Source: a virus
Virus record (IMG/VR): IMGVR_UViG_3300046674_000314
Location: 9,181-73,180 of that record
DNA: 64,000 nt
Reading direction: 5' to 3' (one strand)
Under the pieces are notes generated by a model. That model had not been told where the DNA came from and did no database searches. It was given only the letters and a program-made list of their open reading frames with translations. The translations under genes and the position numbers were made by a program. Positions 1 through 64,000 of this stretch are shown piece by piece. How positions within the stretch are numbered: position 1 is the stretch's first letter; every line of letters begins with the position of its first letter.

Positions 1-1
1 G

Positions 2-148
2 AAATGGCAGGTTCTTATTCGAAGCGATGGCGCATCGAAATATTTGGGCTTGTTTCCGACTGAGATTGAAGCTGCGCGCGCATACGATGCGGCAAGTGTG
101 AAATTGCATGGTGAACACGGACGAACGAACTTCGCGCGGGTGAATTAA
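2..148 (+). CDS. C-terminal AP2 DNA-binding domain, probably of an HNH-AP2 endonuclease (5'-truncated by the window)
   Basis: Manual frame-2 translation [44 protein letters not shown] matches the AP2 pattern [13 protein letters not shown]...LHG. Confidence 0.8.
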
Positions 149-312
149 CCCGGTGACGCGCGCGAGGTCCTTTGCTGGTGGTGCTCGCGCCCGCACTTGG
201 TCGGGGCGCGCTGCTGCTCTCCTACGCGCTCCAATGCTTGATGTATCGGAACGCGTCAAGGGCGGCGAACCCTTGCGCGCGAAGGTGGCGGTAGTACGCG
301 AGGCGGGTCATG

Positions 313-570
313 TTAAGCGAACAGGTCGATTTGCGTCGACTCGATCACTTCTTCGACTTCCGCCTCTTCGACGTAGTTCGCAACGTAGATCGCTTCGGCT
401 TCGTCGCTCGCTGCCAGGGCTGCGTTGAAAACCGCCTTTGCTGCCAAGAATTCGTCGTCGCCGATTTCCAGCGCGCGGTATGCCGCGGTCACGGCGCGAA
501 ACTTTGCCGAAGCTGCGCGGAAAGTGTCGAGCGCTGCGTCGTATGCGATTTGGTTTGCGTTCATTTTCAT
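313..570 (-). CDS. small acidic Ala-rich phage hypothetical protein
   Basis: 85-aa ORF with GGAGA RBS; a TTGACT-type -35 lies upstream (~630-635). Confidence 0.65.
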   Translation of the reverse strand: MKMNANQIAYDAALDTFRAASAKFRAVTAAYRALEIGDDEFLAAKAVFNAALAASDEAEAIYVANYVEEAEVEEVIESTQIDLFA

Positions 571-651
571 CTCTCCGGTTCTGCGCTGCGGTCAGCGCGT
601 GAGACAAATACTCTCACGGAGAGATGGCACAGTCAATAACTATTTTCGCTG

Positions 652-939
652 TTAGTTCAGCATCGCGCCGGTTCGCGCGTCCCAATGCTGAATCTTGACG
701 ACGTGATTGCAATCGTCACCTGTGCAAATGCCGGGAATGCTCTGAATCCGCTTCGACGCATAGCGCTCGTTCGCCTCGGAAATCTTCGCGCGCTGGCGCT
801 CTTCGTCGAGATGCCGGCATGAGCGCATGCCATCGGACCAGATGACGCCATCGGGACACTTTTCATCGGGCGGGCTGTAAATGACGGCGTGCGCGTTGAG
901 CGAAGCTGCGGCGAGAACTGCGGCGATTATCGTTTTCAT
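652..939 (-). CDS. putative secreted protein
   Basis: Signal-peptide-like start MKTIIAAVLAAASLNAHA; four Cys. Confidence 0.6.
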   Translation of the reverse strand: MKTIIAAVLAAASLNAHAVIYSPPDEKCPDGVIWSDGMRSCRHLDEERQRAKISEANERYASKRIQSIPGICTGDDCNHVVKIQHWDARTGAMLN

Positions 940-1038
940 GGTCTCTCTCGTGATGCCCTGGCGGGCGTGAGATTCGATTCTAGCGCGCAAACGGCCCGCC
1001 ATCCGGTCGGATGACGAGCGCATGACGCAGAGTATCGG

Positions 1039-1305
1039 TTAGAGGTCGCGAGCGTCTAGGCGCTCGTGCTCTGCGCATATTGCGGCGGTTTCTTCGAGGC
1101 GCATCGCCTTCCAGCGTTCGAGCGAGTCAATCACGTCTTGAACGTCGCGCTCGATGCCCTTGTGACCGCGACCGCCGGCGACGAGCAGCTTTTTCGTCGC
1201 GTGTTGCAGGCACGGATCGGTCACAGCGAACAGGTCGAGCACGCGATAGACGTCGATCGACTCGAACGGGCACGGCTTGAAGTAGTGGTTATGCGGCTTG
1301 CTCAT
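1039..1305 (-). CDS. conserved phage protein (HYFK...IDVYRVL..F.VTDPC.QHA.KKLL.AG.RG family)
   Basis: Recognisable widespread phage motif; ATGA-type overlap with the upstream gene. Confidence 0.7.
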   Translation of the reverse strand: MSKPHNHYFKPCPFESIDVYRVLDLFAVTDPCLQHATKKLLVAGGRGHKGIERDVQDVIDSLERWKAMRLEETAAICAEHERLDARDL

Positions 1306-2381
1306 TTGCGCTCCTTCACTGCCTGCTCGATGGCGCTCATCGCCGCGTTATAGAACGTCGCACCCGGAATCCGCGAGCATTCTGCGTGAACCTGTTGCGC
1401 GATTTCCTTTGCTCGCTCATCCGTCAGCGCACGCGGCTCGGCACGCTCAGGCGTCTCCTTGTTCGCGGCTAGGATTGCGCGGGCGAATTCGAGAATCGCG
1501 AAAGGTGCCGCTTGTTCGTCGAAACCTGTCTCACGCAACCATATGTCCCGAATCTGCTCATCCGTCAGCGCCGCATCCTTCCCGGCGTCCGCACGCTCCT
1601 GACTCGCGCCTGCTGCAATAAACGCTTCGTTTGCTGCTCTGGTCATTTTCTCTGCGACCCATTCGATAAAATCGACGGGAAGAGGCACCCCATCAGTTTC
1701 GCAAAGCATTACGACCTGATCGTAAGTCCACGCCCCCGCTGTGTCGGCGTCCGCACGCTCACTCGCGCCTGCTGCTGTGCTAGGGGCGGCCGGTAGCGGC
1801 ATCCAGTGCGTGATGTGCGATGCGTCTCCGACTCGGCCCATCATGTTTTCGAAGTAACCGCCATGATCGCGCCATTGACAGAAATCGTGATCGGATACGT
1901 CCGCCTCGAATTGACGCCCTTCGTCCGATTCGCCATATTGAACAGCGTTCACCCACCCCAAGAACATGCGCCCATCTTTCGGCGCTGTTTCAATTGGCTG
2001 CCACGCCACCGCTGTTTCGGCGTCCGCACGCTCAGGCGTAGGGGCGGCGGATTGGCTGTACTCGCATCGGCAACCGGCGCAAATGTCGGCGGGATTGCAA
2101 GCGCTTTCCGGCTCCGGCTGCGCCTCACGCGGTGCGCACTCGGCTTGCGGGGTGGTGAGTGGCGTCGTGTAATCGCCTCCGCTTTTAAGCCGATCAAGCA
2201 GAATGTCGATCGGTTGCGCCTCACCCTTGCCACCATCGGCTAGAAGGGCGCGGGCTTCCTCGTCTCGCGCGCGGATCAAGTCGTTTGCGGCTTCATACAC
2301 GTAATCCTTGAGGTCATCTTGACCTTCTTTGATCGTGAAGCCACGCTGCATGAAAATTGTGCGTATTTGATCTTTTGTCAT
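1302..2381 (-). CDS. repeat-linked modular phage protein with a DUF551-like module
   Basis: WQPIETAPKDG...ITHWMPLPAAP module between linkers PQAECAPREAQP, PTPERAD, ERADADTAG and ERADAGKDAA. Confidence 0.8.
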   Translation of the reverse strand: MTKDQIRTIFMQRGFTIKEGQDDLKDYVYEAANDLIRARDEEARALLADGGKGEAQPIDILLDRLKSGGDYTTPLTTPQAECAPREAQPEPESACNPADICAGCRCEYSQSAAPTPERADAETAVAWQPIETAPKDGRMFLGWVNAVQYGESDEGRQFEADVSDHDFCQWRDHGGYFENMMGRVGDASHITHWMPLPAAPSTAAGASERADADTAGAWTYDQVVMLCETDGVPLPVDFIEWVAEKMTRAANEAFIAAGASQERADAGKDAALTDEQIRDIWLRETGFDEQAAPFAILEFARAILAANKETPERAEPRALTDERAKEIAQQVHAECSRIPGATFYNAAMSAIEQAVKERK

Positions 2382-2938
2382 TTCTTCTCCTTAGCGGCCA
2401 AGGATTGCGCGGCAAAGGGTCATTAAGTCTTTGCAATCGATTCTGAATTCGCCGTCAACCCAATACCCGCCTGATATTTCAATCTCGTGCTCGATCCGCG
2501 CATCCGTCAGCGCCGCATCCTTTTCGGCGTCCGCACGCTCTTCCGATTTCATCCCGTCTTGTTGCAAGCGGCGCAGATGATCGTCAAGTCCTTTCTGCTT
2601 CAGTGCGTCGCGCTCACTCGCCCCCGCTGTGTCGGCGTCCGCATGCTCAGGCGTAGGGGCGGCGCTTTTAAGACAAGCAAAGCATCCGTTCCCACCGCAA
2701 TGAGCGCACGGGGTATCAAAAGTGCCGTCATAGTTGAGCGTTGTTCTCGGCCCCACCGGCTGCGCACGCTCAGGCGTAGGGGATGCGAGACTTTCAATCA
2801 AGTCTGCAAGTTCGGCGCAATCTTTACCGGTGAAAAACGGCTTGCCTTTGTCGAGATATTCGTGAGCGCGTCGAAGATCACGGAGCCATTGGTCTACCGG
2901 CTGCGCCTCACGCGGTGCGCACTCGGCTTGCGGGGTGG
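1455..2938. repeat. dispersed in-frame linker repeats (core gtccgcacgctc, encoding ERAD) shared with 63219-63796
   Basis: 41-bp unit at 2115-2155, 2898-2938 and 63756-63796; 27-bp unit at 2022-2048, 2637-2663 and 63636-63662; further units at ~1559-1598, 2501-2540, ~63357-63386 and ~1733, 2622, 63536. Confidence 0.9.
2115..2359. repeat. 245-bp direct repeat, copy 1 (copy 2 at 63756-64000)
   Basis: Identical at offset 61641 except one A/G difference (2232 vs 63873). Confidence 0.95.
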
Positions 2939-3059
2939 CGTCCTGCCATCCACGATAGAACGATTCTTCTCGTGCGTATGCAGAGCAGGCGCTGTTGTGG
3001 CAAGTACGCGAATATTCAATGTCAGTCAGGCCGCAGTGAGGACACGTTTCAATGGTCAT
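2391..3059 (-). CDS. repeat-linked modular phage protein with Cys-rich modules
   Basis: CPHC...CHNSAC and CAHCGGNGCFAC modules between the same linkers as 1302-2381. Confidence 0.8.
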   Translation of the reverse strand: MTIETCPHCGLTDIEYSRTCHNSACSAYAREESFYRGWQDATPQAECAPREAQPVDQWLRDLRRAHEYLDKGKPFFTGKDCAELADLIESLASPTPERAQPVGPRTTLNYDGTFDTPCAHCGGNGCFACLKSAAPTPEHADADTAGASERDALKQKGLDDHLRRLQQDGMKSEERADAEKDAALTDARIEHEIEISGGYWVDGEFRIDCKDLMTLCRAILGR

Positions 3060-3083
3060 TTCTTCTAACACTCCTTTGGTTAG

Positions 3084-4001
3084 TCATGCGAACAACTCTG
3101 GCTGACGGTCGAGAAACCTCTTATCCTCTGTGGTCAGGCGCTTGCCTAGCTCGCTGTATCCCCAAGCGTTATAAGCCCAGCGCGCATAAGTATTATCTCG
3201 CAAACGATCGATTTCGAAACCTTGATCTTGTATGCGTTTTTCGACCGCTTGGGACATTAGCGGCGCGAGATTGTCGTAATGCTGGCCCGCAACTTTCGCG
3301 TTCGGAGACTGGGAGGAAAACGCCAGAGTCTTACCGTCCATGAATATGTTCCCGTGCGCACCGATCTGAACCCACGACGAGGAGTCGACGGAATACCATG
3401 GGTACCGCTCCATGAGTGGGGTGCTGGTAAGCCCGAAGCCATGTACCTTGATCTTTGGACGGCCAGCCCCATCGCAAAGGTACTTGCCCCAAATTCTGTC
3501 CAGCCAATGAAATAGTTGTGGAGTACTAATAGGCACCATACCGCCGATGGTAATGTATTCATAGTTCGCCATGTAATACTCTAGGTACCGCTCGTCCTCG
3601 CCATAGTGAAAGCATGGGAGCGGGCGAACGCCAAGCTGTTCCATAGCGAGTTGATTTTGATAGGTCTTCAATGGGTCACCAATACCGTCAAGTACGGATG
3701 CCATCATATCGTTATTTTCGTATCGGATCAGGTCCGAATTATGGTGTATCCATTGGCAGTACGCCGGAAGGTTGACGTCCACCCCCAATGAGAAAGCAGA
3801 GAAGGCGCCCGAGTCGAGGAACACCTTGCGACCGCTTTCTCGTATGCGGTCTCGAAACGCATCTTTGTGAATGTAGTGGTACGATTCGAGATAGTTATCG
3901 ACCGAATCAAGCGCCATCTGTTCATGATTATTGAGCTTGTCATATGCGGTCGACCCCTTATAGAAGTTCGCAGTGAAAATACCGGCGATGTAGAGATTCA
4001 T
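3084..4001 (-). CDS. dpdA: DpdA, TGT-fold DNA 7-deazaguanine transglycosylase
   Basis: FLDSGAFSA, IGGMV, VHGFG and SVDSSSW motifs; adjacent to folE/queD/queC/queE. Confidence 0.85.
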   Translation of the reverse strand: MNLYIAGIFTANFYKGSTAYDKLNNHEQMALDSVDNYLESYHYIHKDAFRDRIRESGRKVFLDSGAFSAFSLGVDVNLPAYCQWIHHNSDLIRYENNDMMASVLDGIGDPLKTYQNQLAMEQLGVRPLPCFHYGEDERYLEYYMANYEYITIGGMVPISTPQLFHWLDRIWGKYLCDGAGRPKIKVHGFGLTSTPLMERYPWYSVDSSSWVQIGAHGNIFMDGKTLAFSSQSPNAKVAGQHYDNLAPLMSQAVEKRIQDQGFEIDRLRDNTYARWAYNAWGYSELGKRLTTEDKRFLDRQPELFA

Positions 4002-4222
4002 TTGACCTCACTCCGCACGCCATCGGGGCAATCATAAACATAGACGTATTCTGCAAGCTTACCATGACGGCGCCCGGTTGGTTGCTGAGTGATTAGCTCG
4101 CAACCATGTGATTCTAAGAACTTTTCGTGCTTAATGGAATCGTAGGTTGCAATTCCCAGCCCGGCAGCTACCACAATCAAAATTGCGATCAAAGTCACGC
4201 TCAACCAGGTGTCTTCTTTCAT
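3998..4222 (-). CDS. small membrane-anchored hypothetical protein
   Basis: N-terminal hydrophobic helix; translationally coupled to dpdA. Confidence 0.65.
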   Translation of the reverse strand: MKEDTWLSVTLIAILIVVAAGLGIATYDSIKHEKFLESHGCELITQQPTGRRHGKLAEYVYVYDCPDGVRSEVK

Positions 4223-4228
4223 GGCGGA

Positions 4229-4882
4229 TTACTCGTTGGTTAAGGCCAGAAATTCAGCGCGGGCGGCTGGTTCAGTTTTCATCACGCCGCGCAATGCGCA
4301 CGTCACAGTATCGGAGTTATGCTGGGCGACTCCACGCGACTCGACGCACATATGCTTTGCATTGATGTGGACACCAACCCCCTTCGGGTTCAAATGCTCC
4401 ATCAACGCGTCAGCAATTTGCGTCGTCAATCGCTCTTGGACTTGGAGTCGTCGCGCGAAGGCGTCAGCAAGCCGGTCCAGCTTACTAAGACCAAGCACCC
4501 GACCATTCGGGATATAAGCGATGGTACAGCTTCCGATGATAGGAGCCAGATGGTGCTCGCAATGACTATAAATGCGAATATTCTTCCGCACGACCATTTC
4601 GTCATAGCCTTCGGCCCCATCGTCGAATACCTTCAGCAGCCCGCCAATGTCCACATGGTAGCCGCTGGTCCAATGTTCCCAAGCCTTTGCGACCCGCTTG
4701 GGCGTTTCGAGCAACCCACCGCGCTCGGGGTTCTCGCCGATCACAACGTCCAGCAGATTGCGCACGACTTGCTCTTTCAGGCTTCGCGCGCTCGGGACTC
4801 GCCCAACCGCAGCGGTCATGCTATTGGCGCGGTTGAACAGAAGCGGGGAACCTTCATCTTCAGGGAAAAGATCGTTTTTCAT
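4229..4882 (-). CDS. folE: GTP cyclohydrolase I
   Basis: GLLETPKRVAK, SHCEHHL, GLSKL.R, RRLQVQERLT and HMCVESRG motifs. Confidence 0.97.
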   Translation of the reverse strand: MKNDLFPEDEGSPLLFNRANSMTAAVGRVPSARSLKEQVVRNLLDVVIGENPERGGLLETPKRVAKAWEHWTSGYHVDIGGLLKVFDDGAEGYDEMVVRKNIRIYSHCEHHLAPIIGSCTIAYIPNGRVLGLSKLDRLADAFARRLQVQERLTTQIADALMEHLNPKGVGVHINAKHMCVESRGVAQHNSDTVTCALRGVMKTEPAARAEFLALTNE

Positions 4883-5377
4883 TTAGTCTTGGAATGCGCT
4901 AGGAAAAGCCAGTTTTTCGGGAATGTAGATTGCGCTGTTGCCCGCATGCTCGGAGCACTCGCAAGATACGACTTTCAGCCCATAGGCTGAAACAGCGCCG
5001 CTGTAATCCGCATTAATGACGGAGTTGGCAATCTCCCACGCTTCTTCTGCAAAGCGCTCGACACCGACACCCTTATGAAAAATGCGGACTTCAGCAACCC
5101 CGGCGCGTTCCATTGCCATGAACAGGCCCATATCAGGATCGTCATAGGCGACGGCAATCTTGTGGTCAAAAGTCGCTTTGAGTGCGTCTTTCAGCGCTTT
5201 AAGCCCGCCAAAGTCCATCACCCAGCCACGTTCGTCCAGCCTATCAGCGCTGAACACGAACTTGAACCCGAGCGCGTAGCCATGCACCAACTGGCAATGG
5301 GAGTGGTTGGCTCGCCATTGCCGGAAAGCGCACGAAAGCCCTTGTTCCTGCCCGTAGGATTTCGTTGAGAGATACAT
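4883..5377 (-). CDS. queD: 6-carboxy-5,6,7,8-tetrahydropterin synthase
   Basis: HC..VHGY, WVMDFGGLK and FDHK motifs; cluster context. Confidence 0.9.
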   Translation of the reverse strand: MYLSTKSYGQEQGLSCAFRQWRANHSHCQLVHGYALGFKFVFSADRLDERGWVMDFGGLKALKDALKATFDHKIAVAYDDPDMGLFMAMERAGVAEVRIFHKGVGVERFAEEAWEIANSVINADYSGAVSAYGLKVVSCECSEHAGNSAIYIPEKLAFPSAFQD

Positions 5378-6051
5378 TAGACCGTTTCTCCTGCCTTATA
5401 CTGCTCCCAGCCATTCGCGCGCAGCTTACATGCCGGGCACTCGCCGCAACCCGCACCCCATTCGTGCGAGAGTTGCCGGTCGCCTTCGTAGCAGGTATGC
5501 GACATGGTCAACACTTCGTCAAGCACCCCCGCTTCCTTAGCCGCTGCGAACGTTTCGGCCTTGTTCAGATACATTAGCGGAGTGGCGAAATGAATGTTGG
5601 TCTGGTAACCGATATTCAGCGCATTTTCCAGAGCAACGATGAACTGTTGACGGCAATCCGGATAGCCCGAATAATCGGTCTGGCACATTCCACCGATGAC
5701 AGTATCCGCGCCTTTTTCTTGCGCGTATGCGTGCGCGAAGGTCAGCAGCAGCGCATTACGATTCGGCACGAAACTGTTGGGAACGCCGGTCATACGCGAA
5801 TGCGGGTCAGCAACCGCGTCCGTTTCATTCGTCAACGCCGACGAGACCATTGAACCGAGCGCGCGCAAATTCAGAATTTCATACGGAACGTTGAGCTTCG
5901 CTGCGATCTTCTTGGCTTGTAGCAGTTCGACCAGATGGCGTTGCCCGTAATCGAACCCGAGAGCCAGCACTTCGTAGCCATTTGCAAGAGCCATGCCGAG
6001 AATGGTGGTCGAGTCTTGCCCACCCGAGAACAGAACGATAGCTTTGGACAT
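5377..6051 (-). CDS. queC: 7-cyano-7-deazaguanine (preQ0) synthase
   Basis: FSGGQDS, DYGQRH, VPNRN, YPDCR and C.....CGECPAC motifs; no N-terminal GAT domain. Confidence 0.97.
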   Translation of the reverse strand: MSKAIVLFSGGQDSTTILGMALANGYEVLALGFDYGQRHLVELLQAKKIAAKLNVPYEILNLRALGSMVSSALTNETDAVADPHSRMTGVPNSFVPNRNALLLTFAHAYAQEKGADTVIGGMCQTDYSGYPDCRQQFIVALENALNIGYQTNIHFATPLMYLNKAETFAAAKEAGVLDEVLTMSHTCYEGDRQLSHEWGAGCGECPACKLRANGWEQYKAGETV

Positions 6052-6060
6052 TTGATGTTC

Positions 6061-6141
6061 CTAGTTGAGATAGAAGTACAGACCGGTCAGCAGAGCGGCC
6101 CAACCGAGCAACGAGTATGCAGCGACTTGGACGGGATTCAT
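6061..6141 (-). CDS. 26-aa hydrophobic micropeptide (MNPVQVAAYSLLGWAALLTGLYFYLN)
   Basis: Manual translation; fills the queE-queC gap; not in the ORF track. Confidence 0.45.
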   Translation of the reverse strand: MNPVQVAAYSLLGWAALLTGLYFYLN

Positions 6142-6149
6142 TTTTGTAT

Positions 6150-6911
6150 TTACTCCATTCCGATCAGCTTATGCGTCTGCAAGCAAAGTATATATCCAAA
6201 TTGCATTGTAGACTTAATGGCACGGCGTAGATTCATCTCGTTCTTTTGTTCATCTGCTTCGTAGAGATTCGTCGTGTACTGCACCGTGTTCTTTTCTTCG
6301 GCGGGCTGCACATAGATCGGCCCGCGATATCCCTCATGCGGCCTTGCGGGGGCGGCTGGCAAGCCCAATACGGAGCTTGGCAAGCCATCTTTTTCCAGCA
6401 CCGAGCCAGCATTGACCACATATTTATACGCGATAATCAGGGGCCAAAGGTCTTCATGTACCTTGCCAGCTTTGGGGCTGACAACTACGCCAAATTGCGG
6501 GTGCTTTTTCGGGATCGGTTCGCGGCCCCACGGCGAGAGCGTGCCATTCGTCTCGACCTGCACTTCAAACCGGTTGACGCGCAAGCCTTTGATTAGCGGG
6601 ATGATGTTCTGCCGGAAAGGTTCGCCGCCCGTGATGACTACCAGCGGATTAGCCACGGACTCGTAACTAGCACCCATTGTAGCGATTGCTCGCGTAACGA
6701 TGCTTCCGACTGATTCGTAGGCGCTTCCAGCTGTGTACTCAGTATCGCAACCAGGACACTGTAGATTACAACCAGCGAGCCGAATAAAAACAGCTGGGCG
6801 TCCGACATGTGGCCCTTCCCCTTGGATGGTATAGAAGATCGAATGGATCGACAGGTCGCCATTCTCCGAACGCTCGGACTTAACCGGCGCTTGCTTATTG
6901 ATTGGGATCAT
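6150..6911 (-). CDS. queE: 7-carboxy-7-deazaguanine synthase (radical SAM)
   Basis: IFYTIQGEG, FIRLAGCNLQCPGCDT, ITGGEP, ETNG and QTHK motifs. Confidence 0.97.
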   Translation of the reverse strand: MIPINKQAPVKSERSENGDLSIHSIFYTIQGEGPHVGRPAVFIRLAGCNLQCPGCDTEYTAGSAYESVGSIVTRAIATMGASYESVANPLVVITGGEPFRQNIIPLIKGLRVNRFEVQVETNGTLSPWGREPIPKKHPQFGVVVSPKAGKVHEDLWPLIIAYKYVVNAGSVLEKDGLPSSVLGLPAAPARPHEGYRGPIYVQPAEEKNTVQYTTNLYEADEQKNEMNLRRAIKSTMQFGYILCLQTHKLIGME

Positions 6912-7138
6912 GAAACTAGACTACTCCGACTAAGGGATCGGCACTATTGCCGGTGTCGAATGATAGTGGAACATTCCACTGCGCAGCGCTCTACCGTTTC
7001 TGCCCATAAGAGCCAACCGCCCGGGTGCGTAATTGGTTGTCATGGCGTCAAAGCGCTGCGCGGTGGAGGCACGGATTGCGGAACTATGGACCGTGCCAAT
7101 ACCAATGTGGCTAAATTCCTACTCTGCGCGAGATTCGA

Positions 7139-7834
7139 TTACTCGGTTGCTGCGGCGCCGGCTGCATCGTCGGCTTCCGTACCCGGCAGTTCTTGCTGGG
7201 GTGCAGCAGCTTGGGCGGCTTGGGCTGCGGCTGCGGCCTTCGCTTCGTCGGCGACTTTCTTTTCCGCTTCCTTGTTCGCCTTGTCCGCGTCCTTCTTGGC
7301 CTTCAGTTCGGCTTTTTCCGCCTTCTTCGTTTCGCGGATCGAGTCGAGTCGAGCACGGCGAGCTTCGCGCGTTTCCGACAGACCGTAATACTTGCGCCAG
7401 CGGCCGTACTGCGTATGGACCGTGCCGGTTTGCACTGCGCCGTTCAGCGCTGCCGTCAGCACTGCGCGCTCGACCGGACCACCAGCAGCTTGCGACAGCT
7501 TGTCGGCTTCGTCCCACACTTGCTTGGTCACGCCAGCTTGCGGGCGCGCGATGCCATTGCGTTCGTCCTTGGCGACCGGTGCGGGCTTGGCTTTCGCCGC
7601 TTCCTTTTCCGCCTTCTTCGCTGCCTTGTCGGCTTCGGCTTGCTTCTTCGCTTCGGCCTTCACGCGCTTGGCTTCTTCGTTCGCTGCCTTCTTCGCCGCT
7701 TTGTCGGCGTCGGCTTGCGCCTTCTTGTCGGCCTTGGCTTGTTCGGCTTCGGTCGGCTGCGGCGCCGGATTGACTTGCGTGTTGTCGGTTTGCGGAGCTT
7801 GTTCCTGATCCGGCGTCGTTTGATCTTCGTTCAT
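7139..7834 (-). CDS. Lys/Ala-rich histone-like protein with a VW..AD...G...GT..TQ..RW domain (paralog 1)
   Basis: KA-rich low-complexity flanks around GVTKQVWDEAD...TGTVHTQYGRWRK. Confidence 0.8.
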   Translation of the reverse strand: MNEDQTTPDQEQAPQTDNTQVNPAPQPTEAEQAKADKKAQADADKAAKKAANEEAKRVKAEAKKQAEADKAAKKAEKEAAKAKPAPVAKDERNGIARPQAGVTKQVWDEADKLSQAAGGPVERAVLTAALNGAVQTGTVHTQYGRWRKYYGLSETREARRARLDSIRETKKAEKAELKAKKDADKANKEAEKKVADEAKAAAAAQAAQAAAPQQELPGTEADDAAGAAATE

Positions 7835-7940
7835 GGTAATCCTTTGTGGTGAGAGCGATTCGGGCACCGGCGTTTTAGCTCTGGTGTGAATGAATCATAA
7901 TTGAGAACAGCGTCTAAATGCAAGACACTTTGATGTACCT

Positions 7941-8135
7941 CTACTTCTTTTCCGGCGCTTCCATTCCGAACTCGCGGGCCTCATTTCGAGCTAGGATAAA
8001 AGCATGCGCGGCGGTCCAGAGATAGCCAGCCCCTAACACATTAGGGCACGCACTGATCCGATAATACCCGTCGATCAGTTGGATATGCGGTTTGTTCCAT
8101 CGCGGCGCCCGCATGGTTTTGTTCGAAAAGCCCAT
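7941..8135 (-). CDS. hypothetical protein
   Basis: Short ORF in the operon, coupled to the upstream stop. Confidence 0.5.
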   Translation of the reverse strand: MGFSNKTMRAPRWNKPHIQLIDGYYRISACPNVLGAGYLWTAAHAFILARNEAREFGMEAPEKK

Positions 8136-8911
8136 CACACTCCCCGCTCTGCTTTCCATTTACCGAACTGCGTCGCCGCAGTACCCGGGTTGATGCCTTC
8201 AGATTCGCATTGCACAATGACGCCTTTGCGCACCAGCTTGATATAATCCGGGGTGACTTCTGCCGGACGATTTGCATAGATCGCGTCCGCAATATCCCAA
8301 ACCCGCTTGGTCGCGCCGGGCTTGCGCGGGGCGCTGGGTTCCTTCGGCTCCTTCGGCTCTTTCGCCTTCGTGGGCGCCCCGCCTTCGACCTTTGCAACCC
8401 CTTGCTGCTGATTGGCTGCCTCGACCCCGCTGATAATAGCCTGATGCGTCGCACGGCTTACCGGCTCGTCCGGTTCCAGTTCTTCGGTCGGAGCGACATA
8501 AGGCTCGTCATCAAGAGGCTCGTACCCGCGATCTTCTGCTGGCAAACCAGCCAACGGGTTCCCCGGTGAGTCGTCATAAGCTTCTGCTGGGTACAAGGGA
8601 CCCGGGATCGCTTGCGCATCGTCAAGCTTCACCAACTCTTCTTCGCTGGTCGGGTACTCGGACCAGCCAGCCGAATAGGCGCGCAGTTGCTCAATAGCCA
8701 CAGGATAATCCGGCGCTTCTTGCCCGCTCATATTCGTGTACAGCCGCGCCATTTCTTCCTTGGTGAACACGGTCCAGAGCTTCCCATCCTGACTATCTAC
8801 AATCTCTGTGGATACATCGGGGAACAGGTGCTTTTCGATCAGCATCATGTGCGACATTTTGCTCGCCGCTGCTACCATCTTCAGGTTATCTCGGTCAATC
8901 AGGATAAGCAT
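8135..8911 (-). CDS. hypothetical protein with C-terminal VWDIAD...GINPGTAATQ..KW domain (paralog 2)
   Basis: 258-aa ORF with RBS and its own promoter; motif shared with three other genes. Confidence 0.8.
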   Translation of the reverse strand: MLILIDRDNLKMVAAASKMSHMMLIEKHLFPDVSTEIVDSQDGKLWTVFTKEEMARLYTNMSGQEAPDYPVAIEQLRAYSAGWSEYPTSEEELVKLDDAQAIPGPLYPAEAYDDSPGNPLAGLPAEDRGYEPLDDEPYVAPTEELEPDEPVSRATHQAIISGVEAANQQQGVAKVEGGAPTKAKEPKEPKEPSAPRKPGATKRVWDIADAIYANRPAEVTPDYIKLVRKGVIVQCESEGINPGTAATQFGKWKAERGV

Positions 8912-8940
8912 TTGGGTTTCTCCCGTTCGTCAATGATTCT

Positions 8941-8969
8941 ATTATAGCAGACCAAGTGCGGCGCGCACT
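8941..8969 (-). promoter_or_regulatory. phage promoter AGTGCG-N17-TATAAT
   Basis: Member of a nine-copy motif family. Confidence 0.7.
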
Positions 8970-8970
8970 A

Positions 8971-9231
8971 TCAGAATGGTATGCCAGCGCTAAAGTCTGT
9001 GCATCCAATCGTGATAACCAGAATGGGTGGGCGCATGTTATACTTCTCGCAAATTTCAAACCCTTCCCGGTTATTCCAGTGCTCGCAATTGTAGCAGCAC
9101 TCCCATGTGAAAGTGTCAACCAGCGCTTTCTGCGATTTGCGCATTTGTTCAGAGCGCATTCTCTCCCGTTCTTCGAGAGTGGTACCAGCTTTGTAGACCA
9201 GCGGGGCGGTCGGGGGCAATGGATTAGTCAT
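8971..9231 (-). CDS. small Cys-rich protein
   Basis: CCYNCEHW...C...C; follows the helicase. Confidence 0.65.
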   Translation of the reverse strand: MTNPLPPTAPLVYKAGTTLEERERMRSEQMRKSQKALVDTFTWECCYNCEHWNNREGFEICEKYNMRPPILVITIGCTDFSAGIPF

Positions 9232-9233
9232 AG

Positions 9234-10898
9234 TCAGAATATATGTGAGTGGATTTCAGGCAAGGGCTTGTTCACGATTACCGCAATAGCCCGCGGTTGT
9301 TTCAGGTTGTTAATGATCCCATACGCGACTTCGGTACTCTCTGGCGGAACCGCTCCATCGGCGCGAGCTTTCCACCATTGCTTCGCCAACCGGCCCGGAT
9401 AGCCGCCATGCTCCAAGCAAACCCATTCCCGAAACGTTTTCGAACCAGAGTGATAGGTCACGCAAATGGAGTCAGGCTTTCCGGTCTTATGCCACATTTG
9501 ATACGCAACGCGATCCACCGGGAATTCCTTCACTTCAGGCAATTCCAGCACCGGCGCTTCTCGCACTAGCTTCTGAGTGCTCGACGTCTCGTCGATTTTG
9601 AGGTATCGCGGGAATTCGAATCCGCAGTTCCAGCAGCTTCGGGCAGACGCGTGGTTATAACAGCCACACGAGTCACATATACGCACCGGAGCGTCGCCTT
9701 CACGTTTTCGTTCCTTCGGTTCAGGTACGCGCGGGTCGTTAATAGGCCCAAGGCGTGTAACGTTTTTAGCAAAATCGGCAACCATACAATTCCGCTTGTG
9801 ACTTGCCGCAATTGCATTGAGTCGGCCATCTCTTGTGGATAGATCAAAACCCGGCTCGTAGTGAGGTCTGGTACCGCGACCGAGCATTTGGACCCAAAGA
9901 CCGGGACTGAGCGTGTGTCGCAGCATTCCAATGAAATCAATGTCTGTCTTATCAAAGCCGGTCGTGAGAATTCCATTGTTCACCATCCATTCGAATTCGT
10001 TCTCTTTGTAGGCTTCGATGTTGGCGTCGCGCTCAGCCGAAGTCATGCCTACAGACGCAACCCATGTTGCCGATTGCCCGTAATACTTCAGAATGTCCAC
10101 AAGGTGCTTGCAATGCTCTAGACCGCTGGCAAATACCAGCTTTGATCGGCGGTCCTTGCCGAGTTCCAACATTTCGATGACGGCTGCTTCATTCTTCTTT
10201 TGATTGTCGACCTCTGCCATAAGACTTTTCGCTTCGTACTCGCCACCCTGAATTTTGACGTTCGACAGATCATACTCGACCTTCGTCGGACGCGGGATCG
10301 GCGGCACAAGGTACCCCTCATGGAAGAACCAATTGAAGGCGTCGAGACCAGTACAATCGACCGCGACGTCACTAAAGATAGCACCATCACCATTTGTCAG
10401 CTTCCCTTGTTTCATCCGATAGCCGGTGGCCGTCAGCCCGATCACCTTACAGTTCGGATTGGCTTTCTTCAGCCCGTTGAAAAACTTCTGGTACATCGTC
10501 TCGTCGCTCGGGCTGATTTCATGCGCTTCGTCGACAATGACAAAGTCAATGAATCCGAACAACTCGGGAATCTTATAGACCGATCCGATTGACCCGAAGG
10601 TGATAGGATAATGGTGTTGCTTCTTTCCAAGCCCATCGCAAAAGATACCAACCGGCGCATCGCTCCAAGCCATTTTCAGCTTGTCGTAGTTTTGCTTGAC
10701 CAATTCCTTGGTCTTGGTCAACATCATGATGCGGGTCTGCGGATACCAGCCCAGCGCTTTAACGCAGATGCCCGCAACAATGATAGACTTCCCGGTGCCA
10801 GTGGGGTACAGGAGCAGCGGGTTGCCCTTATTCGTTTGGAAATAGTCGAACGTGGCTTGGATGCCGAAATCCTGATAGTCGCGCGGCTTCAACAGCAT
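9234..10898 (-). CDS. SF2 DNA helicase (RadD/YejH-like) with Zn ribbon
   Basis: PTGTGKS, DEAH, TAT, LTTGFD, QMLGRGTR and CDSC...CWNC motifs. Confidence 0.93.
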   Translation of the reverse strand: MLLKPRDYQDFGIQATFDYFQTNKGNPLLLYPTGTGKSIIVAGICVKALGWYPQTRIMMLTKTKELVKQNYDKLKMAWSDAPVGIFCDGLGKKQHHYPITFGSIGSVYKIPELFGFIDFVIVDEAHEISPSDETMYQKFFNGLKKANPNCKVIGLTATGYRMKQGKLTNGDGAIFSDVAVDCTGLDAFNWFFHEGYLVPPIPRPTKVEYDLSNVKIQGGEYEAKSLMAEVDNQKKNEAAVIEMLELGKDRRSKLVFASGLEHCKHLVDILKYYGQSATWVASVGMTSAERDANIEAYKENEFEWMVNNGILTTGFDKTDIDFIGMLRHTLSPGLWVQMLGRGTRPHYEPGFDLSTRDGRLNAIAASHKRNCMVADFAKNVTRLGPINDPRVPEPKERKREGDAPVRICDSCGCYNHASARSCWNCGFEFPRYLKIDETSSTQKLVREAPVLELPEVKEFPVDRVAYQMWHKTGKPDSICVTYHSGSKTFREWVCLEHGGYPGRLAKQWWKARADGAVPPESTEVAYGIINNLKQPRAIAVIVNKPLPEIHSHIF

Positions 10899-10900
10899 TT

Positions 10901-11116
10901 TTAGTTATCCTTTTCACCTTGCAAGATTTCGCGTTCGACTTGCTTATCACGCTTCAGGAGCGGCGCCCATGCAAGAAAGTATTCCCCGACCCGACCGCGC
11001 CAATTACCGGTCACGCACATTCCGCCGATGGTCAGCAATTGCAGCTTGGTATCCGGCGTATACGGTGGCTTGGTATAGCACCATTGGGGCTTATCTGTGG
11101 CTACGTATTCAGGCAT
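10901..11116 (-). CDS. small phage protein (DUF551-like)
   Basis: KLQLLTIGG..VTG.W....FLAWAPL pattern. Confidence 0.6.
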   Translation of the reverse strand: MPEYVATDKPQWCYTKPPYTPDTKLQLLTIGGMCVTGNWRGRVGEYFLAWAPLLKRDKQVEREILQGEKDN

Positions 11117-11183
11117 TTACTTCTCCCAATGCTCGCGCGAAATGCGGTCTTGGAGTCGTTGGATTTCCAGAGCCATTTGAACC

Positions 11184-12119
11184 TCACAATGATGGGTGGT
11201 GCTGCCAATCGGGGCACCCTGATAGCTGCCGCGTTTTATCTAGCATAGCATTATGCGTGCTGCACCACCAGGTTCCATCTGTCTGCGGACTGGCGGCTGC
11301 GCAGGTTCGACAATTCATATCCGGCGCGTCGCCAAAGTGACATACCCGGCGCTCGTCGCAGTACTTGCACTTCCAGAACGATTCATTCTGACTCAGCTTG
11401 GGTGGCGCCTCGACCGCAAAAATGATCTTGTGGGCGCGCTCTCGAAAGAACAGCGCGCAATCCGGATCATACTCGACAATCTCGAAATAGAGTTCGTCGT
11501 TATCCTTGCAGCATGCAGCATACAGCCCATGCGTCAGCTTGTAATACTCCATGTACTGCTGCATCTGCACATAATGTTCTAGCTTGGCTTTCTTGACGCC
11601 TTCGGGCGGAATGACCACAATGCCTTCGCGGTCCACTTCCCCAGCCAGCTTTTTAAATGACTTCAAGTTGTGCGTCTTGAATTCAGCGAGCACCGGTACA
11701 TCGGGCATTTCCGGGATGCCGAGAATTACACCGTCAATGGCTGATCCGTAATGACCGCCGTAATACGAGACTCGGAATTGCCGACCTTCGGCTTCTTCTT
11801 GCCAGACCTGACAATCAATAGTCCGGAACATAGCCACAAAGCGTGCTTCCTCCAAGTGGCCCCGATTGAACAACCGCAGCATGCGGCCCGAGAATTTGGC
11901 GGGTTTAGTCCAGCGCCATTTGTACCAGAGTTCCCGCGCGCATTCCCGACCCGATAGGGAAATCCCCATGTGGCTACGGAATCGGTCATGCTGCGAATCA
12001 TCATAGGCGTCACCCACGTCCATGATGTGCTCTTTCAAGAACCCTTTGAAGCGGCGCCCCTGATCGCGGTAGATCGCTGCGTCAATTGCTTCCTTGGTCT
12101 GAGTGGCGAGACGGATCAC
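11184..12119 (-). CDS. Cas4-like PD-(D/E)XK exonuclease
   Basis: C.RELWY, GH.EE, IDG, EFKT, QMQ.YM and CKYC...C Fe-S-type motifs. Confidence 0.88.
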   Translation of the reverse strand: MIRLATQTKEAIDAAIYRDQGRRFKGFLKEHIMDVGDAYDDSQHDRFRSHMGISLSGRECARELWYKWRWTKPAKFSGRMLRLFNRGHLEEARFVAMFRTIDCQVWQEEAEGRQFRVSYYGGHYGSAIDGVILGIPEMPDVPVLAEFKTHNLKSFKKLAGEVDREGIVVIPPEGVKKAKLEHYVQMQQYMEYYKLTHGLYAACCKDNDELYFEIVEYDPDCALFFRERAHKIIFAVEAPPKLSQNESFWKCKYCDERRVCHFGDAPDMNCRTCAAASPQTDGTWWCSTHNAMLDKTRQLSGCPDWQHHPSL

Positions 12120-12370
12120 TTTCTCTCCCGAGCTTTCATCATTGTGTCAGCTTGGCGGTATGCGGCATGCGCAAGCCTATCCAGCGCCGAACCATTGACC
12201 AGTTCTTGACCGGTAATATGCTGCATCAGTTCGGGGTTTGCCATCATTCCGGTCAATGCAGCAATAGCGAAACGATCGCGCAGTTCTTGTTCTTCGAGTC
12301 GACGTTGTGCGAAAATGCGTTCTTGCTCTCGCGCTTGGTCTCTTACCTGCGCATGTGTATACTGATACAT
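12116..12370 (-). CDS. conserved phage protein (LRDRFAIAAL...AY..AD.MM.AR family)
   Basis: Recognisable widespread phage motif. Confidence 0.7.
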   Translation of the reverse strand: MYQYTHAQVRDQAREQERIFAQRRLEEQELRDRFAIAALTGMMANPELMQHITGQELVNGSALDRLAHAAYRQADTMMKARERK

Positions 12371-12384
12371 AATCTCTCCAGTCG

Positions 12385-12410
12385 AAAAACCCCGCGCTTG
12401 GCGGGGTCTG
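12385..12410 (-). terminator. rho-independent terminator after the SSB gene
   Basis: ACCCCGC-CAAGC-GCGGGGT followed by TTTT on the minus strand. Confidence 0.7.
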
Positions 12411-12432
12411 TATCACCGCGAGCGTGGAGCGA

Positions 12433-13128
12433 TTACTTCCCTTGTTGCCAGGGCGGAACTGCGCCATTGCCAGCCGGTGCGGCGGCTTGGGTTGCGGGCG
12501 CTGCCGCGGTTGCCGGATTGAATGCGGGAGCGGCTTGGGCTGCGGGGGCCGGTGCTGCGGCGGCTGCGGGCGCGGCTTGGGCTGCGGCTTGCATCGCAGG
12601 GGCTTGGGCGGCTGCGGCTGCATTCGGCTGGCTCACGGGCTGCGCTGCCGGGACGTGCGGCTGCGTAGCTGCGGCTGCGCCAGCGTCATACGGGTCATGA
12701 CGCAGGATGTTGTTGCGTGCCGGACGAGCTTTGATTTCGGCGCCGGTGTTCGGATTGACCGATGCCGGGGTCTCGTCTTGGTAGTCGACTTCGATCATCA
12801 TGACCTTGTTCGCCAACAGCGTCAAGTCGCCGCCTTGCAGCACGCCGACCGCATGGCCGATGGACGACAGCTGTTTCATGGCGATTTCAGCGGCTTGCGT
12901 CGAGCCGGTATGCCACAGATTCAGGTTCTCGTAAACCTTGCGGCCTTTGAATTCACCTTCGGTGATGACGAATTCCAGCGCCAGATTGTGACCGGTGGCT
13001 GCATTGCCATTCGCTTTGACCTGCATGTTGCGGATCGCTGCGGCATATGCGCCAGCCGGAACCGGTGCGCTACCGGCGACGAACGGGTCGATGTTGGTGA
13101 CGTCGAAATTGAATTGGATCGGTTGCAT
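12433..13128 (-). CDS. DUF669-type single-stranded DNA-binding protein
   Basis: PVPAG.Y, EGEFKGRKVYENLNL, Ala/Pro tail ending PPW; adjacent to a Sak4-like ATPase. Confidence 0.82.
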   Translation of the reverse strand: MQPIQFNFDVTNIDPFVAGSAPVPAGAYAAAIRNMQVKANGNAATGHNLALEFVITEGEFKGRKVYENLNLWHTGSTQAAEIAMKQLSSIGHAVGVLQGGDLTLLANKVMMIEVDYQDETPASVNPNTGAEIKARPARNNILRHDPYDAGAAAATQPHVPAAQPVSQPNAAAAAQAPAMQAAAQAAPAAAAAPAPAAQAAPAFNPATAAAPATQAAAPAGNGAVPPWQQGK

Positions 13129-13158
13129 TTTGTTTGTCCTTTGATTAGGAGTTGGGGC

Positions 13159-13995
13159 TTACGATTGGTTCTGAATCTTGTCGATCAGGTATGACAAGTC
13201 TGGGCGCTCCCACGGTTCGAGCATTCCCGATCTGTCTTTAGCATCATACGATGCGTCGGGCTGGGTTTGCAAGAAACGATAGAGCTTATTTGTCGTTGCA
13301 TCAGTCGCTACCCCGATGCGAAAAGTTTCGTCAAGCCAATAGGGCGACTGCGGCCCCAGTTGCTTTCCGGGAAAATCAGGGGCGCCGACAATCGCACCTG
13401 ATACACCATCTTGCTTGCTGCCGAGCTTGGCCGTGATGCAAACATGCTTTCCCGCGAGATTGCGAAACTTGCGGAAATACTCCGCAATAATGTCCGCCAC
13501 TTCGCCGTAGGCTTGCCGACCATCGGCCTTTGCTGCCTTAGCTGCATTCAACATCACTTCGGCCGTCTCGCTCGACGAATCCCAAGCCACCGACTTGTAA
13601 TATCCCTGATTGGCGGGCGCCGCAAGCCAATCATAGGCCGCTTTCAGCTGTAGACCATTGCGAACTACGATCACCGGGCTATTGGCTGCACCTTCAGCAC
13701 GAGCACGCGCACCGGCGTCGTCCATTCCCATACCAAGGAAAATCTTAGTCAGATTCCCCACGCTGAGAGACAACAGGCCGCTCTCCGACGAGATAAAAAC
13801 TATCGGCTGCGGCATCGTAGCGCACAGGACTGTCTTTCCAACCCCTGCCGGGCCGTACACTAGCGTCTTGACCCCGTTGCTGGTCGCTTGCTCTTTGACC
13901 GTTGACCAAACGATTGGCGTAGGCGTTGTGGAATTCGGGGCCGAAGTTGCTGGTGATTCCGGCGCCGCAACCCCCGGCGGTAATGGTGCGTTCAT
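13159..13995 (-). CDS. AAA_24 / Sak4-like ATPase
   Basis: LVYGPAGVGKT Walker A, ESGLLS, WDS, AKDRSG.L motifs. Confidence 0.88.
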   Translation of the reverse strand: MNAPLPPGVAAPESPATSAPNSTTPTPIVWSTVKEQATSNGVKTLVYGPAGVGKTVLCATMPQPIVFISSESGLLSLSVGNLTKIFLGMGMDDAGARARAEGAANSPVIVVRNGLQLKAAYDWLAAPANQGYYKSVAWDSSSETAEVMLNAAKAAKADGRQAYGEVADIIAEYFRKFRNLAGKHVCITAKLGSKQDGVSGAIVGAPDFPGKQLGPQSPYWLDETFRIGVATDATTNKLYRFLQTQPDASYDAKDRSGMLEPWERPDLSYLIDKIQNQS

Positions 13996-14142
13996 GCTTT
14001 TCCTTGTTCTCGGTTAAACGTCGTTCGGCTTTGAGTGCTGCCAAGCGGGCTTCGTTACGCTCTCGCAATTCCATGTGGCTAGGGTGCTGGCCGATGCGGA
14101 TCATATGTCGAACCGGGCCACGAAGCCATTCAGAAAGAGACT

Positions 14143-14451
14143 TCATTTTACCTCACCTTTCAAGTGCTTGACCAAATTACGCAGACCGAAACGGTATAAA
14201 TCTTGTGCTGCATCGTACCATTTCCCTTCTTCGGGGTAATACTTGATCGTGCCGATGGTGAACAGAACTAGCCCACCTTCGTCAATATCCTTGGTCCGCA
14301 TGTAGCGAATCTCATTCCGCGTGAGCAACTCGACGGCATTAGCCACATTCTTAGCGCGCCGCTCCGCTTTCTTCTGCTGATACTCTTCCCATTCCTTGTC
14401 GGTCTGGGGTTCCATGCCTTGCCGATGCAAGACGTCCAATAAGCGGGCCAT
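14143..14451 (-). CDS. hypothetical protein
   Basis: 102-aa ORF in the operon. Confidence 0.65.
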   Translation of the reverse strand: MARLLDVLHRQGMEPQTDKEWEEYQQKKAERRAKNVANAVELLTRNEIRYMRTKDIDEGGLVLFTIGTIKYYPEEGKWYDAAQDLYRFGLRNLVKHLKGEVK

Positions 14452-14453
14452 GA

Positions 14454-14951
14454 TTAGTCACCTGTCCTGATAGTTGCTTTCGGTTGCGCCGACTTCGGCA
14501 ACTCGAGTTTGACGCCGGGCGAACCGGGCGTGCGCGTGAGCGCATCATTTAACAGCGCTTTCACGTCATCGCGCAAGTCGCGGTAGCCGCTCTCGCTGAA
14601 ATCCGGCTTATATTTTATGGCCGCATCAATCGTTGGTGCAACGCCATCTTCGTCCACCTGCATCTCTGCAAGGGCTTTCTTCACAGCATCCAGCGCTGCA
14701 ACGTCGACCTTGGTGTTGATCCGGCGTTCGATCTTCAGCACCCAGCCGCCCGGCATGCCGAAATGATCGGTACCCGGTTCCGCAAGCTTGGGGTCATCGG
14801 GCCTGTAGAGCTTTCCAAAGACCTGCAAGCGCAATTCGTTCTCGCGCGCTGCTGCTCCCTTGGCTGCTTCAGCCGCGTTGTACCATTCACCAATCAGCTT
14901 GGAGAATTCCATATCGACGTCGATCTGTTGGACGGGAATTTTGGTTGCCAT
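14454..14951 (-). CDS. conserved phage protein of the Sak4/SSB module
   Basis: E.ELR..., YKP..S...YR.L and PGSP.V pattern typical upstream of Sak4 genes. Confidence 0.7.
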   Translation of the reverse strand: MATKIPVQQIDVDMEFSKLIGEWYNAAEAAKGAAARENELRLQVFGKLYRPDDPKLAEPGTDHFGMPGGWVLKIERRINTKVDVAALDAVKKALAEMQVDEDGVAPTIDAAIKYKPDFSESGYRDLRDDVKALLNDALTRTPGSPGVKLELPKSAQPKATIRTGD

Positions 14952-14954
14952 GAT

Positions 14955-15278
14955 TTACCAAGCCTTCGGGATATGTTGGGGGTTTTGCGTCTGGTCAATC
15001 GCGCGATTGTATGCGCCGAATGCTGAGTTGAGCTTTTCGGTGACGCGGAAAAAGTACATTTCCCAATGCGCGTCGTACCACATGGTTTCGACGGTCAGAA
15101 CTGGCGACTGGTACAATGAGCGGATTTGCGCGTCGATTGCATCGCCCAGTTCTTTTTTCCAGCGGTAGTCGATGAAGTGCGCCGGATCGTGGCGGTTACG
15201 AATGCGGATTCGTTGGTAGGGAAACTTGCTGTTCGGCTTTGCAATCTCTGCCGAATAATACTTAACCAATGTGGTCAT
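14955..15278 (-). CDS. hypothetical protein
   Basis: 107-aa ORF with the shared AAAAGGATG leader. Confidence 0.7.
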   Translation of the reverse strand: MTTLVKYYSAEIAKPNSKFPYQRIRIRNRHDPAHFIDYRWKKELGDAIDAQIRSLYQSPVLTVETMWYDAHWEMYFFRVTEKLNSAFGAYNRAIDQTQNPQHIPKAW

Positions 15279-15333
15279 TTGAAATCATCCTTTTAGTCGA
15301 GGAGTGGGGCGCGATGCCCCAACCCATGAATCT

Positions 15334-15362
15334 ATTATAGCAGACTTGCGATTAATTGCCCG
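15334..15362 (-). promoter_or_regulatory. phage promoter CGGGCA-N17-TATAAT-AGATTCATGG
   Basis: Motif family member. Confidence 0.7.
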
Positions 15363-15867
15363 CAATTCGTGTCGACTCGGGCTGCGAATCCGAACGACTG
15401 ATACGATCGCTCGGTTTCTTGCTGCACGTCAGCCCGGCGTCAATCATGGCGTCGTAGACTTCACCGGAAATCTGACAACGCATGTTGTTGGCGGCTTGAC
15501 GAAGCTTGGTCGCCTCGCTTGCATCGGGCGTGATGGTCGATTGGCGCGCGGTTTCCGCTGCCGCGACTTCAAGCACGCACGACTTCTGATCTTTAGACGA
15601 CCCGAATGCAGCGGAGAAACCCGCAACCGCCATGCCACCTTGGGTGGTCTGCCCGCAATTGAATTGCGAGAAAGACGAAGCATAGGCACCGAGAATCGGA
15701 GCGCTCACGTTGTGCACGGTCGCTTCCGTATGCTCGGGCGATTGGCTGAACTGAATCGTGCCTTGCGCCACCGATTGACTCTGGCTCGTCTGATTGGCGG
15801 TCGATGTTGCTTGTGCGAATGCGCCGGTCGAAATGAGCAGTGCACCCAAAATAAGAACGCGTTTCAT
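15352..15867 (-). CDS. secreted Cys-containing protein
   Basis: Signal peptide MKRVLILGALLISTGAFA; four Cys. Confidence 0.7.
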   Translation of the reverse strand: MKRVLILGALLISTGAFAQATSTANQTSQSQSVAQGTIQFSQSPEHTEATVHNVSAPILGAYASSFSQFNCGQTTQGGMAVAGFSAAFGSSKDQKSCVLEVAAAETARQSTITPDASEATKLRQAANNMRCQISGEVYDAMIDAGLTCSKKPSDRISRSDSQPESTRIAGN

Positions 15868-15922
15868 TTTTATCTCTCTGGTCTGGTTGGCTGGGGCGAC
15901 TCCGAAGACTCGCCCCGATGGT

Positions 15923-16351
15923 TTAATGCGCGTAGCTGTAGGCGCCGCCGATGTAGCTGTACGCCGTGGCCGAGTAATCGACGCCAGCGCCACCCTTTGC
16001 GGAACCATATGCGTCACCGCGGGTATAGCCATTCGACGTGCTGTTGGTCTGGCTGCTGCCGAAGCCCGTAGCTGCCGAGTAGCCGCCAGCACCAGCGATG
16101 CCACCGAAGCCGACCGGAAGGAATCCACCCGCCACGATCATGCTGGAACCCGACTGAGCGTAGCCCGAACCGACGCTGTTGCTTGCTTGATTGCTGTACC
16201 CATTACCGTTCGTGCCGCTGGTTGCTTGCGAGCCACCCGAGACCGAAACCGACGCAGCGAAACCGCCACCGATCCCGAACGAGTCAGCCGCTTGTGCGAC
16301 ATTGAAAGCGAATGCTGCGAAGGTACCGACGACGAGAATTGCCTTTTTCAT
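15923..16351 (-). CDS. secreted Gly/Ser-rich protein
   Basis: Signal peptide MKKAILVVGTFAAFAFNVAQA; GGAG RBS. Confidence 0.7.
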   Translation of the reverse strand: MKKAILVVGTFAAFAFNVAQAADSFGIGGGFAASVSVSGGSQATSGTNGNGYSNQASNSVGSGYAQSGSSMIVAGGFLPVGFGGIAGAGGYSAATGFGSSQTNSTSNGYTRGDAYGSAKGGAGVDYSATAYSYIGGAYSYAH

Positions 16352-16408
16352 TTGTACTACTCCTAAGGTTTGAATCCCGCTGGTCCGCGCGGGGCCGGTT
16401 TGGAAAAA

Positions 16409-16774
16409 TCAGTTACCTGCGAGGTCGTTGGCGCGTTCGGTCAAGTCCCGCGCAAAGCCCGCGGTGCTATGCAGAACCAGTTGCATTACTAGCTTTGCGA
16501 GCACTTGAATATCACCCCGCAGTTGCTCGACGTATTCAGCCGAATACGAAGTAACAACACTCGTCGGAATGCTCAGGTCGAGTGCTCGCATGCGTTCGGA
16601 AACATGCGCTGCGCTGATCTTCGGAATACCGAGGTCGGCGCCCGCTGCTGCCGCAAGCGAAGGGTACGTCTCGTTCGGCATGAATTTGTGACGCGTCAGC
16701 CAATCGCAGAGTTTGTAGCCTTCGACGATTTGAAGCTTATTCGGGGTCTTGCGCGGTGCTGTGCTCATGTTCAT
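16409..16774 (-). CDS. hypothetical protein
   Basis: 121-aa ORF with RBS. Confidence 0.6.
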   Translation of the reverse strand: MNMSTAPRKTPNKLQIVEGYKLCDWLTRHKFMPNETYPSLAAAAGADLGIPKISAAHVSERMRALDLSIPTSVVTSYSAEYVEQLRGDIQVLAKLVMQLVLHSTAGFARDLTERANDLAGN

Positions 16775-16783
16775 CCCTTGTGG

Positions 16784-17107
16784 TCAGTTAGTCGGAATAT
16801 CGTTGTTGACTGCTTGCATGCAACCTTGGAAACTCCAAGCTTTCGCCATCGTTGGTGTCACGGCCGGATGGTCCCAAAGATAGACGACCATGCGCTGCGT
16901 CCAGTCGATCATTGCCTTGTCGCCGTCAGCATCCTTTTCCAGCTGTACGCGGGCACGTTCAGCACTCCAACCTGCATTGCGGGCGCTAGCGATGCGTGCC
17001 GATGCGTCGCCCATTTCCTTACACATCAAGTAATCCGGGCTGGGCGCATGCGTCTGGGCTTGGGCGCCAGCGCTCGCAAGAATCAAGACCACCAGAAGCT
17101 TTTTCAT
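16784..17107 (-). CDS. putative secreted protein
   Basis: Signal peptide MKKLLVVLILASAGAQA; GAGGA RBS. Confidence 0.65.
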   Translation of the reverse strand: MKKLLVVLILASAGAQAQTHAPSPDYLMCKEMGDASARIASARNAGWSAERARVQLEKDADGDKAMIDWTQRMVVYLWDHPAVTPTMAKAWSFQGCMQAVNNDIPTN

Positions 17108-17138
17108 TTCGTTTTCGTCCTCGTTAATCGTTAGGTCT

Positions 17139-17168
17139 ATTATGCTGGTGCAGCGTTTAAACCGCACC
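17139..17168 (-). promoter_or_regulatory. phage promoter GGTGCG-N18-CATAAT
   Basis: Variant member of the motif family. Confidence 0.55.
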
Positions 17169-17187
17169 AAGAATCTTGTCGTCTCTA

Positions 17188-17433
17188 CTACGCTTTGCGG
17201 GACCGGTGCATCGCCTTTTCAATCGCCCAATATGCTTCGTCACAGGCGTTGGCGATACCCTGCGTGCGAGGGGATTCGATCACGAGGGCAGTACTTTCCA
17301 TGCTCAAAAACTTGCGCGGTTCCCAGTTTTGATTGTAGATCAGCATGTAGATACCGCGCGAGTCTGGCGTCGAGCGGTAGTTATCGTTGTAGCCGAGCAC
17401 TTTATCCACATGTGCATTGTACATTCCGCTCAT
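17188..17433 (-). CDS. hypothetical protein
   Basis: ORF coupled to the upstream gene. Confidence 0.55.
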   Translation of the reverse strand: MSGMYNAHVDKVLGYNDNYRSTPDSRGIYMLIYNQNWEPRKFLSMESTALVIESPRTQGIANACDEAYWAIEKAMHRSRKA

Positions 17434-18125
17434 TTGATTTTCCTCGCTTCTTCGGTGACTTGGTTGCTCAGATTGATCTTGTTGCCAAAATCTTGACCCT
17501 TATTGAAAGCGTCATGGTCTACGCTGCTGGCGCGGGCTTTGCGGTAGCGCAAGCCTTCCGGAAGCATCAATTCGTTAGCTGCTGCCTCGGTATCATAAAA
17601 GGATGCCAGAACCAGAGCGGTGCCGGGCGTCGCTGCCTCGCTTGCTGCCGCTTGGCTGGCTTTGATTTCCTTAACCCGAGCATGCAAGGCGTACATTGCG
17701 CCGACTGCAAAGCTACGGGTTCCCGGTGCCGTATTCTGGCCGTACATTTTGCGGCCTTCCTTCAGGATTGACTTAACGATCCAGTCAGCCATCACAGCCG
17801 CGGTCATCGCGTTGGATTCGCGTCCGATGAAATGGAATTTGTTTTGGCTAGTGCTGACCTTGCTGGACCAGACCTTGCAAAAGAACAGGTCGCCGATGAT
17901 ATTGTTGATCTGTCGCGCCCACTGCCACGAGAACGATTGGTTCTCGAAGTCAATGCGCTTTTCTTGTTTGCTTTCGCCGTGTGCCTCGACTGCTGCCATG
18001 TCGAGGTTATGCTTTGCCATCAAGTTATAGGCCATGCGCAAAGCGTTATCGCGCTCGCCTTCGCTTGCTGCGAGGTCGTTAGCGAGATTCAACATTTTTT
18101 GAATACGGCCGAAAATCTTTTCCAT
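17430..18125 (-). CDS. DUF2786-domain protein
   Basis: RIQKML.LA....SEGE...AL.MA..LMAKHNL N-terminus and G...G..INL..QV C-terminus. Confidence 0.8.
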   Translation of the reverse strand: MEKIFGRIQKMLNLANDLAASEGERDNALRMAYNLMAKHNLDMAAVEAHGESKQEKRIDFENQSFSWQWARQINNIIGDLFFCKVWSSKVSTSQNKFHFIGRESNAMTAAVMADWIVKSILKEGRKMYGQNTAPGTRSFAVGAMYALHARVKEIKASQAAASEAATPGTALVLASFYDTEAAANELMLPEGLRYRKARASSVDHDAFNKGQDFGNKINLSNQVTEEARKIK

Positions 18126-18207
18126 GATGTTTATCCTATTAGTCGGTTAATTGACCCCGAGATTTAGCCGCTTCGGGGCTGGGCGCGTTCTCTGCATCCA
18201 TGAATCT

Positions 18208-18236
18208 ATTATAGCTGACTCAGTCTGGAACGCACG
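18208..18236 (-). promoter_or_regulatory. phage promoter CGTGCG-N17-TATAAT-AGATTCATGG
   Basis: Consensus copy. Confidence 0.78.
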
Positions 18237-18526
18237 AAGATTTAGTGCCCCTTGCTATCAAAAAGATAGTTCCAAAAAGCCTTCACCGCAGCGAAGACTA
18301 CCCACATCAACAGGAATTTCAGCCCGTAGGCGATGGCGCTCATGCCAGCAGGTAGGCCAGATAAACGGCCGCAATGAATGTCAGGGATTCGTACATTTTG
18401 TTTCGCTCCAAAGCAAGTTAAGGAATGCAGCAGCTACGCGGGCTTTCATCCGACTGCGGTATGTGGCTACAACCCGCATTTGCCCGCAATGCTGCGTGAC
18501 AACATCGCAATCGACGGCAACAAATT

Positions 18527-18793
18527 TCATGACTTGAAGTATCCGCTGAATTCATCACCAAGAGTGCAGACGAAAACATATCCGCGCTCCGTTTCGCCAG
18601 CCACCCACAATGCATCCTTCGGAATCGACGTCAGATACTGGCGGACGAAAAGCATTGCTGCCGCTGCATGGTTATCGCGCTCACCGGGTTCGTGATCGTA
18701 AGGTACTTCGATGAAGTGATCGTTGGCAACAGCCCGGATCACAGCACCCCGGCGGTTGGTAGGTCCAAGGTACTTCGTTTCGATTGCGAGCAT
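18527..18793 (-). CDS. conserved early phage protein (AIETKYLGPTN.RG..I.A family)
   Basis: Recognisable phage motif ending GYVFV. Confidence 0.7.
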   Translation of the reverse strand: MLAIETKYLGPTNRRGAVIRAVANDHFIEVPYDHEPGERDNHAAAAMLFVRQYLTSIPKDALWVAGETERGYVFVCTLGDEFSGYFKS

Positions 18794-18795
18794 GA

Positions 18796-18999
18796 TTAAA
18801 TCTCCGCGATATGAAGGTTACGAATTTCGCCCGAGTCAACAGCATCACCCCAAGCCCGGTAGATTTCGATGGCGTCCGCGGTCGTCGGGAAACCCGAGTG
18901 CGCCCAGCATTCAGCCATCGGCAACCAGCGCTCGTAGGTTACCATGTGGGTATAGCCCGCGCACTTCATCCGGAAAAGCTTTTCGTCGGTCAGCAACAT
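18796..18999 (-). CDS. hypothetical protein
   Basis: AAAAGGATGAAATC leader. Confidence 0.65.
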   Translation of the reverse strand: MLLTDEKLFRMKCAGYTHMVTYERWLPMAECWAHSGFPTTADAIEIYRAWGDAVDSGEIRNLHIAEI

Positions 19000-19011
19000 G
19001 ATTTCATCCTT

Positions 19012-19173
19012 TTAGTCGTTAGCTTGCGCGTGGCGCATGGCAACATCGCGCGCCTTCAGGATCACCTTCAGCGACCCAGTGATGTTCCACTTGTCGCCAT
19101 CCTTGGCTTCAACGATCTTTGCTTCTTCGTCGGTGCGATATTGAATTCCATTCAGTTCAAATTCGAGGAACAT
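19012..19173 (-). CDS. 53-aa hypothetical protein (MFLEFELNGIQYRTDEE...)
   Basis: Manual translation; same leader; promoter upstream. Confidence 0.65.
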   Translation of the reverse strand: MFLEFELNGIQYRTDEEAKIVEAKDGDKWNITGSLKVILKARDVAMRHAQAND

Positions 19174-19225
19174 TTGATTTCATCCTTTAGGTCAGGGGCT
19201 AGCGCGTTTCGCTAACCATGAATCT

Positions 19226-19254
19226 ATTATAGAGAATTCTTGGTATATCGCACA
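19226..19254 (-). promoter_or_regulatory. phage promoter TGTGCG-N17-TATAAT-AGATTCATGG
   Basis: Motif family member. Confidence 0.75.
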
Positions 19255-19420
19255 TTGAGAATTCTAATCAATCGGCTTAGTCCATCGCATCATTCAATTG
19301 GAAGACTAATCGGTTCGCTTCTATATTGAATTCATGCAAGGCAAATACGAATCTAATAGAAAATATTAATAAGATACGAGGAAATACCGAAACATCTACT
19401 CAATTCAGGGGCACACCATC

Positions 19421-19807
19421 ATGAGCGCAAAATTCTATGCGAGCAAATCGGCAGCGGTTCGTCACGCGGTTAACTATATCGGTGGCGATTGGGAAAAAGA
19501 GTATTTGGTACATGAGGTCGAACTACCGGATGGCGGAACGTACTTCGCTATCGTTTCTCGGAAACATGCGCTTGCGCCGATGCCAACCAGCAGAGGGTCA
19601 GCCGTATCTGAGCGGAAGACAGCTGTTGCGCCGTCCTTTATCCCGCGTTCGCGCATCAAGGGCGCCACGCGTCGGGTTTGGGATATTGCGGATTTAATGC
19701 AAGGCAAGGCCCGTAGAGAGGTCTTAGAAGAGTGCCGTCGACAGGGGATCGCATCAGGCACCGCAGCAACGCAGTACCAACGCTGGAAACAAGCGACGAG
19801 GAAATGA
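19421..19807 (+). CDS. protein with VWDIAD...GIASGTAATQYQRW domain (paralog 3), in opposite orientation to its neighbours
   Basis: Motif shared with three other genes; AT-rich upstream region; terminator downstream. Confidence 0.75.
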   Translation: MSAKFYASKSAAVRHAVNYIGGDWEKEYLVHEVELPDGGTYFAIVSRKHALAPMPTSRGSAVSERKTAVAPSFIPRSRIKGATRRVWDIADLMQGKARREVLEECRRQGIASGTAATQYQRWKQATRK

Positions 19808-19830
19808 TCTAGAAACGGGGCGTAGGTTTG

Positions 19831-19867
19831 GCGGCTGGCTCTAAAGGCGACCAGCCGTCTTTTTTTC
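19831..19867 (+). terminator. rho-independent terminator
   Basis: GCGGCTGG...CCAGCCGT followed by a T run. Confidence 0.7.
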
Positions 19868-19870
19868 GTC

Positions 19871-20083
19871 TTATATTTCCCTAGCCACAATCTCTAGCTG
19901 ATAGTTGCTGACTTCGTACAGGAAGTCACGACTTTCTTCGCTGCGGCCTTTGCTGGCCCATGCGCTAAACCAATTCTCTTTCTCGTACCCTTGGCTTTCG
20001 GCCGCAATTTCCAACAACTCCAATACTGCGCGTTCGTTGATAGGGTTGCCATTCCAGAAGCAGTTGATAATGGTGCGGCTCAT
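19871..20083 (-). CDS. hypothetical protein
   Basis: Short early-region ORF. Confidence 0.55.
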   Translation of the reverse strand: MSRTIINCFWNGNPINERAVLELLEIAAESQGYEKENWFSAWASKGRSEESRDFLYEVSNYQLEIVAREI

Positions 20084-20153
20084 TTCGTTTTGTATCCGGT
20101 TAGTCAAAGTGAGATTAGATTTTAGTCGCCGGTCTCCCGGCGCGCAACGTGAT

Positions 20154-20366
20154 TTAGTGTACCCGATCGAACATTTCGGTAGCTTGCTTGTACACCGGGT
20201 GCAGGATACCGACCGAATGCTTCAGCGAAACCAGCGCGCGTCGGCTCGCCTCTTTTAACATGCCTTGGTCGCGCAAATTCATGGCGTCCAGATAGGCGAG
20301 GATGGCGGACTCATGACCCGGCGCGTAGTTGCGGGCGAGTGCGAAAATTTGATTTACGGGAAACAT
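20154..20366 (-). CDS. conserved small phage protein (AL.SL.HSVGILHPVY family)
   Basis: Recognisable phage motif. Confidence 0.6.
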   Translation of the reverse strand: MFPVNQIFALARNYAPGHESAILAYLDAMNLRDQGMLKEASRRALVSLKHSVGILHPVYKQATEMFDRVH

Positions 20367-20379
20367 GGCGTCGGACTCT

Positions 20380-20541
20380 TCAGATGGTTTCATTTTCGAT
20401 GAAAGCAACTACTTCCTCGTTCGGCTCGTTGTTGTCGAGCCATTCGTTAGCATGCCCAAGCGTCGGGAAGGTCTCGTCTGAGTATCGGCAAACTTCACCG
20501 GTTTCCAAGATTAGCATGACCCGATAGCCGATGATTTCCAT
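20380..20541 (-). CDS. 53-aa acidic hypothetical protein (MEIIGYRVMLIL...)
   Basis: Manual translation; GGGGA RBS; directly behind a promoter. Confidence 0.55.
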   Translation of the reverse strand: MEIIGYRVMLILETGEVCRYSDETFPTLGHANEWLDNNEPNEEVVAFIENETI

Positions 20542-20592
20542 TTTCGTCCCCTGCGTCTAGCGGCTGGCGGGAATCGCCTAACCCATGCCTCT

Positions 20593-20621
20593 AGTATAGA
20601 CCTTCCTCATAAGATTGCACG
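20593..20621 (-). promoter_or_regulatory. phage promoter CGTGCA-N17-TATACT
   Basis: Motif family member, back-to-back with the primase promoter. Confidence 0.68.
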
Positions 20622-20634
20622 ATAATTCTATTAT

Positions 20635-20663
20635 TTGCGAGTTTCAGAATTCTAATATAGAAT
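20635..20663 (+). promoter_or_regulatory. sigma70-like promoter TTGCGA-N17-TAGAAT
   Basis: Upstream of the HTH and primase genes. Confidence 0.6.
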
Positions 20664-20703
20664 GCAATCCTGTCGAAATTCTCTATGACCGAAAGGGGAT
20701 GAA

Positions 20704-20916
20704 ATGAACACGCGTAGTAAACTCGCAGCAAAGGTACGGGAAATGCTCAATGATCCGTACCGCACCGAAACGCTCGCTAGCATTGCCGAACATTCGAACG
20801 TGTCGTTCGCTTTTCTGAATCGCTTTAAAGGTCCGATTGGCGAGACCGAAGTACCTAGTGCCGATAGACTCGAAAGACTCTATGAGTATCTCACCGGAAA
20901 GGAACTGGAGTTTTAA
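20704..20916 (+). CDS. small Cro/XRE-like helix-turn-helix protein
   Basis: LASIAEHSNVSFAFLNRF...PSADRLERLYEYL; strong RBS. Confidence 0.75.
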   Translation: MNTRSKLAAKVREMLNDPYRTETLASIAEHSNVSFAFLNRFKGPIGETEVPSADRLERLYEYLTGKELEF

Positions 20917-20920
20917 GCCC

Positions 20921-23212
20921 ATGTACCAAGCTACTCAATGGTGGGATAATATCCCCCATGCGATGCGAGACCATGCGCATTTCATGTGCGCGACCGATAA
21001 GAAAATACCATTCAATCCATATACTGGCTCGTTCGGCAAAGATGACCCTGCCAATTGGATGACCTATGGCGATGCTTGTTATTGGGCTGGCGATAAAGAT
21101 TTGGTGATCGGCTTTGTACCGAGACCCGATGACCCATTCGTTATCATCGACCTCGACAATAAGCCCGAAAGCAACATCAGCGCTGAAGACGCCGCGCTGC
21201 GCGATCAGCTATTGGCGTGGGCCATTGAGAATACCTACGTCGAGAAGTCATCGAGTGGGAATGGCTACCATGTGGTCATCACCGGCGCATTGCCAGCGGA
21301 TATTAACCGCGGTACAAAACGAGGCGTCGAGGCATATGCTAATAAGGGCTTCGTTATCCTGACGGGCAACATTATCAGCAAGACGCGGGAAATTGCGCAT
21401 TCGCCTAGTACTTGCGAATGGCTTTATGCGACCTATGCCGCAGGTACAGCCACTGATCGGTCAGAAGGGAATGACTTTTATTCTCTGAATCAGGAACAGA
21501 TCAACAATCCCCCGCAATGGGAGCTTGACGAAGACCAAAAGTTTTTGGATTCAATCAAAGGCTGGAAAAATGAGAACAAGATTCGTTCCTGGTTCTATGC
21601 TGAAGATACCGATGCGACCGGGGTAGGCGGATCGGTTGGCGATTTACAATTGGTACAGCTGTTTGTTGAATTCACCCGAAAGCGCAAGTATCCGGATGAA
21701 TCGGCAATGCGTATGTTTCTTCGCTCGCCGCGTGGTCGCAAGCTTGGGCGCAAAAACGGATCGTGGCCTAAATATTGCATGACCACATTGCTAGCTGCAA
21801 AGAATATGGTTGCTAGCGGCAAAGAAAAACAAACGGGCTTGGCTGAAGGCGTGAACAATATGTTGGCTGAATTTGAAGCCAAGCGCTTGCAGCATGCGGA
21901 ACTGCATACCGCTAATACATTGAATCGTGCAGCCGGTATCCCGATGCCGCAAGTGCCGAATATGCCCCCAGTGGTTTACAAGCACAAATTTGATTTCCTA
22001 AAGCCCAGCGACATTTTAAGCGAAAGCCCTTTGGAGTGGGCGCTCGAAAACGTTTTTCAAATGCGCTCGGTCAATGCTATTTACGGCTGGTCTGGCGTCG
22101 GCAAGTCGTTTGTAGCTATTGACTTAATGTTTGCATTTGCCGAAGGTCGGGAATGGTTCGGCCATGAAACGCAACAACTGAGCGTGACCTATCTTGCGCT
22201 TGAAGGTGGCGATGGTTTGCGTAACCGCTTGCATGCTTATATGCACGGTTCTAAAAAACATAGCTTGCCTGATAGCATCGACATTTATCGGGGCAAATTC
22301 AATTTGCGTTCTAAGGAAATGATCGGTGAGTTTATTGACCAGCGCAAACAGGCTGAAGCTTTCGGCGGCGTAATCTTTATTGACACCTTTGCGAAAGCTA
22401 TACCGGGCGCCGATGAAAATAGCGCAAATGATATGGGAGACGCAGTTGTAGCTGCCGAATTGATGAAAGATCAGTTGGGTGCGTGCGTCATTATCGTTCA
22501 CCACAGTACCAAGCCTGATAAGGTGACCGGAATTGCGGGCGGCTTGCGCGGATCGGGCGCTATTCAAGCCGGTATTGATGGCGTGATGCAGGTTGCCAAG
22601 CGTGAAGAGTGGGACGAGAAAAATGGAACGCTCATTAGCCGCACGCGCTTTATTGTTATGGACAAAGTGAAGGATGGCGAGGACGGTACCCATTATCCGT
22701 TTGATCTTCCGAAAGTCAAGATCGGTGAGCGCACCCGAAAGAGCGGGGAAATTGTTGATGTATTCTCATGCCATGTGGTCAATTTGCGCGACCAAGTGAA
22801 CAGCAGAATCGCGCCGGTTGCAAGCAATAATGTGCCGACCTATAGCGAAGCCGAACATGCAGGAACAGCAGCGACCCGAGTGCCGAAAGCACCGCGCAGT
22901 GGAGCCAAGTCACAAAGTGCAGCGAATGAGCAACACGCAAATAGCTATGAGTGGGCGCAATTGATACAGACCGCGTTGACCTTAGATGCGCAAAGAACCC
23001 ACTTTGCAAATAAGGGAAAGTTTGGGGCGCCACCAGATAAAACCGCAACCCCTAGAAGCGCCCTTGTGAATCTCGTTTGGGAGATTGCGAACCCGCCAGA
23101 ATTGACCCGAGAGTTGAAAAAGGCTTTGATGAATACGTTAGATTACCAATATAAAAGTGGTAAAATTGGGCGCGCTATGAACGATGGTACTCAATACTTT
23201 TGGCAAAGTTAG
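20921..23212 (+). CDS. primase-polymerase (AEP-like) fused to a RecA-like AAA_25 helicase
   Basis: IIDLD, E.SSSGNGYH and VEAY...F..LTG at the N-terminus; GWSGVGKS, IFIDT, IVHH and LRGSG in the helicase part. Confidence 0.88.
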   Translation: MYQATQWWDNIPHAMRDHAHFMCATDKKIPFNPYTGSFGKDDPANWMTYGDACYWAGDKDLVIGFVPRPDDPFVIIDLDNKPESNISAEDAALRDQLLAWAIENTYVEKSSSGNGYHVVITGALPADINRGTKRGVEAYANKGFVILTGNIISKTREIAHSPSTCEWLYATYAAGTATDRSEGNDFYSLNQEQINNPPQWELDEDQKFLDSIKGWKNENKIRSWFYAEDTDATGVGGSVGDLQLVQLFVEFTRKRKYPDESAMRMFLRSPRGRKLGRKNGSWPKYCMTTLLAAKNMVASGKEKQTGLAEGVNNMLAEFEAKRLQHAELHTANTLNRAAGIPMPQVPNMPPVVYKHKFDFLKPSDILSESPLEWALENVFQMRSVNAIYGWSGVGKSFVAIDLMFAFAEGREWFGHETQQLSVTYLALEGGDGLRNRLHAYMHGSKKHSLPDSIDIYRGKFNLRSKEMIGEFIDQRKQAEAFGGVIFIDTFAKAIPGADENSANDMGDAVVAAELMKDQLGACVIIVHHSTKPDKVTGIAGGLRGSGAIQAGIDGVMQVAKREEWDEKNGTLISRTRFIVMDKVKDGEDGTHYPFDLPKVKIGERTRKSGEIVDVFSCHVVNLRDQVNSRIAPVASNNVPTYSEAEHAGTAATRVPKAPRSGAKSQSAANEQHANSYEWAQLIQTALTLDAQRTHFANKGKFGAPPDKTATPRSALVNLVWEIANPPELTRELKKALMNTLDYQYKSGKIGRAMNDGTQYFWQS

Positions 23213-23215
23213 ATG

Positions 23216-23351
23216 GTCTGAATATAATGGTCTGAGTCTGAAAATTGTCTGAATCGTCAGACCGTTTTTCAGACAATTCAGACCAATTCAGACCATTTTC
23301 AGACATGCGGTCTGAATCCTTATGGGATAAGGGATGTAGCGAGTTTCAGAC
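23216..23351. repeat. iteron-like GTCTGA/TCAGAC array, probable replication origin
   Basis: 11 copies in ~135 bp directly after the primase-helicase stop codon. Confidence 0.7.
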
Positions 23352-23480
23352 TGGTCTTAATCCTTATGCGCGCGTCGCATAGCATTTCACCCTTTCAGGG
23401 ATGAAATATGCGGCGAAATGCGAAGGCAAATTTATTTTTCAGAATAGGTGAATTTTTCTAACTTTTTGGAGAAGTGAGAA

Positions 23481-23684
23481 ATGGGCTTTGATCGTAAGAT
23501 TGCGCAGTTGACAGCAAGTGGTGCAAACCTTTATTGCGTCGATGATACGGGTGGTGGATGGTGGCTGGATGAAAGCGGTACATGGAAACCATTACCTAAA
23601 CTTCCGTCTTTTATGGATACCGCGAATGAAGCGTATGCAATTGAAACGGCGCGAATTATTCGGGCAAGGGGGCAAGGTGGTTGA
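23481..23684 (+). CDS. hypothetical protein
   Basis: 67-aa ORF with GGAG RBS. Confidence 0.5.
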   Translation: MGFDRKIAQLTASGANLYCVDDTGGGWWLDESGTWKPLPKLPSFMDTANEAYAIETARIIRARGQGG

Positions 23685-23717
23685 AAGGTACAAACGTTTA
23701 CTTGGAGGACTAGAAAA

Positions 23718-24164
23718 ATGGGTACAGGAGTAGAAAGGGGTGATCCTGCTGGACTAGCGGGTGCTAGTGAGCATAGCCAGCAGGTAGCGTTGATGGCCGC
23801 GGTGGCGCAGTATGTGGAGAGCGAGCGGGCGCTGCGGTGGCTCTATGCGGTGCCGAATGGCGGGAGCCGTGGTAGCGATCAACGGTCGGCCATGATTCAA
23901 GGTGGCATGCTGAAGGCGGAAGGCGCGAAAGCGGGCGTGGCTGATCTTTGCTTACCTGTGGCTAGGCATGGCTATCACGCATTTTACATTGAGATGAAAA
24001 AGCCCGGTGGCGGCGCGCAGAGCAAAGAGCAAAAAGCTTTCGAGGTACATTGCCAGCAGGAAGGCAACCTCTATGCCATTTTCCACTACTGGCACGAAGC
24101 CTTTCGCGCGCTCATGTGGTACCTAGGCTTTGAGCATTCGAAAGCTTGGCCGCTGCCTTCGTGA
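23718..24164 (+). CDS. VRR-NUC / PD-(D/E)XK nuclease
   Basis: YAVPNGG, LKAEG.KAGVADL, IEMK and QSKEQK.F motifs. Confidence 0.88.
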   Translation: MGTGVERGDPAGLAGASEHSQQVALMAAVAQYVESERALRWLYAVPNGGSRGSDQRSAMIQGGMLKAEGAKAGVADLCLPVARHGYHAFYIEMKKPGGGAQSKEQKAFEVHCQQEGNLYAIFHYWHEAFRALMWYLGFEHSKAWPLPS

Positions 24165-24241
24165 GAGCCGATTTCGGATTATCGGGATCAGCAGAGCATA
24201 TTCGCCCTATCCGATCCCGATTTAGCCAGCCAGAATCGCAA

Positions 24242-24781
24242 TCACTTGGAATTAAAGCGCTTGCTGGCCTCCGCTGCCGCTGCCTCATTCGCCTTTGCCG
24301 AATCATTCGCCTTTTTCCAAGCCTGATACTGGGTACGGGCGGTGCCGCTAGCGATCCCGCGCGCCACGCATTCGTCCTGCACTTCTTTGCGGCTGGGCTT
24401 CGGCAAGCCCGCCGCGAGCGCTGCCGCGATCATTTCATCGGCAATCGCCCAGACTCGCTTAACCGGGCGTTCGACCGAGCTAAGGCGCACCCACAGCTTG
24501 CCATTGAGCGTTGATTCGCTCGCTTGCGCATTGGCGATGCGTTCGGCTTCTTCTTCGAGCGCGGCCGTATCCACTTCAAAATCGCTTGCCTTCGGGAAGG
24601 TCCATACATCGGTCTTGCTGGCTTCGGTCAGGCAAGCTTGCCATGCATTCGAGCGGTCAATCGGCTGGCGAATTTGCACCGTCCATGCGCCATCCACTTT
24701 TTCCACAAAGGCGCTTTCTTTCCATGCGGCGCCAAAGTTTTTGCGAGCGGCATTCATTGCGGCGATATTGGTGGCAAACAT
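24242..24781 (-). CDS. protein with VWAIAD...GIASGTARTQYQAW domain (paralog 4)
   Basis: Shared motif; AGGAGAG RBS; own promoter. Confidence 0.8.
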   Translation of the reverse strand: MFATNIAAMNAARKNFGAAWKESAFVEKVDGAWTVQIRQPIDRSNAWQACLTEASKTDVWTFPKASDFEVDTAALEEEAERIANAQASESTLNGKLWVRLSSVERPVKRVWAIADEMIAAALAAGLPKPSRKEVQDECVARGIASGTARTQYQAWKKANDSAKANEAAAAEASKRFNSK

Positions 24782-24851
24782 TTTCTCTCTCCTGAAAGTC
24801 AAAAAAGTGGGATCAACCGCTCTAGTGGATCGAATACGAATCCATGTAGAG

Positions 24852-24881
24852 ATTATAGAAGTGTAATCTGTCTAGCGCACG
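24852..24881 (-). promoter_or_regulatory. phage promoter CGTGCG-N18-TATAAT
   Basis: Motif family member. Confidence 0.7.
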
Positions 24882-24913
24882 AATTAGTTTCATGCGCTAT
24901 GCGGATTAGACTT

Positions 24914-25156
24914 TCAGAGTGAATCCATATCGCTATCGACTATGCGTCCAGCCTTCAGATAGAGCAGCCAATTGACGCCTTGACATTCGACCATCGCCAT
25001 CTTCGTCGCATTCGGAATATGCTCTTCTTCGTCGATGCCTGCAAATTCGATTTCGCAGCCGCAAGCCAGCAGTTCGAGGTAGAGTTGGCGGTGCTCGCCT
25101 TTGATGCAGAGCGTGGCCAATTCTTTGATGCCTTTGCTGATGATTTGCTTTTTCAT
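24914..25156 (-). CDS. hypothetical protein
   Basis: 80-aa ORF with AGGA RBS. Confidence 0.6.
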   Translation of the reverse strand: MKKQIISKGIKELATLCIKGEHRQLYLELLACGCEIEFAGIDEEEHIPNATKMAMVECQGVNWLLYLKAGRIVDSDMDSL

Positions 25157-25212
25157 GGTGATCTATCCTATTCGTCTTTGGCTGCTGCGGGCTTGCTGCA
25201 TCCATGAATAGA

Positions 25213-25241
25213 ATTATAGATCATGGCGTTTAAAAGGCACG
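25213..25241 (-). promoter_or_regulatory. phage promoter CGTGCC-N17-TATAAT
   Basis: Motif family member. Confidence 0.7.
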
Positions 25242-25503
25242 AGAAAAATAGAAAAATCTCGAAAATATATGCTATGCCCTTGCGGCGCGTTTATAGCCCC
25301 TTGGCGGGCTTGGTGGCCTAATAGATAGCAGAGCATAGGCGAAGGCCCGCGAGCGGCATGTCACGAATCATGCCAGAACTACTCTTATATAAGACTGAAG
25401 ATTACTCTTGTATAAGAGTATGCTGGCAAAGAACATGCCAGCTTGCGCTTTTTAGCTCGAACATTATATCTATCGGGTCACGGGAAGCCCATAGGCGTTA
25501 GCT

Positions 25504-25531
25504 ATTTACCATAATGGGCATTATCGAAGAA
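25504..25531 (-). other. XerCD dif-like recombination site
   Basis: Minus strand TTCTTCGATAA-TGCCCA-TTATGGTAAAT: 11-6-11 architecture with a XerD-type arm. Confidence 0.6.
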
Positions 25532-25690
25532 TTTGCGAAGGCAATGATTGCGATAGCTAAGAGGTACTGTTGCCCGATAGGCTGGCTATCAATGTTCGAT
25601 AGAAAATATTGATTAGACGATTTCGCGCGCTAATCTATAATTCTCTTTAAGCGATGCAGCCCGCAGCGCTCCGATCAACAGGATAAGATC

Positions 25691-25903
25691 ATGAGATTCG
25701 TAGCCAAGCTGACGCACCGCAATTTCGCCAATGTTACCTATGGGTACGGCGAGAATCAGCGTGATGCCGTTCTGAACGCGTTGGATAAGCTTGGTTCGGT
25801 TTTCTTTTGCTCGTTTGATACGATGGTATCGATCTACAGCGAGAGCGAGCGAGGGGAAGTGCAATCGGTCTGGCTCGGTGAATTGTGTCACTTCAAAGGC
25901 TGA
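25691..25903 (+). CDS. hypothetical early protein
   Basis: TATAAT at 25636 and GGATAAGATC-ATG leader. Confidence 0.55.
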   Translation: MRFVAKLTHRNFANVTYGYGENQRDAVLNALDKLGSVFFCSFDTMVSIYSESERGEVQSVWLGELCHFKG

Positions 25904-25935
25904 TGCGTGGCGGGGTACTGTTTCCTCAAATTCTT

Positions 25936-25964
25936 CGTGCGCTTTCGGATAGGTAATCTATAAT
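25936..25964 (+). promoter_or_regulatory. phage promoter CGTGCG-N17-TATAAT
   Basis: Plus-strand consensus copy, followed by TCTCTTCATGG. Confidence 0.75.
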
Positions 25965-26014
25965 TCTCTTCATGGGCTGGCGCTGGGCTGGCCCGAGACG
26001 AAGGGGATAAGATC

Positions 26015-26179
26015 ATGAATTCATTCGACCTGCTGATGGCTGAACACGAAGCGCGCCGCTTGGCTAACAATATCCAAAGCTTCCGCTTCCGCCAATCGCT
26101 AGGCTACGGTGATCATAGCCAAGCCATCAAAGAGCATGAGGAACAGCTGGCTAGCCTGAAGCGGCTGATGGCGAGCTAG
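26015..26179 (+). CDS. 54-aa hypothetical protein (MNSFDLLMAEHEARR...)
   Basis: Manual translation; same leader as the gene at 25691. Confidence 0.6.
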   Translation: MNSFDLLMAEHEARRLANNIQSFRFRQSLGYGDHSQAIKEHEEQLASLKRLMAS

Positions 26180-26541
26180 CGCCTAGCACGAGCCGTGCCA
26201 GCTTGGGCGGCTCTGGCTGGCTGCGCGGATCAGGCAGAGCGACCACCCCTACCACCAAAGAATGCTTGTGCCGGTACCCTTTATCGTAGCCGGGTACCTC
26301 CCACAATTTTCACCAAATCCTCCACATCACCACCCCTCGTCTTACTCCCCGCACTAATCCCCATTTCCGTACCAAAATTTTATAAAAATTAAAAGGTACA
26401 GATTGTCAACAGTGTACAACTGAAAGTACATGCTATGCTAGGCGCATTCTATTTCAATGCGTGAGCTAGCGACAATGACCAACTCCACCGACAATCAAGT
26501 ACTTTGCTTTAATCTCGCTTCGCTCGACTGCGGGGTGAAGC

Positions 26542-27114
26542 ATGACTAATTCCACAGATAACCAGGTTCTCAGCCCTGACGGACTCCTGCCTTCCTATGG
26601 CGACGAGGAATCGGTCGAAGACGTGCTGGCAAAGCGCCAGAAGACCGGTGGCCGCCAGAAGGGTACTCCGAACAAGCAGAAGAAGTTCGAACTGATGAAG
26701 ACCGCCCAACTCTACGGGCTGCGCGCGGTTGCCACATTGGTTGAAGCGATGGAAGACGAAGGCGCTCCGTGGACCGCCCGACTTTCCGCCGCCACCGAAA
26801 TCTTGGATCGCGGTTTCGGTAAAGCCAAACAAGTGCAAGAAATCACCGGTGCCGATGGTGGTGAAATTCAGAGCCGACTTATCATCGAGTTCGTCGGCCA
26901 ACTTCCCCAGGTCTCGGCTGGCGCCTCGACTGAGCGGCCCGTGCAACCTGCCGATGAAGTGCAAGCCAATACCACTGTGGCTAGCGCTCTCAACTCACCT
27001 TTCCGCAATGCTCAACTCGGGCGCCCGGCTTTCGGGTCCGATACCATCACGGACGTGGTGGAGAAGCAAGCCCGCACTCTGCAAGTGCCCGTCTTCAAAA
27101 AGCCGTGGGAATAA
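26542..27114 (+). CDS. terminase small subunit (probable)
   Basis: KTGGRQKGTPNK, AA.EILDRG.GK..Q and ITGADGG motifs; first gene of the late operon. Confidence 0.75.
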   Translation: MTNSTDNQVLSPDGLLPSYGDEESVEDVLAKRQKTGGRQKGTPNKQKKFELMKTAQLYGLRAVATLVEAMEDEGAPWTARLSAATEILDRGFGKAKQVQEITGADGGEIQSRLIIEFVGQLPQVSAGASTERPVQPADEVQANTTVASALNSPFRNAQLGRPAFGSDTITDVVEKQARTLQVPVFKKPWE

Positions 27115-27122
27115 AACCAACT

Positions 27123-27383
27123 ATGACTAACGTCCCCGATCTTGCCGCTCTCCACATTTACGCCGACCGCCTGGTTTCGACTCACTATTTGTCAAAATTT
27201 CCACCGGATCGGATTGACGAGGTTAAAGCTTCCATTTACCAGATTCTCGCCAAGCAGGTTTCAAAAGATTTGGTGCCATTGGTCAGACCAAGCGAACTGG
27301 TCAACGGTGTGATTATTTGTGAGCTTGACTTTTTCGCACTCACGCCCGAACAGTATTGGCAATTGGTGAGAAACCAGAAATGA
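27123..27383 (+). CDS. hypothetical protein (similar to 27546-27833)
   Basis: C-terminus LDFFALTPEQYWQLV resembles LDVYVLTKDEYVELV. Confidence 0.55.
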   Translation: MTNVPDLAALHIYADRLVSTHYLSKFPPDRIDEVKASIYQILAKQVSKDLVPLVRPSELVNGVIICELDFFALTPEQYWQLVRNQK

Positions 27384-27545
27384 ATCCACTAGCTCGCTGC
27401 GCTCGACCGATAAACTTTAACGAGGGTGGATACTTTCTCACTTTCTACCACTCGCCCACTTTCACCCGCCTTTACCTCGGGCTTCCGATCAAAGCCCGCT
27501 GGGCGCATTGGTCTAAAACTTGGTGGCACATAGGAGACTCCACAA

Positions 27546-27833
27546 ATGTCCCACATTGAAAACTTACCCGGCATCCACCTTTTCAGCCATCGGGTCATTG
27601 GTGCCAATATTGCCGGTGCTGACATTCAGCGTGAGCACTTGGAGCGCTCGGTGCAAAACGATCTGTGCCGCGACTTCTGCACCCGACTTACTAAACTGGT
27701 TCATCGTGAAGAAGGTTCGGAAGGTAAGCTAATTATGAGCCTCGACGTTTACGTGCTCACTAAAGATGAATACGTGGAATTGGTGAATCGAGCCAATCCC
27801 ATTCCGCCCGGAGTAGATCATGGCCTCTCGTGA
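27546..27833 (+). CDS. hypothetical protein
   Basis: AGGAG RBS. Confidence 0.65.
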   Translation: MSHIENLPGIHLFSHRVIGANIAGADIQREHLERSVQNDLCRDFCTRLTKLVHREEGSEGKLIMSLDVYVLTKDEYVELVNRANPIPPGVDHGLS

Positions 27834-28011
27834 AGAGTGGGAAGCGAAAAACGAGCAGAAGATTTTTGACACGGCACAGCGCATTTACCAGCAGCAATAT
27901 GCAATCTATACTGGCCCGCGCTCTGCGGTGCCCGGCTGGATTTGCCCGTGCTGCCACTTGGCGAATGTGATCACCGACCTTAACTGCACTGACTGCGGAC
28001 ACTCGCAATGA
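27820..28011 (+). CDS. small Zn-ribbon protein
   Basis: WICPCC...CTDCG. Confidence 0.6.
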   Translation: MASREEWEAKNEQKIFDTAQRIYQQQYAIYTGPRSAVPGWICPCCHLANVITDLNCTDCGHSQ

Positions 28012-28310
28012 CACCTTTCGACCAAGAAGCCGAGATTCAAACATTGCGCCAAGAAGTACATGTGGCCAATCGGATTTCCGATCTGCTGAACGATCCAATC
28101 ATCGACCAGTCTCTTAACGGAATGCTTCATGGGTTGCAAAACCAATGGCTCATTACGCAACGGGCCGAAGATCGCGAAGCGCTCTGGCTGCGCGCAGTTG
28201 GCTTGCAAGAATTCATTACCACGTTGAAGTCCCTTATCGATTCCGGCAAGATGGCCGCTACGCAACTGGAGTTACTGAAAAATGGCAACGAAGAACCCAC
28301 CGAAGAGTGA
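28008..28310 (+). CDS. conserved podophage head-region protein
   Basis: LLNDP...W......RE.LW......L..LI..GKMA pattern often found near portals. Confidence 0.65.
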   Translation: MTPFDQEAEIQTLRQEVHVANRISDLLNDPIIDQSLNGMLHGLQNQWLITQRAEDREALWLRAVGLQEFITTLKSLIDSGKMAATQLELLKNGNEEPTEE

Positions 28311-28737
28311 TGCACCGGTCCCGGCGTGGGTTCCCGGCGCTGTACCTCAAGCCGCCCCCTCGCTGGCGAATCCGTTCGATCTGACGCACATGGCGCCCGA
28401 ACATTCTCAATCACCGTTCGAGGACAATTACAACGTCGATCCGCCCGCGCGTCGTTCGCCTTTCCTTCCGCCGCCGCCCGAAGAAGCCGCCGCTGTACCT
28501 CCGACCCATGAGCGCCCGGAAGGCACGCCCGACTGGGCAATCTTTGCTTCGTTCATTCAAAAGCACGGCGATCAGATCATTCGCGCTCAATACCCGACCC
28601 CGATGGGTGAAGTAGTCGATACCATCTGGTGCGGCGTGCCGGTCACCGATGGCCCGGCTGCGGTCATTCTACACAAGCGCGCTGGGCTGGTCTCGTGGGC
28701 CGAAGCCACCGTTGGCACGCCCTACGAAGGAAAGTAA
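28282..28737 (+). CDS. Pro-rich hypothetical protein
   Basis: Stop codon overlaps the TerL start (TAATG). Confidence 0.6.
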   Translation: MATKNPPKSDAPVPAWVPGAVPQAAPSLANPFDLTHMAPEHSQSPFEDNYNVDPPARRSPFLPPPPEEAAAVPPTHERPEGTPDWAIFASFIQKHGDQIIRAQYPTPMGEVVDTIWCGVPVTDGPAAVILHKRAGLVSWAEATVGTPYEGK

Positions 28738-30035
28738 TGCAACTCGCGCCCCCGCAAGCACCGGTGAAAAAAGCCGGTAATCAAATGCCCACTTGGTCCA
28801 AAGTTTTATTTGAGCCACAATGGCGGTATATCAGCGTGCGCGGTGGGCGCGGATCGGGTAAAACCAAGAACTTCGCACGGGCGCTCATTATGCGCTCGAC
28901 GGTCGAAAAGCTTCGCGTGCTCTGCACTCGTGAAGTTCAGTTGTCTATCCGGGAATCGGTTTATGCGACGCTTGTCAACGAGATTCAGGAACTTGGGCTT
29001 TCCTCGCAGTTTGAAATCTTGTCGAACGAAATACGCTCGGCAAAAGGCGGATCGTTTATATTCCGCGGTCTGGCAGCAGAAACCATTGACTCGATTAAGT
29101 CTCTCGCAGACATTGACATTGCGTGGGTTGAAGAAGCACAAAGTGTTAGCAGAAAGTCGTTTGAAATGCTTTTCCCGACGATTCGTGCTGCTGGCTCGCA
29201 AATTTGGCTGAGTTGGAACCCGGTGCTGGAGTCCGACCCAATCTACGAAATGGTCTGTAAGGAAGGGCTTCCGGACTGCGCGAACCTTTTCGTCAACTTC
29301 GACCAGAATCCGTGGTTCCCTGATGTGCTGCGGCTAGAGGAACAGCATATGCTCGGGCGCGATCCTATCCGCCACGCGCATATTTGGGGCGGTATGCCGC
29401 TCCCGGCTGTCGAAGGTGCAATCTACTTCGATGATATTCAAGCGATGGAGCGTGAAGAACGCATTCGTTTGCTCACACAAGACCCGCTACTCCAGTTGTA
29501 CCTCGTATTCGACTTGGGTTTCAACGATGCGATGACCTGCTGTGTCGTCCAAAAGACCAATAACGAGACTCGGGTCATTGATTTTATCGAAAACAACAAG
29601 GTTTCACTCGCTTGGTTCGACGGTGAGCTTCGCGGACGCGGTTATGAGACCGGAATTATCTGTCTCCCGCACGATGGACGCCACAAATCGCTGCAAACCG
29701 GCCTATCGCCCCAAGAAATTATGTCGATGTACGGTTGGACAGTCGAAATTGTTGATAATATCGGTGTCGAAAATGGAATTCGTACCTGCCGCGAGCTAAT
29801 GAGCACCATGTACATCGACCGGCATCGGTGCGAAGCGCTTTTGGAGCATTTGAAGCGTTACGCGCGCAACAAACACGGCCATCCGGTCCACGACGAGCAT
29901 TCCCACGCGGCTGACGCGCTCCGTTATGTTGCAGTTCATGCAAATATGATGATGACAGCGTTCGTTGGTGGATTGTGGGGCAGTAACGGCGGCGCCGGTA
30001 ACGCACTTCCCTATCCGGACATTATCACAGCATAA
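28737..30035 (+). CDS. terL: terminase large subunit (PBSX-type)
   Basis: GGRGSGKT, CTRE.Q.SI.ES, WVEEAQ, WNP, DLG.ND and SHAADALRY motifs. Confidence 0.95.
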   Translation: MQLAPPQAPVKKAGNQMPTWSKVLFEPQWRYISVRGGRGSGKTKNFARALIMRSTVEKLRVLCTREVQLSIRESVYATLVNEIQELGLSSQFEILSNEIRSAKGGSFIFRGLAAETIDSIKSLADIDIAWVEEAQSVSRKSFEMLFPTIRAAGSQIWLSWNPVLESDPIYEMVCKEGLPDCANLFVNFDQNPWFPDVLRLEEQHMLGRDPIRHAHIWGGMPLPAVEGAIYFDDIQAMEREERIRLLTQDPLLQLYLVFDLGFNDAMTCCVVQKTNNETRVIDFIENNKVSLAWFDGELRGRGYETGIICLPHDGRHKSLQTGLSPQEIMSMYGWTVEIVDNIGVENGIRTCRELMSTMYIDRHRCEALLEHLKRYARNKHGHPVHDEHSHAADALRYVAVHANMMMTAFVGGLWGSNGGAGNALPYPDIITA

Positions 30036-30043
30036 GGTAAATA

Positions 30044-32650
30044 ATGGATCAAGCACAACTTGCGGATTTGTTCGAGCGGGAAATGACGCCCGACACAAGC
30101 CCCTCCAATGTGGCTATGCCCGGTGTTCCCGCGCAAGAAATCACAGTGATGGGTGTTGATGACCGTGAACCCGCAGGATTCGAGGACGAAGGCGACATTA
30201 AAATGTCGGACGAGGAAATCGACAATATCCTTGGGATGCATATCCGCAATGCGGTGAACTGGTACGGCTCCGAGATTGCCACCGCCCAAGCGAAGGCGAT
30301 GGAGTACTACCTCGGGTTGCCACAGGGTGATCTGGCGCCGCCCGGCGTTGCAGGTCGCTCGCAAGCGGTCGACACCACGGTTTCGGACATTATTGAGTGG
30401 ATGATGCCCGCGCTGATGGAAATGTTCTTTGCGTCAGGCAATGTGATCGACTATGAACCGCGCAACCCTTCAGACGAGAAGGGTGCAAAGCAAATGACGC
30501 ACACCGCGAATTATGTCATCAATTCGCAGAATCCGGGCTTTCAGGTCTTTCTTGACTGGTTCAAGAATGCTCTGTTGAACAAGCTTGGCGTCGTCAAATG
30601 TTTCTGGGAACCGACCGAGAACCATTCGCGCGAGTACTTCAATCAGCAGACCGATGTGCAATTGGGCTTGCTGGTCGACGACCCTGACCTCGAAATCATC
30701 AAAATCACGAGCTATGTCGATCCGCATGCAGAACGTGCGGAAATGGACCGGTTTAAGCAGCAATCCCAAGCCTTCGGCCAGTGGCAGCAAGCCGCAGCCC
30801 AAGCGAAGGCGCAAGGGCTTCCGTGGCCGCCCATGCAGCCGCCAGCGCCCCCGCAGCCGGGGCAACCGCCGCAAGCCGCCCAGCCGCAGCCCATGCAGCC
30901 CCCGCCACGGCCCGCCCCGATCAACTTGAAAAAGTTGCCGCAGCTTCACAATGTGATCGCACGGCGGGCGAAGAAGTCGGGCAAAGTGTCCATCGAAGCG
31001 ATGAATTCGGAAGACTTTATTGTCGATCCGCGCTCGCGTCGCGTCGAAGACGGCTTTTCGGCTCACCGGCTCAAGCGCACGATTGGTTACCTGCGCCAGC
31101 AAGGCTACAAGAACGTCGATGATATTTCGTCGGACTCCGATGCTGAGAGCGCGGAGAATTCCGAGGTACAGCTTGCCCGCCAATCGCTTCAAAACACCTA
31201 TGTCCCGCCGAATGCGACCGAGGACTACGGTGACGAGTCGATGCGGGAAGTCTGGCTGTATGAGTGCTATCTCCCGATTGACTGCGACTTGGATGGTATT
31301 CCGGAATGGCGCCGCATCACGCGCGCCGGTGACCAAATCCTCGAAAATGTGATCGTAGACGGTCCTCCATTTGCCACATTGTGCCCGGTGCCGATCCCGG
31401 GTCTGCTCTATGGGCGCTCGCTTGCCGACCTTGGCATGATGACGCAGTATAGCAAAACCGGCTTGCTTCGTTCGCTGATCGATAATGTCAACGTGCAGGT
31501 GAATGGCCGCACATGGGCTATCGAATCGCAGGTCAATATCTCGGATTTGCTCACCAATCGCCCAGGTGGCGTGGTGCGAGTCAAGTCTGCGAACGCGGTC
31601 GGTATGCTGCAACAGGGTCTGGCAGATAGTCAAGGCGCTTACCAGCTACTTGAGTTCCTCGACAGCCAGTCGCAGGAGCGCACCGGAGTCACCAAATACA
31701 CGAAGGGTACTGATTCCGACGCTTTGAATTCGACGGCTACTGGTATCACGAATCTGACGGAGCGGGCTGACCTTCGGGTCAAGCTGGTCGCGCGATGCTT
31801 CGCTGAAACTGGGGTCAAACGCCTGTTCATGCTGATCCAGAAGGAACTCGCCAAGCACCAAGACCAGAACATGGTTTTCAAGGTGAACGAGGACTGGGTA
31901 GACGTCGATCCCCGCACGTGGCATAACGAATATATTCTCGTGCCGCGCGTTGGGCTGGGAAGTGGCGACCGCAGCAAGAAGGTACAGCAGCTGTTGCAAC
32001 TGATGGGCGTGCAATCCACTGCTGCGCAAGCTGGTCTTACAACGCCGGAGAATCTGTATAACTCGGCGTGCGACCTGGTGGATGCGATCCAACTCGGCAA
32101 GCCGCAGCGCTACTTCACGTTGCCCGATCCCAATGCACCGAAGCCGCCGCCCCCGCCCGATCCCAACATGGTTCTGGTGCAGGGTCAGTTGCAAATTGAG
32201 CACCAAAAAGCTCAGGACAAGCGGGAAACGGATCAGTTCCAAGCGCAGATTGACGCACAGAACGACCAGCGCGATTTCGAGCATAAGCAAGCACTCGAAG
32301 CCGCCAAGCTGCAAAACCAACGCGAAATCGAAGCGGAACGCCTTGCGTGGGAGAAAGAGAAGTTCTACGCACAGCTGACCGCCGATCGTGAAATTGCAGC
32401 GCTCAAGGCAATGGCAACCACGCAACAAGAAGCGGATATGCGCCGTCAGACTTTGGCGGATCAGAACGCCGCAGCGCTGCGTGATGCACATGTGGATAGC
32501 GCCCATCGCGACGCAGACCGCCAGCACGAAGCAGAGCAAGCAGACGCACAACGGCAGCATGACGCCGCGCAAGCAGAAGCGGACCGACAGGCACAAATTG
32601 AAATTGCCCGTCAGAAAGCCGCTCAAATCACGCCGGGTACAGCTGAATAG
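30044..32650 (+). CDS. portal protein with long C-terminal coiled coil
   Basis: Follows TerL; YYLG, WFKNALL.K.GVVK, TNRPGGVVRV and ERTGV motifs; P22-like barrel. Confidence 0.9.
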   Translation: MDQAQLADLFEREMTPDTSPSNVAMPGVPAQEITVMGVDDREPAGFEDEGDIKMSDEEIDNILGMHIRNAVNWYGSEIATAQAKAMEYYLGLPQGDLAPPGVAGRSQAVDTTVSDIIEWMMPALMEMFFASGNVIDYEPRNPSDEKGAKQMTHTANYVINSQNPGFQVFLDWFKNALLNKLGVVKCFWEPTENHSREYFNQQTDVQLGLLVDDPDLEIIKITSYVDPHAERAEMDRFKQQSQAFGQWQQAAAQAKAQGLPWPPMQPPAPPQPGQPPQAAQPQPMQPPPRPAPINLKKLPQLHNVIARRAKKSGKVSIEAMNSEDFIVDPRSRRVEDGFSAHRLKRTIGYLRQQGYKNVDDISSDSDAESAENSEVQLARQSLQNTYVPPNATEDYGDESMREVWLYECYLPIDCDLDGIPEWRRITRAGDQILENVIVDGPPFATLCPVPIPGLLYGRSLADLGMMTQYSKTGLLRSLIDNVNVQVNGRTWAIESQVNISDLLTNRPGGVVRVKSANAVGMLQQGLADSQGAYQLLEFLDSQSQERTGVTKYTKGTDSDALNSTATGITNLTERADLRVKLVARCFAETGVKRLFMLIQKELAKHQDQNMVFKVNEDWVDVDPRTWHNEYILVPRVGLGSGDRSKKVQQLLQLMGVQSTAAQAGLTTPENLYNSACDLVDAIQLGKPQRYFTLPDPNAPKPPPPPDPNMVLVQGQLQIEHQKAQDKRETDQFQAQIDAQNDQRDFEHKQALEAAKLQNQREIEAERLAWEKEKFYAQLTADREIAALKAMATTQQEADMRRQTLADQNAAALRDAHVDSAHRDADRQHEAEQADAQRQHDAAQAEADRQAQIEIARQKAAQITPGTAE

Positions 32651-32702
32651 TTGATCCCGGCAACAAGCCACGTTATATTAACCTCAACACGGAGTAGGAA
32701 CA

Positions 32703-33752
32703 ATGGACGGCGAACTGATGGACTTGGCTTCGGCCTTTGACGACAATCCCGCTGATGCAATTACGGGCGAAGACGACAAGGTTGTCGCACCGGTTAAGGA
32801 AGAAGTGGTTGTTGTCGAGCCGACGGATGACGAAGTCGAAGCCGAAGAAGGCGACGATCAGGAAAACGGCGACGAATCGGCTGAAAGTGACGATCCTGAC
32901 CTTGACTTGGACCTCGACGGTGAAGAAGCCGACGAAGGTAAAGACGCAGCCGCAGTCCTGAAGGACGATACTCCGATCGAGTTGGTTATCGACGGCGCAA
33001 AGGTCACCAAGACTTTCGCTGAGTTGAAGGCAGAAGCACAGAAGTATGCAGGGGCCGAAAAACGGTTCGAAGAAGCGGCAGCTATCCGCAAGGACGCTGA
33101 GACGCGACTGGCCGTGCTTCCGGAGCGGGAAAAACAGCTGGGGCAGGTACTCGAGTATTACATCGCCCAAAGCGCTCAGTTCTTGGATAAACAACCGAAC
33201 TGGGAACAGCTGATCGCTGAAGACCCGCAGAAGTACCTCGCCGAGCGACACGCTTGGGAGAAAAAGCAACAGGAGAATTTGCAAGCACGGCAGATTCAAA
33301 CCGAGTTGCAACGCCGAAATGCGGAGCAAGAACAGGCATCGAAAGCACAACGAGTCGCCGAGGAACGTACCAAGTTGCTCGGAGCGATACCGGAGTGGCA
33401 AGACCCTGCGAAGGCAGCAGAAGGCGCACGAGCGATTGACCAATATTTGCGCGGTGCTGGTATCCCGGCTGAAATGCTCGGTGATATTGACCACCACCAA
33501 GTGCTGGTAATCGCACGCAAAGCGATGCTGTATGACCAAGCAATCGCCAAGCAAAAAGCGGCCCGCGAGACTGGAGCGCAACGGCAGAAGCCGAATCAGC
33601 AAGCGCAACCGAAAGCGGCCCGTGTCGAGCGTCCCGGTGCAGCAGCGCCTTTGCCGACCCAATCGCATCGCACGCAAGTGCAGCGAATGAATGCGGCGAA
33701 AGCGTTCAAGCAAGCACCATCTGTTGACACGCTGGCAAGTCTGTTCGAATAA
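32703..33752 (+). CDS. scaffolding protein
   Basis: Acidic N-terminus, coiled coil, IPEW.D and KAMLYD motifs; between portal and capsid. Confidence 0.85.
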   Translation: MDGELMDLASAFDDNPADAITGEDDKVVAPVKEEVVVVEPTDDEVEAEEGDDQENGDESAESDDPDLDLDLDGEEADEGKDAAAVLKDDTPIELVIDGAKVTKTFAELKAEAQKYAGAEKRFEEAAAIRKDAETRLAVLPEREKQLGQVLEYYIAQSAQFLDKQPNWEQLIAEDPQKYLAERHAWEKKQQENLQARQIQTELQRRNAEQEQASKAQRVAEERTKLLGAIPEWQDPAKAAEGARAIDQYLRGAGIPAEMLGDIDHHQVLVIARKAMLYDQAIAKQKAARETGAQRQKPNQQAQPKAARVERPGAAAPLPTQSHRTQVQRMNAAKAFKQAPSVDTLASLFE

Positions 33753-33788
33753 GCGAACGGCGAACCGGCACACGAAAAGGGCTTTACC

Positions 33789-34739
33789 ATGCCGAACAAT
33801 ACCCTCACGACCTATGGCGTCGTTGGCAACCGCGAAGACCTGTCCGAAAAGGTTTTCATGATTACCCCGAGCGACACGCCGTTCACGTCGTCCATCGCCA
33901 AAACGTCCGCCGATGGCGTGTACCACGAATGGCAGACGGACTCGCTCCGCGCTCCGAATGGTCAGAATGCGGCCGTCGAAGGCGCTGATGCAACCTACGC
34001 TGCGCAAAGCCCGACCGTCCGGATCGGTAACCGCACGCAGATCATCAAAGACACTTTCTCGGTGTCGAACACGCAGGAAGCCGTCAAGAAGGCTGGTCCG
34101 AAGGAAGTTGCACGTCTTTCCGCCAAGAAGTCGGTGGAACTGAAGAAGGACGTGGAAGCTGCATCGCTGGCAAATCAGACTTCAGTGGTCGGTTCGTCGA
34201 CGGTCGCCCGCACGATGCGCGGTGTGGCTGGCTGGTGCCAGACCAACTTCGTCGGTGGTGCTGGTTCGGCTGCTCCGGTTCCCGCAACGAACACGGCACC
34301 GGTCGCTGGCACGCCCGCCGCGTTTACGGAAGGCATGCTGAAGTCGATCCTGCTGAAGACGTATCAGGCAGGCGGCAACGTCACGCAAATCCATATGCGC
34401 CCGAGCGACAAGCAGCTTTCGAGCGGCTTCAGCGGCAACGCAACGCGTATGCAAGAAGTCGATGGTAACGGAAAGTCGGCCGTGCTGCAAACGGCATATG
34501 CCGTCTACGCCGGTGACTTCGGCAATGTCGCAATGATCCCGAACCGCGTGCTTTCGGCGATCAACGACAACGCGATCTACGCTATTGACCCCTCCATGTG
34601 GGCACTGGCAACTCTGCGAGGCTTCGAGAAGACCGAGCTTGCTCAAACGGGCGACGCCCGCAACTGGCAAATCGTGTACGAAGGCACGCTGGAAGCACGG
34701 AACGAAGCGTCGTCGGGTCAGGTTCGCGACTTGACGTAA
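33789..34739 (+). CDS. major capsid protein (DUF5309-like)
   Basis: GNREDL, P.DTPF, HEWQTD.L, N.TQI, ELKKD.E and LA.TGD motifs; strong terminator downstream. Confidence 0.9.
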   Translation: MPNNTLTTYGVVGNREDLSEKVFMITPSDTPFTSSIAKTSADGVYHEWQTDSLRAPNGQNAAVEGADATYAAQSPTVRIGNRTQIIKDTFSVSNTQEAVKKAGPKEVARLSAKKSVELKKDVEAASLANQTSVVGSSTVARTMRGVAGWCQTNFVGGAGSAAPVPATNTAPVAGTPAAFTEGMLKSILLKTYQAGGNVTQIHMRPSDKQLSSGFSGNATRMQEVDGNGKSAVLQTAYAVYAGDFGNVAMIPNRVLSAINDNAIYAIDPSMWALATLRGFEKTELAQTGDARNWQIVYEGTLEARNEASSGQVRDLT

Positions 34740-34742
34740 ACG

Positions 34743-34768
34743 AAGGGGCTTCGGCCCCTTTCTTCTTT
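34743..34768 (+). terminator. rho-independent terminator
   Basis: AAGGGGC-TTCG-GCCCCTT followed by a T-rich tract. Confidence 0.85.
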
Positions 34769-34780
34769 CCGGAGTCAGAC

Positions 34781-35074
34781 ATGCCGAACGTATTTACTCC
34801 CGACTTCGGGTCGGGCGATGTGCTTGCTGTTGGTACTTCGAGCGCGTCCAAGACAATCGACGGCAATTCGTCCAGTATCTATCTGTTCAACGATGGTACT
34901 GTGACGGTTTTCGTCCGTTGGAGCAAGGGCGCGTCCAATGCAGTTGTGAACAAAGACTTGGCGATGCCACCGGGATCGATTCAGACTTTCGGGAAAGATT
35001 CCCGCGATACGCTGTCGGCTATCTGCGCGAGCGGAACGTCGAATCTTCGGTACATCACCGGCCAAGGGGAATAA
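34781..35074 (+). CDS. small virion-associated protein
   Basis: GGAG RBS; beta-rich, ending ITGQGE. Confidence 0.65.
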   Translation: MPNVFTPDFGSGDVLAVGTSSASKTIDGNSSSIYLFNDGTVTVFVRWSKGASNAVVNKDLAMPPGSIQTFGKDSRDTLSAICASGTSNLRYITGQGE

Positions 35075-35075
35075 T

Positions 35076-37832
35076 ATGGCAAATCGCGGTGGTGGTGGTG
35101 GTGGCGCTGGGCTTCCGGGCGCGCCGGGGGCCGACGGGAATACGATTCTGACCACAGTCGGTCAGCCGATTTCGACGGTCGGTAAGGACGGCGATTACGC
35201 CTATGATCCGTCGTCAAGAACCATGTATGGTCCGAAATCGGGCACATGGTCTTCTGGCGTTTCCATGAATGGTTTGGCGGGCGCTCCGGGCGTGGACGGT
35301 GCGACCATTCTACAAACGAGTGGCGCACCGTCGAACGTAACTGGTAAAAATGGCGATTTTGCCATCGATTCGACCGCAAAAGTCATGTATGGCCCCAAGT
35401 CGGGCGGTGCATGGCCTGCTGGCGTTTCACTAGCTGGCTCGGCTGGCACGAACGGGACCAATGGGGCCGATGGCAACACCATTGTGGCTACCACTGGCGC
35501 ACCGTCGAACGTAACTGGTAAGAATGGCGACTATGCGTATGACGCAGCCGCCAAGCTGATGTATGGGCCGAAGGCTGCCGGAACTTGGCCCGGCGGGGTC
35601 TCGCTAGCTGGCACGAATGGCACGAATGGCACGAATGGAACCAACGGCGCTAATGGCGCAAGCATTCTGGCTACAACCGGTGCCCCTGCTGGTGGTGTTG
35701 GGCAGAACGGTGACTATGCGTTCGACTCGACAGCCAAGATGATGTACGGGCCGAAGGCTGCGGGCGCATGGCCCGGTGGCGTTGCGCTCTCGGGAACCAA
35801 CGGAACGAATGGGACAAACGGTACGAATGGGGTGGGTTGGACCAGTGGTACGGGTGCGCCGAATGATGCAGATGGGCAGCCGAATGGCGCGCTATACCTC
35901 GACCAAGACCCCACTGGCGCCTACAACTTCTATAAGAAAGTGAGCGGCACCTACGGAACAACCCTTGGGTCGCTTCGCGGTCGGGATGGGGCAGACGGCT
36001 CGTCTGGCGCTTTCAAGGGCTGGAATATCACGACCGGCACTCCTTCGGCTGGGCTAGGGAATACAGGCGAAGCGGCGATTGATCCGGCTACGGGCTTGAC
36101 CTGGTTGCCGAAGCAAGCGTCGAGCGCCCCGACTCCGGACGGCTTCTTCGGCTTGAACACGCATATTTCCAGCACGTATGCGCCGACCAGCGGCGTGCCT
36201 ACGCCTGCCCAATATGTGGCCAAAATGCAGGATTTGGGCGTCCAGATCGTTCGAACCAATGTCAGCAACACGACTTCGGCAACAACGACTCTGCCCTATT
36301 TCCAAGCGTTTAAAGCTGCTGGCATCAAGACGATGGCGGTGCTGGACCAAGGCGTGCCGCTCGGCAATAGCTATGCGACCAATAAGACGAACGGTCAGTC
36401 ATACGCGTCGGGTATCGCTACGATTCTGGCGGGCTATGTCGATTATTACGAAATGTCGAACGAAATCGACTTTTCATGTCGAACTGATGGTGGTTCGGGC
36501 GGCGCGCGGTCAACAGCAAGCAATGGTGTCACTGGCTCGCAGATCGGGAAAGGTATTGACGGTTCGATTCCGGGCGACTATTCGGTTGCTTCAATCAATG
36601 CGCTGCGCGGTTGGATCGCGGGCGGTTTGATCGGTATCCGGGCTGCTGATGCGGCGGCGAAGTGCAGTTACGCGTCAGGCGTGCCGTTCGCATATGTCGT
36701 GCTGGACATGATGGTGAATGGCCGCGAACCGGCGCCCCCTGCTTCGCAGACTCCAACTGTCACGGTTGCTTCGGCAAATCCTGCGATCGTATTGGATTTC
36801 GCTACTTCGCATTGGTACTCGTCGATGGGGAATTGGCTTAGCGCCGGTCCTTCGACGTATCTCGGCGCGTTGCAAAACGTCCCGGCTCAGATGCGCTCAG
36901 TGTCGGGCAATCTGCCGATCCATGTGACAGAATGGGGTATGCTGGGTACGGATGCCAACCAAGCGGCGTATATGACTAGTCAGTCGAACTTCTGGCTGAC
37001 GAACAAGACGACCTATGGTATTCAATCGGTCGAAATGTATGCACTGTATCCGAACCCGGGCGACGGTGCTGCTGGTTCTCCCAACTATGGTATCATGCAG
37101 TTGGATGGCACGACGAAGAAGGCTGCGTATGACACGTTGAAGAACTTTCATCTTGCCAATACGACGCCGGGCGCAAGTGCATGGCCCGGAACTCCGCGAG
37201 TGCTTCCCGCGCAAAATGATATCCCGTCGGCAATGAATCTCTTTATGGATTCATCCAACGTGCTATCGCTGCGCAATGGGACGAACAACCAGGAAATTCG
37301 CGTCTGGCAGACGATCGACGGCGCGCTTGCCAATGGCTCGTATGGCGGCATGTGGTACTCGGGTGGCCAGTTCCATATCGGTACAGGTAAGATCGGCAGT
37401 GGTTCCCCTCCGGGAACGCGTTATACTGTGAACGGGATTGACTTGCTGTCGTTCGGTGCAGGTAGTATTTCGCCGGTCACGGATCAGAACTACAACCTTG
37501 GGAATACGACCGCGCGGTATTTGCGTGCGTATATCTGGGGCTTGAACATGAAGATCGCGCGGACCAGCACCAGCGGAACGACGATTGCGAACCCTTCGGC
37601 ACCGGGCACGACAATTTGGACTGGGGCAGGGGCGGGTAGCATCACGGTCGAGGCAGCGCCGGAAGATGGCCAAATCCGGATTTTTGCCAACTCGGCAACG
37701 GCTGCGGTCACCTTCACGGTGAACTACACCGGGCGGGGCGGTGCTTCGTCGGTCGTGCTGAATCAGGATCAAAGCTGCATTTTGCAGTATGACGGAACGG
37801 GTGGCTGCTGGATTAAGGTATCGGCCACGTAA
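35076..37832 (+). CDS. collagen-like fibre with a clan GH-A glycoside hydrolase-like domain
   Basis: G-X-X repeats and 4-5 G.NGD.A.D.....MYGPK..G.W units; YYEMSNEID and IHVTEWG catalytic-type motifs. Confidence 0.75.
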   Translation: MANRGGGGGGAGLPGAPGADGNTILTTVGQPISTVGKDGDYAYDPSSRTMYGPKSGTWSSGVSMNGLAGAPGVDGATILQTSGAPSNVTGKNGDFAIDSTAKVMYGPKSGGAWPAGVSLAGSAGTNGTNGADGNTIVATTGAPSNVTGKNGDYAYDAAAKLMYGPKAAGTWPGGVSLAGTNGTNGTNGTNGANGASILATTGAPAGGVGQNGDYAFDSTAKMMYGPKAAGAWPGGVALSGTNGTNGTNGTNGVGWTSGTGAPNDADGQPNGALYLDQDPTGAYNFYKKVSGTYGTTLGSLRGRDGADGSSGAFKGWNITTGTPSAGLGNTGEAAIDPATGLTWLPKQASSAPTPDGFFGLNTHISSTYAPTSGVPTPAQYVAKMQDLGVQIVRTNVSNTTSATTTLPYFQAFKAAGIKTMAVLDQGVPLGNSYATNKTNGQSYASGIATILAGYVDYYEMSNEIDFSCRTDGGSGGARSTASNGVTGSQIGKGIDGSIPGDYSVASINALRGWIAGGLIGIRAADAAAKCSYASGVPFAYVVLDMMVNGREPAPPASQTPTVTVASANPAIVLDFATSHWYSSMGNWLSAGPSTYLGALQNVPAQMRSVSGNLPIHVTEWGMLGTDANQAAYMTSQSNFWLTNKTTYGIQSVEMYALYPNPGDGAAGSPNYGIMQLDGTTKKAAYDTLKNFHLANTTPGASAWPGTPRVLPAQNDIPSAMNLFMDSSNVLSLRNGTNNQEIRVWQTIDGALANGSYGGMWYSGGQFHIGTGKIGSGSPPGTRYTVNGIDLLSFGAGSISPVTDQNYNLGNTTARYLRAYIWGLNMKIARTSTSGTTIANPSAPGTTIWTGAGAGSITVEAAPEDGQIRIFANSATAAVTFTVNYTGRGGASSVVLNQDQSCILQYDGTGGCWIKVSAT

Positions 37833-37898
37833 AGAGTAGTTGGGGTGAGAGTGGGGCTTTTTACTCCCGGGTAACTCCGGGAGCTTTTTCTGGAGTTC

Positions 37899-38105
37899 AT
37901 GATGAAGAAAGCAGCGATTGTTCAGTCAAACCGCAAGGTCGCGGCAGACGGAACCATGAAAGGAATGCAGGCGAGCAACAATCCGCCGCCGCTGAAACCG
38001 CTTGGTCCAACGCCTGCGGCACCGTCAAAAAAGACTTCAACAGGTGGTAAAGGTCCAGCAGCAGGCGGTAGTGTCAAGCTAGGCGGTCATTACTCGAACA
38101 AATGA
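37899..38105 (+). CDS. small basic Lys/Pro-rich protein
   Basis: GGAG RBS; terminator downstream. Confidence 0.5.
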   Translation: MMKKAAIVQSNRKVAADGTMKGMQASNNPPPLKPLGPTPAAPSKKTSTGGKGPAAGGSVKLGGHYSNK

Positions 38106-38131
38106 AAAAAGCCCCAGTCAAGGGGCTTTTT
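38105..38131. terminator. bidirectional terminator
   Basis: AAAAAAGCCCC-AGTCAA-GGGGCTTTTT between convergent genes. Confidence 0.85.
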
Positions 38132-38134
38132 CTA

Positions 38135-38443
38135 TTACTGGTTCGGCTCTCCGTTGAAGTCCGGCTTCGTGGCATCATGGACCAGCTTGCCGATTTGGTA
38201 CGGCATCCATTGCCAAGTGTTCTTCTCTGCCTGACGCTCGGCGCTATACTCGATGGGGCCGATTCCTTGCGAGTGCGCTAGATGGTCAACGACCAGCAAA
38301 TTTAGCTTGCCGTCCGAATGGACGAAGACGATGGTTGCGTCAAGCGGCGCTTTTTCGTCGACCATGTTGAAACGCGAGAGGTCTTCGTCGCTCGGGTAAA
38401 AATAGACCTTGCGCCCGATCGTCGGTTCAATGGGTGAATTCAT
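38135..38443 (-). CDS. conserved phage protein (PTIGR.V...P.DA.I..V...NL.V.D family)
   Basis: Recognisable motif ending WMPYQ. Confidence 0.7.
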   Translation of the reverse strand: MNSPIEPTIGRKVYFYPSDEDLSRFNMVDEKAPLDATIVFVHSDGKLNLLVVDHLAHSQGIGPIEYSAERQAEKNTWQWMPYQIGKLVHDATKPDFNGEPNQ

Positions 38444-38810
38444 GTCTTGGGTTCCTTATTGCGTTGATAAGCCAGCGGAAGCCCGCTAGCACGAGATACA
38501 CTAGTGCTGATGCGATGAAGCCGTAAATGATAGCCCATGTTTGCGCGCGCTTTTCCCCCTCCCAAGTGCATTCGGTCGGAGATTGCGGGTACAGGACCGC
38601 TAATTGCTGAGTCGATAGGCCAGCCGGGACGCGCCCCGCTTCATTCTCGTCGAGTACCTTGCCCCAATCGACGGCGTACCCGCTGGTTTCGACCTGCTGG
38701 TTATACTTCGCTCGGCATGCGTCGGCATGATAAACGTTTGACATGGCAAAGCCGAAGCCAGCCACCGTTAGGCCTGCTGCGACTGCTAATGTGGCTAGCT
38801 TGCATTTCAT
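38427..38810 (-). CDS. membrane protein (moron-like)
   Basis: Hydrophobic N- and C-terminal segments; own TATAAT promoter at ~38843-38871. Confidence 0.6.
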   Translation of the reverse strand: MKCKLATLAVAAGLTVAGFGFAMSNVYHADACRAKYNQQVETSGYAVDWGKVLDENEAGRVPAGLSTQQLAVLYPQSPTECTWEGEKRAQTWAIIYGFIASALVYLVLAGFRWLINAIRNPRHEFTH

Positions 38811-38959
38811 GGTCGGATTGATCCGCTGATTGAATGATACCAATTATAGGCGCGCCATTAGAAAACGCCATATAGGTGAACAAAAAAGGTGAGACATAGC
38901 TGTTGACTGTTCTGTAGATCTTGGAGTATCCTGTAATTTAACCCAACGGAGGTTGTACC

Positions 38960-39748
38960 ATGGCAAAATCGAAAGCTGACGATAGCTTGCTGACGCCCGC
39001 TGAGCAGCAAATGAGCGCCGAAGCAAGCGACCCGGCACAGCCGGAAACCCCTGCACAGTCGGATGCTCCGGAAACGGCGCAATCGACCACGCAGGACAAG
39101 GTCGAAGACCAAGAACCGGCCAAGTTCGACGATCCGAAGCCCGCAGACGCACCTGTGCTGAATACGCCGTGGACCGCGCCTGCTGATGGTAATAGCGACC
39201 ATACCCCGGCACCGGACGGCACGCCCGCTCAGTCGCCGCTGGTCGAAAGCACGATTTCGGCTGACGAAGCTGCGCAGAACCCCGCAACGGCTAGCCAGCC
39301 GCCCGGCGCAACTGTGCTTGCAACTCCGGACGCCGAGAAGCCGAGCACGGTCGTTGCCGTCGAGCAACCGGCTACAATTCCCGATCCTGCGCAAGCTGCC
39401 GATCCGGACGTGAAGCCCGCAGACGTGCAAGAAGTGCCGAATCCGAATCTGGTGACGAACCAAAGCACGGATATCCCGGCACCGATCAACCCGGATGCAA
39501 TCGGCCCGACTCCGGCGCCGATCACGCACGAAGAAGCGGTCGCGCATATCGCTGCGCAAGACACGACGATTCCGGAAGATCAAAAGGGCTTTTCGTCGGG
39601 CGGCACCACCGCTGTGGCGGCAGCCGAACCGACGCATAAGGGCGTTCTCGACGCGCTCATGATGGACTTGGAAGGGATTGCGGCAATGGGTAAGGCGGAA
39701 ATCATCGCCCTTATCGACATTGCCCGCGCGCGTCTCGACGAACTGTAA
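38960..39748 (+). CDS. acidic Pro/Ala-rich, probably disordered protein
   Basis: GGAGG RBS; TTGACT-type promoter upstream; hairpin downstream. Confidence 0.7.
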   Translation: MAKSKADDSLLTPAEQQMSAEASDPAQPETPAQSDAPETAQSTTQDKVEDQEPAKFDDPKPADAPVLNTPWTAPADGNSDHTPAPDGTPAQSPLVESTISADEAAQNPATASQPPGATVLATPDAEKPSTVVAVEQPATIPDPAQAADPDVKPADVQEVPNPNLVTNQSTDIPAPINPDAIGPTPAPITHEEAVAHIAAQDTTIPEDQKGFSSGGTTAVAAAEPTHKGVLDALMMDLEGIAAMGKAEIIALIDIARARLDEL

Positions 39749-39803
39749 GACGAAATAAAACCGCGGGGGCGGGGTTACCTCCGCGGTCTACTGAGCCACT
39801 CTC

Positions 39804-40094
39804 ATGACGACAAAAACAGAATTCATTGCCGATCCGGACTCAGACCGGACGATTATTGCCCATACCGAAAACTTCGATGGGTTGATTGACCACAATAAGG
39901 CTTTGCAGAACGAAGGACACCACGGCACCAAGGATATGAAGCATGTCGCCAATATCCCGGGTATCGTTATCGAGCAGTACTGTTTCATGCGGGGTGTGTC
40001 TTGGGCTGAATTTTGGGCCGACAACAAGCACATCAAAACGATTCTCAATGACCCTGATATGGCCTATTTCCGGGTCGCACCGGGTAAGGTATAA
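39804..40094 (+). CDS. conserved podophage head-region protein
   Basis: HVA.IP..V.E.Y...G......LNDPD..YFR motif. Confidence 0.75.
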   Translation: MTTKTEFIADPDSDRTIIAHTENFDGLIDHNKALQNEGHHGTKDMKHVANIPGIVIEQYCFMRGVSWAEFWADNKHIKTILNDPDMAYFRVAPGKV

Positions 40095-40095
40095 A

Positions 40096-40401
40096 ATGAC
40101 ATTCCTTCTTCAAGCCACCAGAAGCGTTCGAGGTGTCGCGTCGTTAGCAGGTGCGGGTACGCATGGCCAACTCGCCCACGATGATTCGAATGGAGATATT
40201 TGGATCAACCTGAAAGGTAGCTGGTTCAAGATCAGCAGCGCAGGCGTCGCAACCCAATCCGCTGTGGTTACCAATGGCCAGACCGTCACGCTGCAAAAGT
40301 CGGATGGGACCACGTCGGCAGGCAATGCGACGTTGAATAGCCCGGCAACAATCAACGTGTCGAACCTCGGCGTTGTCACTTCGGTCAAAGCGAGCGCTTA
40401 A
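40096..40401 (+). CDS. small virion protein
   Basis: ORF in the late operon. Confidence 0.6.
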   Translation: MTFLLQATRSVRGVASLAGAGTHGQLAHDDSNGDIWINLKGSWFKISSAGVATQSAVVTNGQTVTLQKSDGTTSAGNATLNSPATINVSNLGVVTSVKASA

Positions 40402-40404
40402 ACC

Positions 40405-41013
40405 ATGGCTATCGAAAGCTACGCGGACCTGCAAGCAAGCATGCAGAAGTACCTGAAGCGGCAAGATTTGGCCGCTTTGCTGCCTGACTTTATCACGCTC
40501 GCTGAAGAGTATTTCAACGATAACGTGTTCACGCGTGCGCGCCGCGTATCTTACGTTATTACACCAATGCAGTATACGGTACCCCTCCCGAGCGATTGGG
40601 AGCGGGTTGCCGACGTTTGGTACGATACTCGGCAACTGGACTTTCGTGGTCCGGGTAGCGATACGGCTTACTCGGGTGCGAATAACAATCCGGCTGCATA
40701 CGGTATCTACCAAATTATCGGGAACACTCTCGCGTTCAGCGCGCGGGCGGCTCAGCTAGGCGCCAAGCTGCAAATCGACTATTTCCCGACGCTTGAACCG
40801 CTGAGCGATACCAACGTCTCAAACTGGCTGCTAGAGGATAGCCCCAGCACCTATTTGTATGGGGCGCTGAAAGAAGCGGCCATTTACATTCGGGATGATG
40901 CCCGGCTACAACTCTGGCAATCTTTGCGAGACCAAGCGATCCAAAGTAAAATCGACGCAGATACCGCGGCGAAAACGCCGATGGACGGACCCTTGCAAAT
41001 TGTGGCGGGCTAA
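40405..41013 (+). CDS. head-tail adaptor protein
   Basis: Y.DLQ....YL.R.DL...PDFI.LAE and NWLL...P..YLYG.L.EA..Y motifs. Confidence 0.85.
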   Translation: MAIESYADLQASMQKYLKRQDLAALLPDFITLAEEYFNDNVFTRARRVSYVITPMQYTVPLPSDWERVADVWYDTRQLDFRGPGSDTAYSGANNNPAAYGIYQIIGNTLAFSARAAQLGAKLQIDYFPTLEPLSDTNVSNWLLEDSPSTYLYGALKEAAIYIRDDARLQLWQSLRDQAIQSKIDADTAAKTPMDGPLQIVAG

Positions 41014-42485
41014 TGGCTGCGACTATTCCATTTTTCGGCTTCACGCCGAATGCTGATCCGACCACGCCCGGCGCGGTGATGGATTGCCAAAATATGATCC
41101 CTACGCGCCGTGGGATGCGCTCAGCGCCTTCCCCGGTGCCCTTTGGCAATCCTGCCTTCGGCGCCCCCGTGACAGGCGGGGCGACCGTTGAACTACTCAA
41201 TGGTACATACCGGACCATTATTGGGATCGGTATCGCCTTGTTCGAAGTTGTTGGCGCTGTAAACAACAACATCAGCGGATCAACCTATACCGGTGGTGCG
41301 AACAAATGGCGCTTCGCTCAGTTCGGCAATGCGACGCTCGGGGTCAATGGCGCGGACTTGATCCAGCAGTCGATTAGTTCGGGCGCGTTTTCGTCAATTG
41401 CCGGATCACCTGTGGCTAGCATCATTGAAACGGTGCAAGGCTTCGTATTCCTTTTTGATACGACTGATGGAGTGAATGGGCATCGTTCGAATGGTTGGTG
41501 GTGCTCTGGTCTATATGACCAAACGAATTGGACTCCGTCGCAAGCAACCCAGTGCGCAAATGGCGTCAACGTCGATACCCCGGGTGGCTTCACCGCAGCC
41601 AAAGCGCTCGGCACCAATATTGTTGCTTTTAAGCAGCAATCGATGTATTACGGCACCTACCAAGGGCCACCGGTCATTTGGGGCTTCAACCAAATTTCCC
41701 CGATCATTGGTACGCCGTCGCAAGAGTGTGTTATATCGGTTGGCACGAATCTATTTTTCTTAGGTTCGGACTATCAGGTTTATTCGTTCGATGGCACGCG
41801 CCCGCTTCCGATTGGCGATGACGTGCGTGAATGGCTGAGCACCAATTGGTCCGCAACCTATCAGGGGGCGGTCTGGTCATATCACGATCAACCAAACAAC
41901 CTGATCTATTGGTATTTCTGCTCCAAGAACTCGTCGGATGGTATTCCGGACAAGTGCTTGGTGTATAACTATAATACCAATAAATTCGGACGTGCTGACA
42001 ACAAGGTCGAAGCTGCATTGCAGGCGATTTCCGGTCAGATCACTTGGGACGGTATGGGCGCGCTTCCGAACGTGACCACATGGGATTCGCTCCCGCAGAT
42101 TCCGTATAACTCTGCCTATTGGGCGCAGTCATCGGCGCTTCCGGCTATTGTCGATACCACCCATACCCTGCTGACACTCTCGGGTGCTTCGGCAGCTAGC
42201 TCATTGACTTCGGGATGGTTCGGAGACGATTATGACTATCAGTACGTCCTTGGCATCGTCCCGCGCTTTAAGAAAATCCCTACATCGTGCAATGGCACCG
42301 CGCGCACACAGCGACACTTGGATAGCGACAGCGCAGCAGACCAAACGATTACGCTCCCAAATATGTTCGATGGTGAGATTGCTTGCGATTTCTCGACAAG
42401 ATGGACACAAATAATCTTGAATTTTACAGGCACCCATGAAATACTAGGGGCTGTTCCCCGCACCATACCGGCAGGTTCGATTTAA
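41013..42485 (+). CDS. tail nozzle / DNA stabilisation protein
   Basis: 490-aa beta-rich protein after the adaptor; WRFAQFG motif. Confidence 0.75.
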   Translation: MAATIPFFGFTPNADPTTPGAVMDCQNMIPTRRGMRSAPSPVPFGNPAFGAPVTGGATVELLNGTYRTIIGIGIALFEVVGAVNNNISGSTYTGGANKWRFAQFGNATLGVNGADLIQQSISSGAFSSIAGSPVASIIETVQGFVFLFDTTDGVNGHRSNGWWCSGLYDQTNWTPSQATQCANGVNVDTPGGFTAAKALGTNIVAFKQQSMYYGTYQGPPVIWGFNQISPIIGTPSQECVISVGTNLFFLGSDYQVYSFDGTRPLPIGDDVREWLSTNWSATYQGAVWSYHDQPNNLIYWYFCSKNSSDGIPDKCLVYNYNTNKFGRADNKVEAALQAISGQITWDGMGALPNVTTWDSLPQIPYNSAYWAQSSALPAIVDTTHTLLTLSGASAASSLTSGWFGDDYDYQYVLGIVPRFKKIPTSCNGTARTQRHLDSDSAADQTITLPNMFDGEIACDFSTRWTQIILNFTGTHEILGAVPRTIPAGSI

Positions 42486-42811
42486 TGGCACGAATTACCG
42501 ATCCACAGCTTCCGACGACGGGCACCGGCCCGCTGGTCAATATGACCATTGCATTGGTCAAGTACCTGCGTCAGATTCAGGTTCAAATCAATGCAATGTC
42601 GGGCGGCTCCATATCGGCTAGTACAGCGGCCAATACCGCCCCTCCGGTAGCGGGGAACAAACAGATATATACACAAGGGGATTTCATCCCCAATTTAAAC
42701 CCCGTTCAACTTGGCAGTGCTGGCTCAATGTATGTGGTCACCGGCTGGATTTGCATTGCCAGCGGAACACCTGGCACATGGGTCGCTTGCCGTTCTCTCA
42801 CAGGTAACTAA
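42485..42811 (+). CDS. small tail protein
   Basis: GWICIASGTPGTW motif. Confidence 0.65.
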   Translation: MARITDPQLPTTGTGPLVNMTIALVKYLRQIQVQINAMSGGSISASTAANTAPPVAGNKQIYTQGDFIPNLNPVQLGSAGSMYVVTGWICIASGTPGTWVACRSLTGN

Positions 42812-42812
42812 A

Positions 42813-43271
42813 ATGGACGAAACTGAAGTCGTCAAGAATCTGGACCCGGCAGACCATCCGACGCCGCCCCCGAAGCGCATGGCGCCGGTGGCCCCTGCGG
42901 ACCTGAAGTACGTCTGGCCGTCGATCCGTGATCGGGTGGCGAAGATCGAAAGCCCGGAAGAAACGATTCCCGAAGAAGTCTATGCCATGTGCGTGACGAA
43001 TGCGGCAACGCTCTTTCAACTGTTCATCGACGATGAGCCGATCGGCCTTCTGGTCGTCCGCTTGATTCAACCGGACCTGCATATCTGGCTGCTGAGTGCG
43101 GATAATGGCTACGACGTGATGACGACTTTCCGTCCGGACTTGATGGAAATCGCACGGCGCGCTGGCGCTCAAAAGCTGACTTATGGCTCCCGGCGCCGAG
43201 CATGGCAGGAAGTGTCGAAAGACCATGGCTTCTCAGTTCGCATGATCGTTTATGAGGCAAAGGTCGAATAA
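42813..43271 (+). CDS. GNAT-like virion-assembly protein (position of P22 gp14)
   Basis: LHIWL...A...G.....SRR.W pattern preceding the ejection genes. Confidence 0.6.
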   Translation: MDETEVVKNLDPADHPTPPPKRMAPVAPADLKYVWPSIRDRVAKIESPEETIPEEVYAMCVTNAATLFQLFIDDEPIGLLVVRLIQPDLHIWLLSADNGYDVMTTFRPDLMEIARRAGAQKLTYGSRRRAWQEVSKDHGFSVRMIVYEAKVE

Positions 43272-43338
43272 GCAACAGATTATGACCGTGCGCTCGGTTG
43301 GATTGTTGATATAGAATCAGAACAATCCTACCAACTTG

Positions 43339-43375
43339 GCGGCTGACTCCTTCGTGGACTCAGCCGCTTTTGTTT
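43339..43375 (+). terminator. hairpin/terminator before the ejection genes
   Basis: GCGGCTGA...TCAGCCGC followed by TTTTGTTT. Confidence 0.6.
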
Positions 43376-43386
43376 GAGTCAAGCAC

Positions 43387-44391
43387 ATGTCATCAAAAGG
43401 CAGCGGTGGCAGCACTACAACGACACAAGAACTGCCAGCATGGGCACAGCCCTACGCTCAGCAGCTTTTGACGCGCGGTGCTGACCTTTCGAATCAAGCG
43501 GTCCCGACGTATAACGGTCAAATGACCGCGGGCCTTAGCGATGCTACGCAAGCCGGTATTGGCGGGCTAGGAACGGTAGCGGGCCAGTCGCAGAATACGG
43601 CGAATGCAGCCACGCAGTATTACCAATCGCTCATGGGTCAAACTGGCCCGAGTCTCAACAATCCGTATACCGGCAATGTCTCGTCGACCAACGCCAGCAG
43701 CGTTTACTCGAACCCTGCGAACAACCCGTATCTCGCGCAAGCGGTCGATGCTGCGAACTCGCGCATTACCGACGCCTATTCAAACGTCACCGCCCCCACG
43801 ACTCTCGCACAGTTCCGGAATGCGGGTGCTTTCGGTGGCTCTGCGCAAGACCAGTATACGGGCACACAGCAGAAACAACTGGCGCAAGCGCTCAGTGACA
43901 ATACCAGCGGTATGTACAATTCTGCGTACAACCAAGCGGCTGGCATCGATGCGAATTTGCAGGCGCAAAACGCACAGCAAGCCAATCAGGTCGCACTCGC
44001 CAATCAATCTGTGGGCACAAACGCAAACAACGCGCTCAATACGCAGAATTCCAGCAACTATTACTCGAACATCAACGCAGTCCTCCAAGGTCTGCAAGGT
44101 GCTCAATCGGCGAATACCGCAGCAGGTACGGCGGCGGGCAACTTGGCAACTGGCGGCCAAATTCAACAGCAAAACTCGCAAGACGCGTTGAACTCGGCCT
44201 ACCAGCAATGGTACAATCAGGTCAATGCACCGTACACCCAGCTGTCCACATTGTCCGGCGCGCTCTCCGGTGCTCTCGGTTCGGGCACGGGGGTTTCGAC
44301 TTCGAGCCAAACGGCTGGTTCGGGCAACTCGCTGGCTACGCTGCTGGGCTTGGGCGCCACCGGTATCGGCGCTTATAACGCGTTCAAGTAA
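43387..44391 (+). CDS. DNA ejection (pilot) protein
   Basis: TTTQELPAWAQPY start, NPYL and GAFGGS motifs; Gln/Asn/Ala-rich. Confidence 0.75.
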   Translation: MSSKGSGGSTTTTQELPAWAQPYAQQLLTRGADLSNQAVPTYNGQMTAGLSDATQAGIGGLGTVAGQSQNTANAATQYYQSLMGQTGPSLNNPYTGNVSSTNASSVYSNPANNPYLAQAVDAANSRITDAYSNVTAPTTLAQFRNAGAFGGSAQDQYTGTQQKQLAQALSDNTSGMYNSAYNQAAGIDANLQAQNAQQANQVALANQSVGTNANNALNTQNSSNYYSNINAVLQGLQGAQSANTAAGTAAGNLATGGQIQQQNSQDALNSAYQQWYNQVNAPYTQLSTLSGALSGALGSGTGVSTSSQTAGSGNSLATLLGLGATGIGAYNAFK

Positions 44392-44400
44392 GGGGCTGCT

Positions 44401-44868
44401 ATGGGTTCGAAAAGCAATGGCGGCGCCGTGGACTTCACGCAGGGGATCGGCGGTATGGCGAATGGAGGAAAGCCGGGAGGATTCAACTTCTCGGCACCTG
44501 ACGATTCGGCTACTGCTGGTGGTCCGCAGCCGATGGCAGGCTTGACCGGAGTAGCTTCAGGAATGGGCGGCGACTATACCGCGGGTAACATGGACGGAAT
44601 CTCGTCCGGACCTTCAGAGTATCAGTTTACGACCACTGGTGGTTATTCTCCGGACATAAATAAGCTGGGTGCCTCGCTGGGAATGGGTGCAGCGCTGGCT
44701 GATCCTACGGGCGGACAAGGCGGCCAGCGCATGATGACCAATAGCGCCGGGCGTCATCTGCAAGCACAACAATTCATGACCGGGCTTGCGCCGACCTTGG
44801 GTGCTTCGGGTTCGCAAGCTGGTAACGGTCTACTTCAACTGCTCCAAAAATACCAGGTCGGCCGATAA
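44401..44868 (+). CDS. Gly-rich probable ejection protein
   Basis: Composition and position. Confidence 0.55.
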   Translation: MGSKSNGGAVDFTQGIGGMANGGKPGGFNFSAPDDSATAGGPQPMAGLTGVASGMGGDYTAGNMDGISSGPSEYQFTTTGGYSPDINKLGASLGMGAALADPTGGQGGQRMMTNSAGRHLQAQQFMTGLAPTLGASGSQAGNGLLQLLQKYQVGR

Positions 44869-45368
44869 TGGGCACAAGACAAAATGGGAATACCCCCAGC
44901 GCATCAAGCCAACTGAACGGGCTGGTGAGTCAATCGCGCGGGCTTATCGGCGGTCTGACGGCTGGGCTTGGTGGCGGCTCTGGCGCTGCAACTGCTGCGG
45001 CAACTCCCGGCGCCATTAGCGCTGTGGCTGCCCCTGCTGGGCTTTCCGGCGTTGGGGCTGGGACCGAGCTTGCATCGATGGCCCCGACCTCGGTGGCGCC
45101 TATGTCCACTGGCGCCACGGGCGGTCTTGGCGGCCTTAGCGCTGCGGGCACCGGGCTGGGCTTGGGCTTGGCTGGCAATATCGGCGGTGCGCTGCTTCAA
45201 GGTACTGTCGATCCGAACCACTCGGGCAACTCATTCGGCAATAGTGCAGGCGCAGCACTGAAAGGCGCAGGGACCGGTGCGGCGATTGGCTCAATTGTTC
45301 CGGGTGTCGGAACAGCCATCGGTGCAGGTATCGGCGGCTTGGGTGGTCTGCTGTCTTCTTTCTTCTAA
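44868..45368 (+). CDS. glycine-zipper probable ejection protein
   Basis: GAAIGSIVPGVGTAIGAGIGGLGG. Confidence 0.65.
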   Translation: MGTRQNGNTPSASSQLNGLVSQSRGLIGGLTAGLGGGSGAATAAATPGAISAVAAPAGLSGVGAGTELASMAPTSVAPMSTGATGGLGGLSAAGTGLGLGLAGNIGGALLQGTVDPNHSGNSFGNSAGAALKGAGTGAAIGSIVPGVGTAIGAGIGGLGGLLSSFF

Positions 45369-45376
45369 GGTGAACC

Positions 45377-47152
45377 ATGCCTTTGCTTGACTCTCTCCAA
45401 GGCGGCGGCAGCTATCCGGCAGTAGCACCGACCGGTCGCAACTTGCTCGACATGCTGAAAGACGCTTTGTCGAGCGATCCGAGCGCGCAAACGCCCGATA
45501 GCCCGAGCGCGGCAGACCTCGCCTATGCGCAAGCAACGCGCGATGCAAACGCCCAACTCGCGCCGAAAAGCCAGTTTTCGGGCCAACCGTATGCAATGGG
45601 AACGCAAGACCCCAACGCCACGCCAGCCTTCGCGCCCGGCACCGGTTCACCGGCTGGTTTCGGCGGATCGGCTCCCGTAGCAGCACCCCTTGTGGCTAGT
45701 CCCGCTCCCGTTACCGCTGCGCGCCCGGCGGTCCGTGCTCCGCAAGTCGGATCGAATCTGTTCAGCCCTTCCGGGAGCCTTCCGCTCCAAGCGGTGGGCG
45801 ATGGTTCGATTCCGGCTGTTCAGGCTGGGCAAGATAGCCCGCAAGACTTGACGCAACCACCGGTCGATGGCTCGCCTGATGTTCAAGGCGGCTCGACGAC
45901 CAGCGGCTTGTTAGGCGACCTCCAAGGTGCTGCGCAAGACCCTGAACAGGCACATGGCTTGCTGCAATCGTTTGGCGAGAAAGCTAAAGCACTAGGCGAA
46001 AAGCTGACGAGTCTGTCCCCGAACGCCTCGCAAGCCCTTCTGGCGGGCGGGCTGAGCATGCTCGCGTCGAATGACGGCACTCGTAATCTCGGGCAAGTGG
46101 TTGGTATCGGCGGTATCTCGGGCATCAACAACTATCAGACGAACGTTCAGAACCAAGCTCGCAACGCGATTGCGAATCAGCAGTTGGACATTAAGAATCG
46201 CCAGCTTCAGCAGGAACAGTTCCTGAAGCTTCGTCAGCAGCAACTCGAAGAGTGGAAGGCGAAGAACACGCCGATCGTTGTTGCTCCCGGATCGGGCGTC
46301 ACGACCAATGATCGAGTGGCGCAAGGCTTGCCCCCGATTGGTGGCGGGGATGCGGTTAAGGAGTACCGGAAAGTACAAGGCCCGGACGGTGTCACATATA
46401 ACCAAGCATTCGGCTATAGCGGTCAAGCCATCGGCCAGCCGACCGTCGAGAGTGATCCGTATGTCGGCCCGCTGAATGGCGACGAGCGCAAAGCGGTCGA
46501 AGGCTATCAAACGCAGGTTGCCACCGGCAAGCAGAATCTGTCGCGGATCAATCAATACCTGCAACAGCTTTCGCCTACGATGGTGGATGCAAACGGGCAA
46601 ACCGTTGCGAACCCGAACTTTGTCGATGTGCCGGGCGGGCTGCAAGCACATGCACAGAATCTGTGGACAAAGCTCACTGGCGACCAGAATGCAGCGCAGC
46701 AACTTCGCACGCAGATCGCGCAGAGCGTCACGAAGGACCAGCTGTTGCAGTACAAGGAAGGGGTTGGCGGTCGCTTGACGAATGCTGACATTAACTTGCT
46801 TTCCGCTGGTCTGCCGACCGGTTCTGGCAATGGTGAAGCGCTTTACAACTACCTGAAGAAGTACGCAACTTATCAGGAAGATGTTATCAATCACCAAGCC
46901 AAGCAAGCCGATTTTGCAGCGGCAAACCGCGGCGACCTGTCTCCGCTCAATCGCAGCACGACAATCAATGGCGTCACGGTCCCGAAAGGTACGACGTTTC
47001 AAGATTATGTCAGTGGCAAGTTTGCGAAGAGTGGGGCACAATCGACGGGTGGCGGCAACCCGGCTACACTCCTGATGCAGGTGCGGACAGCAGCGCGCAA
47101 CGGTAACGCAGATGCGCAAAACGAACTCAAGAAACGTGGACTTACCTGGTAA
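45377..47152 (+). CDS. internal virion / ejection protein
   Basis: 591-aa Gln-rich protein in the ejection block. Confidence 0.7.
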   Translation: MPLLDSLQGGGSYPAVAPTGRNLLDMLKDALSSDPSAQTPDSPSAADLAYAQATRDANAQLAPKSQFSGQPYAMGTQDPNATPAFAPGTGSPAGFGGSAPVAAPLVASPAPVTAARPAVRAPQVGSNLFSPSGSLPLQAVGDGSIPAVQAGQDSPQDLTQPPVDGSPDVQGGSTTSGLLGDLQGAAQDPEQAHGLLQSFGEKAKALGEKLTSLSPNASQALLAGGLSMLASNDGTRNLGQVVGIGGISGINNYQTNVQNQARNAIANQQLDIKNRQLQQEQFLKLRQQQLEEWKAKNTPIVVAPGSGVTTNDRVAQGLPPIGGGDAVKEYRKVQGPDGVTYNQAFGYSGQAIGQPTVESDPYVGPLNGDERKAVEGYQTQVATGKQNLSRINQYLQQLSPTMVDANGQTVANPNFVDVPGGLQAHAQNLWTKLTGDQNAAQQLRTQIAQSVTKDQLLQYKEGVGGRLTNADINLLSAGLPTGSGNGEALYNYLKKYATYQEDVINHQAKQADFAAANRGDLSPLNRSTTINGVTVPKGTTFQDYVSGKFAKSGAQSTGGGNPATLLMQVRTAARNGNADAQNELKKRGLTW

Positions 47153-47155
47153 ACC

Positions 47156-50143
47156 ATGCCTGATCTCAATTTCGGTGCTATGCTCGACGATGCGGCTGCG
47201 GCGGCTGGGAAGCCGTTGCAAGCCACCCCGGAAGCCTTCGTGCAACACTACGGACCGGCAGCGGATCGGGTCGCCTCGAAAACGGGCATCGACTCGAACA
47301 CTATCCTTGGTCAATGGGGTCTCGAAACTGGCTGGGGCAAGTCGATCATTCCGGGCACCAATAATCTCGGCAACATCAAAGCGACCAAGGCAAGCGGCGC
47401 CGGGGTGAAAGCCGTCGATAATCAGACTGGCTCGAATGATGCGTACCAGAAGTTCGATTCGGTTGACGATTTCGCTGATGGCTACGCGAACTTAATCAAC
47501 AGCCGGTATAAGGATGCTTTGCATACCGGCACCGATGCCGAAGCCACAGCTAAGGCGCTGAAGGCGGGCGGCTATGCTGAAGACAAGGACTATATTAGCA
47601 AGGTGACGAGCGCGGCTGCGCTTGCAACCAAGGCGCGCGGCGGCTCGACCAATTATGGCGCGCTGCTGGATAGCCTTCCGCAAAACTTCCAAGACCCGAA
47701 CAGCGACGTCACCGGCACGACTGAGACTCTGCAAAAGTATCCGGGCTACCAGAACAAGCCCGAGAGTGGTGGGATCGTTAGCGGCTTCGCGGGCGGCGTA
47801 GGTGAAGGGCTTGGTAAAACCGTGCTGGGCGCCCAAGCGCTCGCGGGCAAGGGATTGCAAGCTATCGGCGCCCAGCAAGCCGGTGACTGGCTCGTGAATG
47901 ATGCGCAACAAGGAAATACGGACCTGACGCATCAAGCCGACGAGGCAGCAGGTAGCCACAATTGGGCACGGACGGCTGGTAATATCACAGGCGCGGTCGC
48001 CCCTGCGCTGGTCGCTGGCCCGGAACTGCTTCCGCAGATCGCGGTCGGTGCCGAATACGGTGCGGGTAATGCGGCACTGAACAACCAGCCAATTCTCCCG
48101 GCTACTGTCGAAGGGGCTGGACTGGGTGCGGCGGGGGTGGTTGGCGGCAAAGCGTTGGGCGCGGCGAGTGCGGCCGTTGCACCTGTGGCTAGGCGGCTTC
48201 TCAACTCTGCGACTGGGGGTGAAAATGCGGTTGCATCTAAGCTTGCTGGGCAGCTTGGTGGCGAACTTGATTCCACGATCAATGCGCTTCGCACCAATTC
48301 AGACGAAATCATTCCCGGCAGCTTGCCGACGGCTGCTGAAGCGGCTAACAACCCGGTTATTGCGCGCGCTCAACGCCAGTATCAGAACACGGAGACGGGA
48401 CAAGAAGCATTTCCGGCACGCCAAGCTTCGAATGCGCAAGCCCGTATTGATACCGGCCGTGGCGTAGTTGGTCCGGATATTGAAGGTGAAGCGGCGCAGT
48501 TCACCCAGCAGCAAGCGCAGCGCGTCGCGGCTGGTCAGAAAGAGTTGCCCCCAGTCAGCCCCGAGCAAAACGCGGTTATGCAATCACCTGCATACCAGAA
48601 GGCTATCAATCTAGCTCAGCGCGACGCGCAGAACGCAGGCGTGACTGCTTTCGAAGACGCAGCAGCCACGCGCAATGCTGGGCTGGCGAATGATCTTGAA
48701 CAAGTTACCGGCACGCAAGCAGAATTGGAAGCGGCCCGCGCGGCGCGCTCGACAGAAGCGGCCCGGAACTATGGCGCAATCAGCGGAGAAGTACCGCTAG
48801 GTAATGATGCAACTGACTTGCTGGCGCGCGATGGAGTGCGTAGCGCAATTGCATCAGCCGCAAAGAATGATCGCACGCGACTTGGGCTGGCTGCACCTGA
48901 TGGCCTTTCAACCATCAAGCCGAAGGTCGCGCCGGTGCTCGGCAATGATGGCGCGAACCAAGGATTCAAGGTGGTCGAACCGGGCAGCCAATCAGTCAGC
49001 GCAAAAACGCTGGTTGGCGCTAAGGCTTTGCTCTCGGACGATGCTACGCAGGCAAGCCGTCTTGGGCGCGCGAACGATTCGGATATCGCGGGCCAAGCTA
49101 AGAACGCGTTGCATAGCTTTCTGACGGACAATGTCCCGGCTTATCGCAAAGCGAACGATGCCTATATGAAGGCGTCTGAACCTATCGATCAGATGACGGC
49201 GCTTCAGAAGCGACTGACGAACGCCGTCAATCCGCTCACCGGCGAAGTTAATCCGAAAGAACTGGTCAAGGCGCTTGCCAGCATTCAACGCGAGCAACTA
49301 AAGCCCGGGTTGCAACAGGCTGACCGGTTGACGGCTGAGAAGCTTTCAGCGCTGGAAAACGTCGCTAAGAAGGCAGCAGATTCGGTCAATAGCACGACCG
49401 GCGTCAGCGGTCAAGGGCAAGAGTTTTTGCGCAAGGCGCTTGGTGAGAACGCGAAGAAGCTGACCGGGCAACTAGACGGTGAAGCTGCGGTCAAGGCTAA
49501 GCAAGCTTTTGAGCAATACCTTGCAGAGCATTCGCCCAGCTACAAGAAGTTTCTCGACGTGCAAAGCGGCTATGGGCAAGACCTCGCGTCGCGGCAAGCG
49601 CTGTCGGAAGGATTGGATAAGTTGACCAATGTGGCCAATTCCGCTTCTGGCGTCCCGAATGTCACTTTTAATGCTGCAAAGAACACACTCGGCAAAGCTG
49701 GCTTGACTGGCGCGGCCCAAGAGTATACTGGGAATCTGCTGGCAGACTTGCAGCGCTCGACCACTGCAAATGCTCAGCTTGGTGCGGCTGGATCGCAGAC
49801 GTTCGCTAATCAGGCGATTGGTTCGCATGGCTTGCTAGGTGGCTTGTTGCATGGGCATACGGGAAGCGCCGGGCTTGGTATTCTGGCTGGCGCGGGCCAC
49901 CTTCCGGCTGCGGCACTCGGCGCGGTTGTGAAGAAGGCGAGTGCGGCGGCAGCGGCCAAGTCGGAGAAAGCGGCGATTGACTTGTTGCTCAATCCGAAGA
50001 AGCTGGCCGATGCACTTGAGTCATACAAGAATCAGCCGAAGGCGCGCGAAGCATTTGTTGAAGCGCTGAAGTCGAAAGCGATGAACAGCAGCGGCAAGGC
50101 TGGTCAGCGGGCAGTGCAAGCATACAATTCGAGGAACTCATAA
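47156..50143 (+). CDS. large ejection protein with N-terminal GH73 (FlgJ-like) peptidoglycan hydrolase
   Basis: Q.GLETGWG, NNLGNIK, F.S..D...GY and L..GGYA.D..Y motifs. Confidence 0.85.
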   Translation: MPDLNFGAMLDDAAAAAGKPLQATPEAFVQHYGPAADRVASKTGIDSNTILGQWGLETGWGKSIIPGTNNLGNIKATKASGAGVKAVDNQTGSNDAYQKFDSVDDFADGYANLINSRYKDALHTGTDAEATAKALKAGGYAEDKDYISKVTSAAALATKARGGSTNYGALLDSLPQNFQDPNSDVTGTTETLQKYPGYQNKPESGGIVSGFAGGVGEGLGKTVLGAQALAGKGLQAIGAQQAGDWLVNDAQQGNTDLTHQADEAAGSHNWARTAGNITGAVAPALVAGPELLPQIAVGAEYGAGNAALNNQPILPATVEGAGLGAAGVVGGKALGAASAAVAPVARRLLNSATGGENAVASKLAGQLGGELDSTINALRTNSDEIIPGSLPTAAEAANNPVIARAQRQYQNTETGQEAFPARQASNAQARIDTGRGVVGPDIEGEAAQFTQQQAQRVAAGQKELPPVSPEQNAVMQSPAYQKAINLAQRDAQNAGVTAFEDAAATRNAGLANDLEQVTGTQAELEAARAARSTEAARNYGAISGEVPLGNDATDLLARDGVRSAIASAAKNDRTRLGLAAPDGLSTIKPKVAPVLGNDGANQGFKVVEPGSQSVSAKTLVGAKALLSDDATQASRLGRANDSDIAGQAKNALHSFLTDNVPAYRKANDAYMKASEPIDQMTALQKRLTNAVNPLTGEVNPKELVKALASIQREQLKPGLQQADRLTAEKLSALENVAKKAADSVNSTTGVSGQGQEFLRKALGENAKKLTGQLDGEAAVKAKQAFEQYLAEHSPSYKKFLDVQSGYGQDLASRQALSEGLDKLTNVANSASGVPNVTFNAAKNTLGKAGLTGAAQEYTGNLLADLQRSTTANAQLGAAGSQTFANQAIGSHGLLGGLLHGHTGSAGLGILAGAGHLPAAALGAVVKKASAAAAAKSEKAAIDLLLNPKKLADALESYKNQPKAREAFVEALKSKAMNSSGKAGQRAVQAYNSRNS

Positions 50144-50943
50144 TGCCGGTACCGTCAGTAATTACGGCGCTTTCCGAAACTCCCAGCGCGAACTCACCCG
50201 CCGGATCGGAAACCGTCGGCACGCAGATGAACGACTATATCCAAGCGGCTATGGCGTTTATTGCGCAAGTGTATCATGGCAAGAGCGTTGCTCAAGTTCC
50301 TCTGAATATGAACGGGCAGCAGATCATCAACCTTGCAGACGGCGGCAGTGGTCAATCTGCGGCAACGGTCGCCCAGCTTAATCGCACACTCGGTGCTCCT
50401 TCTGGAACCCGAGTTGTGTTTCAGCAAGCTAGCGCGCCCGCTGGCTGGATTGTTGATGGGTCGTCCACGTTACAAGACGCGGCAGTTCGATTCAGCGCAG
50501 GTGCGGGCGGCGGCGGTTCGGTCGGCTGGAGTGCTTGGAACTTCGGCGGTACCTTCGCGGTGAGTGCACATGCAATCACGCCCGGCGAAATGCCTAGCCA
50601 CAATCACTTGGACGGCGGTCATGGTCACGGGGTCAACGACCCGGGTCATGGTCACGGTCTCTGGCTCAGCGATCCCGGCCACCAGCACAATATTACCTAT
50701 CAGAGCGTGCAGGCTGGTAATACGATCGGCGGAGTTGCCTTGCTAGGTGGCGGTGGATCGAATAAGTCAACCGACGTATCGGCAACCAATATATCTGCTG
50801 GCATTTACGGATCGGGTACCGGCATTTACTTGTCGACTGGTTATGCCAATATCGGCTATGCTGGTGGCAACCAAGCCCATAATCATACATTTACGACGCC
50901 TCAGGTTAAGTTCGCTGACGTTGTAGTCTGCGTGAAAGCATAA
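50143..50943 (+). CDS. short tail fibre with His-rich metal-binding repeats
   Basis: FQQASAP.GW, EMPSHNH, repeated DPGH.H and GG.QAHNH motifs. Confidence 0.78.
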   Translation: MPVPSVITALSETPSANSPAGSETVGTQMNDYIQAAMAFIAQVYHGKSVAQVPLNMNGQQIINLADGGSGQSAATVAQLNRTLGAPSGTRVVFQQASAPAGWIVDGSSTLQDAAVRFSAGAGGGGSVGWSAWNFGGTFAVSAHAITPGEMPSHNHLDGGHGHGVNDPGHGHGLWLSDPGHQHNITYQSVQAGNTIGGVALLGGGGSNKSTDVSATNISAGIYGSGTGIYLSTGYANIGYAGGNQAHNHTFTTPQVKFADVVVCVKA

Positions 50944-51278
50944 TGAAAATACTCTGCCCCCTCATTAAAAAGCCTTGCCTCGAACATGGCTGCCAATGGT
51001 ATGCCCATTTGGAAGGTATCAATCCGCAGACCGGCAAGCCAATGGATCACTGGGACTGCGCGATTAAGTGGATTCCGGTTATGATTACCGAACAAGCCCG
51101 CCAGACTCGCGGAGTGCAGGCATCGGTTGAAGACTTCCGAAATAAGTCAATCCAGCAGCAAACCGAATTGAACGAAAAGATGATGGGTGCGGCTGGCTTT
51201 ATGCACATGGTCGATTCCATCGCCAAGCGCTCACCCCAGCTTCCGGACGAGCCGATTAGCCCGCTATTGGAGGACTGA
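50943..51278 (+). CDS. conserved Cys-containing protein downstream of tail fibre
   Basis: CPL..K.C....C.W...G..PQTG....W.CAI.W.P motif. Confidence 0.7.
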   Translation: MKILCPLIKKPCLEHGCQWYAHLEGINPQTGKPMDHWDCAIKWIPVMITEQARQTRGVQASVEDFRNKSIQQQTELNEKMMGAAGFMHMVDSIAKRSPQLPDEPISPLLED

Positions 51279-51589
51279 TGTACACTCATTTCCGTGGAAC
51301 GACGTTCCAGTTCACAGGGCAGATGCAGGATGACGGCGTCGTTCAGGATTTGACGGACTGCATACTACTCGCATCGGTATTTGATCCGCAGGGAATCAGC
51401 AAGTATGGCGATTTGAGTGTCCTCTATGTGGACAGGCTGCTAGGTATCGTTGAGCTTCACTGCCCCGATACTTCAACTTGGCCCGTAGGCAAAGCGCGCA
51501 TTGATTTCACGCTTCAGTTGGCAAACGGGGAAACTGTTGCTTCACCCCCAGACTTTTTCCGCGTTGCACAGACGCCGATGATTGGATAA
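51278..51589 (+). CDS. small tail-associated protein
   Basis: RG.TF...DLT...T..WP.G...D pattern. Confidence 0.6.
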   Translation: MYTHFRGTTFQFTGQMQDDGVVQDLTDCILLASVFDPQGISKYGDLSVLYVDRLLGIVELHCPDTSTWPVGKARIDFTLQLANGETVASPPDFFRVAQTPMIG

Positions 51590-51591
51590 CT

Positions 51592-54153
51592 ATGACTCTG
51601 CGAATCATACTGACGGATGGGGATGGGGTACAGGGTCTCGCGGGCGTCTTTGGGGCCTTTATTTCGTCATCCAACGCGCAAACAGCTGCTGATGTGCTAG
51701 CTTCGGCGGCTAATGCTGCGGCTGCGGCTAATGCTGCGGCTGCGGCTGCTGGGAGCGCGGCGTCAGCGCTCGGTAGCGCGGGCAATGCGGCCAATAGCGC
51801 TACTGCTGCGGCTGGGAGCGCTGGGAGCGCTGCAACCTCTGCCACGAATGCGCAGATATCCGAAACCAATGCAGGCAATGCGGCGGCAGCATCGCAAACT
51901 AGCGCAGATGCTTCGGCTGCAAGCGCGGCAGCGTCCCTAGTCTCGCAAAACGCGGCGGCGGGTTCGGCATCGGCTGCGGCAACGAGTGCAAGCGCGGCGG
52001 CTGGATCGGCTACCGCGGCGGCTGGTAGTGCTTCAGATGCGGCTAACTCGGCGCAGTCGATCAACGGCGAACTGGTGCTTGGAGTCGGCGCGGCTGATGT
52101 GACTCTGACGACGACTCAAGCGAACAATGGTATCTTTCGCTTCACCGGTACGCTTACTGGCAACCGAACGGTCACCTTTCCGGCGGTCCCGCATAACTTC
52201 GTCGTCCAGAATAACACAACCGGCGCCTTTTCGCTGACCATCAAAGCGGCGGGGCAAACCCCGAGCGCGACGGTTATTCAAGGGAAAGCCTCGACGCTAT
52301 TCAGCGACTCGACCGGCGTCTTCGCGACCTCGGCGGCTGCTGGTATGGCCTTCTCCGCGGTGTTCCCCTTCAGCGGAAATCAGACGTTGACTATCAGCCA
52401 TTTGGGCGCGATAGTCACCCAGTCTGCCGCATCGGTAACCACATTCCCGAAGGCTAACACCTTTCCGGCTGGCTCGGGCTTCGGCTATGCGAACATCGCG
52501 GGCGCGGCTGCGGCCAGTCTGGCGCTTCAGGCTGGCGATACGGCCGACCTGACGTTCCCCTATACGACGCAGAATAACGATACCTACTTCTGGTATTCGG
52601 ACGGCATCAGCAAATGGAAGCTTGGCTGGTACTCGAACAAGTTCCAACCGACTTTCGATACCGGCATTCGATTCCCTGACGGATCGATCCAGACCACGGC
52701 GACCCAAGCAACCGCTCCGGTATCGACCGTATTCTCTGTGGCTATCGGGAATACCTCGCTAGGCGCGACCTCGCTGACGACCCCCGGCTATACCGACCCG
52801 AATATCTCGATTTTCAAGAACGGCGCGCGCCTGACAAAGAATATCGATTTCACGCTGCCCGGCGACAATATCCATGTGACGTTGCTGACGCCGGTCGCCA
52901 ATCTTGATAACTTCGAAGTCCTGACTGGATCGGTCTATAATCCTTCGACCGCTTATGCGCCGTCTAGCTCGCTGAGCACGCCCACGTTCGGTGCGACCGG
53001 GATCGCTATCACCTACATTCCCGGATTCGCATTCCTGTACCGCAACGGCTCACGGCTGGTGCCGGGCGTCGATTATACCGCGGTCGATGGTGCGAACATC
53101 ATATTCATTGGCTTCGCTGGCGATGGGGTGACTCAGTACGAGGTACAGCTTCTCAATCCGATCACCTACGCGAACGCCATTTCACAGAGTAATCCAGTTC
53201 TAACTGGGCCGCTGACCTTCGCGGACGGAACGATTCAGGGGACGAGTGCGCCCGGCCTAAAGAACTGGATTCTGAACGGCAACTTCATCGTATGGCAGCG
53301 CGGCAGCTCATTCGCCGCGACCGCCGTCAGCCCGTCGACAGCCTATACGGCGGACAGATGGCAGGCGTATCGCGGCGGATATGCCGGTGGGTATGGTGTA
53401 GCTCTAATCGGCGGCATCGCTCTGGCATCTATCGGGATTCCGTTCGGATGCTCATTCCAGCGGAATAACGGCGATACTAGCACGCAGCCGATGACGATAT
53501 CGCATGGCCTTGAATCGCTCGACGTCAGACAGTTGGCGGGTCGTCAGGTTACCGTCTCATGGTATGCGTTTGGTCAAAATGGGTTTAATGGTGCTGGGCA
53601 AGGATTGTCCGTGTATTATGGGACCGGGTCTGATGGCAATATACTCTCCGGTTTTACTGGGCAAACGCTGCTGACGACCAAGAATGTCACGCTCAGCAGT
53701 TCCGGTCCGATAAGCCAATGGACGCGTTACTCGCACACATTCACTATTCCTTCTAACGCCAGTCAGCTTGCGCTACTGTGGTCAGTCGCACCTTCCGGAA
53801 CGGCGGGCGCTTCCGACCTTTTCGTAAATGCCGGAATGCAAATGGAATTGGGGCCGGTCGCGACGCCGTTCGAAATCCGTCCTTATGGCGAAACGCTCCT
53901 CCGGTGCCAGCGTTGGTATTCCGCAGGATCGGCAGTGCTACAGGGTTCCGGGATCGGAACGCAAATCCAGAATATGCCTTTCCGGACACAGATGCGCGCA
54001 TCTGCCACCGTAACATTGAATAGCGTCGCGTACAGTTCTGCCGCGAGCTTAAACGTCAACGGGGTGTACCCTGACTCGTGGGGCGCTCAGTATACGACGA
54101 CTGGGTCGGGCGGCTATGTTGGATTCACCTACACCTGCAATGCGGAGCAATAA
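51592..54153 (+). CDS. long tail fibre / receptor-binding protein
   Basis: Ala/Ser stalk, FTGTLTGNRTV, NG..L...D repeats, C-terminal N.I.NG.F..WQRG...QME.G..ATPFE domain. Confidence 0.85.
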   Translation: MTLRIILTDGDGVQGLAGVFGAFISSSNAQTAADVLASAANAAAAANAAAAAAGSAASALGSAGNAANSATAAAGSAGSAATSATNAQISETNAGNAAAASQTSADASAASAAASLVSQNAAAGSASAAATSASAAAGSATAAAGSASDAANSAQSINGELVLGVGAADVTLTTTQANNGIFRFTGTLTGNRTVTFPAVPHNFVVQNNTTGAFSLTIKAAGQTPSATVIQGKASTLFSDSTGVFATSAAAGMAFSAVFPFSGNQTLTISHLGAIVTQSAASVTTFPKANTFPAGSGFGYANIAGAAAASLALQAGDTADLTFPYTTQNNDTYFWYSDGISKWKLGWYSNKFQPTFDTGIRFPDGSIQTTATQATAPVSTVFSVAIGNTSLGATSLTTPGYTDPNISIFKNGARLTKNIDFTLPGDNIHVTLLTPVANLDNFEVLTGSVYNPSTAYAPSSSLSTPTFGATGIAITYIPGFAFLYRNGSRLVPGVDYTAVDGANIIFIGFAGDGVTQYEVQLLNPITYANAISQSNPVLTGPLTFADGTIQGTSAPGLKNWILNGNFIVWQRGSSFAATAVSPSTAYTADRWQAYRGGYAGGYGVALIGGIALASIGIPFGCSFQRNNGDTSTQPMTISHGLESLDVRQLAGRQVTVSWYAFGQNGFNGAGQGLSVYYGTGSDGNILSGFTGQTLLTTKNVTLSSSGPISQWTRYSHTFTIPSNASQLALLWSVAPSGTAGASDLFVNAGMQMELGPVATPFEIRPYGETLLRCQRWYSAGSAVLQGSGIGTQIQNMPFRTQMRASATVTLNSVAYSSAASLNVNGVYPDSWGAQYTTTGSGGYVGFTYTCNAEQ

Positions 54154-55164
54154 ATGACAAATGCAGTTCAAACCGCAGCCGCGGCATACCTTTCCGGGCG
54201 CAACCGAATAATCAACGGCGCGTGCGATATTGCCCAGCGCGGCGCCAGCTTAACGCTGGCAACAACTGCTGGCGTTAATGCGCTGGGCTACGGTGGCCCC
54301 GACAGATTCTTTATGCAAAACTCGGCAGGGGGATCGTTCAGTCAAAGTCAGAACGCCCTTAACGCGCTGAACATTTCATCGATCTTGCAAGCGCCCGTCT
54401 CAACGGCGGGTATCAGCTTCGCAGGGACCAACTTGTGGGCAGGAATTCGGCAACCGATCGAAGGAGTGCATTGTTACGACTTGCTTTACAAACCGATGAT
54501 TGCATCCTTTCTGTTCATTGCAAAACTTCCGGGCAATTATACGTTTGCGCTTGCTGACTCTGCATTCACGCATTCATTCGTCACTTCGTTCAACTATGCA
54601 GTCGCTGATGTTGGTCAGCGAATCGTCATCCCGATCCCGCAGCCGCCCGCAGCCGCCAATATCCCGCGCAACAGCGCTGCTGGGTTGCACTATCAGATCG
54701 GCGGACTGAATCGTGGCACTTTTCAAATGGCAGCGAATCCAAACGCATGGGTCTCGGGCGCTTTCATGAGTGCAACAGGAACTGTTGACTGGAGCACATC
54801 AACCAGCAACTATATCTGCGCTACGGAAATGCAACTCGAAGAAGGCGTCATTGCGACGCCGTATGATAGGCGACCGTATGCGACTGAGAGTGATGCTTGT
54901 TCGCGGTATTATCAGCAGGTATTAACCACATTGGTGAATAACAATAACTCCGCCGGGAATCCAGTTTACACCGACGTTCCAATAAAGCCTATGCGAGCAA
55001 ACCCCACGGTATCGTTCGGGACCGTCAGTTATGGCAACGCGTCAGGCTATGCCGTGACGGCGATAAACAATGCTGCGCTGCGACTGCAGATAACCATATC
55101 CGGTAGCGGATATGCTCTTGCGAGCGTCCCCGGTGGTATCACCCTTGACGCGGAGCTATCATGA
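54154..55164 (+). CDS. fibre-tip-like protein, paralog of the C-terminal domain of 51592-54153
   Basis: RNRIINGACDIAQRG...MQLEEG..ATPY.RRPY..E...C.RYY. Confidence 0.75.
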   Translation: MTNAVQTAAAAYLSGRNRIINGACDIAQRGASLTLATTAGVNALGYGGPDRFFMQNSAGGSFSQSQNALNALNISSILQAPVSTAGISFAGTNLWAGIRQPIEGVHCYDLLYKPMIASFLFIAKLPGNYTFALADSAFTHSFVTSFNYAVADVGQRIVIPIPQPPAAANIPRNSAAGLHYQIGGLNRGTFQMAANPNAWVSGAFMSATGTVDWSTSTSNYICATEMQLEEGVIATPYDRRPYATESDACSRYYQQVLTTLVNNNNSAGNPVYTDVPIKPMRANPTVSFGTVSYGNASGYAVTAINNAALRLQITISGSGYALASVPGGITLDAELS

Positions 55165-56177
55165 CCGTTGCGGCAAACCTTCTCGCTCGCTTGGTCGATC
55201 TATTCGACTTCAATCAGTATTCCAATCGAAATTTAGTTGTCGATCCAAATAAAGAGATTTGGACTTCAGGTAGCCCGCAAGCGATAACTTCGTCCCCTTT
55301 ATATGGGCCGAACGTGATGTACATAAACTCGTGCGGCTCGGGCGGCGTCGGGACTTACGGGTCTACCGCGTTTGCTCCTGCTGCCGGTTCGAGATTGGGA
55401 TTGCCAAAGGTTGCGCGCTATTTGGGTCAGCACGTTCAATCGACCGCTTCGACTGGTACTGTGGCTGCCAGAACAAGTCCCCAACTTTCGGTGAAGGTTG
55501 AAGACGTAAACACGGTGGAAGGGTCATCGGTCACGCTTTCCATGTGGCTATGGTCCACTGTTCCAATCACCATCACGCAGGTTCGCGCAAGCCAAACCTT
55601 CGGGACGGGTGGTTCGCCTTCGGCATCAGTTGAGATTCCGGTCGCGGTCAATTGGGCTGTGACTTCAACCGTGCGGCGCTTCTCGGTTCGTATTGATTTA
55701 CCCAGCATCAGTGGAAAAACGCTCGGAACAATCCCTTCGCATTCTACCAACTTCACACTCGATCTACCGCCCGGAATTACTTATACGCTCAATGACGCCT
55801 GCTGGCAAATTGAAGTTTGTTCGCCGCAAGCGTCAAGCGATAATACGGGCAACGGTGGCGCTCCGACAGCATTCGAGTATCGTGGCGGCGAGGCCGAATT
55901 GGCCCGGGTACAGCGCTACTATGAAACTAATGCGATGCTTGGCGTATTCTCTGGAAATGTTACATCAGGAGGCACCTATTTTTCAAACGCCTACTTCAAA
56001 GTCACTAAGCGCGCAACTCCGACGGTAACGGCGGCGCAATCCGGAAGCCCGACGTCATTTCCGACTACCGTCGCTTTGGCTGGCGCTTATAATGATGGAG
56101 TATTTGTCAGCGCTCTAGCGAACGCAACAAATCTCGGTATCTATCAATACTCTTGGGTGGCTGACGCCCGGCTCTAA
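55161..56177 (+). CDS. second fibre-tip-like paralog
   Basis: RNLVVD...WQIE...PTAFEYR...ELARVQRYYE. Confidence 0.72.
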   Translation: MTVAANLLARLVDLFDFNQYSNRNLVVDPNKEIWTSGSPQAITSSPLYGPNVMYINSCGSGGVGTYGSTAFAPAAGSRLGLPKVARYLGQHVQSTASTGTVAARTSPQLSVKVEDVNTVEGSSVTLSMWLWSTVPITITQVRASQTFGTGGSPSASVEIPVAVNWAVTSTVRRFSVRIDLPSISGKTLGTIPSHSTNFTLDLPPGITYTLNDACWQIEVCSPQASSDNTGNGGAPTAFEYRGGEAELARVQRYYETNAMLGVFSGNVTSGGTYFSNAYFKVTKRATPTVTAAQSGSPTSFPTTVALAGAYNDGVFVSALANATNLGIYQYSWVADARL

Positions 56178-56187
56178 AAGGAACATC

Positions 56188-56544
56188 ATGGCTGACAAAT
56201 ATCTTCTCCGCTCCGACGACTATGTGATTCGCGATGATGGCGCAACCATTCCGCCTGACCCGGCAAATCGCGATTACGCGGAGTATCTCGACTGGGTTGC
56301 CGCTGGAAATGTCGCGCCTCCGTTTGTACCCGAATTTGACGCTGCGTGGCTTCAGTATCAGAACCAAGCCCGCGCAGCGCTGGATTCCAGCGACAATACC
56401 GTAATCCGCTGCATGGAAAATGGAGTGCCTGTTCCTGCCGATTGGAAAGCCTATCGGGCCGCCCTTCGGGTCATCGTTAGCGCGACCTCGGGCGACCCGA
56501 CTCAGCCGCTTCCCACCCGCCCCGCTTATCCCGCAGGTACTTGA
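56188..56544 (+). CDS. tail fibre assembly chaperone
   Basis: IPPDPANRDYAEYL.W...GN and W..YR..LR motifs. Confidence 0.8.
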   Translation: MADKYLLRSDDYVIRDDGATIPPDPANRDYAEYLDWVAAGNVAPPFVPEFDAAWLQYQNQARAALDSSDNTVIRCMENGVPVPADWKAYRAALRVIVSATSGDPTQPLPTRPAYPAGT

Positions 56545-56545
56545 A

Positions 56546-57103
56546 ATGAAATATGGCGAATATGCCTATCTGGCGTTCATCAACCTTTTGTTCACTGGTT
56601 TGGCATATTTGCTAGCTCCGGTGGTCACCTTATTCTGTAAAGAAGACGGCTACCTCCCGAACTGGCTTTGCTGGTTTCAGACTTTCGATGCACCACTAGA
56701 TGCGGGCGTGCGCGATGGGTACCCGGGCTTCGATCCGGCTGGCTCTCGCTGGTGGAATCGCACCAAATGGCTCTGGCGCAATCCGGCTTATGGATTCTGC
56801 TATTGGCCGCTAGGTATCCCCTTTGTGGCCAGCGAGTGGACCGTATCTTGCGATAAGCAAATCGGCATCGAATCGTTATTCATCGCACATTCGACCGATG
56901 GTTATTTTTGCATCATGTATGGTGGTTCCCTCGGTAGACTAAAGCTAGGCTGGAAAGTCTCGCACCAATGGATCACTGCGCTTGATGGCACACGTAGCTG
57001 GTCTAGCATACCTTGGGGTCCGGAATTACGCAGCCCCCTCGCTTTTACCCCCGCGGTGTTGAAGTTCTGGAAAATTCGGCAACTTTTTCTTACAACAGAT
57101 TAA
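56546..57103 (+). CDS. conserved phage membrane protein
   Basis: LP.WL.WFQT.D..LD, WLWRNPAYG and LGWK motifs. Confidence 0.7.
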   Translation: MKYGEYAYLAFINLLFTGLAYLLAPVVTLFCKEDGYLPNWLCWFQTFDAPLDAGVRDGYPGFDPAGSRWWNRTKWLWRNPAYGFCYWPLGIPFVASEWTVSCDKQIGIESLFIAHSTDGYFCIMYGGSLGRLKLGWKVSHQWITALDGTRSWSSIPWGPELRSPLAFTPAVLKFWKIRQLFLTTD

Positions 57104-57190
57104 AGTAACAATATTTAGTAGAAACCGTTATAATCTGGAGCAACAACATGTAGCCACAGCATCAATGGGGCACCTACGAGGGTCTAGAAA

Positions 57191-57556
57191 TTGGACGTTG
57201 ACGGCATCGCAAAACTGATCGGTGGCGGGGCTGTAGGCACCTACGGCTTGCGACTTATCTATTCTTGGTTCAATAGAGAGAAACAAGAAAGCTCTCTGTA
57301 CCGGAATGAAGTCTCCGCCCACGATCAAACCAAGAAGGAACTTGCCGAAGAACGAATACTTCGTAAGGCGGCTGAAATGGAATTGCGTGAGGCGCGTGAT
57401 GCGCACGACAAGGATCGGGATGCATGGTTTGACGAAAGAGATAAAGACAGAGAACTACGCGAACAGCTAAAAGACGAAATCTTTCAGCTACGCACCGAGG
57501 TCAAACAACTCCGCGCCACTATGCAATCGAAGGGGTTTGAAACCAATGGTACGTGA
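57191..57556 (+). CDS. membrane-anchored coiled-coil protein of the lysis region
   Basis: Hydrophobic N-terminus plus charged coil; start codon uncertain. Confidence 0.55.
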   Translation: MDVDGIAKLIGGGAVGTYGLRLIYSWFNREKQESSLYRNEVSAHDQTKKELAEERILRKAAEMELREARDAHDKDRDAWFDERDKDRELREQLKDEIFQLRTEVKQLRATMQSKGFETNGT

Positions 57557-58034
57557 AAAGCTTCGCAAAATTTGGCATCACATTGATGGCCCACTAGGCG
57601 GCGTGCTGATTGTTTGCAGCGCCGCAATGGTGGGCTATGTCGTTCGTGGGTATGAAGACGGTGGAATTGTAGCCACATTGGTAGAGCGCATCCGACTTGC
57701 AAGGGTCGACGAGCGGAACCAATGCATCGAACAGCAGCGGCATACGCTCGCCAACTATCAGAGTTACGATAAGCTTCGTGACGCGCAGGTTGCTACCCTC
57801 ATTGAGCAGAATAAGCAATTGTATCGGCTGGTCGAGAAAGGGGCGGCTGAGCGCTCGGCACAATTCCGGGCGGCCACTGCTGCGGCGCAAGCGGCAACTG
57901 ATGCAGCCAACCGGGCAGCGACCGCGGCTAAGTCCGCAGAGGTCACCGGTCAGGAAGTGAGCAAGAAGCTAGATAACGCGACGCAACCGACGGCAGTGAC
58001 GCCGAAACCTTGGGCTGGTGGGAGAATCAAGTGA
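57546..58034 (+). CDS. TM plus coiled-coil protein (spanin-like, uncertain)
   Basis: Single TM helix and Ala-rich coil directly before the endolysin. Confidence 0.5.
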   Translation: MVREKLRKIWHHIDGPLGGVLIVCSAAMVGYVVRGYEDGGIVATLVERIRLARVDERNQCIEQQRHTLANYQSYDKLRDAQVATLIEQNKQLYRLVEKGAAERSAQFRAATAAAQAATDAANRAATAAKSAEVTGQEVSKKLDNATQPTAVTPKPWAGGRIK

Positions 58035-58525
58035 AAGACTACAATGACGCGTTCGATCACCTGATCGGCAACGAAGGCGGCTATTCGAACAATCCCCGAG
58101 ACCCGGGTGGCGAAACGATGTGGGGTATCACGAAGAATGTGGCTGTCGCTAATGGTTATACCGGTGATATGAAAGCGATGCCCCGCGAGACCGCCAAGCA
58201 AATCGCCAAGCACGAATATTGGGACAAATGTCTATGCGATCAGATGGACCCGAATATTGCGTGGCAGGTCTTCGATGCAGCGTACAATCACGGAACCCGA
58301 CAAGCCATTTTGTGGCTACAGCGCGCATCTGCTTCTCCTGCTGATGGTGCCATTGGTCCGAACACGATTCGCGCAGTCAACTCGATGCTCTGGTATCAGG
58401 TGGTCTTTCGCTTCCTTAGCCAGCGCACGAAGTTCTATCCGACCCTTGGGCAATGGGATACGTTCGGCAAAGGTTGGACGAATCGAGTCGGCGCTAATCT
58501 CCAAATTGCGGGAGAGTCATCGTGA
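58031..58525 (+). CDS. endolysin, glycoside hydrolase family 108
   Basis: EGGYSNNPRDPGGETMWGIT, FDAAYNHG, DG.IG..T and FG.GW.NR motifs. Confidence 0.93.
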   Translation: MKDYNDAFDHLIGNEGGYSNNPRDPGGETMWGITKNVAVANGYTGDMKAMPRETAKQIAKHEYWDKCLCDQMDPNIAWQVFDAAYNHGTRQAILWLQRASASPADGAIGPNTIRAVNSMLWYQVVFRFLSQRTKFYPTLGQWDTFGKGWTNRVGANLQIAGESS

Positions 58526-59190
58526 ATTGGTCAGACCTAAAGGGAATCATTGGCAAGGCAGCCCCAATCCTTGGCACGCTCGTGGGCGGCCCCGCTGGGG
58601 CTGCGGTTGGCGGACTGATCGCTGCTGGACTAGGTGTTTCTAATGACCCGGACAGCGTTTCCACGGCGCTCTTACAGAACCCAGATGCGTATGTAAAGCT
58701 TCAGGAGATTGAAGCAAATAATCGGGTACAGCTACAACAGCTGTCGGTGACGGCGGAAGCCAATCGGCTATCTGCCAGTAACGCGCAATATGCAGCGGAA
58801 GCGTCAGATCGAGATAGCGCGCGGAAACTAGCAGCGCAACAGCCGCGCGACTTAATGCGACCTGCGCTGGCGTTGGGAATTCTTCTTTTGTCAGCATATA
58901 TCGTTTGGGCTATTCTGAGCGGTTATTCTGAAGCCATCATTAAAGACACTACCGCGGCGTTGACCGTTGGTACTCTGATCGGCTACGTCATTAGCGAATT
59001 GAAACAGGTGTATGGTTTCTATTTCGGGATGACGAAGGAAGCGACCGCGCAGAACCAAGCTATTACCGCGTTTGCCGTCACGCCGGGATCGGTTACTACG
59101 CCCGACAATACGACGACTGTTCAGACGAATGCGGCGGTGACCGTTGACCCAGCCCCCGCCGACCAGCCTATCTACAAAGGCGGTTCTTAA
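58522..59190 (+). CDS. holin-like membrane protein
   Basis: AP.LG..GGP.G, DR.SAR, two TM helices and FYFG; follows the endolysin. Confidence 0.7.
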   Translation: MNWSDLKGIIGKAAPILGTLVGGPAGAAVGGLIAAGLGVSNDPDSVSTALLQNPDAYVKLQEIEANNRVQLQQLSVTAEANRLSASNAQYAAEASDRDSARKLAAQQPRDLMRPALALGILLLSAYIVWAILSGYSEAIIKDTTAALTVGTLIGYVISELKQVYGFYFGMTKEATAQNQAITAFAVTPGSVTTPDNTTTVQTNAAVTVDPAPADQPIYKGGS

Positions 59191-59594
59191 TACTTCTTAC
59201 CGCCCTCTGCGCGCCGATTCTCGACTTTATGATCGGCGCGTTTTGCATTGTAGGCCATCTTTTCGACCAGCGCCCCGCCAAGGTCCAGATTCAGCCCGCC
59301 ACCGATGTCACAAATACGAATGATCGCATCGGCCAGTTCGACTTCAATCGACTTGCGGTGCGGCAAATGTTCATCCATCTTGTCTTTCCGGTCGCCTTCC
59401 ATCGCTTCAGCGATTTCCGAAACCACCAACATCAACATTTCGCCGACATTGCGCTTCAGCGGTTGGCCCGTTTCAATGTCGAGCCACCATTTTGCGGCGG
59501 CAATATGGCAGGCTTGCACCAGAATATCGACACTCGCTTCAACGTCGATTGCGTCCGGGTGCGGAAAGGCTTGATTCAGTTCGCTGTATTTCAT
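59187..59594 (-). CDS. MazG-like NTP pyrophosphatase
   Basis: SEIAEAMEG.RK...EVELADAIIRI.D...KM.YN..R. Confidence 0.85.
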   Translation of the reverse strand: MKYSELNQAFPHPDAIDVEASVDILVQACHIAAAKWWLDIETGQPLKRNVGEMLMLVVSEIAEAMEGDRKDKMDEHLPHRKSIEVELADAIIRICDIGGGLNLDLGGALVEKMAYNAKRADHKVENRRAEGGKKY

Positions 59595-59610
59595 AACTAC
59601 TCCATTGTGG

Positions 59611-61599
59611 CTAGGTGAGGGTGACGCCCAATTGGGCTAGTTGCTCTGTTGCTACTGCGATATACTTCTCATAATCCACGTCGTCAGGAAATTCCGAGTA
59701 TCGCATAATCGGACGCGCCCCTTCGGTAGTCGGCACAAGATGCCCCTTGGAAACCGTAACAATTTCCCCGGCTTCATCCTTTGGATAGTACCAGCGCGCG
59801 ACCTTACCCACATACTCCGTTCTTTCCGGATATACCTTCGCGCAGCCGCCACGGACATTACGCACCGAAACGAACTTGTTGATATCCCGGCAAGCGAGTA
59901 TAGTGTCTTGAATCGGTGTACCTTTGCTGACGAAAGCGGATACTGCGTCGCTACAGATTTCCATCTGCGGGTTCTTTTTAATGGTCGTTTCGCCGTAAAC
60001 ACCCTTTGACTTGACTTTTCCATCTGCTTTCACCGCGATGTAATTATTGACGTCCCGGCTGAAGGTAGCCACATAGTCAGTAGCTTCCATTTCCAGCCCG
60101 GTCTCCGCTTCCCATTGCTTGACGACCGCTTTTAGTTCCGCTTCCTGATCCTTGCGGCACTTGATAACAACACCGTCCGTATTTGCATTGGTGATTTCGA
60201 ACCCGGCAATATGTGCGCGTTCGATCATCATCAACAGCGCAAGCTGCCCGCTGATAGTGGTCTGCATGCCGAGTTCCGGGCAATAGAGTACCGACCAAGG
60301 GTCCATTGTCTTACCGAACGAGCCGTTGACGACAATCTTCAGCCCGTTTGCTTTAACCATTTCCTTCGCCGCCTTCGCCGCCAACCGCATATCGACGATG
60401 CCCCCATAGAGCGGGACGAACATAGAGCCAATGGCGGGCGGATACTTGCCAGACCCGAGAATCAGCTTAGGGTAATACGAAGCAACGTCATGGTCGCGCA
60501 GCATGAATTCTGTTCCCGCATAGTGGGCAATCGTTTCTTCTTGCGAGTGTAACCCGCCAATCCCCATCTTGTACTTCATGTTGCCGATAGGAATAACCAG
60601 ATTCGCCAGCCCTTCCGGCATCTTGACATAACCGGTTTCTTCAATCTCGAACCAAGCATTTTCGATCGTTTGCTTGACCCATTGAAGGTCGAGCGTCAGA
60701 AAGCGTACCCAATGCGGCATATCAAACTGAAACTTGTGCCCCGGTCGAATCTGCGGCGGCTCTGCATAGCGCCCGGTCCGCTTATGGAACTCAGCCCGGA
60801 AAATAGCCTCTGCCATCTGCGCATCGCTTTTGCTGCGCAAGTCGATCCCGTAAAGCTTGCCGAACTCTTCGCGCAACTCGATGTTTTCCAAATGTGCCAG
60901 ATAGAGCAACTGAGTATTCCGCAAGTCATTGAACATATACCACATCGTGATAATCTGCTGCGGCTCGCTCAGGAATGTACCCGGCTTAAACGGAAGGTCC
61001 ATCATCATCGGTGACCCGATTCGGCCCGCCATCGTTTTAAGCGAAGGCGCAAGCGGAGTCAATTCGATCAAGTCGATATGGTCGATGTAGATTTTCTTCG
61101 CGCCCATCGCCCGGCAAACTTGCCAGCCCCGTTCCCCGAATTCAATGATCCGCCGCGTAGCCATATACATGTGGCTACAATCCGTCCCCGGCTTTACAGC
61201 GATGTTTGCAATGTGACGGTCATAATGCTCACCGTTAAAGTCGATAAGCACGAAATTACGAAGCACCCAATCGAGTTTGCGTTTGTCGAAGTCCGGCGTT
61301 GCGTCAGTCGATTTGAATACGAGACTTTTCCCGCTAACGATTGATTGAAAACCGATTGAGAAAAAATTGGGGTATGACTCAATATCCCATACGAGACGTT
61401 CGCCGCGTAAGCTTGCTTGGACCAACTCCTCGTCACTGAATAGATCGGGTTGAAAGGAACCCGCCTCGTCAAGGTGCGGTAAATAGTCGTCGCGCAGCCA
61501 GACGGGGTCCGGCGGCGTTCGCTGAACCTTGTCCTTGGCCTTGGAAATTTTAGGGGGTTTGACATCGTTCCAAAATAAACCTGAAATATCAAATCGCAT
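59611..61599 (-). CDS. family-B DNA polymerase with 3'-5' exonuclease
   Basis: Exo DIESY and FNG..YD; polymerase DVASYYP, K...NG.FGK and NTDG motifs. Confidence 0.92.
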   Translation of the reverse strand: MRFDISGLFWNDVKPPKISKAKDKVQRTPPDPVWLRDDYLPHLDEAGSFQPDLFSDEELVQASLRGERLVWDIESYPNFFSIGFQSIVSGKSLVFKSTDATPDFDKRKLDWVLRNFVLIDFNGEHYDRHIANIAVKPGTDCSHMYMATRRIIEFGERGWQVCRAMGAKKIYIDHIDLIELTPLAPSLKTMAGRIGSPMMMDLPFKPGTFLSEPQQIITMWYMFNDLRNTQLLYLAHLENIELREEFGKLYGIDLRSKSDAQMAEAIFRAEFHKRTGRYAEPPQIRPGHKFQFDMPHWVRFLTLDLQWVKQTIENAWFEIEETGYVKMPEGLANLVIPIGNMKYKMGIGGLHSQEETIAHYAGTEFMLRDHDVASYYPKLILGSGKYPPAIGSMFVPLYGGIVDMRLAAKAAKEMVKANGLKIVVNGSFGKTMDPWSVLYCPELGMQTTISGQLALLMMIERAHIAGFEITNANTDGVVIKCRKDQEAELKAVVKQWEAETGLEMEATDYVATFSRDVNNYIAVKADGKVKSKGVYGETTIKKNPQMEICSDAVSAFVSKGTPIQDTILACRDINKFVSVRNVRGGCAKVYPERTEYVGKVARWYYPKDEAGEIVTVSKGHLVPTTEGARPIMRYSEFPDDVDYEKYIAVATEQLAQLGVTLT

Positions 61600-62029
61600 G
61601 AGTAAACAAGTCCTTTTCAGCTTGACGACGAGCGTTTCGGGCTTCTTCGATTGATCCGAAAGTACCCAACTGATAGGTTATTCCTTCCAATGTTATGCGG
61701 GCATCATAGTTACCCGAAGGCAACTGGCGCACGCCTTTTACTTTCAGTAAATTGTTACAGTTCTCAATTCGATTTTGGCAATTCTCTGCGCGAGTTGCTT
61801 CACGCAGATTAACCCAAGCGTTGCAATGCTTATCCCGATTGACATGGTCAATATCATCTTTGGGCCACTCGCCGGTGATTAAAAACCAAACGAACCGATG
61901 CATAGCGTGCGTCTTTCCCTCGCATTCAACTCCTAAATACTTGCCCCATCTGACTCCGATGTACAATTTTCCTCGCAAATATAATTTGCCAGAAACAATA
62001 CTGTACTCGAAATCAGATAGTTTATTCAT
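61589..62029 (-). CDS. HNH homing endonuclease (HNH_3 plus AP2-like domain)
   Basis: HR.VW....G.WP...IDH.N.....N...NLR.AT...N; AT-rich; overlaps the polymerase start. Confidence 0.9.
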   Translation of the reverse strand: MNKLSDFEYSIVSGKLYLRGKLYIGVRWGKYLGVECEGKTHAMHRFVWFLITGEWPKDDIDHVNRDKHCNAWVNLREATRAENCQNRIENCNNLLKVKGVRQLPSGNYDARITLEGITYQLGTFGSIEEARNARRQAEKDLFTHAI

Positions 62030-62106
62030 TTTCTCAATATCGCCCAAGCGAGGTATGTTAGAAGTATAGCGAGTTGGACGCCAAAAATCCAGAGCAAGAT
62101 TGTCAT
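62026..62106 (-). CDS. 26-aa hydrophobic micropeptide (MTILLWIFGVQLAILLTYLAWAILRK)
   Basis: Manual translation; ATGA overlaps with both neighbours. Confidence 0.5.
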   Translation of the reverse strand: MTILLWIFGVQLAILLTYLAWAILRK

Positions 62107-63110
62107 AGTGCGTCTGCCTTCATTCCAACAATTGCCCCGCGAAATACAGGAAAGCCCGCATCGGTGTTTGGGCCAAAGAATAAGGCGGGCGCGGGATATA
62201 GGGACCAGTCGACCGAAGCAACCAATCCATCCAAACAGCGGAGCAGGTCGAGATTGTATACACCCTTATGGAGAATTCCACCGTCTTCACCAAATGCAAT
62301 CGCGGCCCCTTCCCCTTCCGATAAATGTGTCGCAATTCCCGATCCAGTAAAATAGACTCGTCTTGCTGCGTCAACATAGGGGCTGAGGTTTGCGAGGCTA
62401 AGAAAGAATCCGTCAGGGAGTCCCATAGGCGCACACTGTCGATCCAATACTGGTCCGACATTGGGCCATTCGGTTGACAGAAGCTGGGACTGTACATATC
62501 TGCCATCTTCGTAGATGAAAGCCACAGATCGGTCAGTAGCCCGCATTCTAATAGGCGGCTCGCCTTTAACTCTGAGTAGCTCACGAATGCATTCCTCTGG
62601 AATGTTCATATCGAAGGGCAAAGTGCAATTCACCCAGTATTGGCCGATGACCACATTGTTGGTCGCAAATGCCGATCCGTCACGTAGCAGGATACCGCGC
62701 GCCCACGGTCGGCTGGCATCCTCGCCAATCAGCGGCGCCAGCACTTTAAACGCTTCCATCATTTCGGGCTGGATCGCAACCTCTTGTCCTTCTGGCTGAC
62801 CCATCGGCCAATCTTCGGGCCAACAATCAATGTGGACACGAAATTTACCAGCAGCGACCGTCAGCTTGCCCGCCTTGGTCAGCGAGAGCGTCGGCACCGC
62901 ATCCATGCTTTCGCAGATTTCGATAGCCTTCGTGAAAGGCTGCGCTTTTGGCTGACAATTAAGCGATAGGGCAATGGGGGCGCTAAGGGTGATATTGCCA
63001 TTGGACCCGCTAATCACGCCGTCCTGAATGCGGAAATGATTGAGCACGGGCGCCAAATCCTTGCGCGCCACCCCGCCTTTCACGAATTTAAGACTATCGA
63101 GTAGGGACAT
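62103..63110 (-). CDS. DNA polymerase III beta-subunit-like sliding clamp
   Basis: 335 aa; P.L.HF, RPW..GILL, ATNN and WP motifs; adjacent to PolB. Confidence 0.8.
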   Translation of the reverse strand: MSLLDSLKFVKGGVARKDLAPVLNHFRIQDGVISGSNGNITLSAPIALSLNCQPKAQPFTKAIEICESMDAVPTLSLTKAGKLTVAAGKFRVHIDCWPEDWPMGQPEGQEVAIQPEMMEAFKVLAPLIGEDASRPWARGILLRDGSAFATNNVVIGQYWVNCTLPFDMNIPEECIRELLRVKGEPPIRMRATDRSVAFIYEDGRYVQSQLLSTEWPNVGPVLDRQCAPMGLPDGFFLSLANLSPYVDAARRVYFTGSGIATHLSEGEGAAIAFGEDGGILHKGVYNLDLLRCLDGLVASVDWSLYPAPALFFGPNTDAGFPVFRGAIVGMKADAL

Positions 63111-63198
63111 TCTGTTCTCGCTTCTCAGCCGCCCGACAATTCGGGCAATAAGTCGCCCAGCTATGCAACCATCGCTGGCACTTTGGGCACTGCATCAT
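63094..63198 (-). CDS. 34-aa Zn-ribbon peptide (CPKC...CPNC)
   Basis: Manual translation. Confidence 0.4.
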   Translation of the reverse strand: MMQCPKCQRWLHSWATYCPNCRAAEKREQNVPTR

Positions 63199-63209
63199 CG
63201 GTTGAAAAC

Positions 63210-64000
63210 TCATTTCGGCTCCTTGTTCGCGGCTAGGATTGCGGCGTCGATTGCTTCGCTTACCTCATGAGTCGCCGGATAGTGCGAGTAAATCCCGTTG
63301 AAAAACTCTGCGCGCTTAAAAAGAACGTCAGCGTTTTCCAGTATCCACCGATACCGCGCCGCATCCTTCCCGGCGTCCGCACGCTCACTCGCGGGATATG
63401 TCGGATCAGCAGAAGGTAGAGCCGCCAGACCATCGAGCGCGGACTCAACGTCCTTGATATACACATTGCCAGTGCGTGAGGAAAAGTCGCGGCAGAGCGC
63501 TTTAACTTCGTCCACATGCAGCCATCCGGGATTCGCCCCCGCTGTGTCGGCGTCCGCACGCTCAGGCGCGACAGGACCGCATCGGCCCATCCGTGTTTCA
63601 TGTCTTGCGTAGAACGCTCGCGCCTCGGGCGACAAGTCCGCACGCTCAGGCGTAGGGGCGGCGTAGACAATGCGTCGCCACTTAGGGTTTTGCATCTTTT
63701 CGTAATCTGATTCGCTGCAATCCACCCAACCATACCCGCTGGAATATTGATAGATCGGCTGCGCCTCACGCGGTGCGCACTCGGCTTGCGGGGTGGTGAG
63801 TGGCGTCGTGTAATCGCCTCCGCTTTTAAGCCGATCAAGCAGAATGTCGATCGGTTGCGCCTCACCCTTGCCGCCATCGGCTAGAAGGGCGCGGGCTTCC
63901 TCGTCTCGCGCGCGGATCAAGTCGTTTGCGGCTTCATACACGTAATCCTTGAGGTCATCTTGACCTTCTTTGATCGTGAAGCCACGCTGCATGAAAATTG
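63210..64000 (-). CDS. repeat-linked modular protein (5' end beyond the window); N-terminal part identical to 1302-2381, downstream cassettes different
   Basis: Same linkers; unique modules such as PIYQYSSG...RIVYAAP and DAARYRW. Confidence 0.8.
   Translation of the reverse strand, partial: IFMQRGFTIKEGQDDLKDYVYEAANDLIRARDEEARALLADGGKGEAQPIDILLDRLKSGGDYTTPLTTPQAECAPREAQPIYQYSSGYGWVDCSESDYEKMQNPKWRRIVYAAPTPERADLSPEARAFYARHETRMGRCGPVAPERADADTAGANPGWLHVDEVKALCRDFSSRTGNVYIKDVESALDGLAALPSADPTYPASERADAGKDAARYRWILENADVLFKRAEFFNGIYSHYPATHEVSEAIDAAILAANKEPK
63756..64000. repeat. 245-bp direct repeat, copy 2 (runs to the window edge)
   Basis: Matches 2115-2359 with one mismatch. Confidence 0.95.

Follow-up and report, generated by a model that had tools for sequence, protein, structure and literature searches.

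Phage early genes that appear to exchange small protein modules at conserved in-frame DNA linkers

Intragenic mosaicism in phages is usually ascribed to rare illegitimate recombination. The locus described here raises the question of whether a whole gene family can be organized so that short-homology recombination always yields in-frame, correctly ordered chimeras, as it appears to be. The window, which is the whole 64,000-nt stretch of DNA that was analyzed, ends where the 73,180-nt record itself ends, and an ORF check found in it three minus-strand ORFs (cassette genes A, B, and C), all present as the initial annotation had described them.

Cassette genes, linkers, and the structure of the record

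Gene A (1302–2381, minus strand, 359 aa) encodes an N-terminal helical module, a Cys module, a DUF551 module, and three more helical modules, and it runs one module beyond the usual C-terminal linker. Gene B (2391–3071, minus strand; 226 aa from GTG or 222 aa from the ATG at 3059) encodes a zinc-ribbon-like N-terminal module and four more modules. It lies 9 nt upstream of A and directly downstream of its neighbor, a dpdA-type transglycosylase gene (3084–4001, minus strand), and the B/dpdA junction was spanned by contigs from two other runs. Gene C (63210–64000, minus strand) lies directly upstream of the sliding-clamp gene (DNA polymerase processivity factor; 62103–63110, minus strand) and runs off the record, which cuts off its 5′ end. 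The DUF551-like module proposed in the initial annotation was confirmed in A (residues 137–200; 1782–1973, minus strand), where PF04448 scored 25.6 bits against a Pfam gathering score of 22; Pfam gave no DUF551 match in B or C. The Cys-cluster modules did give zinc-ribbon-like Pfam matches, all of them below threshold. An 88-aa gene (1039–1305, minus strand) overlaps the stop of A and matches the C-terminal portion of longer proteins from six PHROG families; it is a module that stands free here and is fused elsewhere.

A, B, and C have 15–51-nt DNA linkers in common, which occur in a single codon phase and a single order between unrelated modules. The Q linker, the 41-nt linker of the initial annotation, lies at 2113–2152 in A, 2896–2935 in B, and 63754–63793 in C, and the G linker lies at 2217–2231 in A and 63858–63882 in C. 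Linkers of the T/E family are found at 2015–2049, 1731–1768, and 1558–1608 in A, at 2763–2782, 2618–2664, and 2501–2540 in B, and at 63636–63664, 63532–63568, and 63356–63393 in C, and these contain a common 12-nt core. The N linker, which usually closes these proteins at the C-terminus, lies at 1455–1487 in A and 63215–63243 in C, with only a 12-nt remnant in B (2401–2412). All of these are on the minus strand. Pairwise blastn aligned the long linker at 42/42 nt between A and B and at 41/41 nt between B and C; the remaining linkers (25–47 nt) were 91–100% identical, the DNA between linkers was without similarity, and the reading frame was kept throughout the shared stretches. The 12-nt core occurred as seven exact copies and one with a single mismatch, on one strand and inside A, B, and C only, where 0.70 matches were expected by chance (sd 0.78, largest 3, 100 shuffles). 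The full 73-kb record held those eight copies and no others, with none on the opposite strand. The blastn alignments and core counts bear out the claim that three ORFs use the same linkers in broadly the same order.

The repetition of in-frame motifs in genes adjoining replication genes could also be explained by protein-binding DNA sites (iterons or operators) within coding sequence, like the lambda origin in gene O. Origin iterons are poorly matched by the linker spacing, which is irregular (84–615 nt), and Pfam gave no initiator domain in A, B, and C or in 64 cassette proteins. The linkers are also of several different kinds in a fixed order and are common to unrelated phage backbones, and the linker DNA showed no hairpins or unusual secondary structure beyond that of shuffles (z from −2.0 to +1.5). 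We therefore regard binding sites as highly improbable.

A and C were alike at 244 of 245 nt and then diverged precisely where the long linker ends on its 3′ side, in agreement with the earlier observation of two ORFs whose common N-terminus splits at the end of the 41-bp linker. This 245-nt repeat (2115–2359 in A and 63756–64000 in C, minus strand) comprises the N-terminal module and the G and Q linkers, and the record terminates inside its second copy. The 73-kb record is probably a composite of a 60-kb dpdA phage and ~11–13 kb of temperate-phage DNA joined via this repeat, so the dpdA neighborhood carries little meaning, and the printed ORF A may have been joined, within the repeat, from the genes of two phages. 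In ten dpdA relatives, 0–3 small unrelated ORFs and no cassette gene stood between dpdA and the clamp and polymerase genes that follow it, and cassette genes occurred mostly in phage types other than dpdA phages. The idea that adjacency to dpdA hints at a host-defense-countering role was therefore not sustained.

Such genes break and mis-join metagenome assemblies, probably also in this record, and the module combinations would be unreal if assemblers had used the repeated linkers to connect reads from different genes. Many contigs do stop in or beside cassette genes, the record ends in the 245-nt repeat, and linker depth in four runs was 10–100 times that of flanking phage genes. Nevertheless, eight clusters of identical cassette genes, each from different records, had identical flanks. 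Three species genomes from the same genus, one of them a Caballeronia telluris isolate, also had the linker grammar on large contigs, and it was present in proteins from four source collections. Usual reads are longer than 40 nt, and 93% of the isolated exact matches between linkers were shorter than this. An assembly artefact is accordingly very unlikely as an explanation of the grammar.

Distribution, module repertoire, and breakpoints

The main sample was fished by one exact 19-mer, and the same linkers were found in 59 of the 61 viral contigs retrieved. The record numbers of 60 of the 61 fall within one narrow span, and the sample may come from one habitat or campaign. When species genomes were searched with the 19-mer, 2 of 22 carried the linkers and the other 20 were chance matches without the grammar; in total, the linkers were present in large contigs of three genomes of the genus Caballeronia, including the named C. 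telluris isolate, and in ~69 of 120 protein matches. The exact linker 41-mer was absent from the viral contigs, neither region had a megablast match in the phage collection, and the sole match of A in tblastn against phages was 32 residues in Burkholderia phage BcepF1. Most loci had one or two cassette genes within the stored flanks. Among the few annotated loci, the C. telluris prophage (locus L088) had its cassette gene two genes upstream of the integrase, and another (locus L012) had it beside a ParA-like gene. Taken jointly with the shuffling explanation given below, we think it probable that A, B, and C are members of a large accessory early-gene pool in Burkholderiaceae (Caballeronia and relatives) phages and prophages.

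Family analyses were performed using 64 non-redundant cassette genes encoding proteins of 62–565 aa, in which six linker families were defined from shared 15-mers. Cutting at the linkers gave 267 pieces of at least 15 aa, which fell into 184 module families with 131 singletons (median length 37 aa, range 15–189 aa). Recurrent modules had about as many distinct neighbors as copies and occupied different slots, and the same module family was also found at different positions in other proteins. The linkers themselves were strictly arranged: 12 of 253 steps ran backward, compared with 92.7 ± 4.8 after shuffling (minimum 78 in 1000), and none of the 278 shared linker 15-mers occurred in more than one codon phase, which supports the earlier statement that the linkers keep the frame. 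In 673,083 nt, these 15-mers were counted 7315 times in sense orientation inside cassette genes, 0 times in antisense, and 187 times outside. Module number varied only for linkers with a common core, and the distinct linkers kept their order. When segments shared between genes (at least 75 nt, at least 90% identity) were delimited, 269 of their 329 internal ends lay within 5 nt of a linker (random fraction 0.318; largest of 200, 0.392).

A comparison with run X4 provided a view of one place in near-identical phages. A 34-kb contig was 99.7% identical to the record over dpdA–queC (9 differences in 2935 nt) and continued with 1344 nt unlike B and then the start of an A/C-type gene. Near-identical phage backbones carry different cassette content at the same place, and the fixed cassette content that would have spoken against shuffling was looked for in relatives and not found. 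The breakpoints at linkers, the 184 families, and the differing content in X4 agree with the initial proposal of combinatorial modules swapped at linkers, as far as sequence comparison can tell. Logan contigs break at the linkers, and module phasing is not readable from them; Logan joints and depth with sides of less than 30 nt were not read as variants of this phage, and such joints probably stem from other community genes. Gaps in cover in runs X3 and X4 were not counted as absence except where the 34-kb contig spans.

Short conserved repeats around variable in-frame cassettes resemble systems of programmed variation, namely shufflon-type inversion, diversity-generating retroelements, or gene conversion from silent cassettes. 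However, the linkers had no copies in inverted orientation, such as a shufflon or invertase would use (0 antisense matches of the 278 15-mers in 673 kb). No RVT_1 match, and hence no reverse transcriptase, was found in the record, and the variation consisted of whole-module replacement in pairwise blastn, not point substitution. The core was located only in the three full ORFs of the 73-kb record, which leaves no silent cassette array of the pilE/pilS or vlsE type. Where both flanks of two loci were at least 97% identical, the cassette genes were identical in all eight pairs, and no pair with identical flanks and different cassette genes was found among them, so there is no sign of fast or programmed switching. 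Programmed variation is largely refuted by these results and retains almost no probability.

Synonymous sites and the proposed exchange

To count synonymous differences in linkers, identical 7-residue words were used that had unlike flanks and no overlap with the 19-mer bait. The linkers showed 0.027 differences per codon (7185 pairs), compared with 0.625 expected from family codon usage, and three genes found by protein profile, not DNA, showed 0.06–0.13. Linker synonymous sites are far from saturated, and the protein-only conservation that the initial annotation had named as counting against it was not observed. The comparison of linkers with modules that it had proposed gave a divided result: the linkers are conserved as DNA, but they are no more conserved than shared modules (0.031 synonymous differences per codon), so selection on linker DNA beyond recent common descent is without support.

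The similar motif order in most genes could also reflect one ancestral multi-domain gene whose short motifs were kept while the rest drifted beyond recognition. This is contradicted by linker codons that are near-identical (0.027 versus 0.625) beside stretches without similarity. It also conflicts with the modules, since one slot holds pieces of 15–189 aa whose predicted folds differ, and the same module family occurs in different slots and at different positions in other proteins. Fast divergence of homologues is therefore scarcely credible.

The equal synonymous divergence of linkers and shared modules fits the explanation that the linkers are kept for a role of the peptide, as a flexible spacer, short binding motif, or polyprotein cleavage site; their DNA identity would then be a by-product of recent descent, and the modules would be swapped by illegitimate recombination and in-frame selection. 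The linkers are rich in Ala, Pro, Glu, Gln, Arg, and Asp and are predicted to be disordered, and processing into units is known for polyvalent proteins of phages (PMC5512222, in part). Against such a role, breakpoints cluster at the linkers, and the constant order of distinct linkers, with a number that varies only where a core is common, is what homology-guided exchange predicts. Furthermore, other lineages attach the same module through linkers of a quite different kind, so the module does not depend on the linker peptide, and Pfam found a peptidase domain in 0 of 64 proteins. We consider this explanation unlikely, though it deserves some weight.

It is probable, in our judgment, that modules are reshuffled within a gene pool of phages by short-homology recombination at the linkers, over evolutionary time and without programmed switching. 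Each gene would encode a beads-on-a-string protein of small autonomous modules and a fixed series of spacer peptides, which would double as short tracts of identical DNA. When two cassette genes meet in one cell, through co-infection or in an infected lysogen, a crossover could take place inside a shared linker by homologous or single-strand-annealing recombination. Because every linker has one codon phase, each crossover would leave the frame of the chimera intact; the differences among the G, Q, and N linkers would preserve register and order; and because the T/E linkers have one core, unequal exchange would alter module number. Repeated exchange would then produce a combinatorial library crossing between unrelated phage backbones. 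This exchange is read from sequence comparison.

Candidate enzymes are host RecA and phage annealing proteins of the Erf or Sak4 type. Isolated exact matches between linkers had a median of 23 nt and extended up to ~50 nt, with 52% of at least 23 nt and 24% of at least 31 nt; these lengths straddle the minimal pairing lengths given for Red-beta (23–27 nt) and RecA (31–34 nt), and an Erf recombinase matched Red-beta in efficiency (PMC3945230, accessible part). The backbone contains a Sak4-like AAA_24 gene (13228–13875 in the window), and no PDDEXK_1 nuclease was found. The only SSB, together with an Erf-type annealing protein, is encoded outside the window, in the first 2 kb of the record, in the same strand block as A and 8.6 kb downstream of it. 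An Erf homologue and an SSB were each found in 2 of 63 stored flanks, counts that are uninformative because the flanks are short. The initial proposal that Sak4/SSB/Cas4-like machinery uses the linkers gained no support from these finds.

If true, proteins would here be assembled combinatorially in nature, with new multi-domain proteins as a product, and this would explain the high variability of these early “dark matter” genes. The exchange appears to be a natural form of domain shuffling in early phage genes of soil Burkholderia-type bacteria, and the linkers offer a handle for retrieving small phage modules by the hundred and listing them. A more far-reaching version is tentative and, in our view, rather doubtful: the linkers would be evolved, dedicated in-frame recombination joints, with a private set for each gene pool (host clade), at which annealing-type recombinases reassort hundreds of host-interaction or counter-defense modules among unrelated phages. 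Joint “dialects” would isolate the pools, and DUF551-associated early proteins of many phage lineages would generally follow this design.

Relation to known modular proteins

The predicted structure of A consisted of confidently modeled small helical modules, with pLDDT below 50 at the Q, T, and E linkers, and a fold search of this model against the PDB gave 0 matches at E ≤0.001. Above the cut-off, Pfam named 1 of the 64 cassette proteins, by DUF551, and PHROGs placed them in 22 families of 1–2 members each, nearly all unnamed. The names “Mu Gam-like” and “host nuclease inhibitor” (two members) were set aside because the match covers only ~60 residues of one N-terminal module.

The adhesin domains of T-even tail fibers are swapped at conserved motifs, the “His boxes”. 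In antireceptors of Streptococcus thermophilus phages, collagen-like repeats stand between domains (PMC5601072, in part). In both, short in-frame motifs border variable domains and are thought to guide homologous exchange; likewise, the variable domains of the cassette genes are bordered by conserved in-frame DNA motifs, where the homology breakpoints lie. However, tail fibers and antireceptors determine host range as structural proteins and have one or two variable regions, whereas the cassette genes are early and non-structural, with up to ~10 slots, six linker families, and 184 module families.

Lambda Ea22 and P22 Ead of the exo–xis region are accessory early genes near recombination and integration genes; A has DUF551, and the C. 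telluris cassette gene lies near an integrase. By analogy with lambda Ea22-like early proteins, the modules would be independent host-interaction domains. Ea22/Ead-type genes are mosaic with interchangeable C-terminal domains, and DUF551 is called a “portable domain”, but the accessible part of the source describes blocks, not ordered DNA-identical in-frame linkers (PMC10834534). No Ead_Ea22 signature was detected by Pfam in A, B, and C (E up to 1) or in the 64 proteins (E up to 0.01).

Polymorphic toxins (Rhs, CDI) recombine variable modules behind a conserved junction, and polyvalent proteins of phages and plasmids combine many small conflict-related domains in one polypeptide (PMC5512222, in the part available). 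The cassette proteins differ from these in being small and in exchanging at many internal junctions, not one, and Pfam found no toxin, immunity, or peptidase domain in the 64. Mycobacteriophage Lysin A similarly shows many domain organizations drawn from one shared domain set (PMC3314691, in part). The proposed enzymology would come, by analogy, from relaxed recombination: for Rad52-like phage recombinases, short and even imperfect identity is enough and intragenic exchanges of ~100 bp are reported to be frequent, but the part of this source at hand deals with homologies that phages and defective prophages happen to have, not with standing dedicated in-frame junctions (PMC3945230). In the main texts of the literature searched, including that on DUF551, no description of a linker grammar of this kind was found.

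Among the 51 protein matches without the main linkers, 20 have private internal repeats, compared with 2.8 expected (largest 7). Three other metagenomes also contain a module of C, there within proteins whose linkers are of a quite different kind and form 22–36-nt direct repeats of their own. Other phage lineages join shared modules by their own repeated linkers.

Cassette ORFs and their linkers

The window, which makes up the final 64,000 nt of a virus record 73,180 nt long, contains three minus-strand cassette ORFs: A (1302–2381, 359 aa), B (2391–3071), and C (63210–64000, truncated by the end of the record). Pairwise blastn among them detected linkers of 25–47 nt with 91–100% identity, the longest being 42/42 nt between A and B and 41/41 nt between B and C, and no similarity in the stretches between linkers. 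A 12-nt core is present in the window as seven exact copies and one with a single mismatch, all on the same strand and within A, B, and C, against a chance expectation of 0.70 matches; no further copy was found on either strand elsewhere in the record. The 5′ ends of A and C are identical at 244 of 245 nt, and divergence starts exactly where the long linker ends. These results bear out the initial annotation, which described three ORFs with common in-frame linkers between unlike modules, two of the ORFs sharing an N-terminus and parting where the long linker stops. The DUF551-like module that it named was confirmed in A using Pfam, and B and C gave zero Pfam matches above threshold.

For the family as a whole, 76 cassette genes from the stored loci and the record were reduced to 64 by merging near-identical ones, and the words describing its anatomy were derived from stored sequences only. 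The 15-mers common to at least 10 of the 64 genes cluster in sharp peaks, giving 317 segments (median 29 nt) that were linked via common 15-mers into six linker families: S (the start motif), G, Q, T/E (which contains the 12-nt core), a short E prefix, and N (usually the C-terminal end of the protein). None of the 278 common 15-mers was found in a second codon phase, and across 673 kb of loci the linker 15-mers occurred 7315 times in sense orientation in cassette genes, 0 times in antisense, and 187 times outside. Within genes the linkers follow the order S-G-Q-T/E-N, with 12 backward steps in 253 compared with 92.7 ± 4.8 when the order was shuffled within genes. Nearly all backward steps run from T/E to Q (11) and the commonest step is T/E to T/E (63), so module number varies where the linkers have a common core. 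The 267 inter-linker pieces of at least 15 aa (median 37 aa, maximum 189 aa) fall into 184 families, 131 of them singletons; module families with at least three copies have about as many different neighbors as copies, and some occur in different slots.

The G and Q linkers have a 14-nt sub-motif in common with one mismatch (window 2210–2251 and 2114–2155), and hybrid T/Q linkers are present in several genes; judged from these sequences, the linker types appear to be related to each other through microhomology. Nine loci (L007, L018, L026, L037, L040, L041, L053, L057, and L063) carry a second linker set beside the main set in the same pool, at times within one protein. The linkers are irregularly spaced and no unusual hairpins were found in their DNA, both of which speak against iterons.

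An AlphaFold model of A (mean pLDDT 63.6, pTM 0.35) contains small helical units of fair confidence at residues 1–67, 216–264, 274–307, and 321–358. The pLDDT is below 50 at residues 74–122, 140–165, 199–214, and 311–317, stretches that take in the Q, T, and E linkers; the N linker lies within a helix. No solved structure matched the model in a fold search. Only one of the 64 family proteins exceeded the Pfam cut-off, and PHROGs matches covered 22 families, each found in 1–2 of the proteins, every match being limited to one module. An 88-aa gene overlapping the stop of A (window 1039–1305) matched only the C-terminal 70–80 positions of six PHROG families of 180–250 positions, so its module stands alone here and is part of fusions elsewhere. 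A, too, extends beyond the usual terminal linker, so that fusion and fission also occur at the joints.

Linkers as proposed points of exchange

The ends of shared segments were compared with linker positions. Among segments common to two genes (at least 75 nt, at least 90% identical), 269 of 329 internal ends lie within 5 nt of a linker, whereas random positions in the same genes do so in 32%, at most 39%. For identical 7-residue linker words having unlike sequence on both flanks and no overlap with the bait 19-mer, we counted 0.027 synonymous differences per codon (7185 pairs) versus 0.625 under free codon choice, and three genes reached by protein profile rather than by DNA gave 0.06–0.13. 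With so few synonymous differences, the linkers are conserved as DNA, as had been proposed, and not as protein with saturated synonymous sites. Words inside modules common to two genes are as low as the linkers (0.031 per codon); the pool overall is young or well mixed, with linker DNA no more conserved than shared modules.

Cassette content is not fixed in related phages. A 34-kb contig from sequencing run X4 has 9 differences from the window in the 2935 nt of dpdA-queC; beyond this come 1344 nt that do not resemble B, which in the window measures 681 nt, and then the first 166 nt of an A/C-type gene. In locus pairs sharing a single flank, such as L012 and L060, the gene is common from the Q linker onward and different before it. 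In the eight locus pairs with both flanks at least 97% identical, the cassette genes were identical in all eight, with no sign of rapid switching.

We propose that modules are exchanged by short-homology recombination at the linkers, where homologous pairing would hold the register and so keep phase and order. This is preferred because of the lengths of isolated exact matches (median 23 nt; at least 23 nt in 52% and at least 31 nt in 24%), set against the minimal efficient pairing given in the relevant passages of PMC3945230 (23–27 nt for Red-beta, 31–34 nt for RecA), and because of the recombination genes in the record. The left part of the record, outside the window, adds a second recombination system on the strand of A, with an Erf-like annealing protein (record 1147–1884) and an SSB (record 655–1131), to the Sak4-like AAA_24 gene of the phage backbone (window 13228–13875, 63.4 bits); neither the backbone nor two complete relatives yielded a canonical SSB. 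The same passages (PMC3945230) describe an Erf recombinase as equal in efficiency to Red-beta on diverged substrates and within-gene exchanges of about 100 bp as frequent. Candidate enzymes for exchange at the linkers are a phage annealing protein of Erf or Sak4 type and host RecA. Programmed variation systems are out as far as sequence tells, as no inverted linker copies were found in the record or in 673 kb of loci, and neither a reverse transcriptase nor silent cassettes in the record.

Distribution, dialects, and comparable known systems

The exact 41-mer linker was found in no other viral contig; 61 viral contigs contained a 19-mer taken from the core linker. In 59 of these, the ORF around the match has the same linker series, the exceptions being L019 and L054. 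As a control, 596 Gb of species genomes were scanned with the same 19-mer, which matched 22 contigs. Twenty of these lacked the grammar and matched by chance in GC-rich DNA, and the two with it were a Caballeronia telluris isolate and a 3-kb MAG contig. With A as query, a word-indexed protein search returned 123 matches, about 69 having the main linkers among the 120 matches listed, and the named sources were C. telluris, C. turbans, and Burkholderia vietnamiensis. A profile from the 64 family proteins, in effect a model of the linkers, detected cassette genes in three species genomes among 69 from the Caballeronia genus. Protein C alone matched 1 of 296 genomes drawn from the bacterial family, with 5 more left unscored. 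Burkholderia phage BcepGomr has a polymerase 58% identical to the one in the record.

As 60 of the 61 viral contigs fall in one narrow range of record numbers, the main sample may represent a single habitat. The four runs containing the window's DNA (X1–X4) carry rhizosphere or root metagenome labels, and many genomes occurring together in these communities contain the linkers. Summed contig depth in X1–X4 was 100–1100 over the linker-rich bins (window 1200–3000) versus about 7 over the adjacent dpdA region (36.6 in X4).

Among the protein matches without the main linkers, 20 of 51 have private internal exact 5-residue repeats at least 15 aa apart, compared with 2.8, at most 7, in shuffled proteins. 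A module of C (about residues 160–191) recurs at 35–84% identity in three contigs from other metagenomes, in proteins with different repeated linkers (L115:535–2064, L116:1378–2409, and L117:1465–2670, the last with a DUF551-like tail at its end). Their linkers are direct DNA repeats of 22–36 nt, 61–97% identical, and contain none of the main 15-mers. Against 1.84 billion representatives, C matched at least 150 proteins at E ≤0.001 and 21 at ≤1e-10, typically through one module only and at widely differing target positions. Since the C module occurs with quite different linkers, modules travel between linker sets, which is easier to explain if linkers serve exchange within a pool than if modules need the linker peptide. 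The beads-and-linkers design seems, from these comparisons, to be general, with lineage-specific dialects.

In location and mosaicism, the described genes closest to the cassette genes are the lambda ea22-type early genes, themselves known mosaics, in which DUF551 is termed a portable domain in the relevant passages of PMC10834534. Unlike these, the cassette proteins lack the Ead_Ea22 signature, which Pfam did not detect in A, B, C, or the 64 family proteins. Motif-guided swapping is likewise known in tail fibers and, from PMC5601072, in antireceptors, as are polymorphic toxins and polyvalent proteins (PMC5512222). The passage on the mycobacteriophage lysin states that short conserved sequences between shuffled domains are absent (PMC3314691), whereas the cassette genes have linkers between modules. 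The literature covered gave no account of early phage genes whose in-frame linkers are DNA-identical and stand in an ordered series. Linker-built cassette genes are of real interest to phage genomics, exchange being read here from sequence comparison.

Structure of the record

The complete relative G003 (61,820 nt, 114-nt terminal repeat) shows collinearity only with record 12264–72290, and nothing in it matches record 1–12263 or C. Ten relatives, G003 among them, have 0–3 small ORFs after dpdA and then the clamp and polymerase. The first 10.5 kb of the record is 73–98% identical to cassette-gene flanks in temperate-type contigs. The first 11.3 kb has a GC content above that of the backbone and a tetranucleotide correlation with it of 0.71, compared with 0.86 among backbone segments (minimum 0.79). 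This left part is also the one that adds the second recombination system (Erf-like protein and SSB). In X4, the backbone is at depth 36.6 and window 1–1200 is without any cover, and the record end falls inside the 245-nt repeat common to A and C. The record is fairly likely to be composite. In the simplest reading, a phage of about 61.7 kb would have the order dpdA, B, C, clamp, and the assembler would have joined about 11–13 kb of temperate-phage DNA through the 245-nt repeat. A genuine mosaic, the less likely alternative to this composite, is favored by the similar depth of both record parts in X1 and X2. Contigs from other runs span both the B/dpdA and the A/downstream junction. Whether the record is composite or mosaic, the linkers that the ORFs share are real, but little weight should rest on the descriptions "three ORFs of one phage" and "beside dpdA".

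Record 1–12263 (window −9180 to 3083) and window 3084–63110 together look like 11–13 kb of temperate early genes and a 60-kb dpdA/DNA-polymerase phage, the latter collinear with complete 58.7- and 61.8-kb relatives having terminal repeats. Window 3084–6051 (minus strand) holds a 7-deazaguanine DNA-modification cluster, with a dpdA-type transglycosylase (identified by family library), a 74-aa membrane-like ORF, and ORFs resembling GTP cyclohydrolase I, QueD, and QueC (read from translations); ORFs across this region match G003 by tblastn. Between the clamp and DNA polymerase genes lies an HNH endonuclease gene whose C-terminal part is AP2-like (window 61589–62047). In three relatives this gap contains short unrelated ORFs only, and the gene resembles an insertion of a free-standing homing endonuclease. 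On the plus strand, another AP2-like ORF fragment extends into window 2–148.

What the first reader, a model, noticed from the sequence alone, without database searches (positions are those of the whole stretch)
25250..25630. Non-coding block packed with apparent host DNA-binding-protein sites between divergent early promoters
Seen within ~380 bp: a sigma54-like TGGCATGTTCTTTGC (minus, 25426-25440) and a weaker copy (25361-25375); palindromes TCTTATATAAGA (25383-25394) and ACTCTTGTATAAGAGT (25404-25419); ATAG-N7-CTAT (~25491-25505) and further GATAG/CTATC boxes (25552-25618); and the dif-like site. From memory, TCTTATATAAGA resembles the betaproteobacterial GntR-family SdhR operator and ATAG-N7-CTAT the OxyR/LysR box; both need checking. 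Inference: a landing pad or decoy array for host proteins near the probable genome end, which might protect incoming DNA, sense host state or titrate regulators.
Basis: partly seen in the sequence, partly recalled or inferred. Interest (0 to 1): 0.7.

Follow-up and report, generated by a model that had tools for sequence, protein, structure and literature searches.

The report
Host-recombinase (dif-like) site in phage control region
The non-coding block sits between outward-facing promoters of a soil phage, and its only deeply conserved part is a 28-base copy of the bacterial chromosome-resolution site (dif), which suggests that this recombinase-less tailed phage borrows the host's XerC/XerD enzymes.

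Summary
The motifs are at the stated coordinates. The block (25157-25690) is non-coding and lies between leftward and rightward promoter-like repeats. GATAG boxes and inverted repeats exceed local shuffles; the sigma54-like match does not (33 matches against 38.9 expected).

Relatives sort the parts:
- The SdhR-like palindromes lie in a 132-bp segment missing from a 96-97% identical contig.
- The sigma54-like hairpin is kept only in near-identical contigs.
- Neighbouring promoter-plus-gene cassettes come and go between samples.
- The 28-bp dif-like site (25504-25531, dif orientation on the minus strand) is nearly invariant in 10 aligned sequences whose neighbouring protein is only 36-55% identical. 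The 4 central bases vary.
- Its XerD arm plus 3 flanking bases equals that of chromosomal-type dif sites in 9 gammaproteobacterial MAG contigs.

No tyrosine or serine recombinase, ParA/ParB or LexA-type repressor was found in this genome or in three related records (the serine recombinase search covered this genome only).

Best reading: a host XerCD target with flanking ATAG/CTAT dyad boxes. It most likely recombines phage copies (cer/psi-like) and less likely serves integration at dif. No integrated form was found and function is inferred. The "decoy array for host regulators" idea is only partly supported.

The parts
24242..24802 (-). gp65-like gene (186 aa). Its C-terminal roughly 55-aa helical domain is shared with ORFs 19421-19807(+) and 8135-8911(-). 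It is the gene linked to the dif-like site in relatives.
   Evidence: Codon score. Synteny with BcepGomr gp65. Alignment A2. AF2 model with C-terminal pLDDT above 90. Fold matches only Z 5-6, inconclusive.
24784..25183 (-). Leftward cassette: an 80-aa gene (24914-25156) plus its own promoter-like copy (24848-24859). It is an indel between near-identical phages.
   Evidence: Replaced by about 29-36 nt in L001 and L003 and in a contig of run X1. The cassette form is also present in X1 at lower depth.
25207..25221 (-). Leftward promoter-like element ATCTATAATTCTATT. Its -10 and initial transcribed bases are conserved in BcepGomr and several relatives.
25282..25413 (.). 132-bp segment present here and in L001 but absent from L003 (96-97% identical). 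It holds the weaker sigma54-like string and most of both SdhR-like palindromes.
25349..25446 (.). One long composite inverted repeat (nested hairpins).
   Evidence: RNA fold of 25345-25458: -48.8 kcal/mol, z -6.8, reached by 0 of 200 shuffles on the + strand; z -5.0 on the - strand.
25383..25419 (.). Two palindromes, TCTTATATAAGA (25383-25394) and TCTTGTATAAGA within ACTCTTGTATAAGAGT (25404-25419). The first equals the core of the published SdhR motif.
   Evidence: Not conserved beyond L001.
25422..25442 (.). Hairpin GCTGGCA-N7-TGCCAGC followed by TTGCGCTTTTT. Its minus strand reads as the sigma54-like TGGCATGTTCTTTGC.
   Evidence: The sigma54 pattern is at chance frequency. Kept only in L001 and L003.
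25470..25474 (.). CTATC box 35 nt from the core. A CTATC at -33 to -35 recurs in 6 of 10 family sequences.
25491..25505 (.). ATAG-N7-CTAT dyad abutting the XerD arm. ATAG-N6-8-CTAT dyads recur within about 50 nt of the core in 9 of 11 family sequences.
25504..25531 (-). dif-like core. XerD arm 25504-25514 (TTATGGTAAAT on the minus strand), central 6 bp 25515-25520 (TGCCCA), XerC arm 25521-25531 (TTCTTCGATAA).
   Evidence: The same XerD arm plus AGC is found in 9 MAG dif-type sites.
25552..25602 (.). GATAG/CTATC boxes on the XerC-arm side (25552, 25576, 25586 minus, 25598).
   Evidence: GATAGC occurs in the flanks of 8 of 9 lineages against a background mean of 2.4. The boxes from 25563 onward lie in a cassette that one sample lacks.
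25563..25913 (+). First rightward cassette: promoter-like 25633-25647, RBS/start GGATAAGATCATGA at 25681-25694, 70-aa gene 25691-25903.
   Evidence: A contig of run X2 joins 25562 to 25914 and so skips it.
25956..26179 (+). Second rightward cassette: promoter-like 25956-25970, identical RBS/start at 26005-26018, 54-aa gene 26015-26179.
   Evidence: Run X2 has 262 other letters between 26002 and 26005.

Best explanation
The block is the hub between two outward-facing sets of small promoter-plus-gene cassettes of a 73-kb tailed phage.

Most of the block is lineage-specific filler: a 132-bp palindromic insert, a hairpin and swappable cassettes.

The one element under strong constraint is a 28-bp dif-like site. 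I read it as a target for the host's XerC/XerD recombinases. XerD would bind the invariant arm TTATGGTAAAT, XerC would bind the degenerate arm ending in GATAA, and strand exchange would occur across the variable 6-bp centre.

The short ATAG/CTAT dyad boxes that travel with the site would bind an accessory protein. This could be phage-encoded (for example the gp65-like proteins next to the site) or host-encoded.

Because the phage family encodes no recombinase of its own, the host enzymes would do the work. The most likely reaction is recombination between two identical phage copies, that is, resolution of circular dimers or multimers of a replicating or carried genome, as at plasmid cer/psi sites.

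What is shown: the sequence identity, the conservation and the absence of recognisable recombinase genes. What is inferred: binding, recombination and the biological role.

The confidence of 0.4 is for this whole reading, including the cer/psi-like role. That the site is a XerCD target of some kind I put at about 0.6.
For: 1. The skeleton ATAA-N6-TTATG-NN-AAAT is shared by the E. coli, N. meningitidis and P. aeruginosa dif sites in Table 1 of PMC2731167 (passages seen). It matches the window once, here, with 0 mismatches, against 0.02 expected.

2. In alignment A3 of 10 family sequences, 18 of the 20 invariant columns are ATTTACCATAAT and ATTATC of the core. The 4 central bases vary and the flanks diverge. 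The neighbouring gp65-like protein is only 36-55% identical in the distant members.

3. Five different central hexamers are seen (TGCCCA, TTCCCA, TCTTCA, TCTCCA, TCTTTA) with an invariant XerD arm. This is the pattern expected if each site recombines with its own copy.

4. A scan of 185,579 species genomes for the phage half-site gave 20 stretches. Nine of them, on gammaproteobacterial MAG contigs, read (A/C)(G/C)TTCG(C/T)ATAA-TGTATA-TTATGGTAAAT-AGC. That is a canonical dif, identical at 27 of 28 positions to the N. meningitidis dif, with the phage's XerD arm and the same 3 flanking bases.

5. The inner XerC arm GATAA is also found in the B. mallei dif sites.

6. No recombinase was found. PF00589 and PF00239 are absent from this genome. 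PF00589 is absent from G306, G307, G308 and BcepGomr. phrog_216 is absent from all four family records.

7. The site's orientation relative to the gp65-like gene flips between relatives: 5 loci one way, 4 the other. This argues for a DNA site and against a promoter or RNA that serves that gene.

8. There is one site per genome in G306, G307 and G308. G306 and G307 assemble as circles.

9. BcepGomr keeps the helicase-gp64-gp65 and divergent-promoter module but has no such site. So the site is not needed as that module's operator or origin.
Against: - The outer XerC arm matches the MAG dif at only 5 of 11 positions.
- No ParA (AAA_31), ParB_N or LexA-type repressor was found in 0 of 4 records. 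By gene content the phages look virulent, and a virulent phage that packages from concatemers has no obvious need for dimer resolution.
- The site is absent from 16 of 25 metagenome loci with a gp65-like gene. That includes 5 of the 14 loci that hold at least 1 kb upstream.
- The accessory boxes have no known binder and were not scored with PepA, ArgR or ArcA matrices.
- Part of the box array (from 25563) lies in a cassette that one sample lacks.
- The MAG match in the XerD arm was forced by the search pattern. Only the rest of those sites is independent evidence.
Confidence: 0.4

Rival explanations
1. The same XerCD target is used as an attachment site. The phage integrates without an integrase into the host dif, like the IMEX elements (CTX-phi, VGJ-phi, TLC-phi, gokushovirus and double-jelly-roll prophages), giving a hidden temperate life style.
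For: There is no recombinase of its own. There is a single dif-like site per genome. The XerD arm plus 3 flanking bases are identical to chromosomal-type dif sites. The first two central bases, TG, match the host centre on the XerC side in the window's lineage. Three paralogous putative DNA-binding proteins of unknown family could include a repressor.
Against: The centre matches TGTATA at only 3 of 6 positions and differs between lineages. No integrated form was found: 0 of 11 MAG site loci carry a protein like this phage's within 6 kb. There were 0 viral contigs with the host-type site or with a CATAA XerC arm. No joint or loose end at the site appeared in contigs of 4 runs, although contigs drop rare forms. 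Only distant portal homologues were found, in 0 of 5 and 6 of 301 genomes.
Confidence: 0.2
2. The 28-mer and its dyad boxes are operators for a phage-encoded regulator (for example the gp65-like proteins) that controls the divergent early promoters. On this view the likeness to dif is convergence or mimicry without Xer action.
For: The site lies between divergent promoters. It is always upstream of a gp65-like gene. It has an inner dyad ATAAT-N4-ATTAT. ATAG-N6-8-CTAT dyads recur beside it. The gp65-like C-terminal domain gives weak winged-helix/HTH-type fold matches at Z 5-6.
Against: Conservation is asymmetric: the outer XerD arm is invariant and the outer other arm is free, which is unlike a homodimer operator. 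There is 14-of-14 identity with real dif half-sites. The site lies 60-300 nt from the promoters and in either orientation. BcepGomr has the gp65 module without the site.
Confidence: 0.15
3. The block is the phage replication origin, with the GATAG boxes as iterons and the long palindrome as an unwinding or priming structure.
For: It lies 2 kb downstream of the primase/helicase gene. It has the highest GATAG density in the window. It holds a strong hairpin.
Against: There is no DnaA box (0 of 14 window matches fall in the block). There is no long AT-rich stretch. The left arm and centre of the palindrome are missing from a near-identical phage. The boxes are short and irregularly spaced.
Confidence: 0.07
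4. One reading: an array of sites for host sigma54, SdhR and OxyR/LysR regulators that acts as a landing pad or decoy.
For: The core of the SdhR motif is present exactly, with a second copy at one mismatch. The sigma54-like string has the right spacing and sits just upstream of the palindromes. An ATAG-N7-CTAT dyad is present.
Against: The sigma54 pattern is at chance frequency. The SdhR-like and sigma54-like parts are not kept in distant relatives, and part of them is missing in L003. The flanks of the full SdhR motif are not kept (17 of 26 positions). The SdhR core is absent from the 5 MAGs that share the XerD arm.
Confidence: 0.05

Closest known systems
Chromosomal dif / XerCD dimer-resolution site of Proteobacteria
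   Same: It has the 11-6-11 layout with inner dyad ATAA-N6-TTAT. The XerD arm is better conserved than the XerC arm, as described for 161 dif sites (PMC2731167, passages seen). The XerD arm is identical to that of 9 MAG dif-type sites. It is intergenic and G+C-poor.
   Different: It is on a phage genome. The centre is not TGTATA. The outer XerC arm is degenerate. There is no evidence of FtsK control.
Plasmid multimer-resolution sites cer and psi (XerCD plus PepA with ArgR or ArcA)
   Same: A dif-like core on a small circular replicon without its own recombinase. The centre differs from dif. Adjacent accessory DNA is bound by accessory proteins (bioRxiv 10.64898/2026.02.23.706985 and PMC5357621, passages seen). 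Here dyad boxes flank the core.
   Different: The accessory boxes are not shown to bind PepA, ArgR or ArcA. They lie on both sides of the core. The replicon is a tailed phage with no partition genes found.
IMEX elements (CTX-phi, VGJ-phi, TLC-phi; Xer-dependent gokushovirus and double-jelly-roll prophages)
   Same: A virus without an integrase that carries a dif-like site (PMC5357621 passages; PMC6744903, PMC3091885, PMC7062461, PMC12715192 and PMC9966536 seen as search listings and abstract starts only).
   Different: Those are filamentous, microvirus or non-tailed phages found integrated at dif. Here the virus is a 73-kb tailed phage, no integrated copy was found, and no XafT-like protein was detected (Pfam scan at E up to 10).
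dif-like sites beside a phage-encoded small tyrosine recombinase in other tailed-phage contigs (seen here: L046, L068)
   Same: The arms are CGTCCGATAA and TTATGGTAAAC with a variable centre, and the sites are intergenic.
   Different: Those contigs encode a phrog_216 integrase directly beside the site. The family studied here has none.
SdhR (HutC/GntR) operator and sigma54 promoter
   Same: The 12-bp SdhR core is identical. TGGCAT-N5-TTGC has the sigma54 spacing.
   Different: The flanking symmetry of the SdhR motif is not kept. The sigma54 match is at chance. Neither is conserved in relatives.

Membership tests
dif-type XerCD core site | Two 11-bp arms around a 6-bp centre, with inner dyad ATAA...TTAT and XerD-arm pattern TTATG-NN-AAAT | tested here: met
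   One match in the window, 0 mismatches, against 0.02 expected. Layout shown.
dif-type XerCD core site | XerD arm equal to that of real chromosomal dif sites | tested here: met
   11 of 11 positions plus the 3 flanking bases AGC, against 9 MAG sites that otherwise read as canonical dif. The arm itself was part of the search pattern.
dif-type XerCD core site | XerC arm like the host's | tested here: inconclusive
   5 of 11 positions against the MAG dif. The inner GATAA is as in the B. mallei dif sites. All family sites have GATAA and none has CATAA.
dif-type XerCD core site | Binding and cleavage by XerC and XerD | not testable with these tools
   Needs protein-DNA assays.
cer/psi-type multimer-resolution site | Accessory sequences next to the core that bind PepA with ArgR or ArcA | not tested
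   ATAG/CTAT dyads and GATAG boxes flank the core, but no binding matrices were available.
cer/psi-type multimer-resolution site | Circular replicon with one site and no recombinase of its own | tested here: met
   G306 and G307 close as circles with one site each. No recombinase was found. A circular assembly does not prove a circular replicating form.
IMEX (integration at dif by host Xer) | Found integrated next to a host dif, flanked by hybrid sites | tested here: inconclusive
   Not found: 0 of 11 MAG loci, 0 viral contigs, and no joint at the site in contigs of 4 runs. The samples were limited.
IMEX (integration at dif by host Xer) | Central-region homology with the host dif on the side of first strand exchange | tested here: inconclusive
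   TGCCCA against TGTATA: 2 of 3 on the XerC side and 1 of 3 on the XerD side. Other lineages match less. The true host is unknown.
sigma54 promoter | TGGCAC-N5-TTGCW match better than background and kept in relatives | tested here: not met
   33 matches against 38.9 expected at up to 2 mismatches. In the family, the string at this position is present only in L001 and L003.
SdhR (HutC/GntR) operator | 26-bp palindrome with additional symmetry, TCTTATG-TCTTATATAAGA-CATAAGA | tested here: not met
   The core matches 12 of 12 positions, but the whole motif only 17 of 26 (second copy 12 of 26), counted by eye against the motif. Absent from L003 and the distant relatives.
   A single dyad is present here. 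Relatives have dyads with spacers of 6-8 nt. No matrix scan was possible.

The most novel reading that the evidence does not exclude
A family of tailed, virulent-looking, recombinase-less soil phages keeps a dif mimic with its own accessory boxes and exploits host XerCD. This would be the first cer-like or IMEX-like system in Caudoviricetes. It could give these phages an integrase-free way to persist, either as resolved circular episomes or at the host dif, or a way to swap genome arms at a fixed site.
Probability: 0.35. Interest if true: 0.75.

Novelty: new variant of a known kind. Interest (0 to 1): 0.55.

Why it matters
In the papers I could search, exploitation of Xer by viruses is described for filamentous, microvirus and non-tailed phages. 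Two full-text searches found no report for a tailed phage.

If XerCD acts on this site, phages that are scored as virulent because they lack integrase, partition and repressor genes may have a hidden persistent or integrated state. That would change how life style is predicted from genomes.

It would also give a simple sequence marker (the host's XerD half-site) for linking uncultured phages to host lineages.

Showing that the sigma54-like and SdhR-like strings are not conserved warns against reading host-regulator sites from single sequences.

Tried and rejected
- Rfam at E up to 1 on 23000-28000: no match.
- tRNA/tmRNA: none.
- Simple terminator scan: nothing in the block.
- No RNA holder was listed among 24 runs, so expression could not be examined.
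- Close relatives in the phage collection: megablast found none, and distant blastn matched only the gp65-like gene.
- The 165-bp palindromic segment (25282-25446) was searched against 400 genomes of the MAGs' class. Only 19-31-nt matches at E 4e-4 to 1e-2 per genome turned up, which I read as chance.
- The SdhR core was sought in the 5 MAGs with the shared XerD arm: 0 of 5.
- The portal protein was sought in those 5 MAGs (0 of 5) and in 301 genomes of their order (6 with 25-30% identity only). No related prophage was found.
- For the gp65-like protein, Pfam at E up to 10 gave nothing meaningful and ESM Atlas gave only unnamed viral clusters. Foldseek against PDB gave no match at E <= 0.001. 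VIA-align gave a best Z of 6.2, below the noise level stated by the tool. A DNA-binding fold is therefore only a guess.
- DnaA boxes: none in the block.
- The idea that the site lies near physical ends arose because it is 2.2 kb and 0.9 kb from the contig ends in G306 and G307. I dropped it because the end overlaps of 123 and 114 nt look like assembly overlaps.
- A small ORF or sRNA reading of the 19-nt element shared by L009 and L007 was considered by eye and dropped, because L017 lacks the ATG.

Full report
**Setting**

The window is bases 9181-73180 of a single 73,180-bp virus record. CheckV rates it complete, and it has no end repeats.

Gene content is that of a tailed phage:
- SU10-type portal at 30044-32650
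- Terminase_3 large subunit at 28629-30035
- major head protein, tail fibres, endolysin
- DNA polymerase at 59611-61599(-)
- primase/helicase at 20837-23212(+)
- a 7-deazaguanine gene set at 3084-6911(-)

The nearest named phage is Burkholderia phage BcepGomr, and only for a local module. That module is helicase, a pmgM-like gene, a leftward gp65, a short intergenic gap, then rightward small genes.

**The observation**

A codon-usage score trained on 15 long genes is negative in all six frames over about 25160-25650. It is positive for 24242-24802(-), 24914-25156(-) and the rightward genes from 25691.

The 15-mer ATCTATAATTCT(C/A)TT occurs at 25207-25221(-), 25633-25647(+) and 25956-25970(+). 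A fourth TCTATAAT copy lies at 24848-24859(-). For the TCTATAATNYNY pattern there are 4 matches against 0.14 expected, reached by 0 of 100 shuffles (three of the four lie in this cluster).

The two rightward copies are each followed about 35 nt later by the identical GGATAAGATCATGA. The -10 and first transcribed bases of the leftward copy are recognisable in BcepGomr and in several metagenome relatives. So "between divergent promoters" holds. "Early" is an inference from the small orphan genes.

Against 5000 dinucleotide shuffles of 25222-25632:
- GATAG occurs 6 times against 1.28 (reached in 9)
- CGATAG occurs 4 times against 0.35 (reached in 2)
- 6-mer inverted repeats with loop <=25 occur 12 times against 3.8 (reached in 8 of 1000)

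The block has the highest GATAG density of the window.

The sigma54 consensus with up to 2 mismatches matches 33 times in the window against 38.9 expected. That string carries no information by itself.

**What varies**

Three near-identical sources show that most of the block is dispensable.
- Viral contig L001 (99% identical) lacks 24784-25178, the 80-aa leftward gene with its own promoter copy. About 29 nt stand in its place.
- Metagenome contig L003 (96-97% identical) lacks that cassette too. It also lacks 25282-25413, a 132-bp segment that holds the weaker sigma54-like string and most of both SdhR-like palindromes.
- In Logan contigs of four rhizosphere runs, X1 holds the cassette-less joint (depth 11.5) and a separate contig with the cassette (depth 3.9). 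X2 joins 25562 to 25914, which removes the first rightward promoter-gene cassette. X2 also has 262 other letters between 26002 and 26005.
- Between 25484 and 25556 no difference is listed in any of the four runs. Twelve further rows of that table were not shown.

The segment 25349-25446 folds as one nested hairpin: -48.8 kcal/mol, z -6.8, reached by 0 of 200 shuffles. L003 lacks its left arm and centre, so it cannot be essential.

**The SdhR, sigma54 and OxyR leads**

A paper on GntR-family motifs gives the SdhR site as TCTTATGTCTTATATAAGACATAAGA (PMC4494728, one passage seen).

The window has the 12-bp core exactly and a second copy with one mismatch 23 bp on. The outer symmetry is not kept (17 of 26 and 12 of 26 positions, by eye).

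Neither palindrome is present in L003 or in any of 8 more distant family sequences. The hairpin with the sigma54-like string is present only in L001 and L003.

ATAG-N6-8-CTAT dyads behave differently. One or more lie within about 50 nt of the dif-like core in 9 of 11 family sequences, with spacers of 6 to 8 nt.

**What is conserved**

Blasting the block against all fetched loci showed one short island, 25490-25525. It is kept at 83-100% identity in contigs whose gp65-like protein is only 36-55% identical.

The island is ATTTACCATAA-TGGGCA-TTATCGAAGAA on the plus strand. On the minus strand it reads TTCTTCGATAA-TGCCCA-TTATGGTAAAT, followed by AGC.

In an alignment of 10 sequences, 20 columns are invariant and 18 of them are ATTTACCATAAT and ATTATC of this site. 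The four bases between them vary and the flanks are free.

Five central hexamers are seen.

The site was found in 9 of 25 metagenome loci fetched with the gp65-like protein. It is always upstream of that gene, 5 times in one orientation and 4 in the other. It occurs once each in three long viral records, G306, G307 and G308.

**Is it dif-like?**

Table 1 of Carnoy and Roten (PMC2731167, passages seen) lists dif sites such as:
- GGTGCGCATAATGTATATTATGTTAAAT (E. coli)
- AGTTCGCATAATGTATATTATGTTAAAT (N. meningitidis)
- AATGTCGATAATTGATATTATGTCAAAT (B. mallei chromosome 1)

The paper states that the XerD arm is the better conserved and that the inner parts are the most conserved.

The skeleton ATAA-N6-TTATG-NN-AAAT matches the window once, at this site, against 0.02 expected.

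A scan of one genome per species for the phage half-site (GCTATTTACCATAAT-N4-ATTAT) returned 20 stretches. Nine of them, on contigs of gammaproteobacterial MAGs up to 2.2 Mb long, read (A/C)(G/C)TTCG(C/T)ATAA-TGTATA-TTATGGTAAAT-AGC. Each has unrelated flanks. These are canonical dif sites that happen to have the phage's XerD arm and the same three bases beyond it.

The match in the arm was forced by the pattern. The canonical centre and XerC arm were not.

The phage's own XerC arm is degenerate: 5 of 11 positions against these MAG sites. It always ends in GATAA, as in B. mallei. No viral contig has the CATAA form.

**No recombinase**
- Phage_integrase (PF00589) and Resolvase (PF00239) models find nothing in the six-frame translation of this genome.
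- PF00589 finds nothing in G306, G307, G308 or BcepGomr.
- phrog_216 finds nothing in the four family records.
- ParB_N, AAA_31 (ParA-type) and Peptidase_S24 are also absent from all four.

For contrast, a second and unrelated group of tailed-phage contigs came up in the same viral scan (L046, L068 and others). They have sites of the form CGTCCGATAA-N6-TTATGGTAAAC directly beside a small phrog_216 integrase gene.

**Reading**

The identity of the site as a XerCD-type target is well supported by sequence and conservation. What it does is inferred.

I favour recombination between two copies of the phage's own site (cer/psi-like), for three reasons:
- The centre varies freely between lineages while the arms are fixed.
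- G306 and G307 close as circles, and the three related records searched (G306, G307, G308) have one site each.
- Accessory-looking dyad boxes travel with the core.

Plasmid sites work in this way, with accessory proteins and XerC-first exchange (passages of PMC5357621 and of bioRxiv 10.64898/2026.02.23.706985).

The weak points are these. The phages look virulent. No partition or repressor gene is seen. 16 of 25 gp65-linked loci lack the site, although many are short.

Integration at dif (IMEX-like) is the main rival. I found no integrated copy: 0 of 11 MAG loci with phage-like proteins, no host-type site in viral contigs, and no joint at the site in four runs' contigs.

An operator for the neighbouring gp65-like proteins is possible. 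Those proteins share a well-predicted C-terminal helical domain whose fold matches are too weak to name. But the operator idea fits poorly with the asymmetric conservation, and BcepGomr has the module without the site.

An origin is unlikely.

**Novelty**

Two full-text searches found Xer exploitation described for filamentous, microvirus and non-tailed phages and for plasmids and islands, and none for a tailed phage. The searches were XerCD + Caudoviricetes + dif and Xer + dif-like + tailed + bacteriophage + multimer resolution. Subscription journals are not covered. I rate the finding a new variant of a known kind.

Noticed in passing
window 3084-6911 (-): A full 7-deazaguanine set is present (DpdA-like tRNA-ribosyltransferase, GTP cyclohydrolase, QueD, QueC, QueE). 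This suggests the phage DNA is modified.
   Followed up: no
window 2115-2359 and 63756-64000: The last 245 bases of the contig repeat an internal stretch at 99.6% identity. Both copies lie in the 5' parts of two leftward paralogous genes, one of which carries DUF551. The contig probably broke at this repeat.
   Followed up: partly
window 35321-35812: There is an internal tandem-like duplication (about 310 nt, 72% identity) inside the 918-aa ORF 35076-37832.
   Followed up: no
window 8135-8911(-), 19421-19807(+), 24242-24802(-): Three paralogues share a conserved C-terminal domain (VW-IAD...R-EV--EC---GI--GTA-TQY--WK) of no Pfam family. In most relatives the homologues of the last two lie side by side next to the dif-like site.
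   Followed up: partly
L143:655-1884 (genome 655-1884) and window 12433-13995: The genome has two sets of recombination genes: ERF plus SSB at its left end, and Sak4-like plus an SSB-like protein in the window.
   Followed up: no
L046:3001-3021, L068:3001-3021 (also L108, L050, L066, L139): An unrelated group of viral contigs has dif-like sites with both arms conserved and a variable centre. In L046 and L068 the site lies directly beside a small phrog_216 tyrosine recombinase gene, and L046 also carries an HNH endonuclease. Terminase or head genes were seen only in L050 and L066.
   Followed up: partly
window 25563-25913 and 26003: In one rhizosphere run a contig skips the first rightward promoter-gene cassette, between the 12-nt repeats GGTACTGTT(G/T)CC. 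The same run carries 262 other letters just before the next start codon. The small early genes therefore behave as swappable cassettes.
   Followed up: partly
window 61589-62047 (-): An HNH endonuclease gene sits between the DNA polymerase gene and the processivity-factor-like gene.
   Followed up: no
L009:1410-1428 and L007:1280-1298: A 19-nt element (AGAAGGGACAATGAAAGG type) lies between the dif-like site and the gp65 block in both contigs. It has the same orientation as the site although the gene block is inverted. This is unexplained.
   Followed up: no
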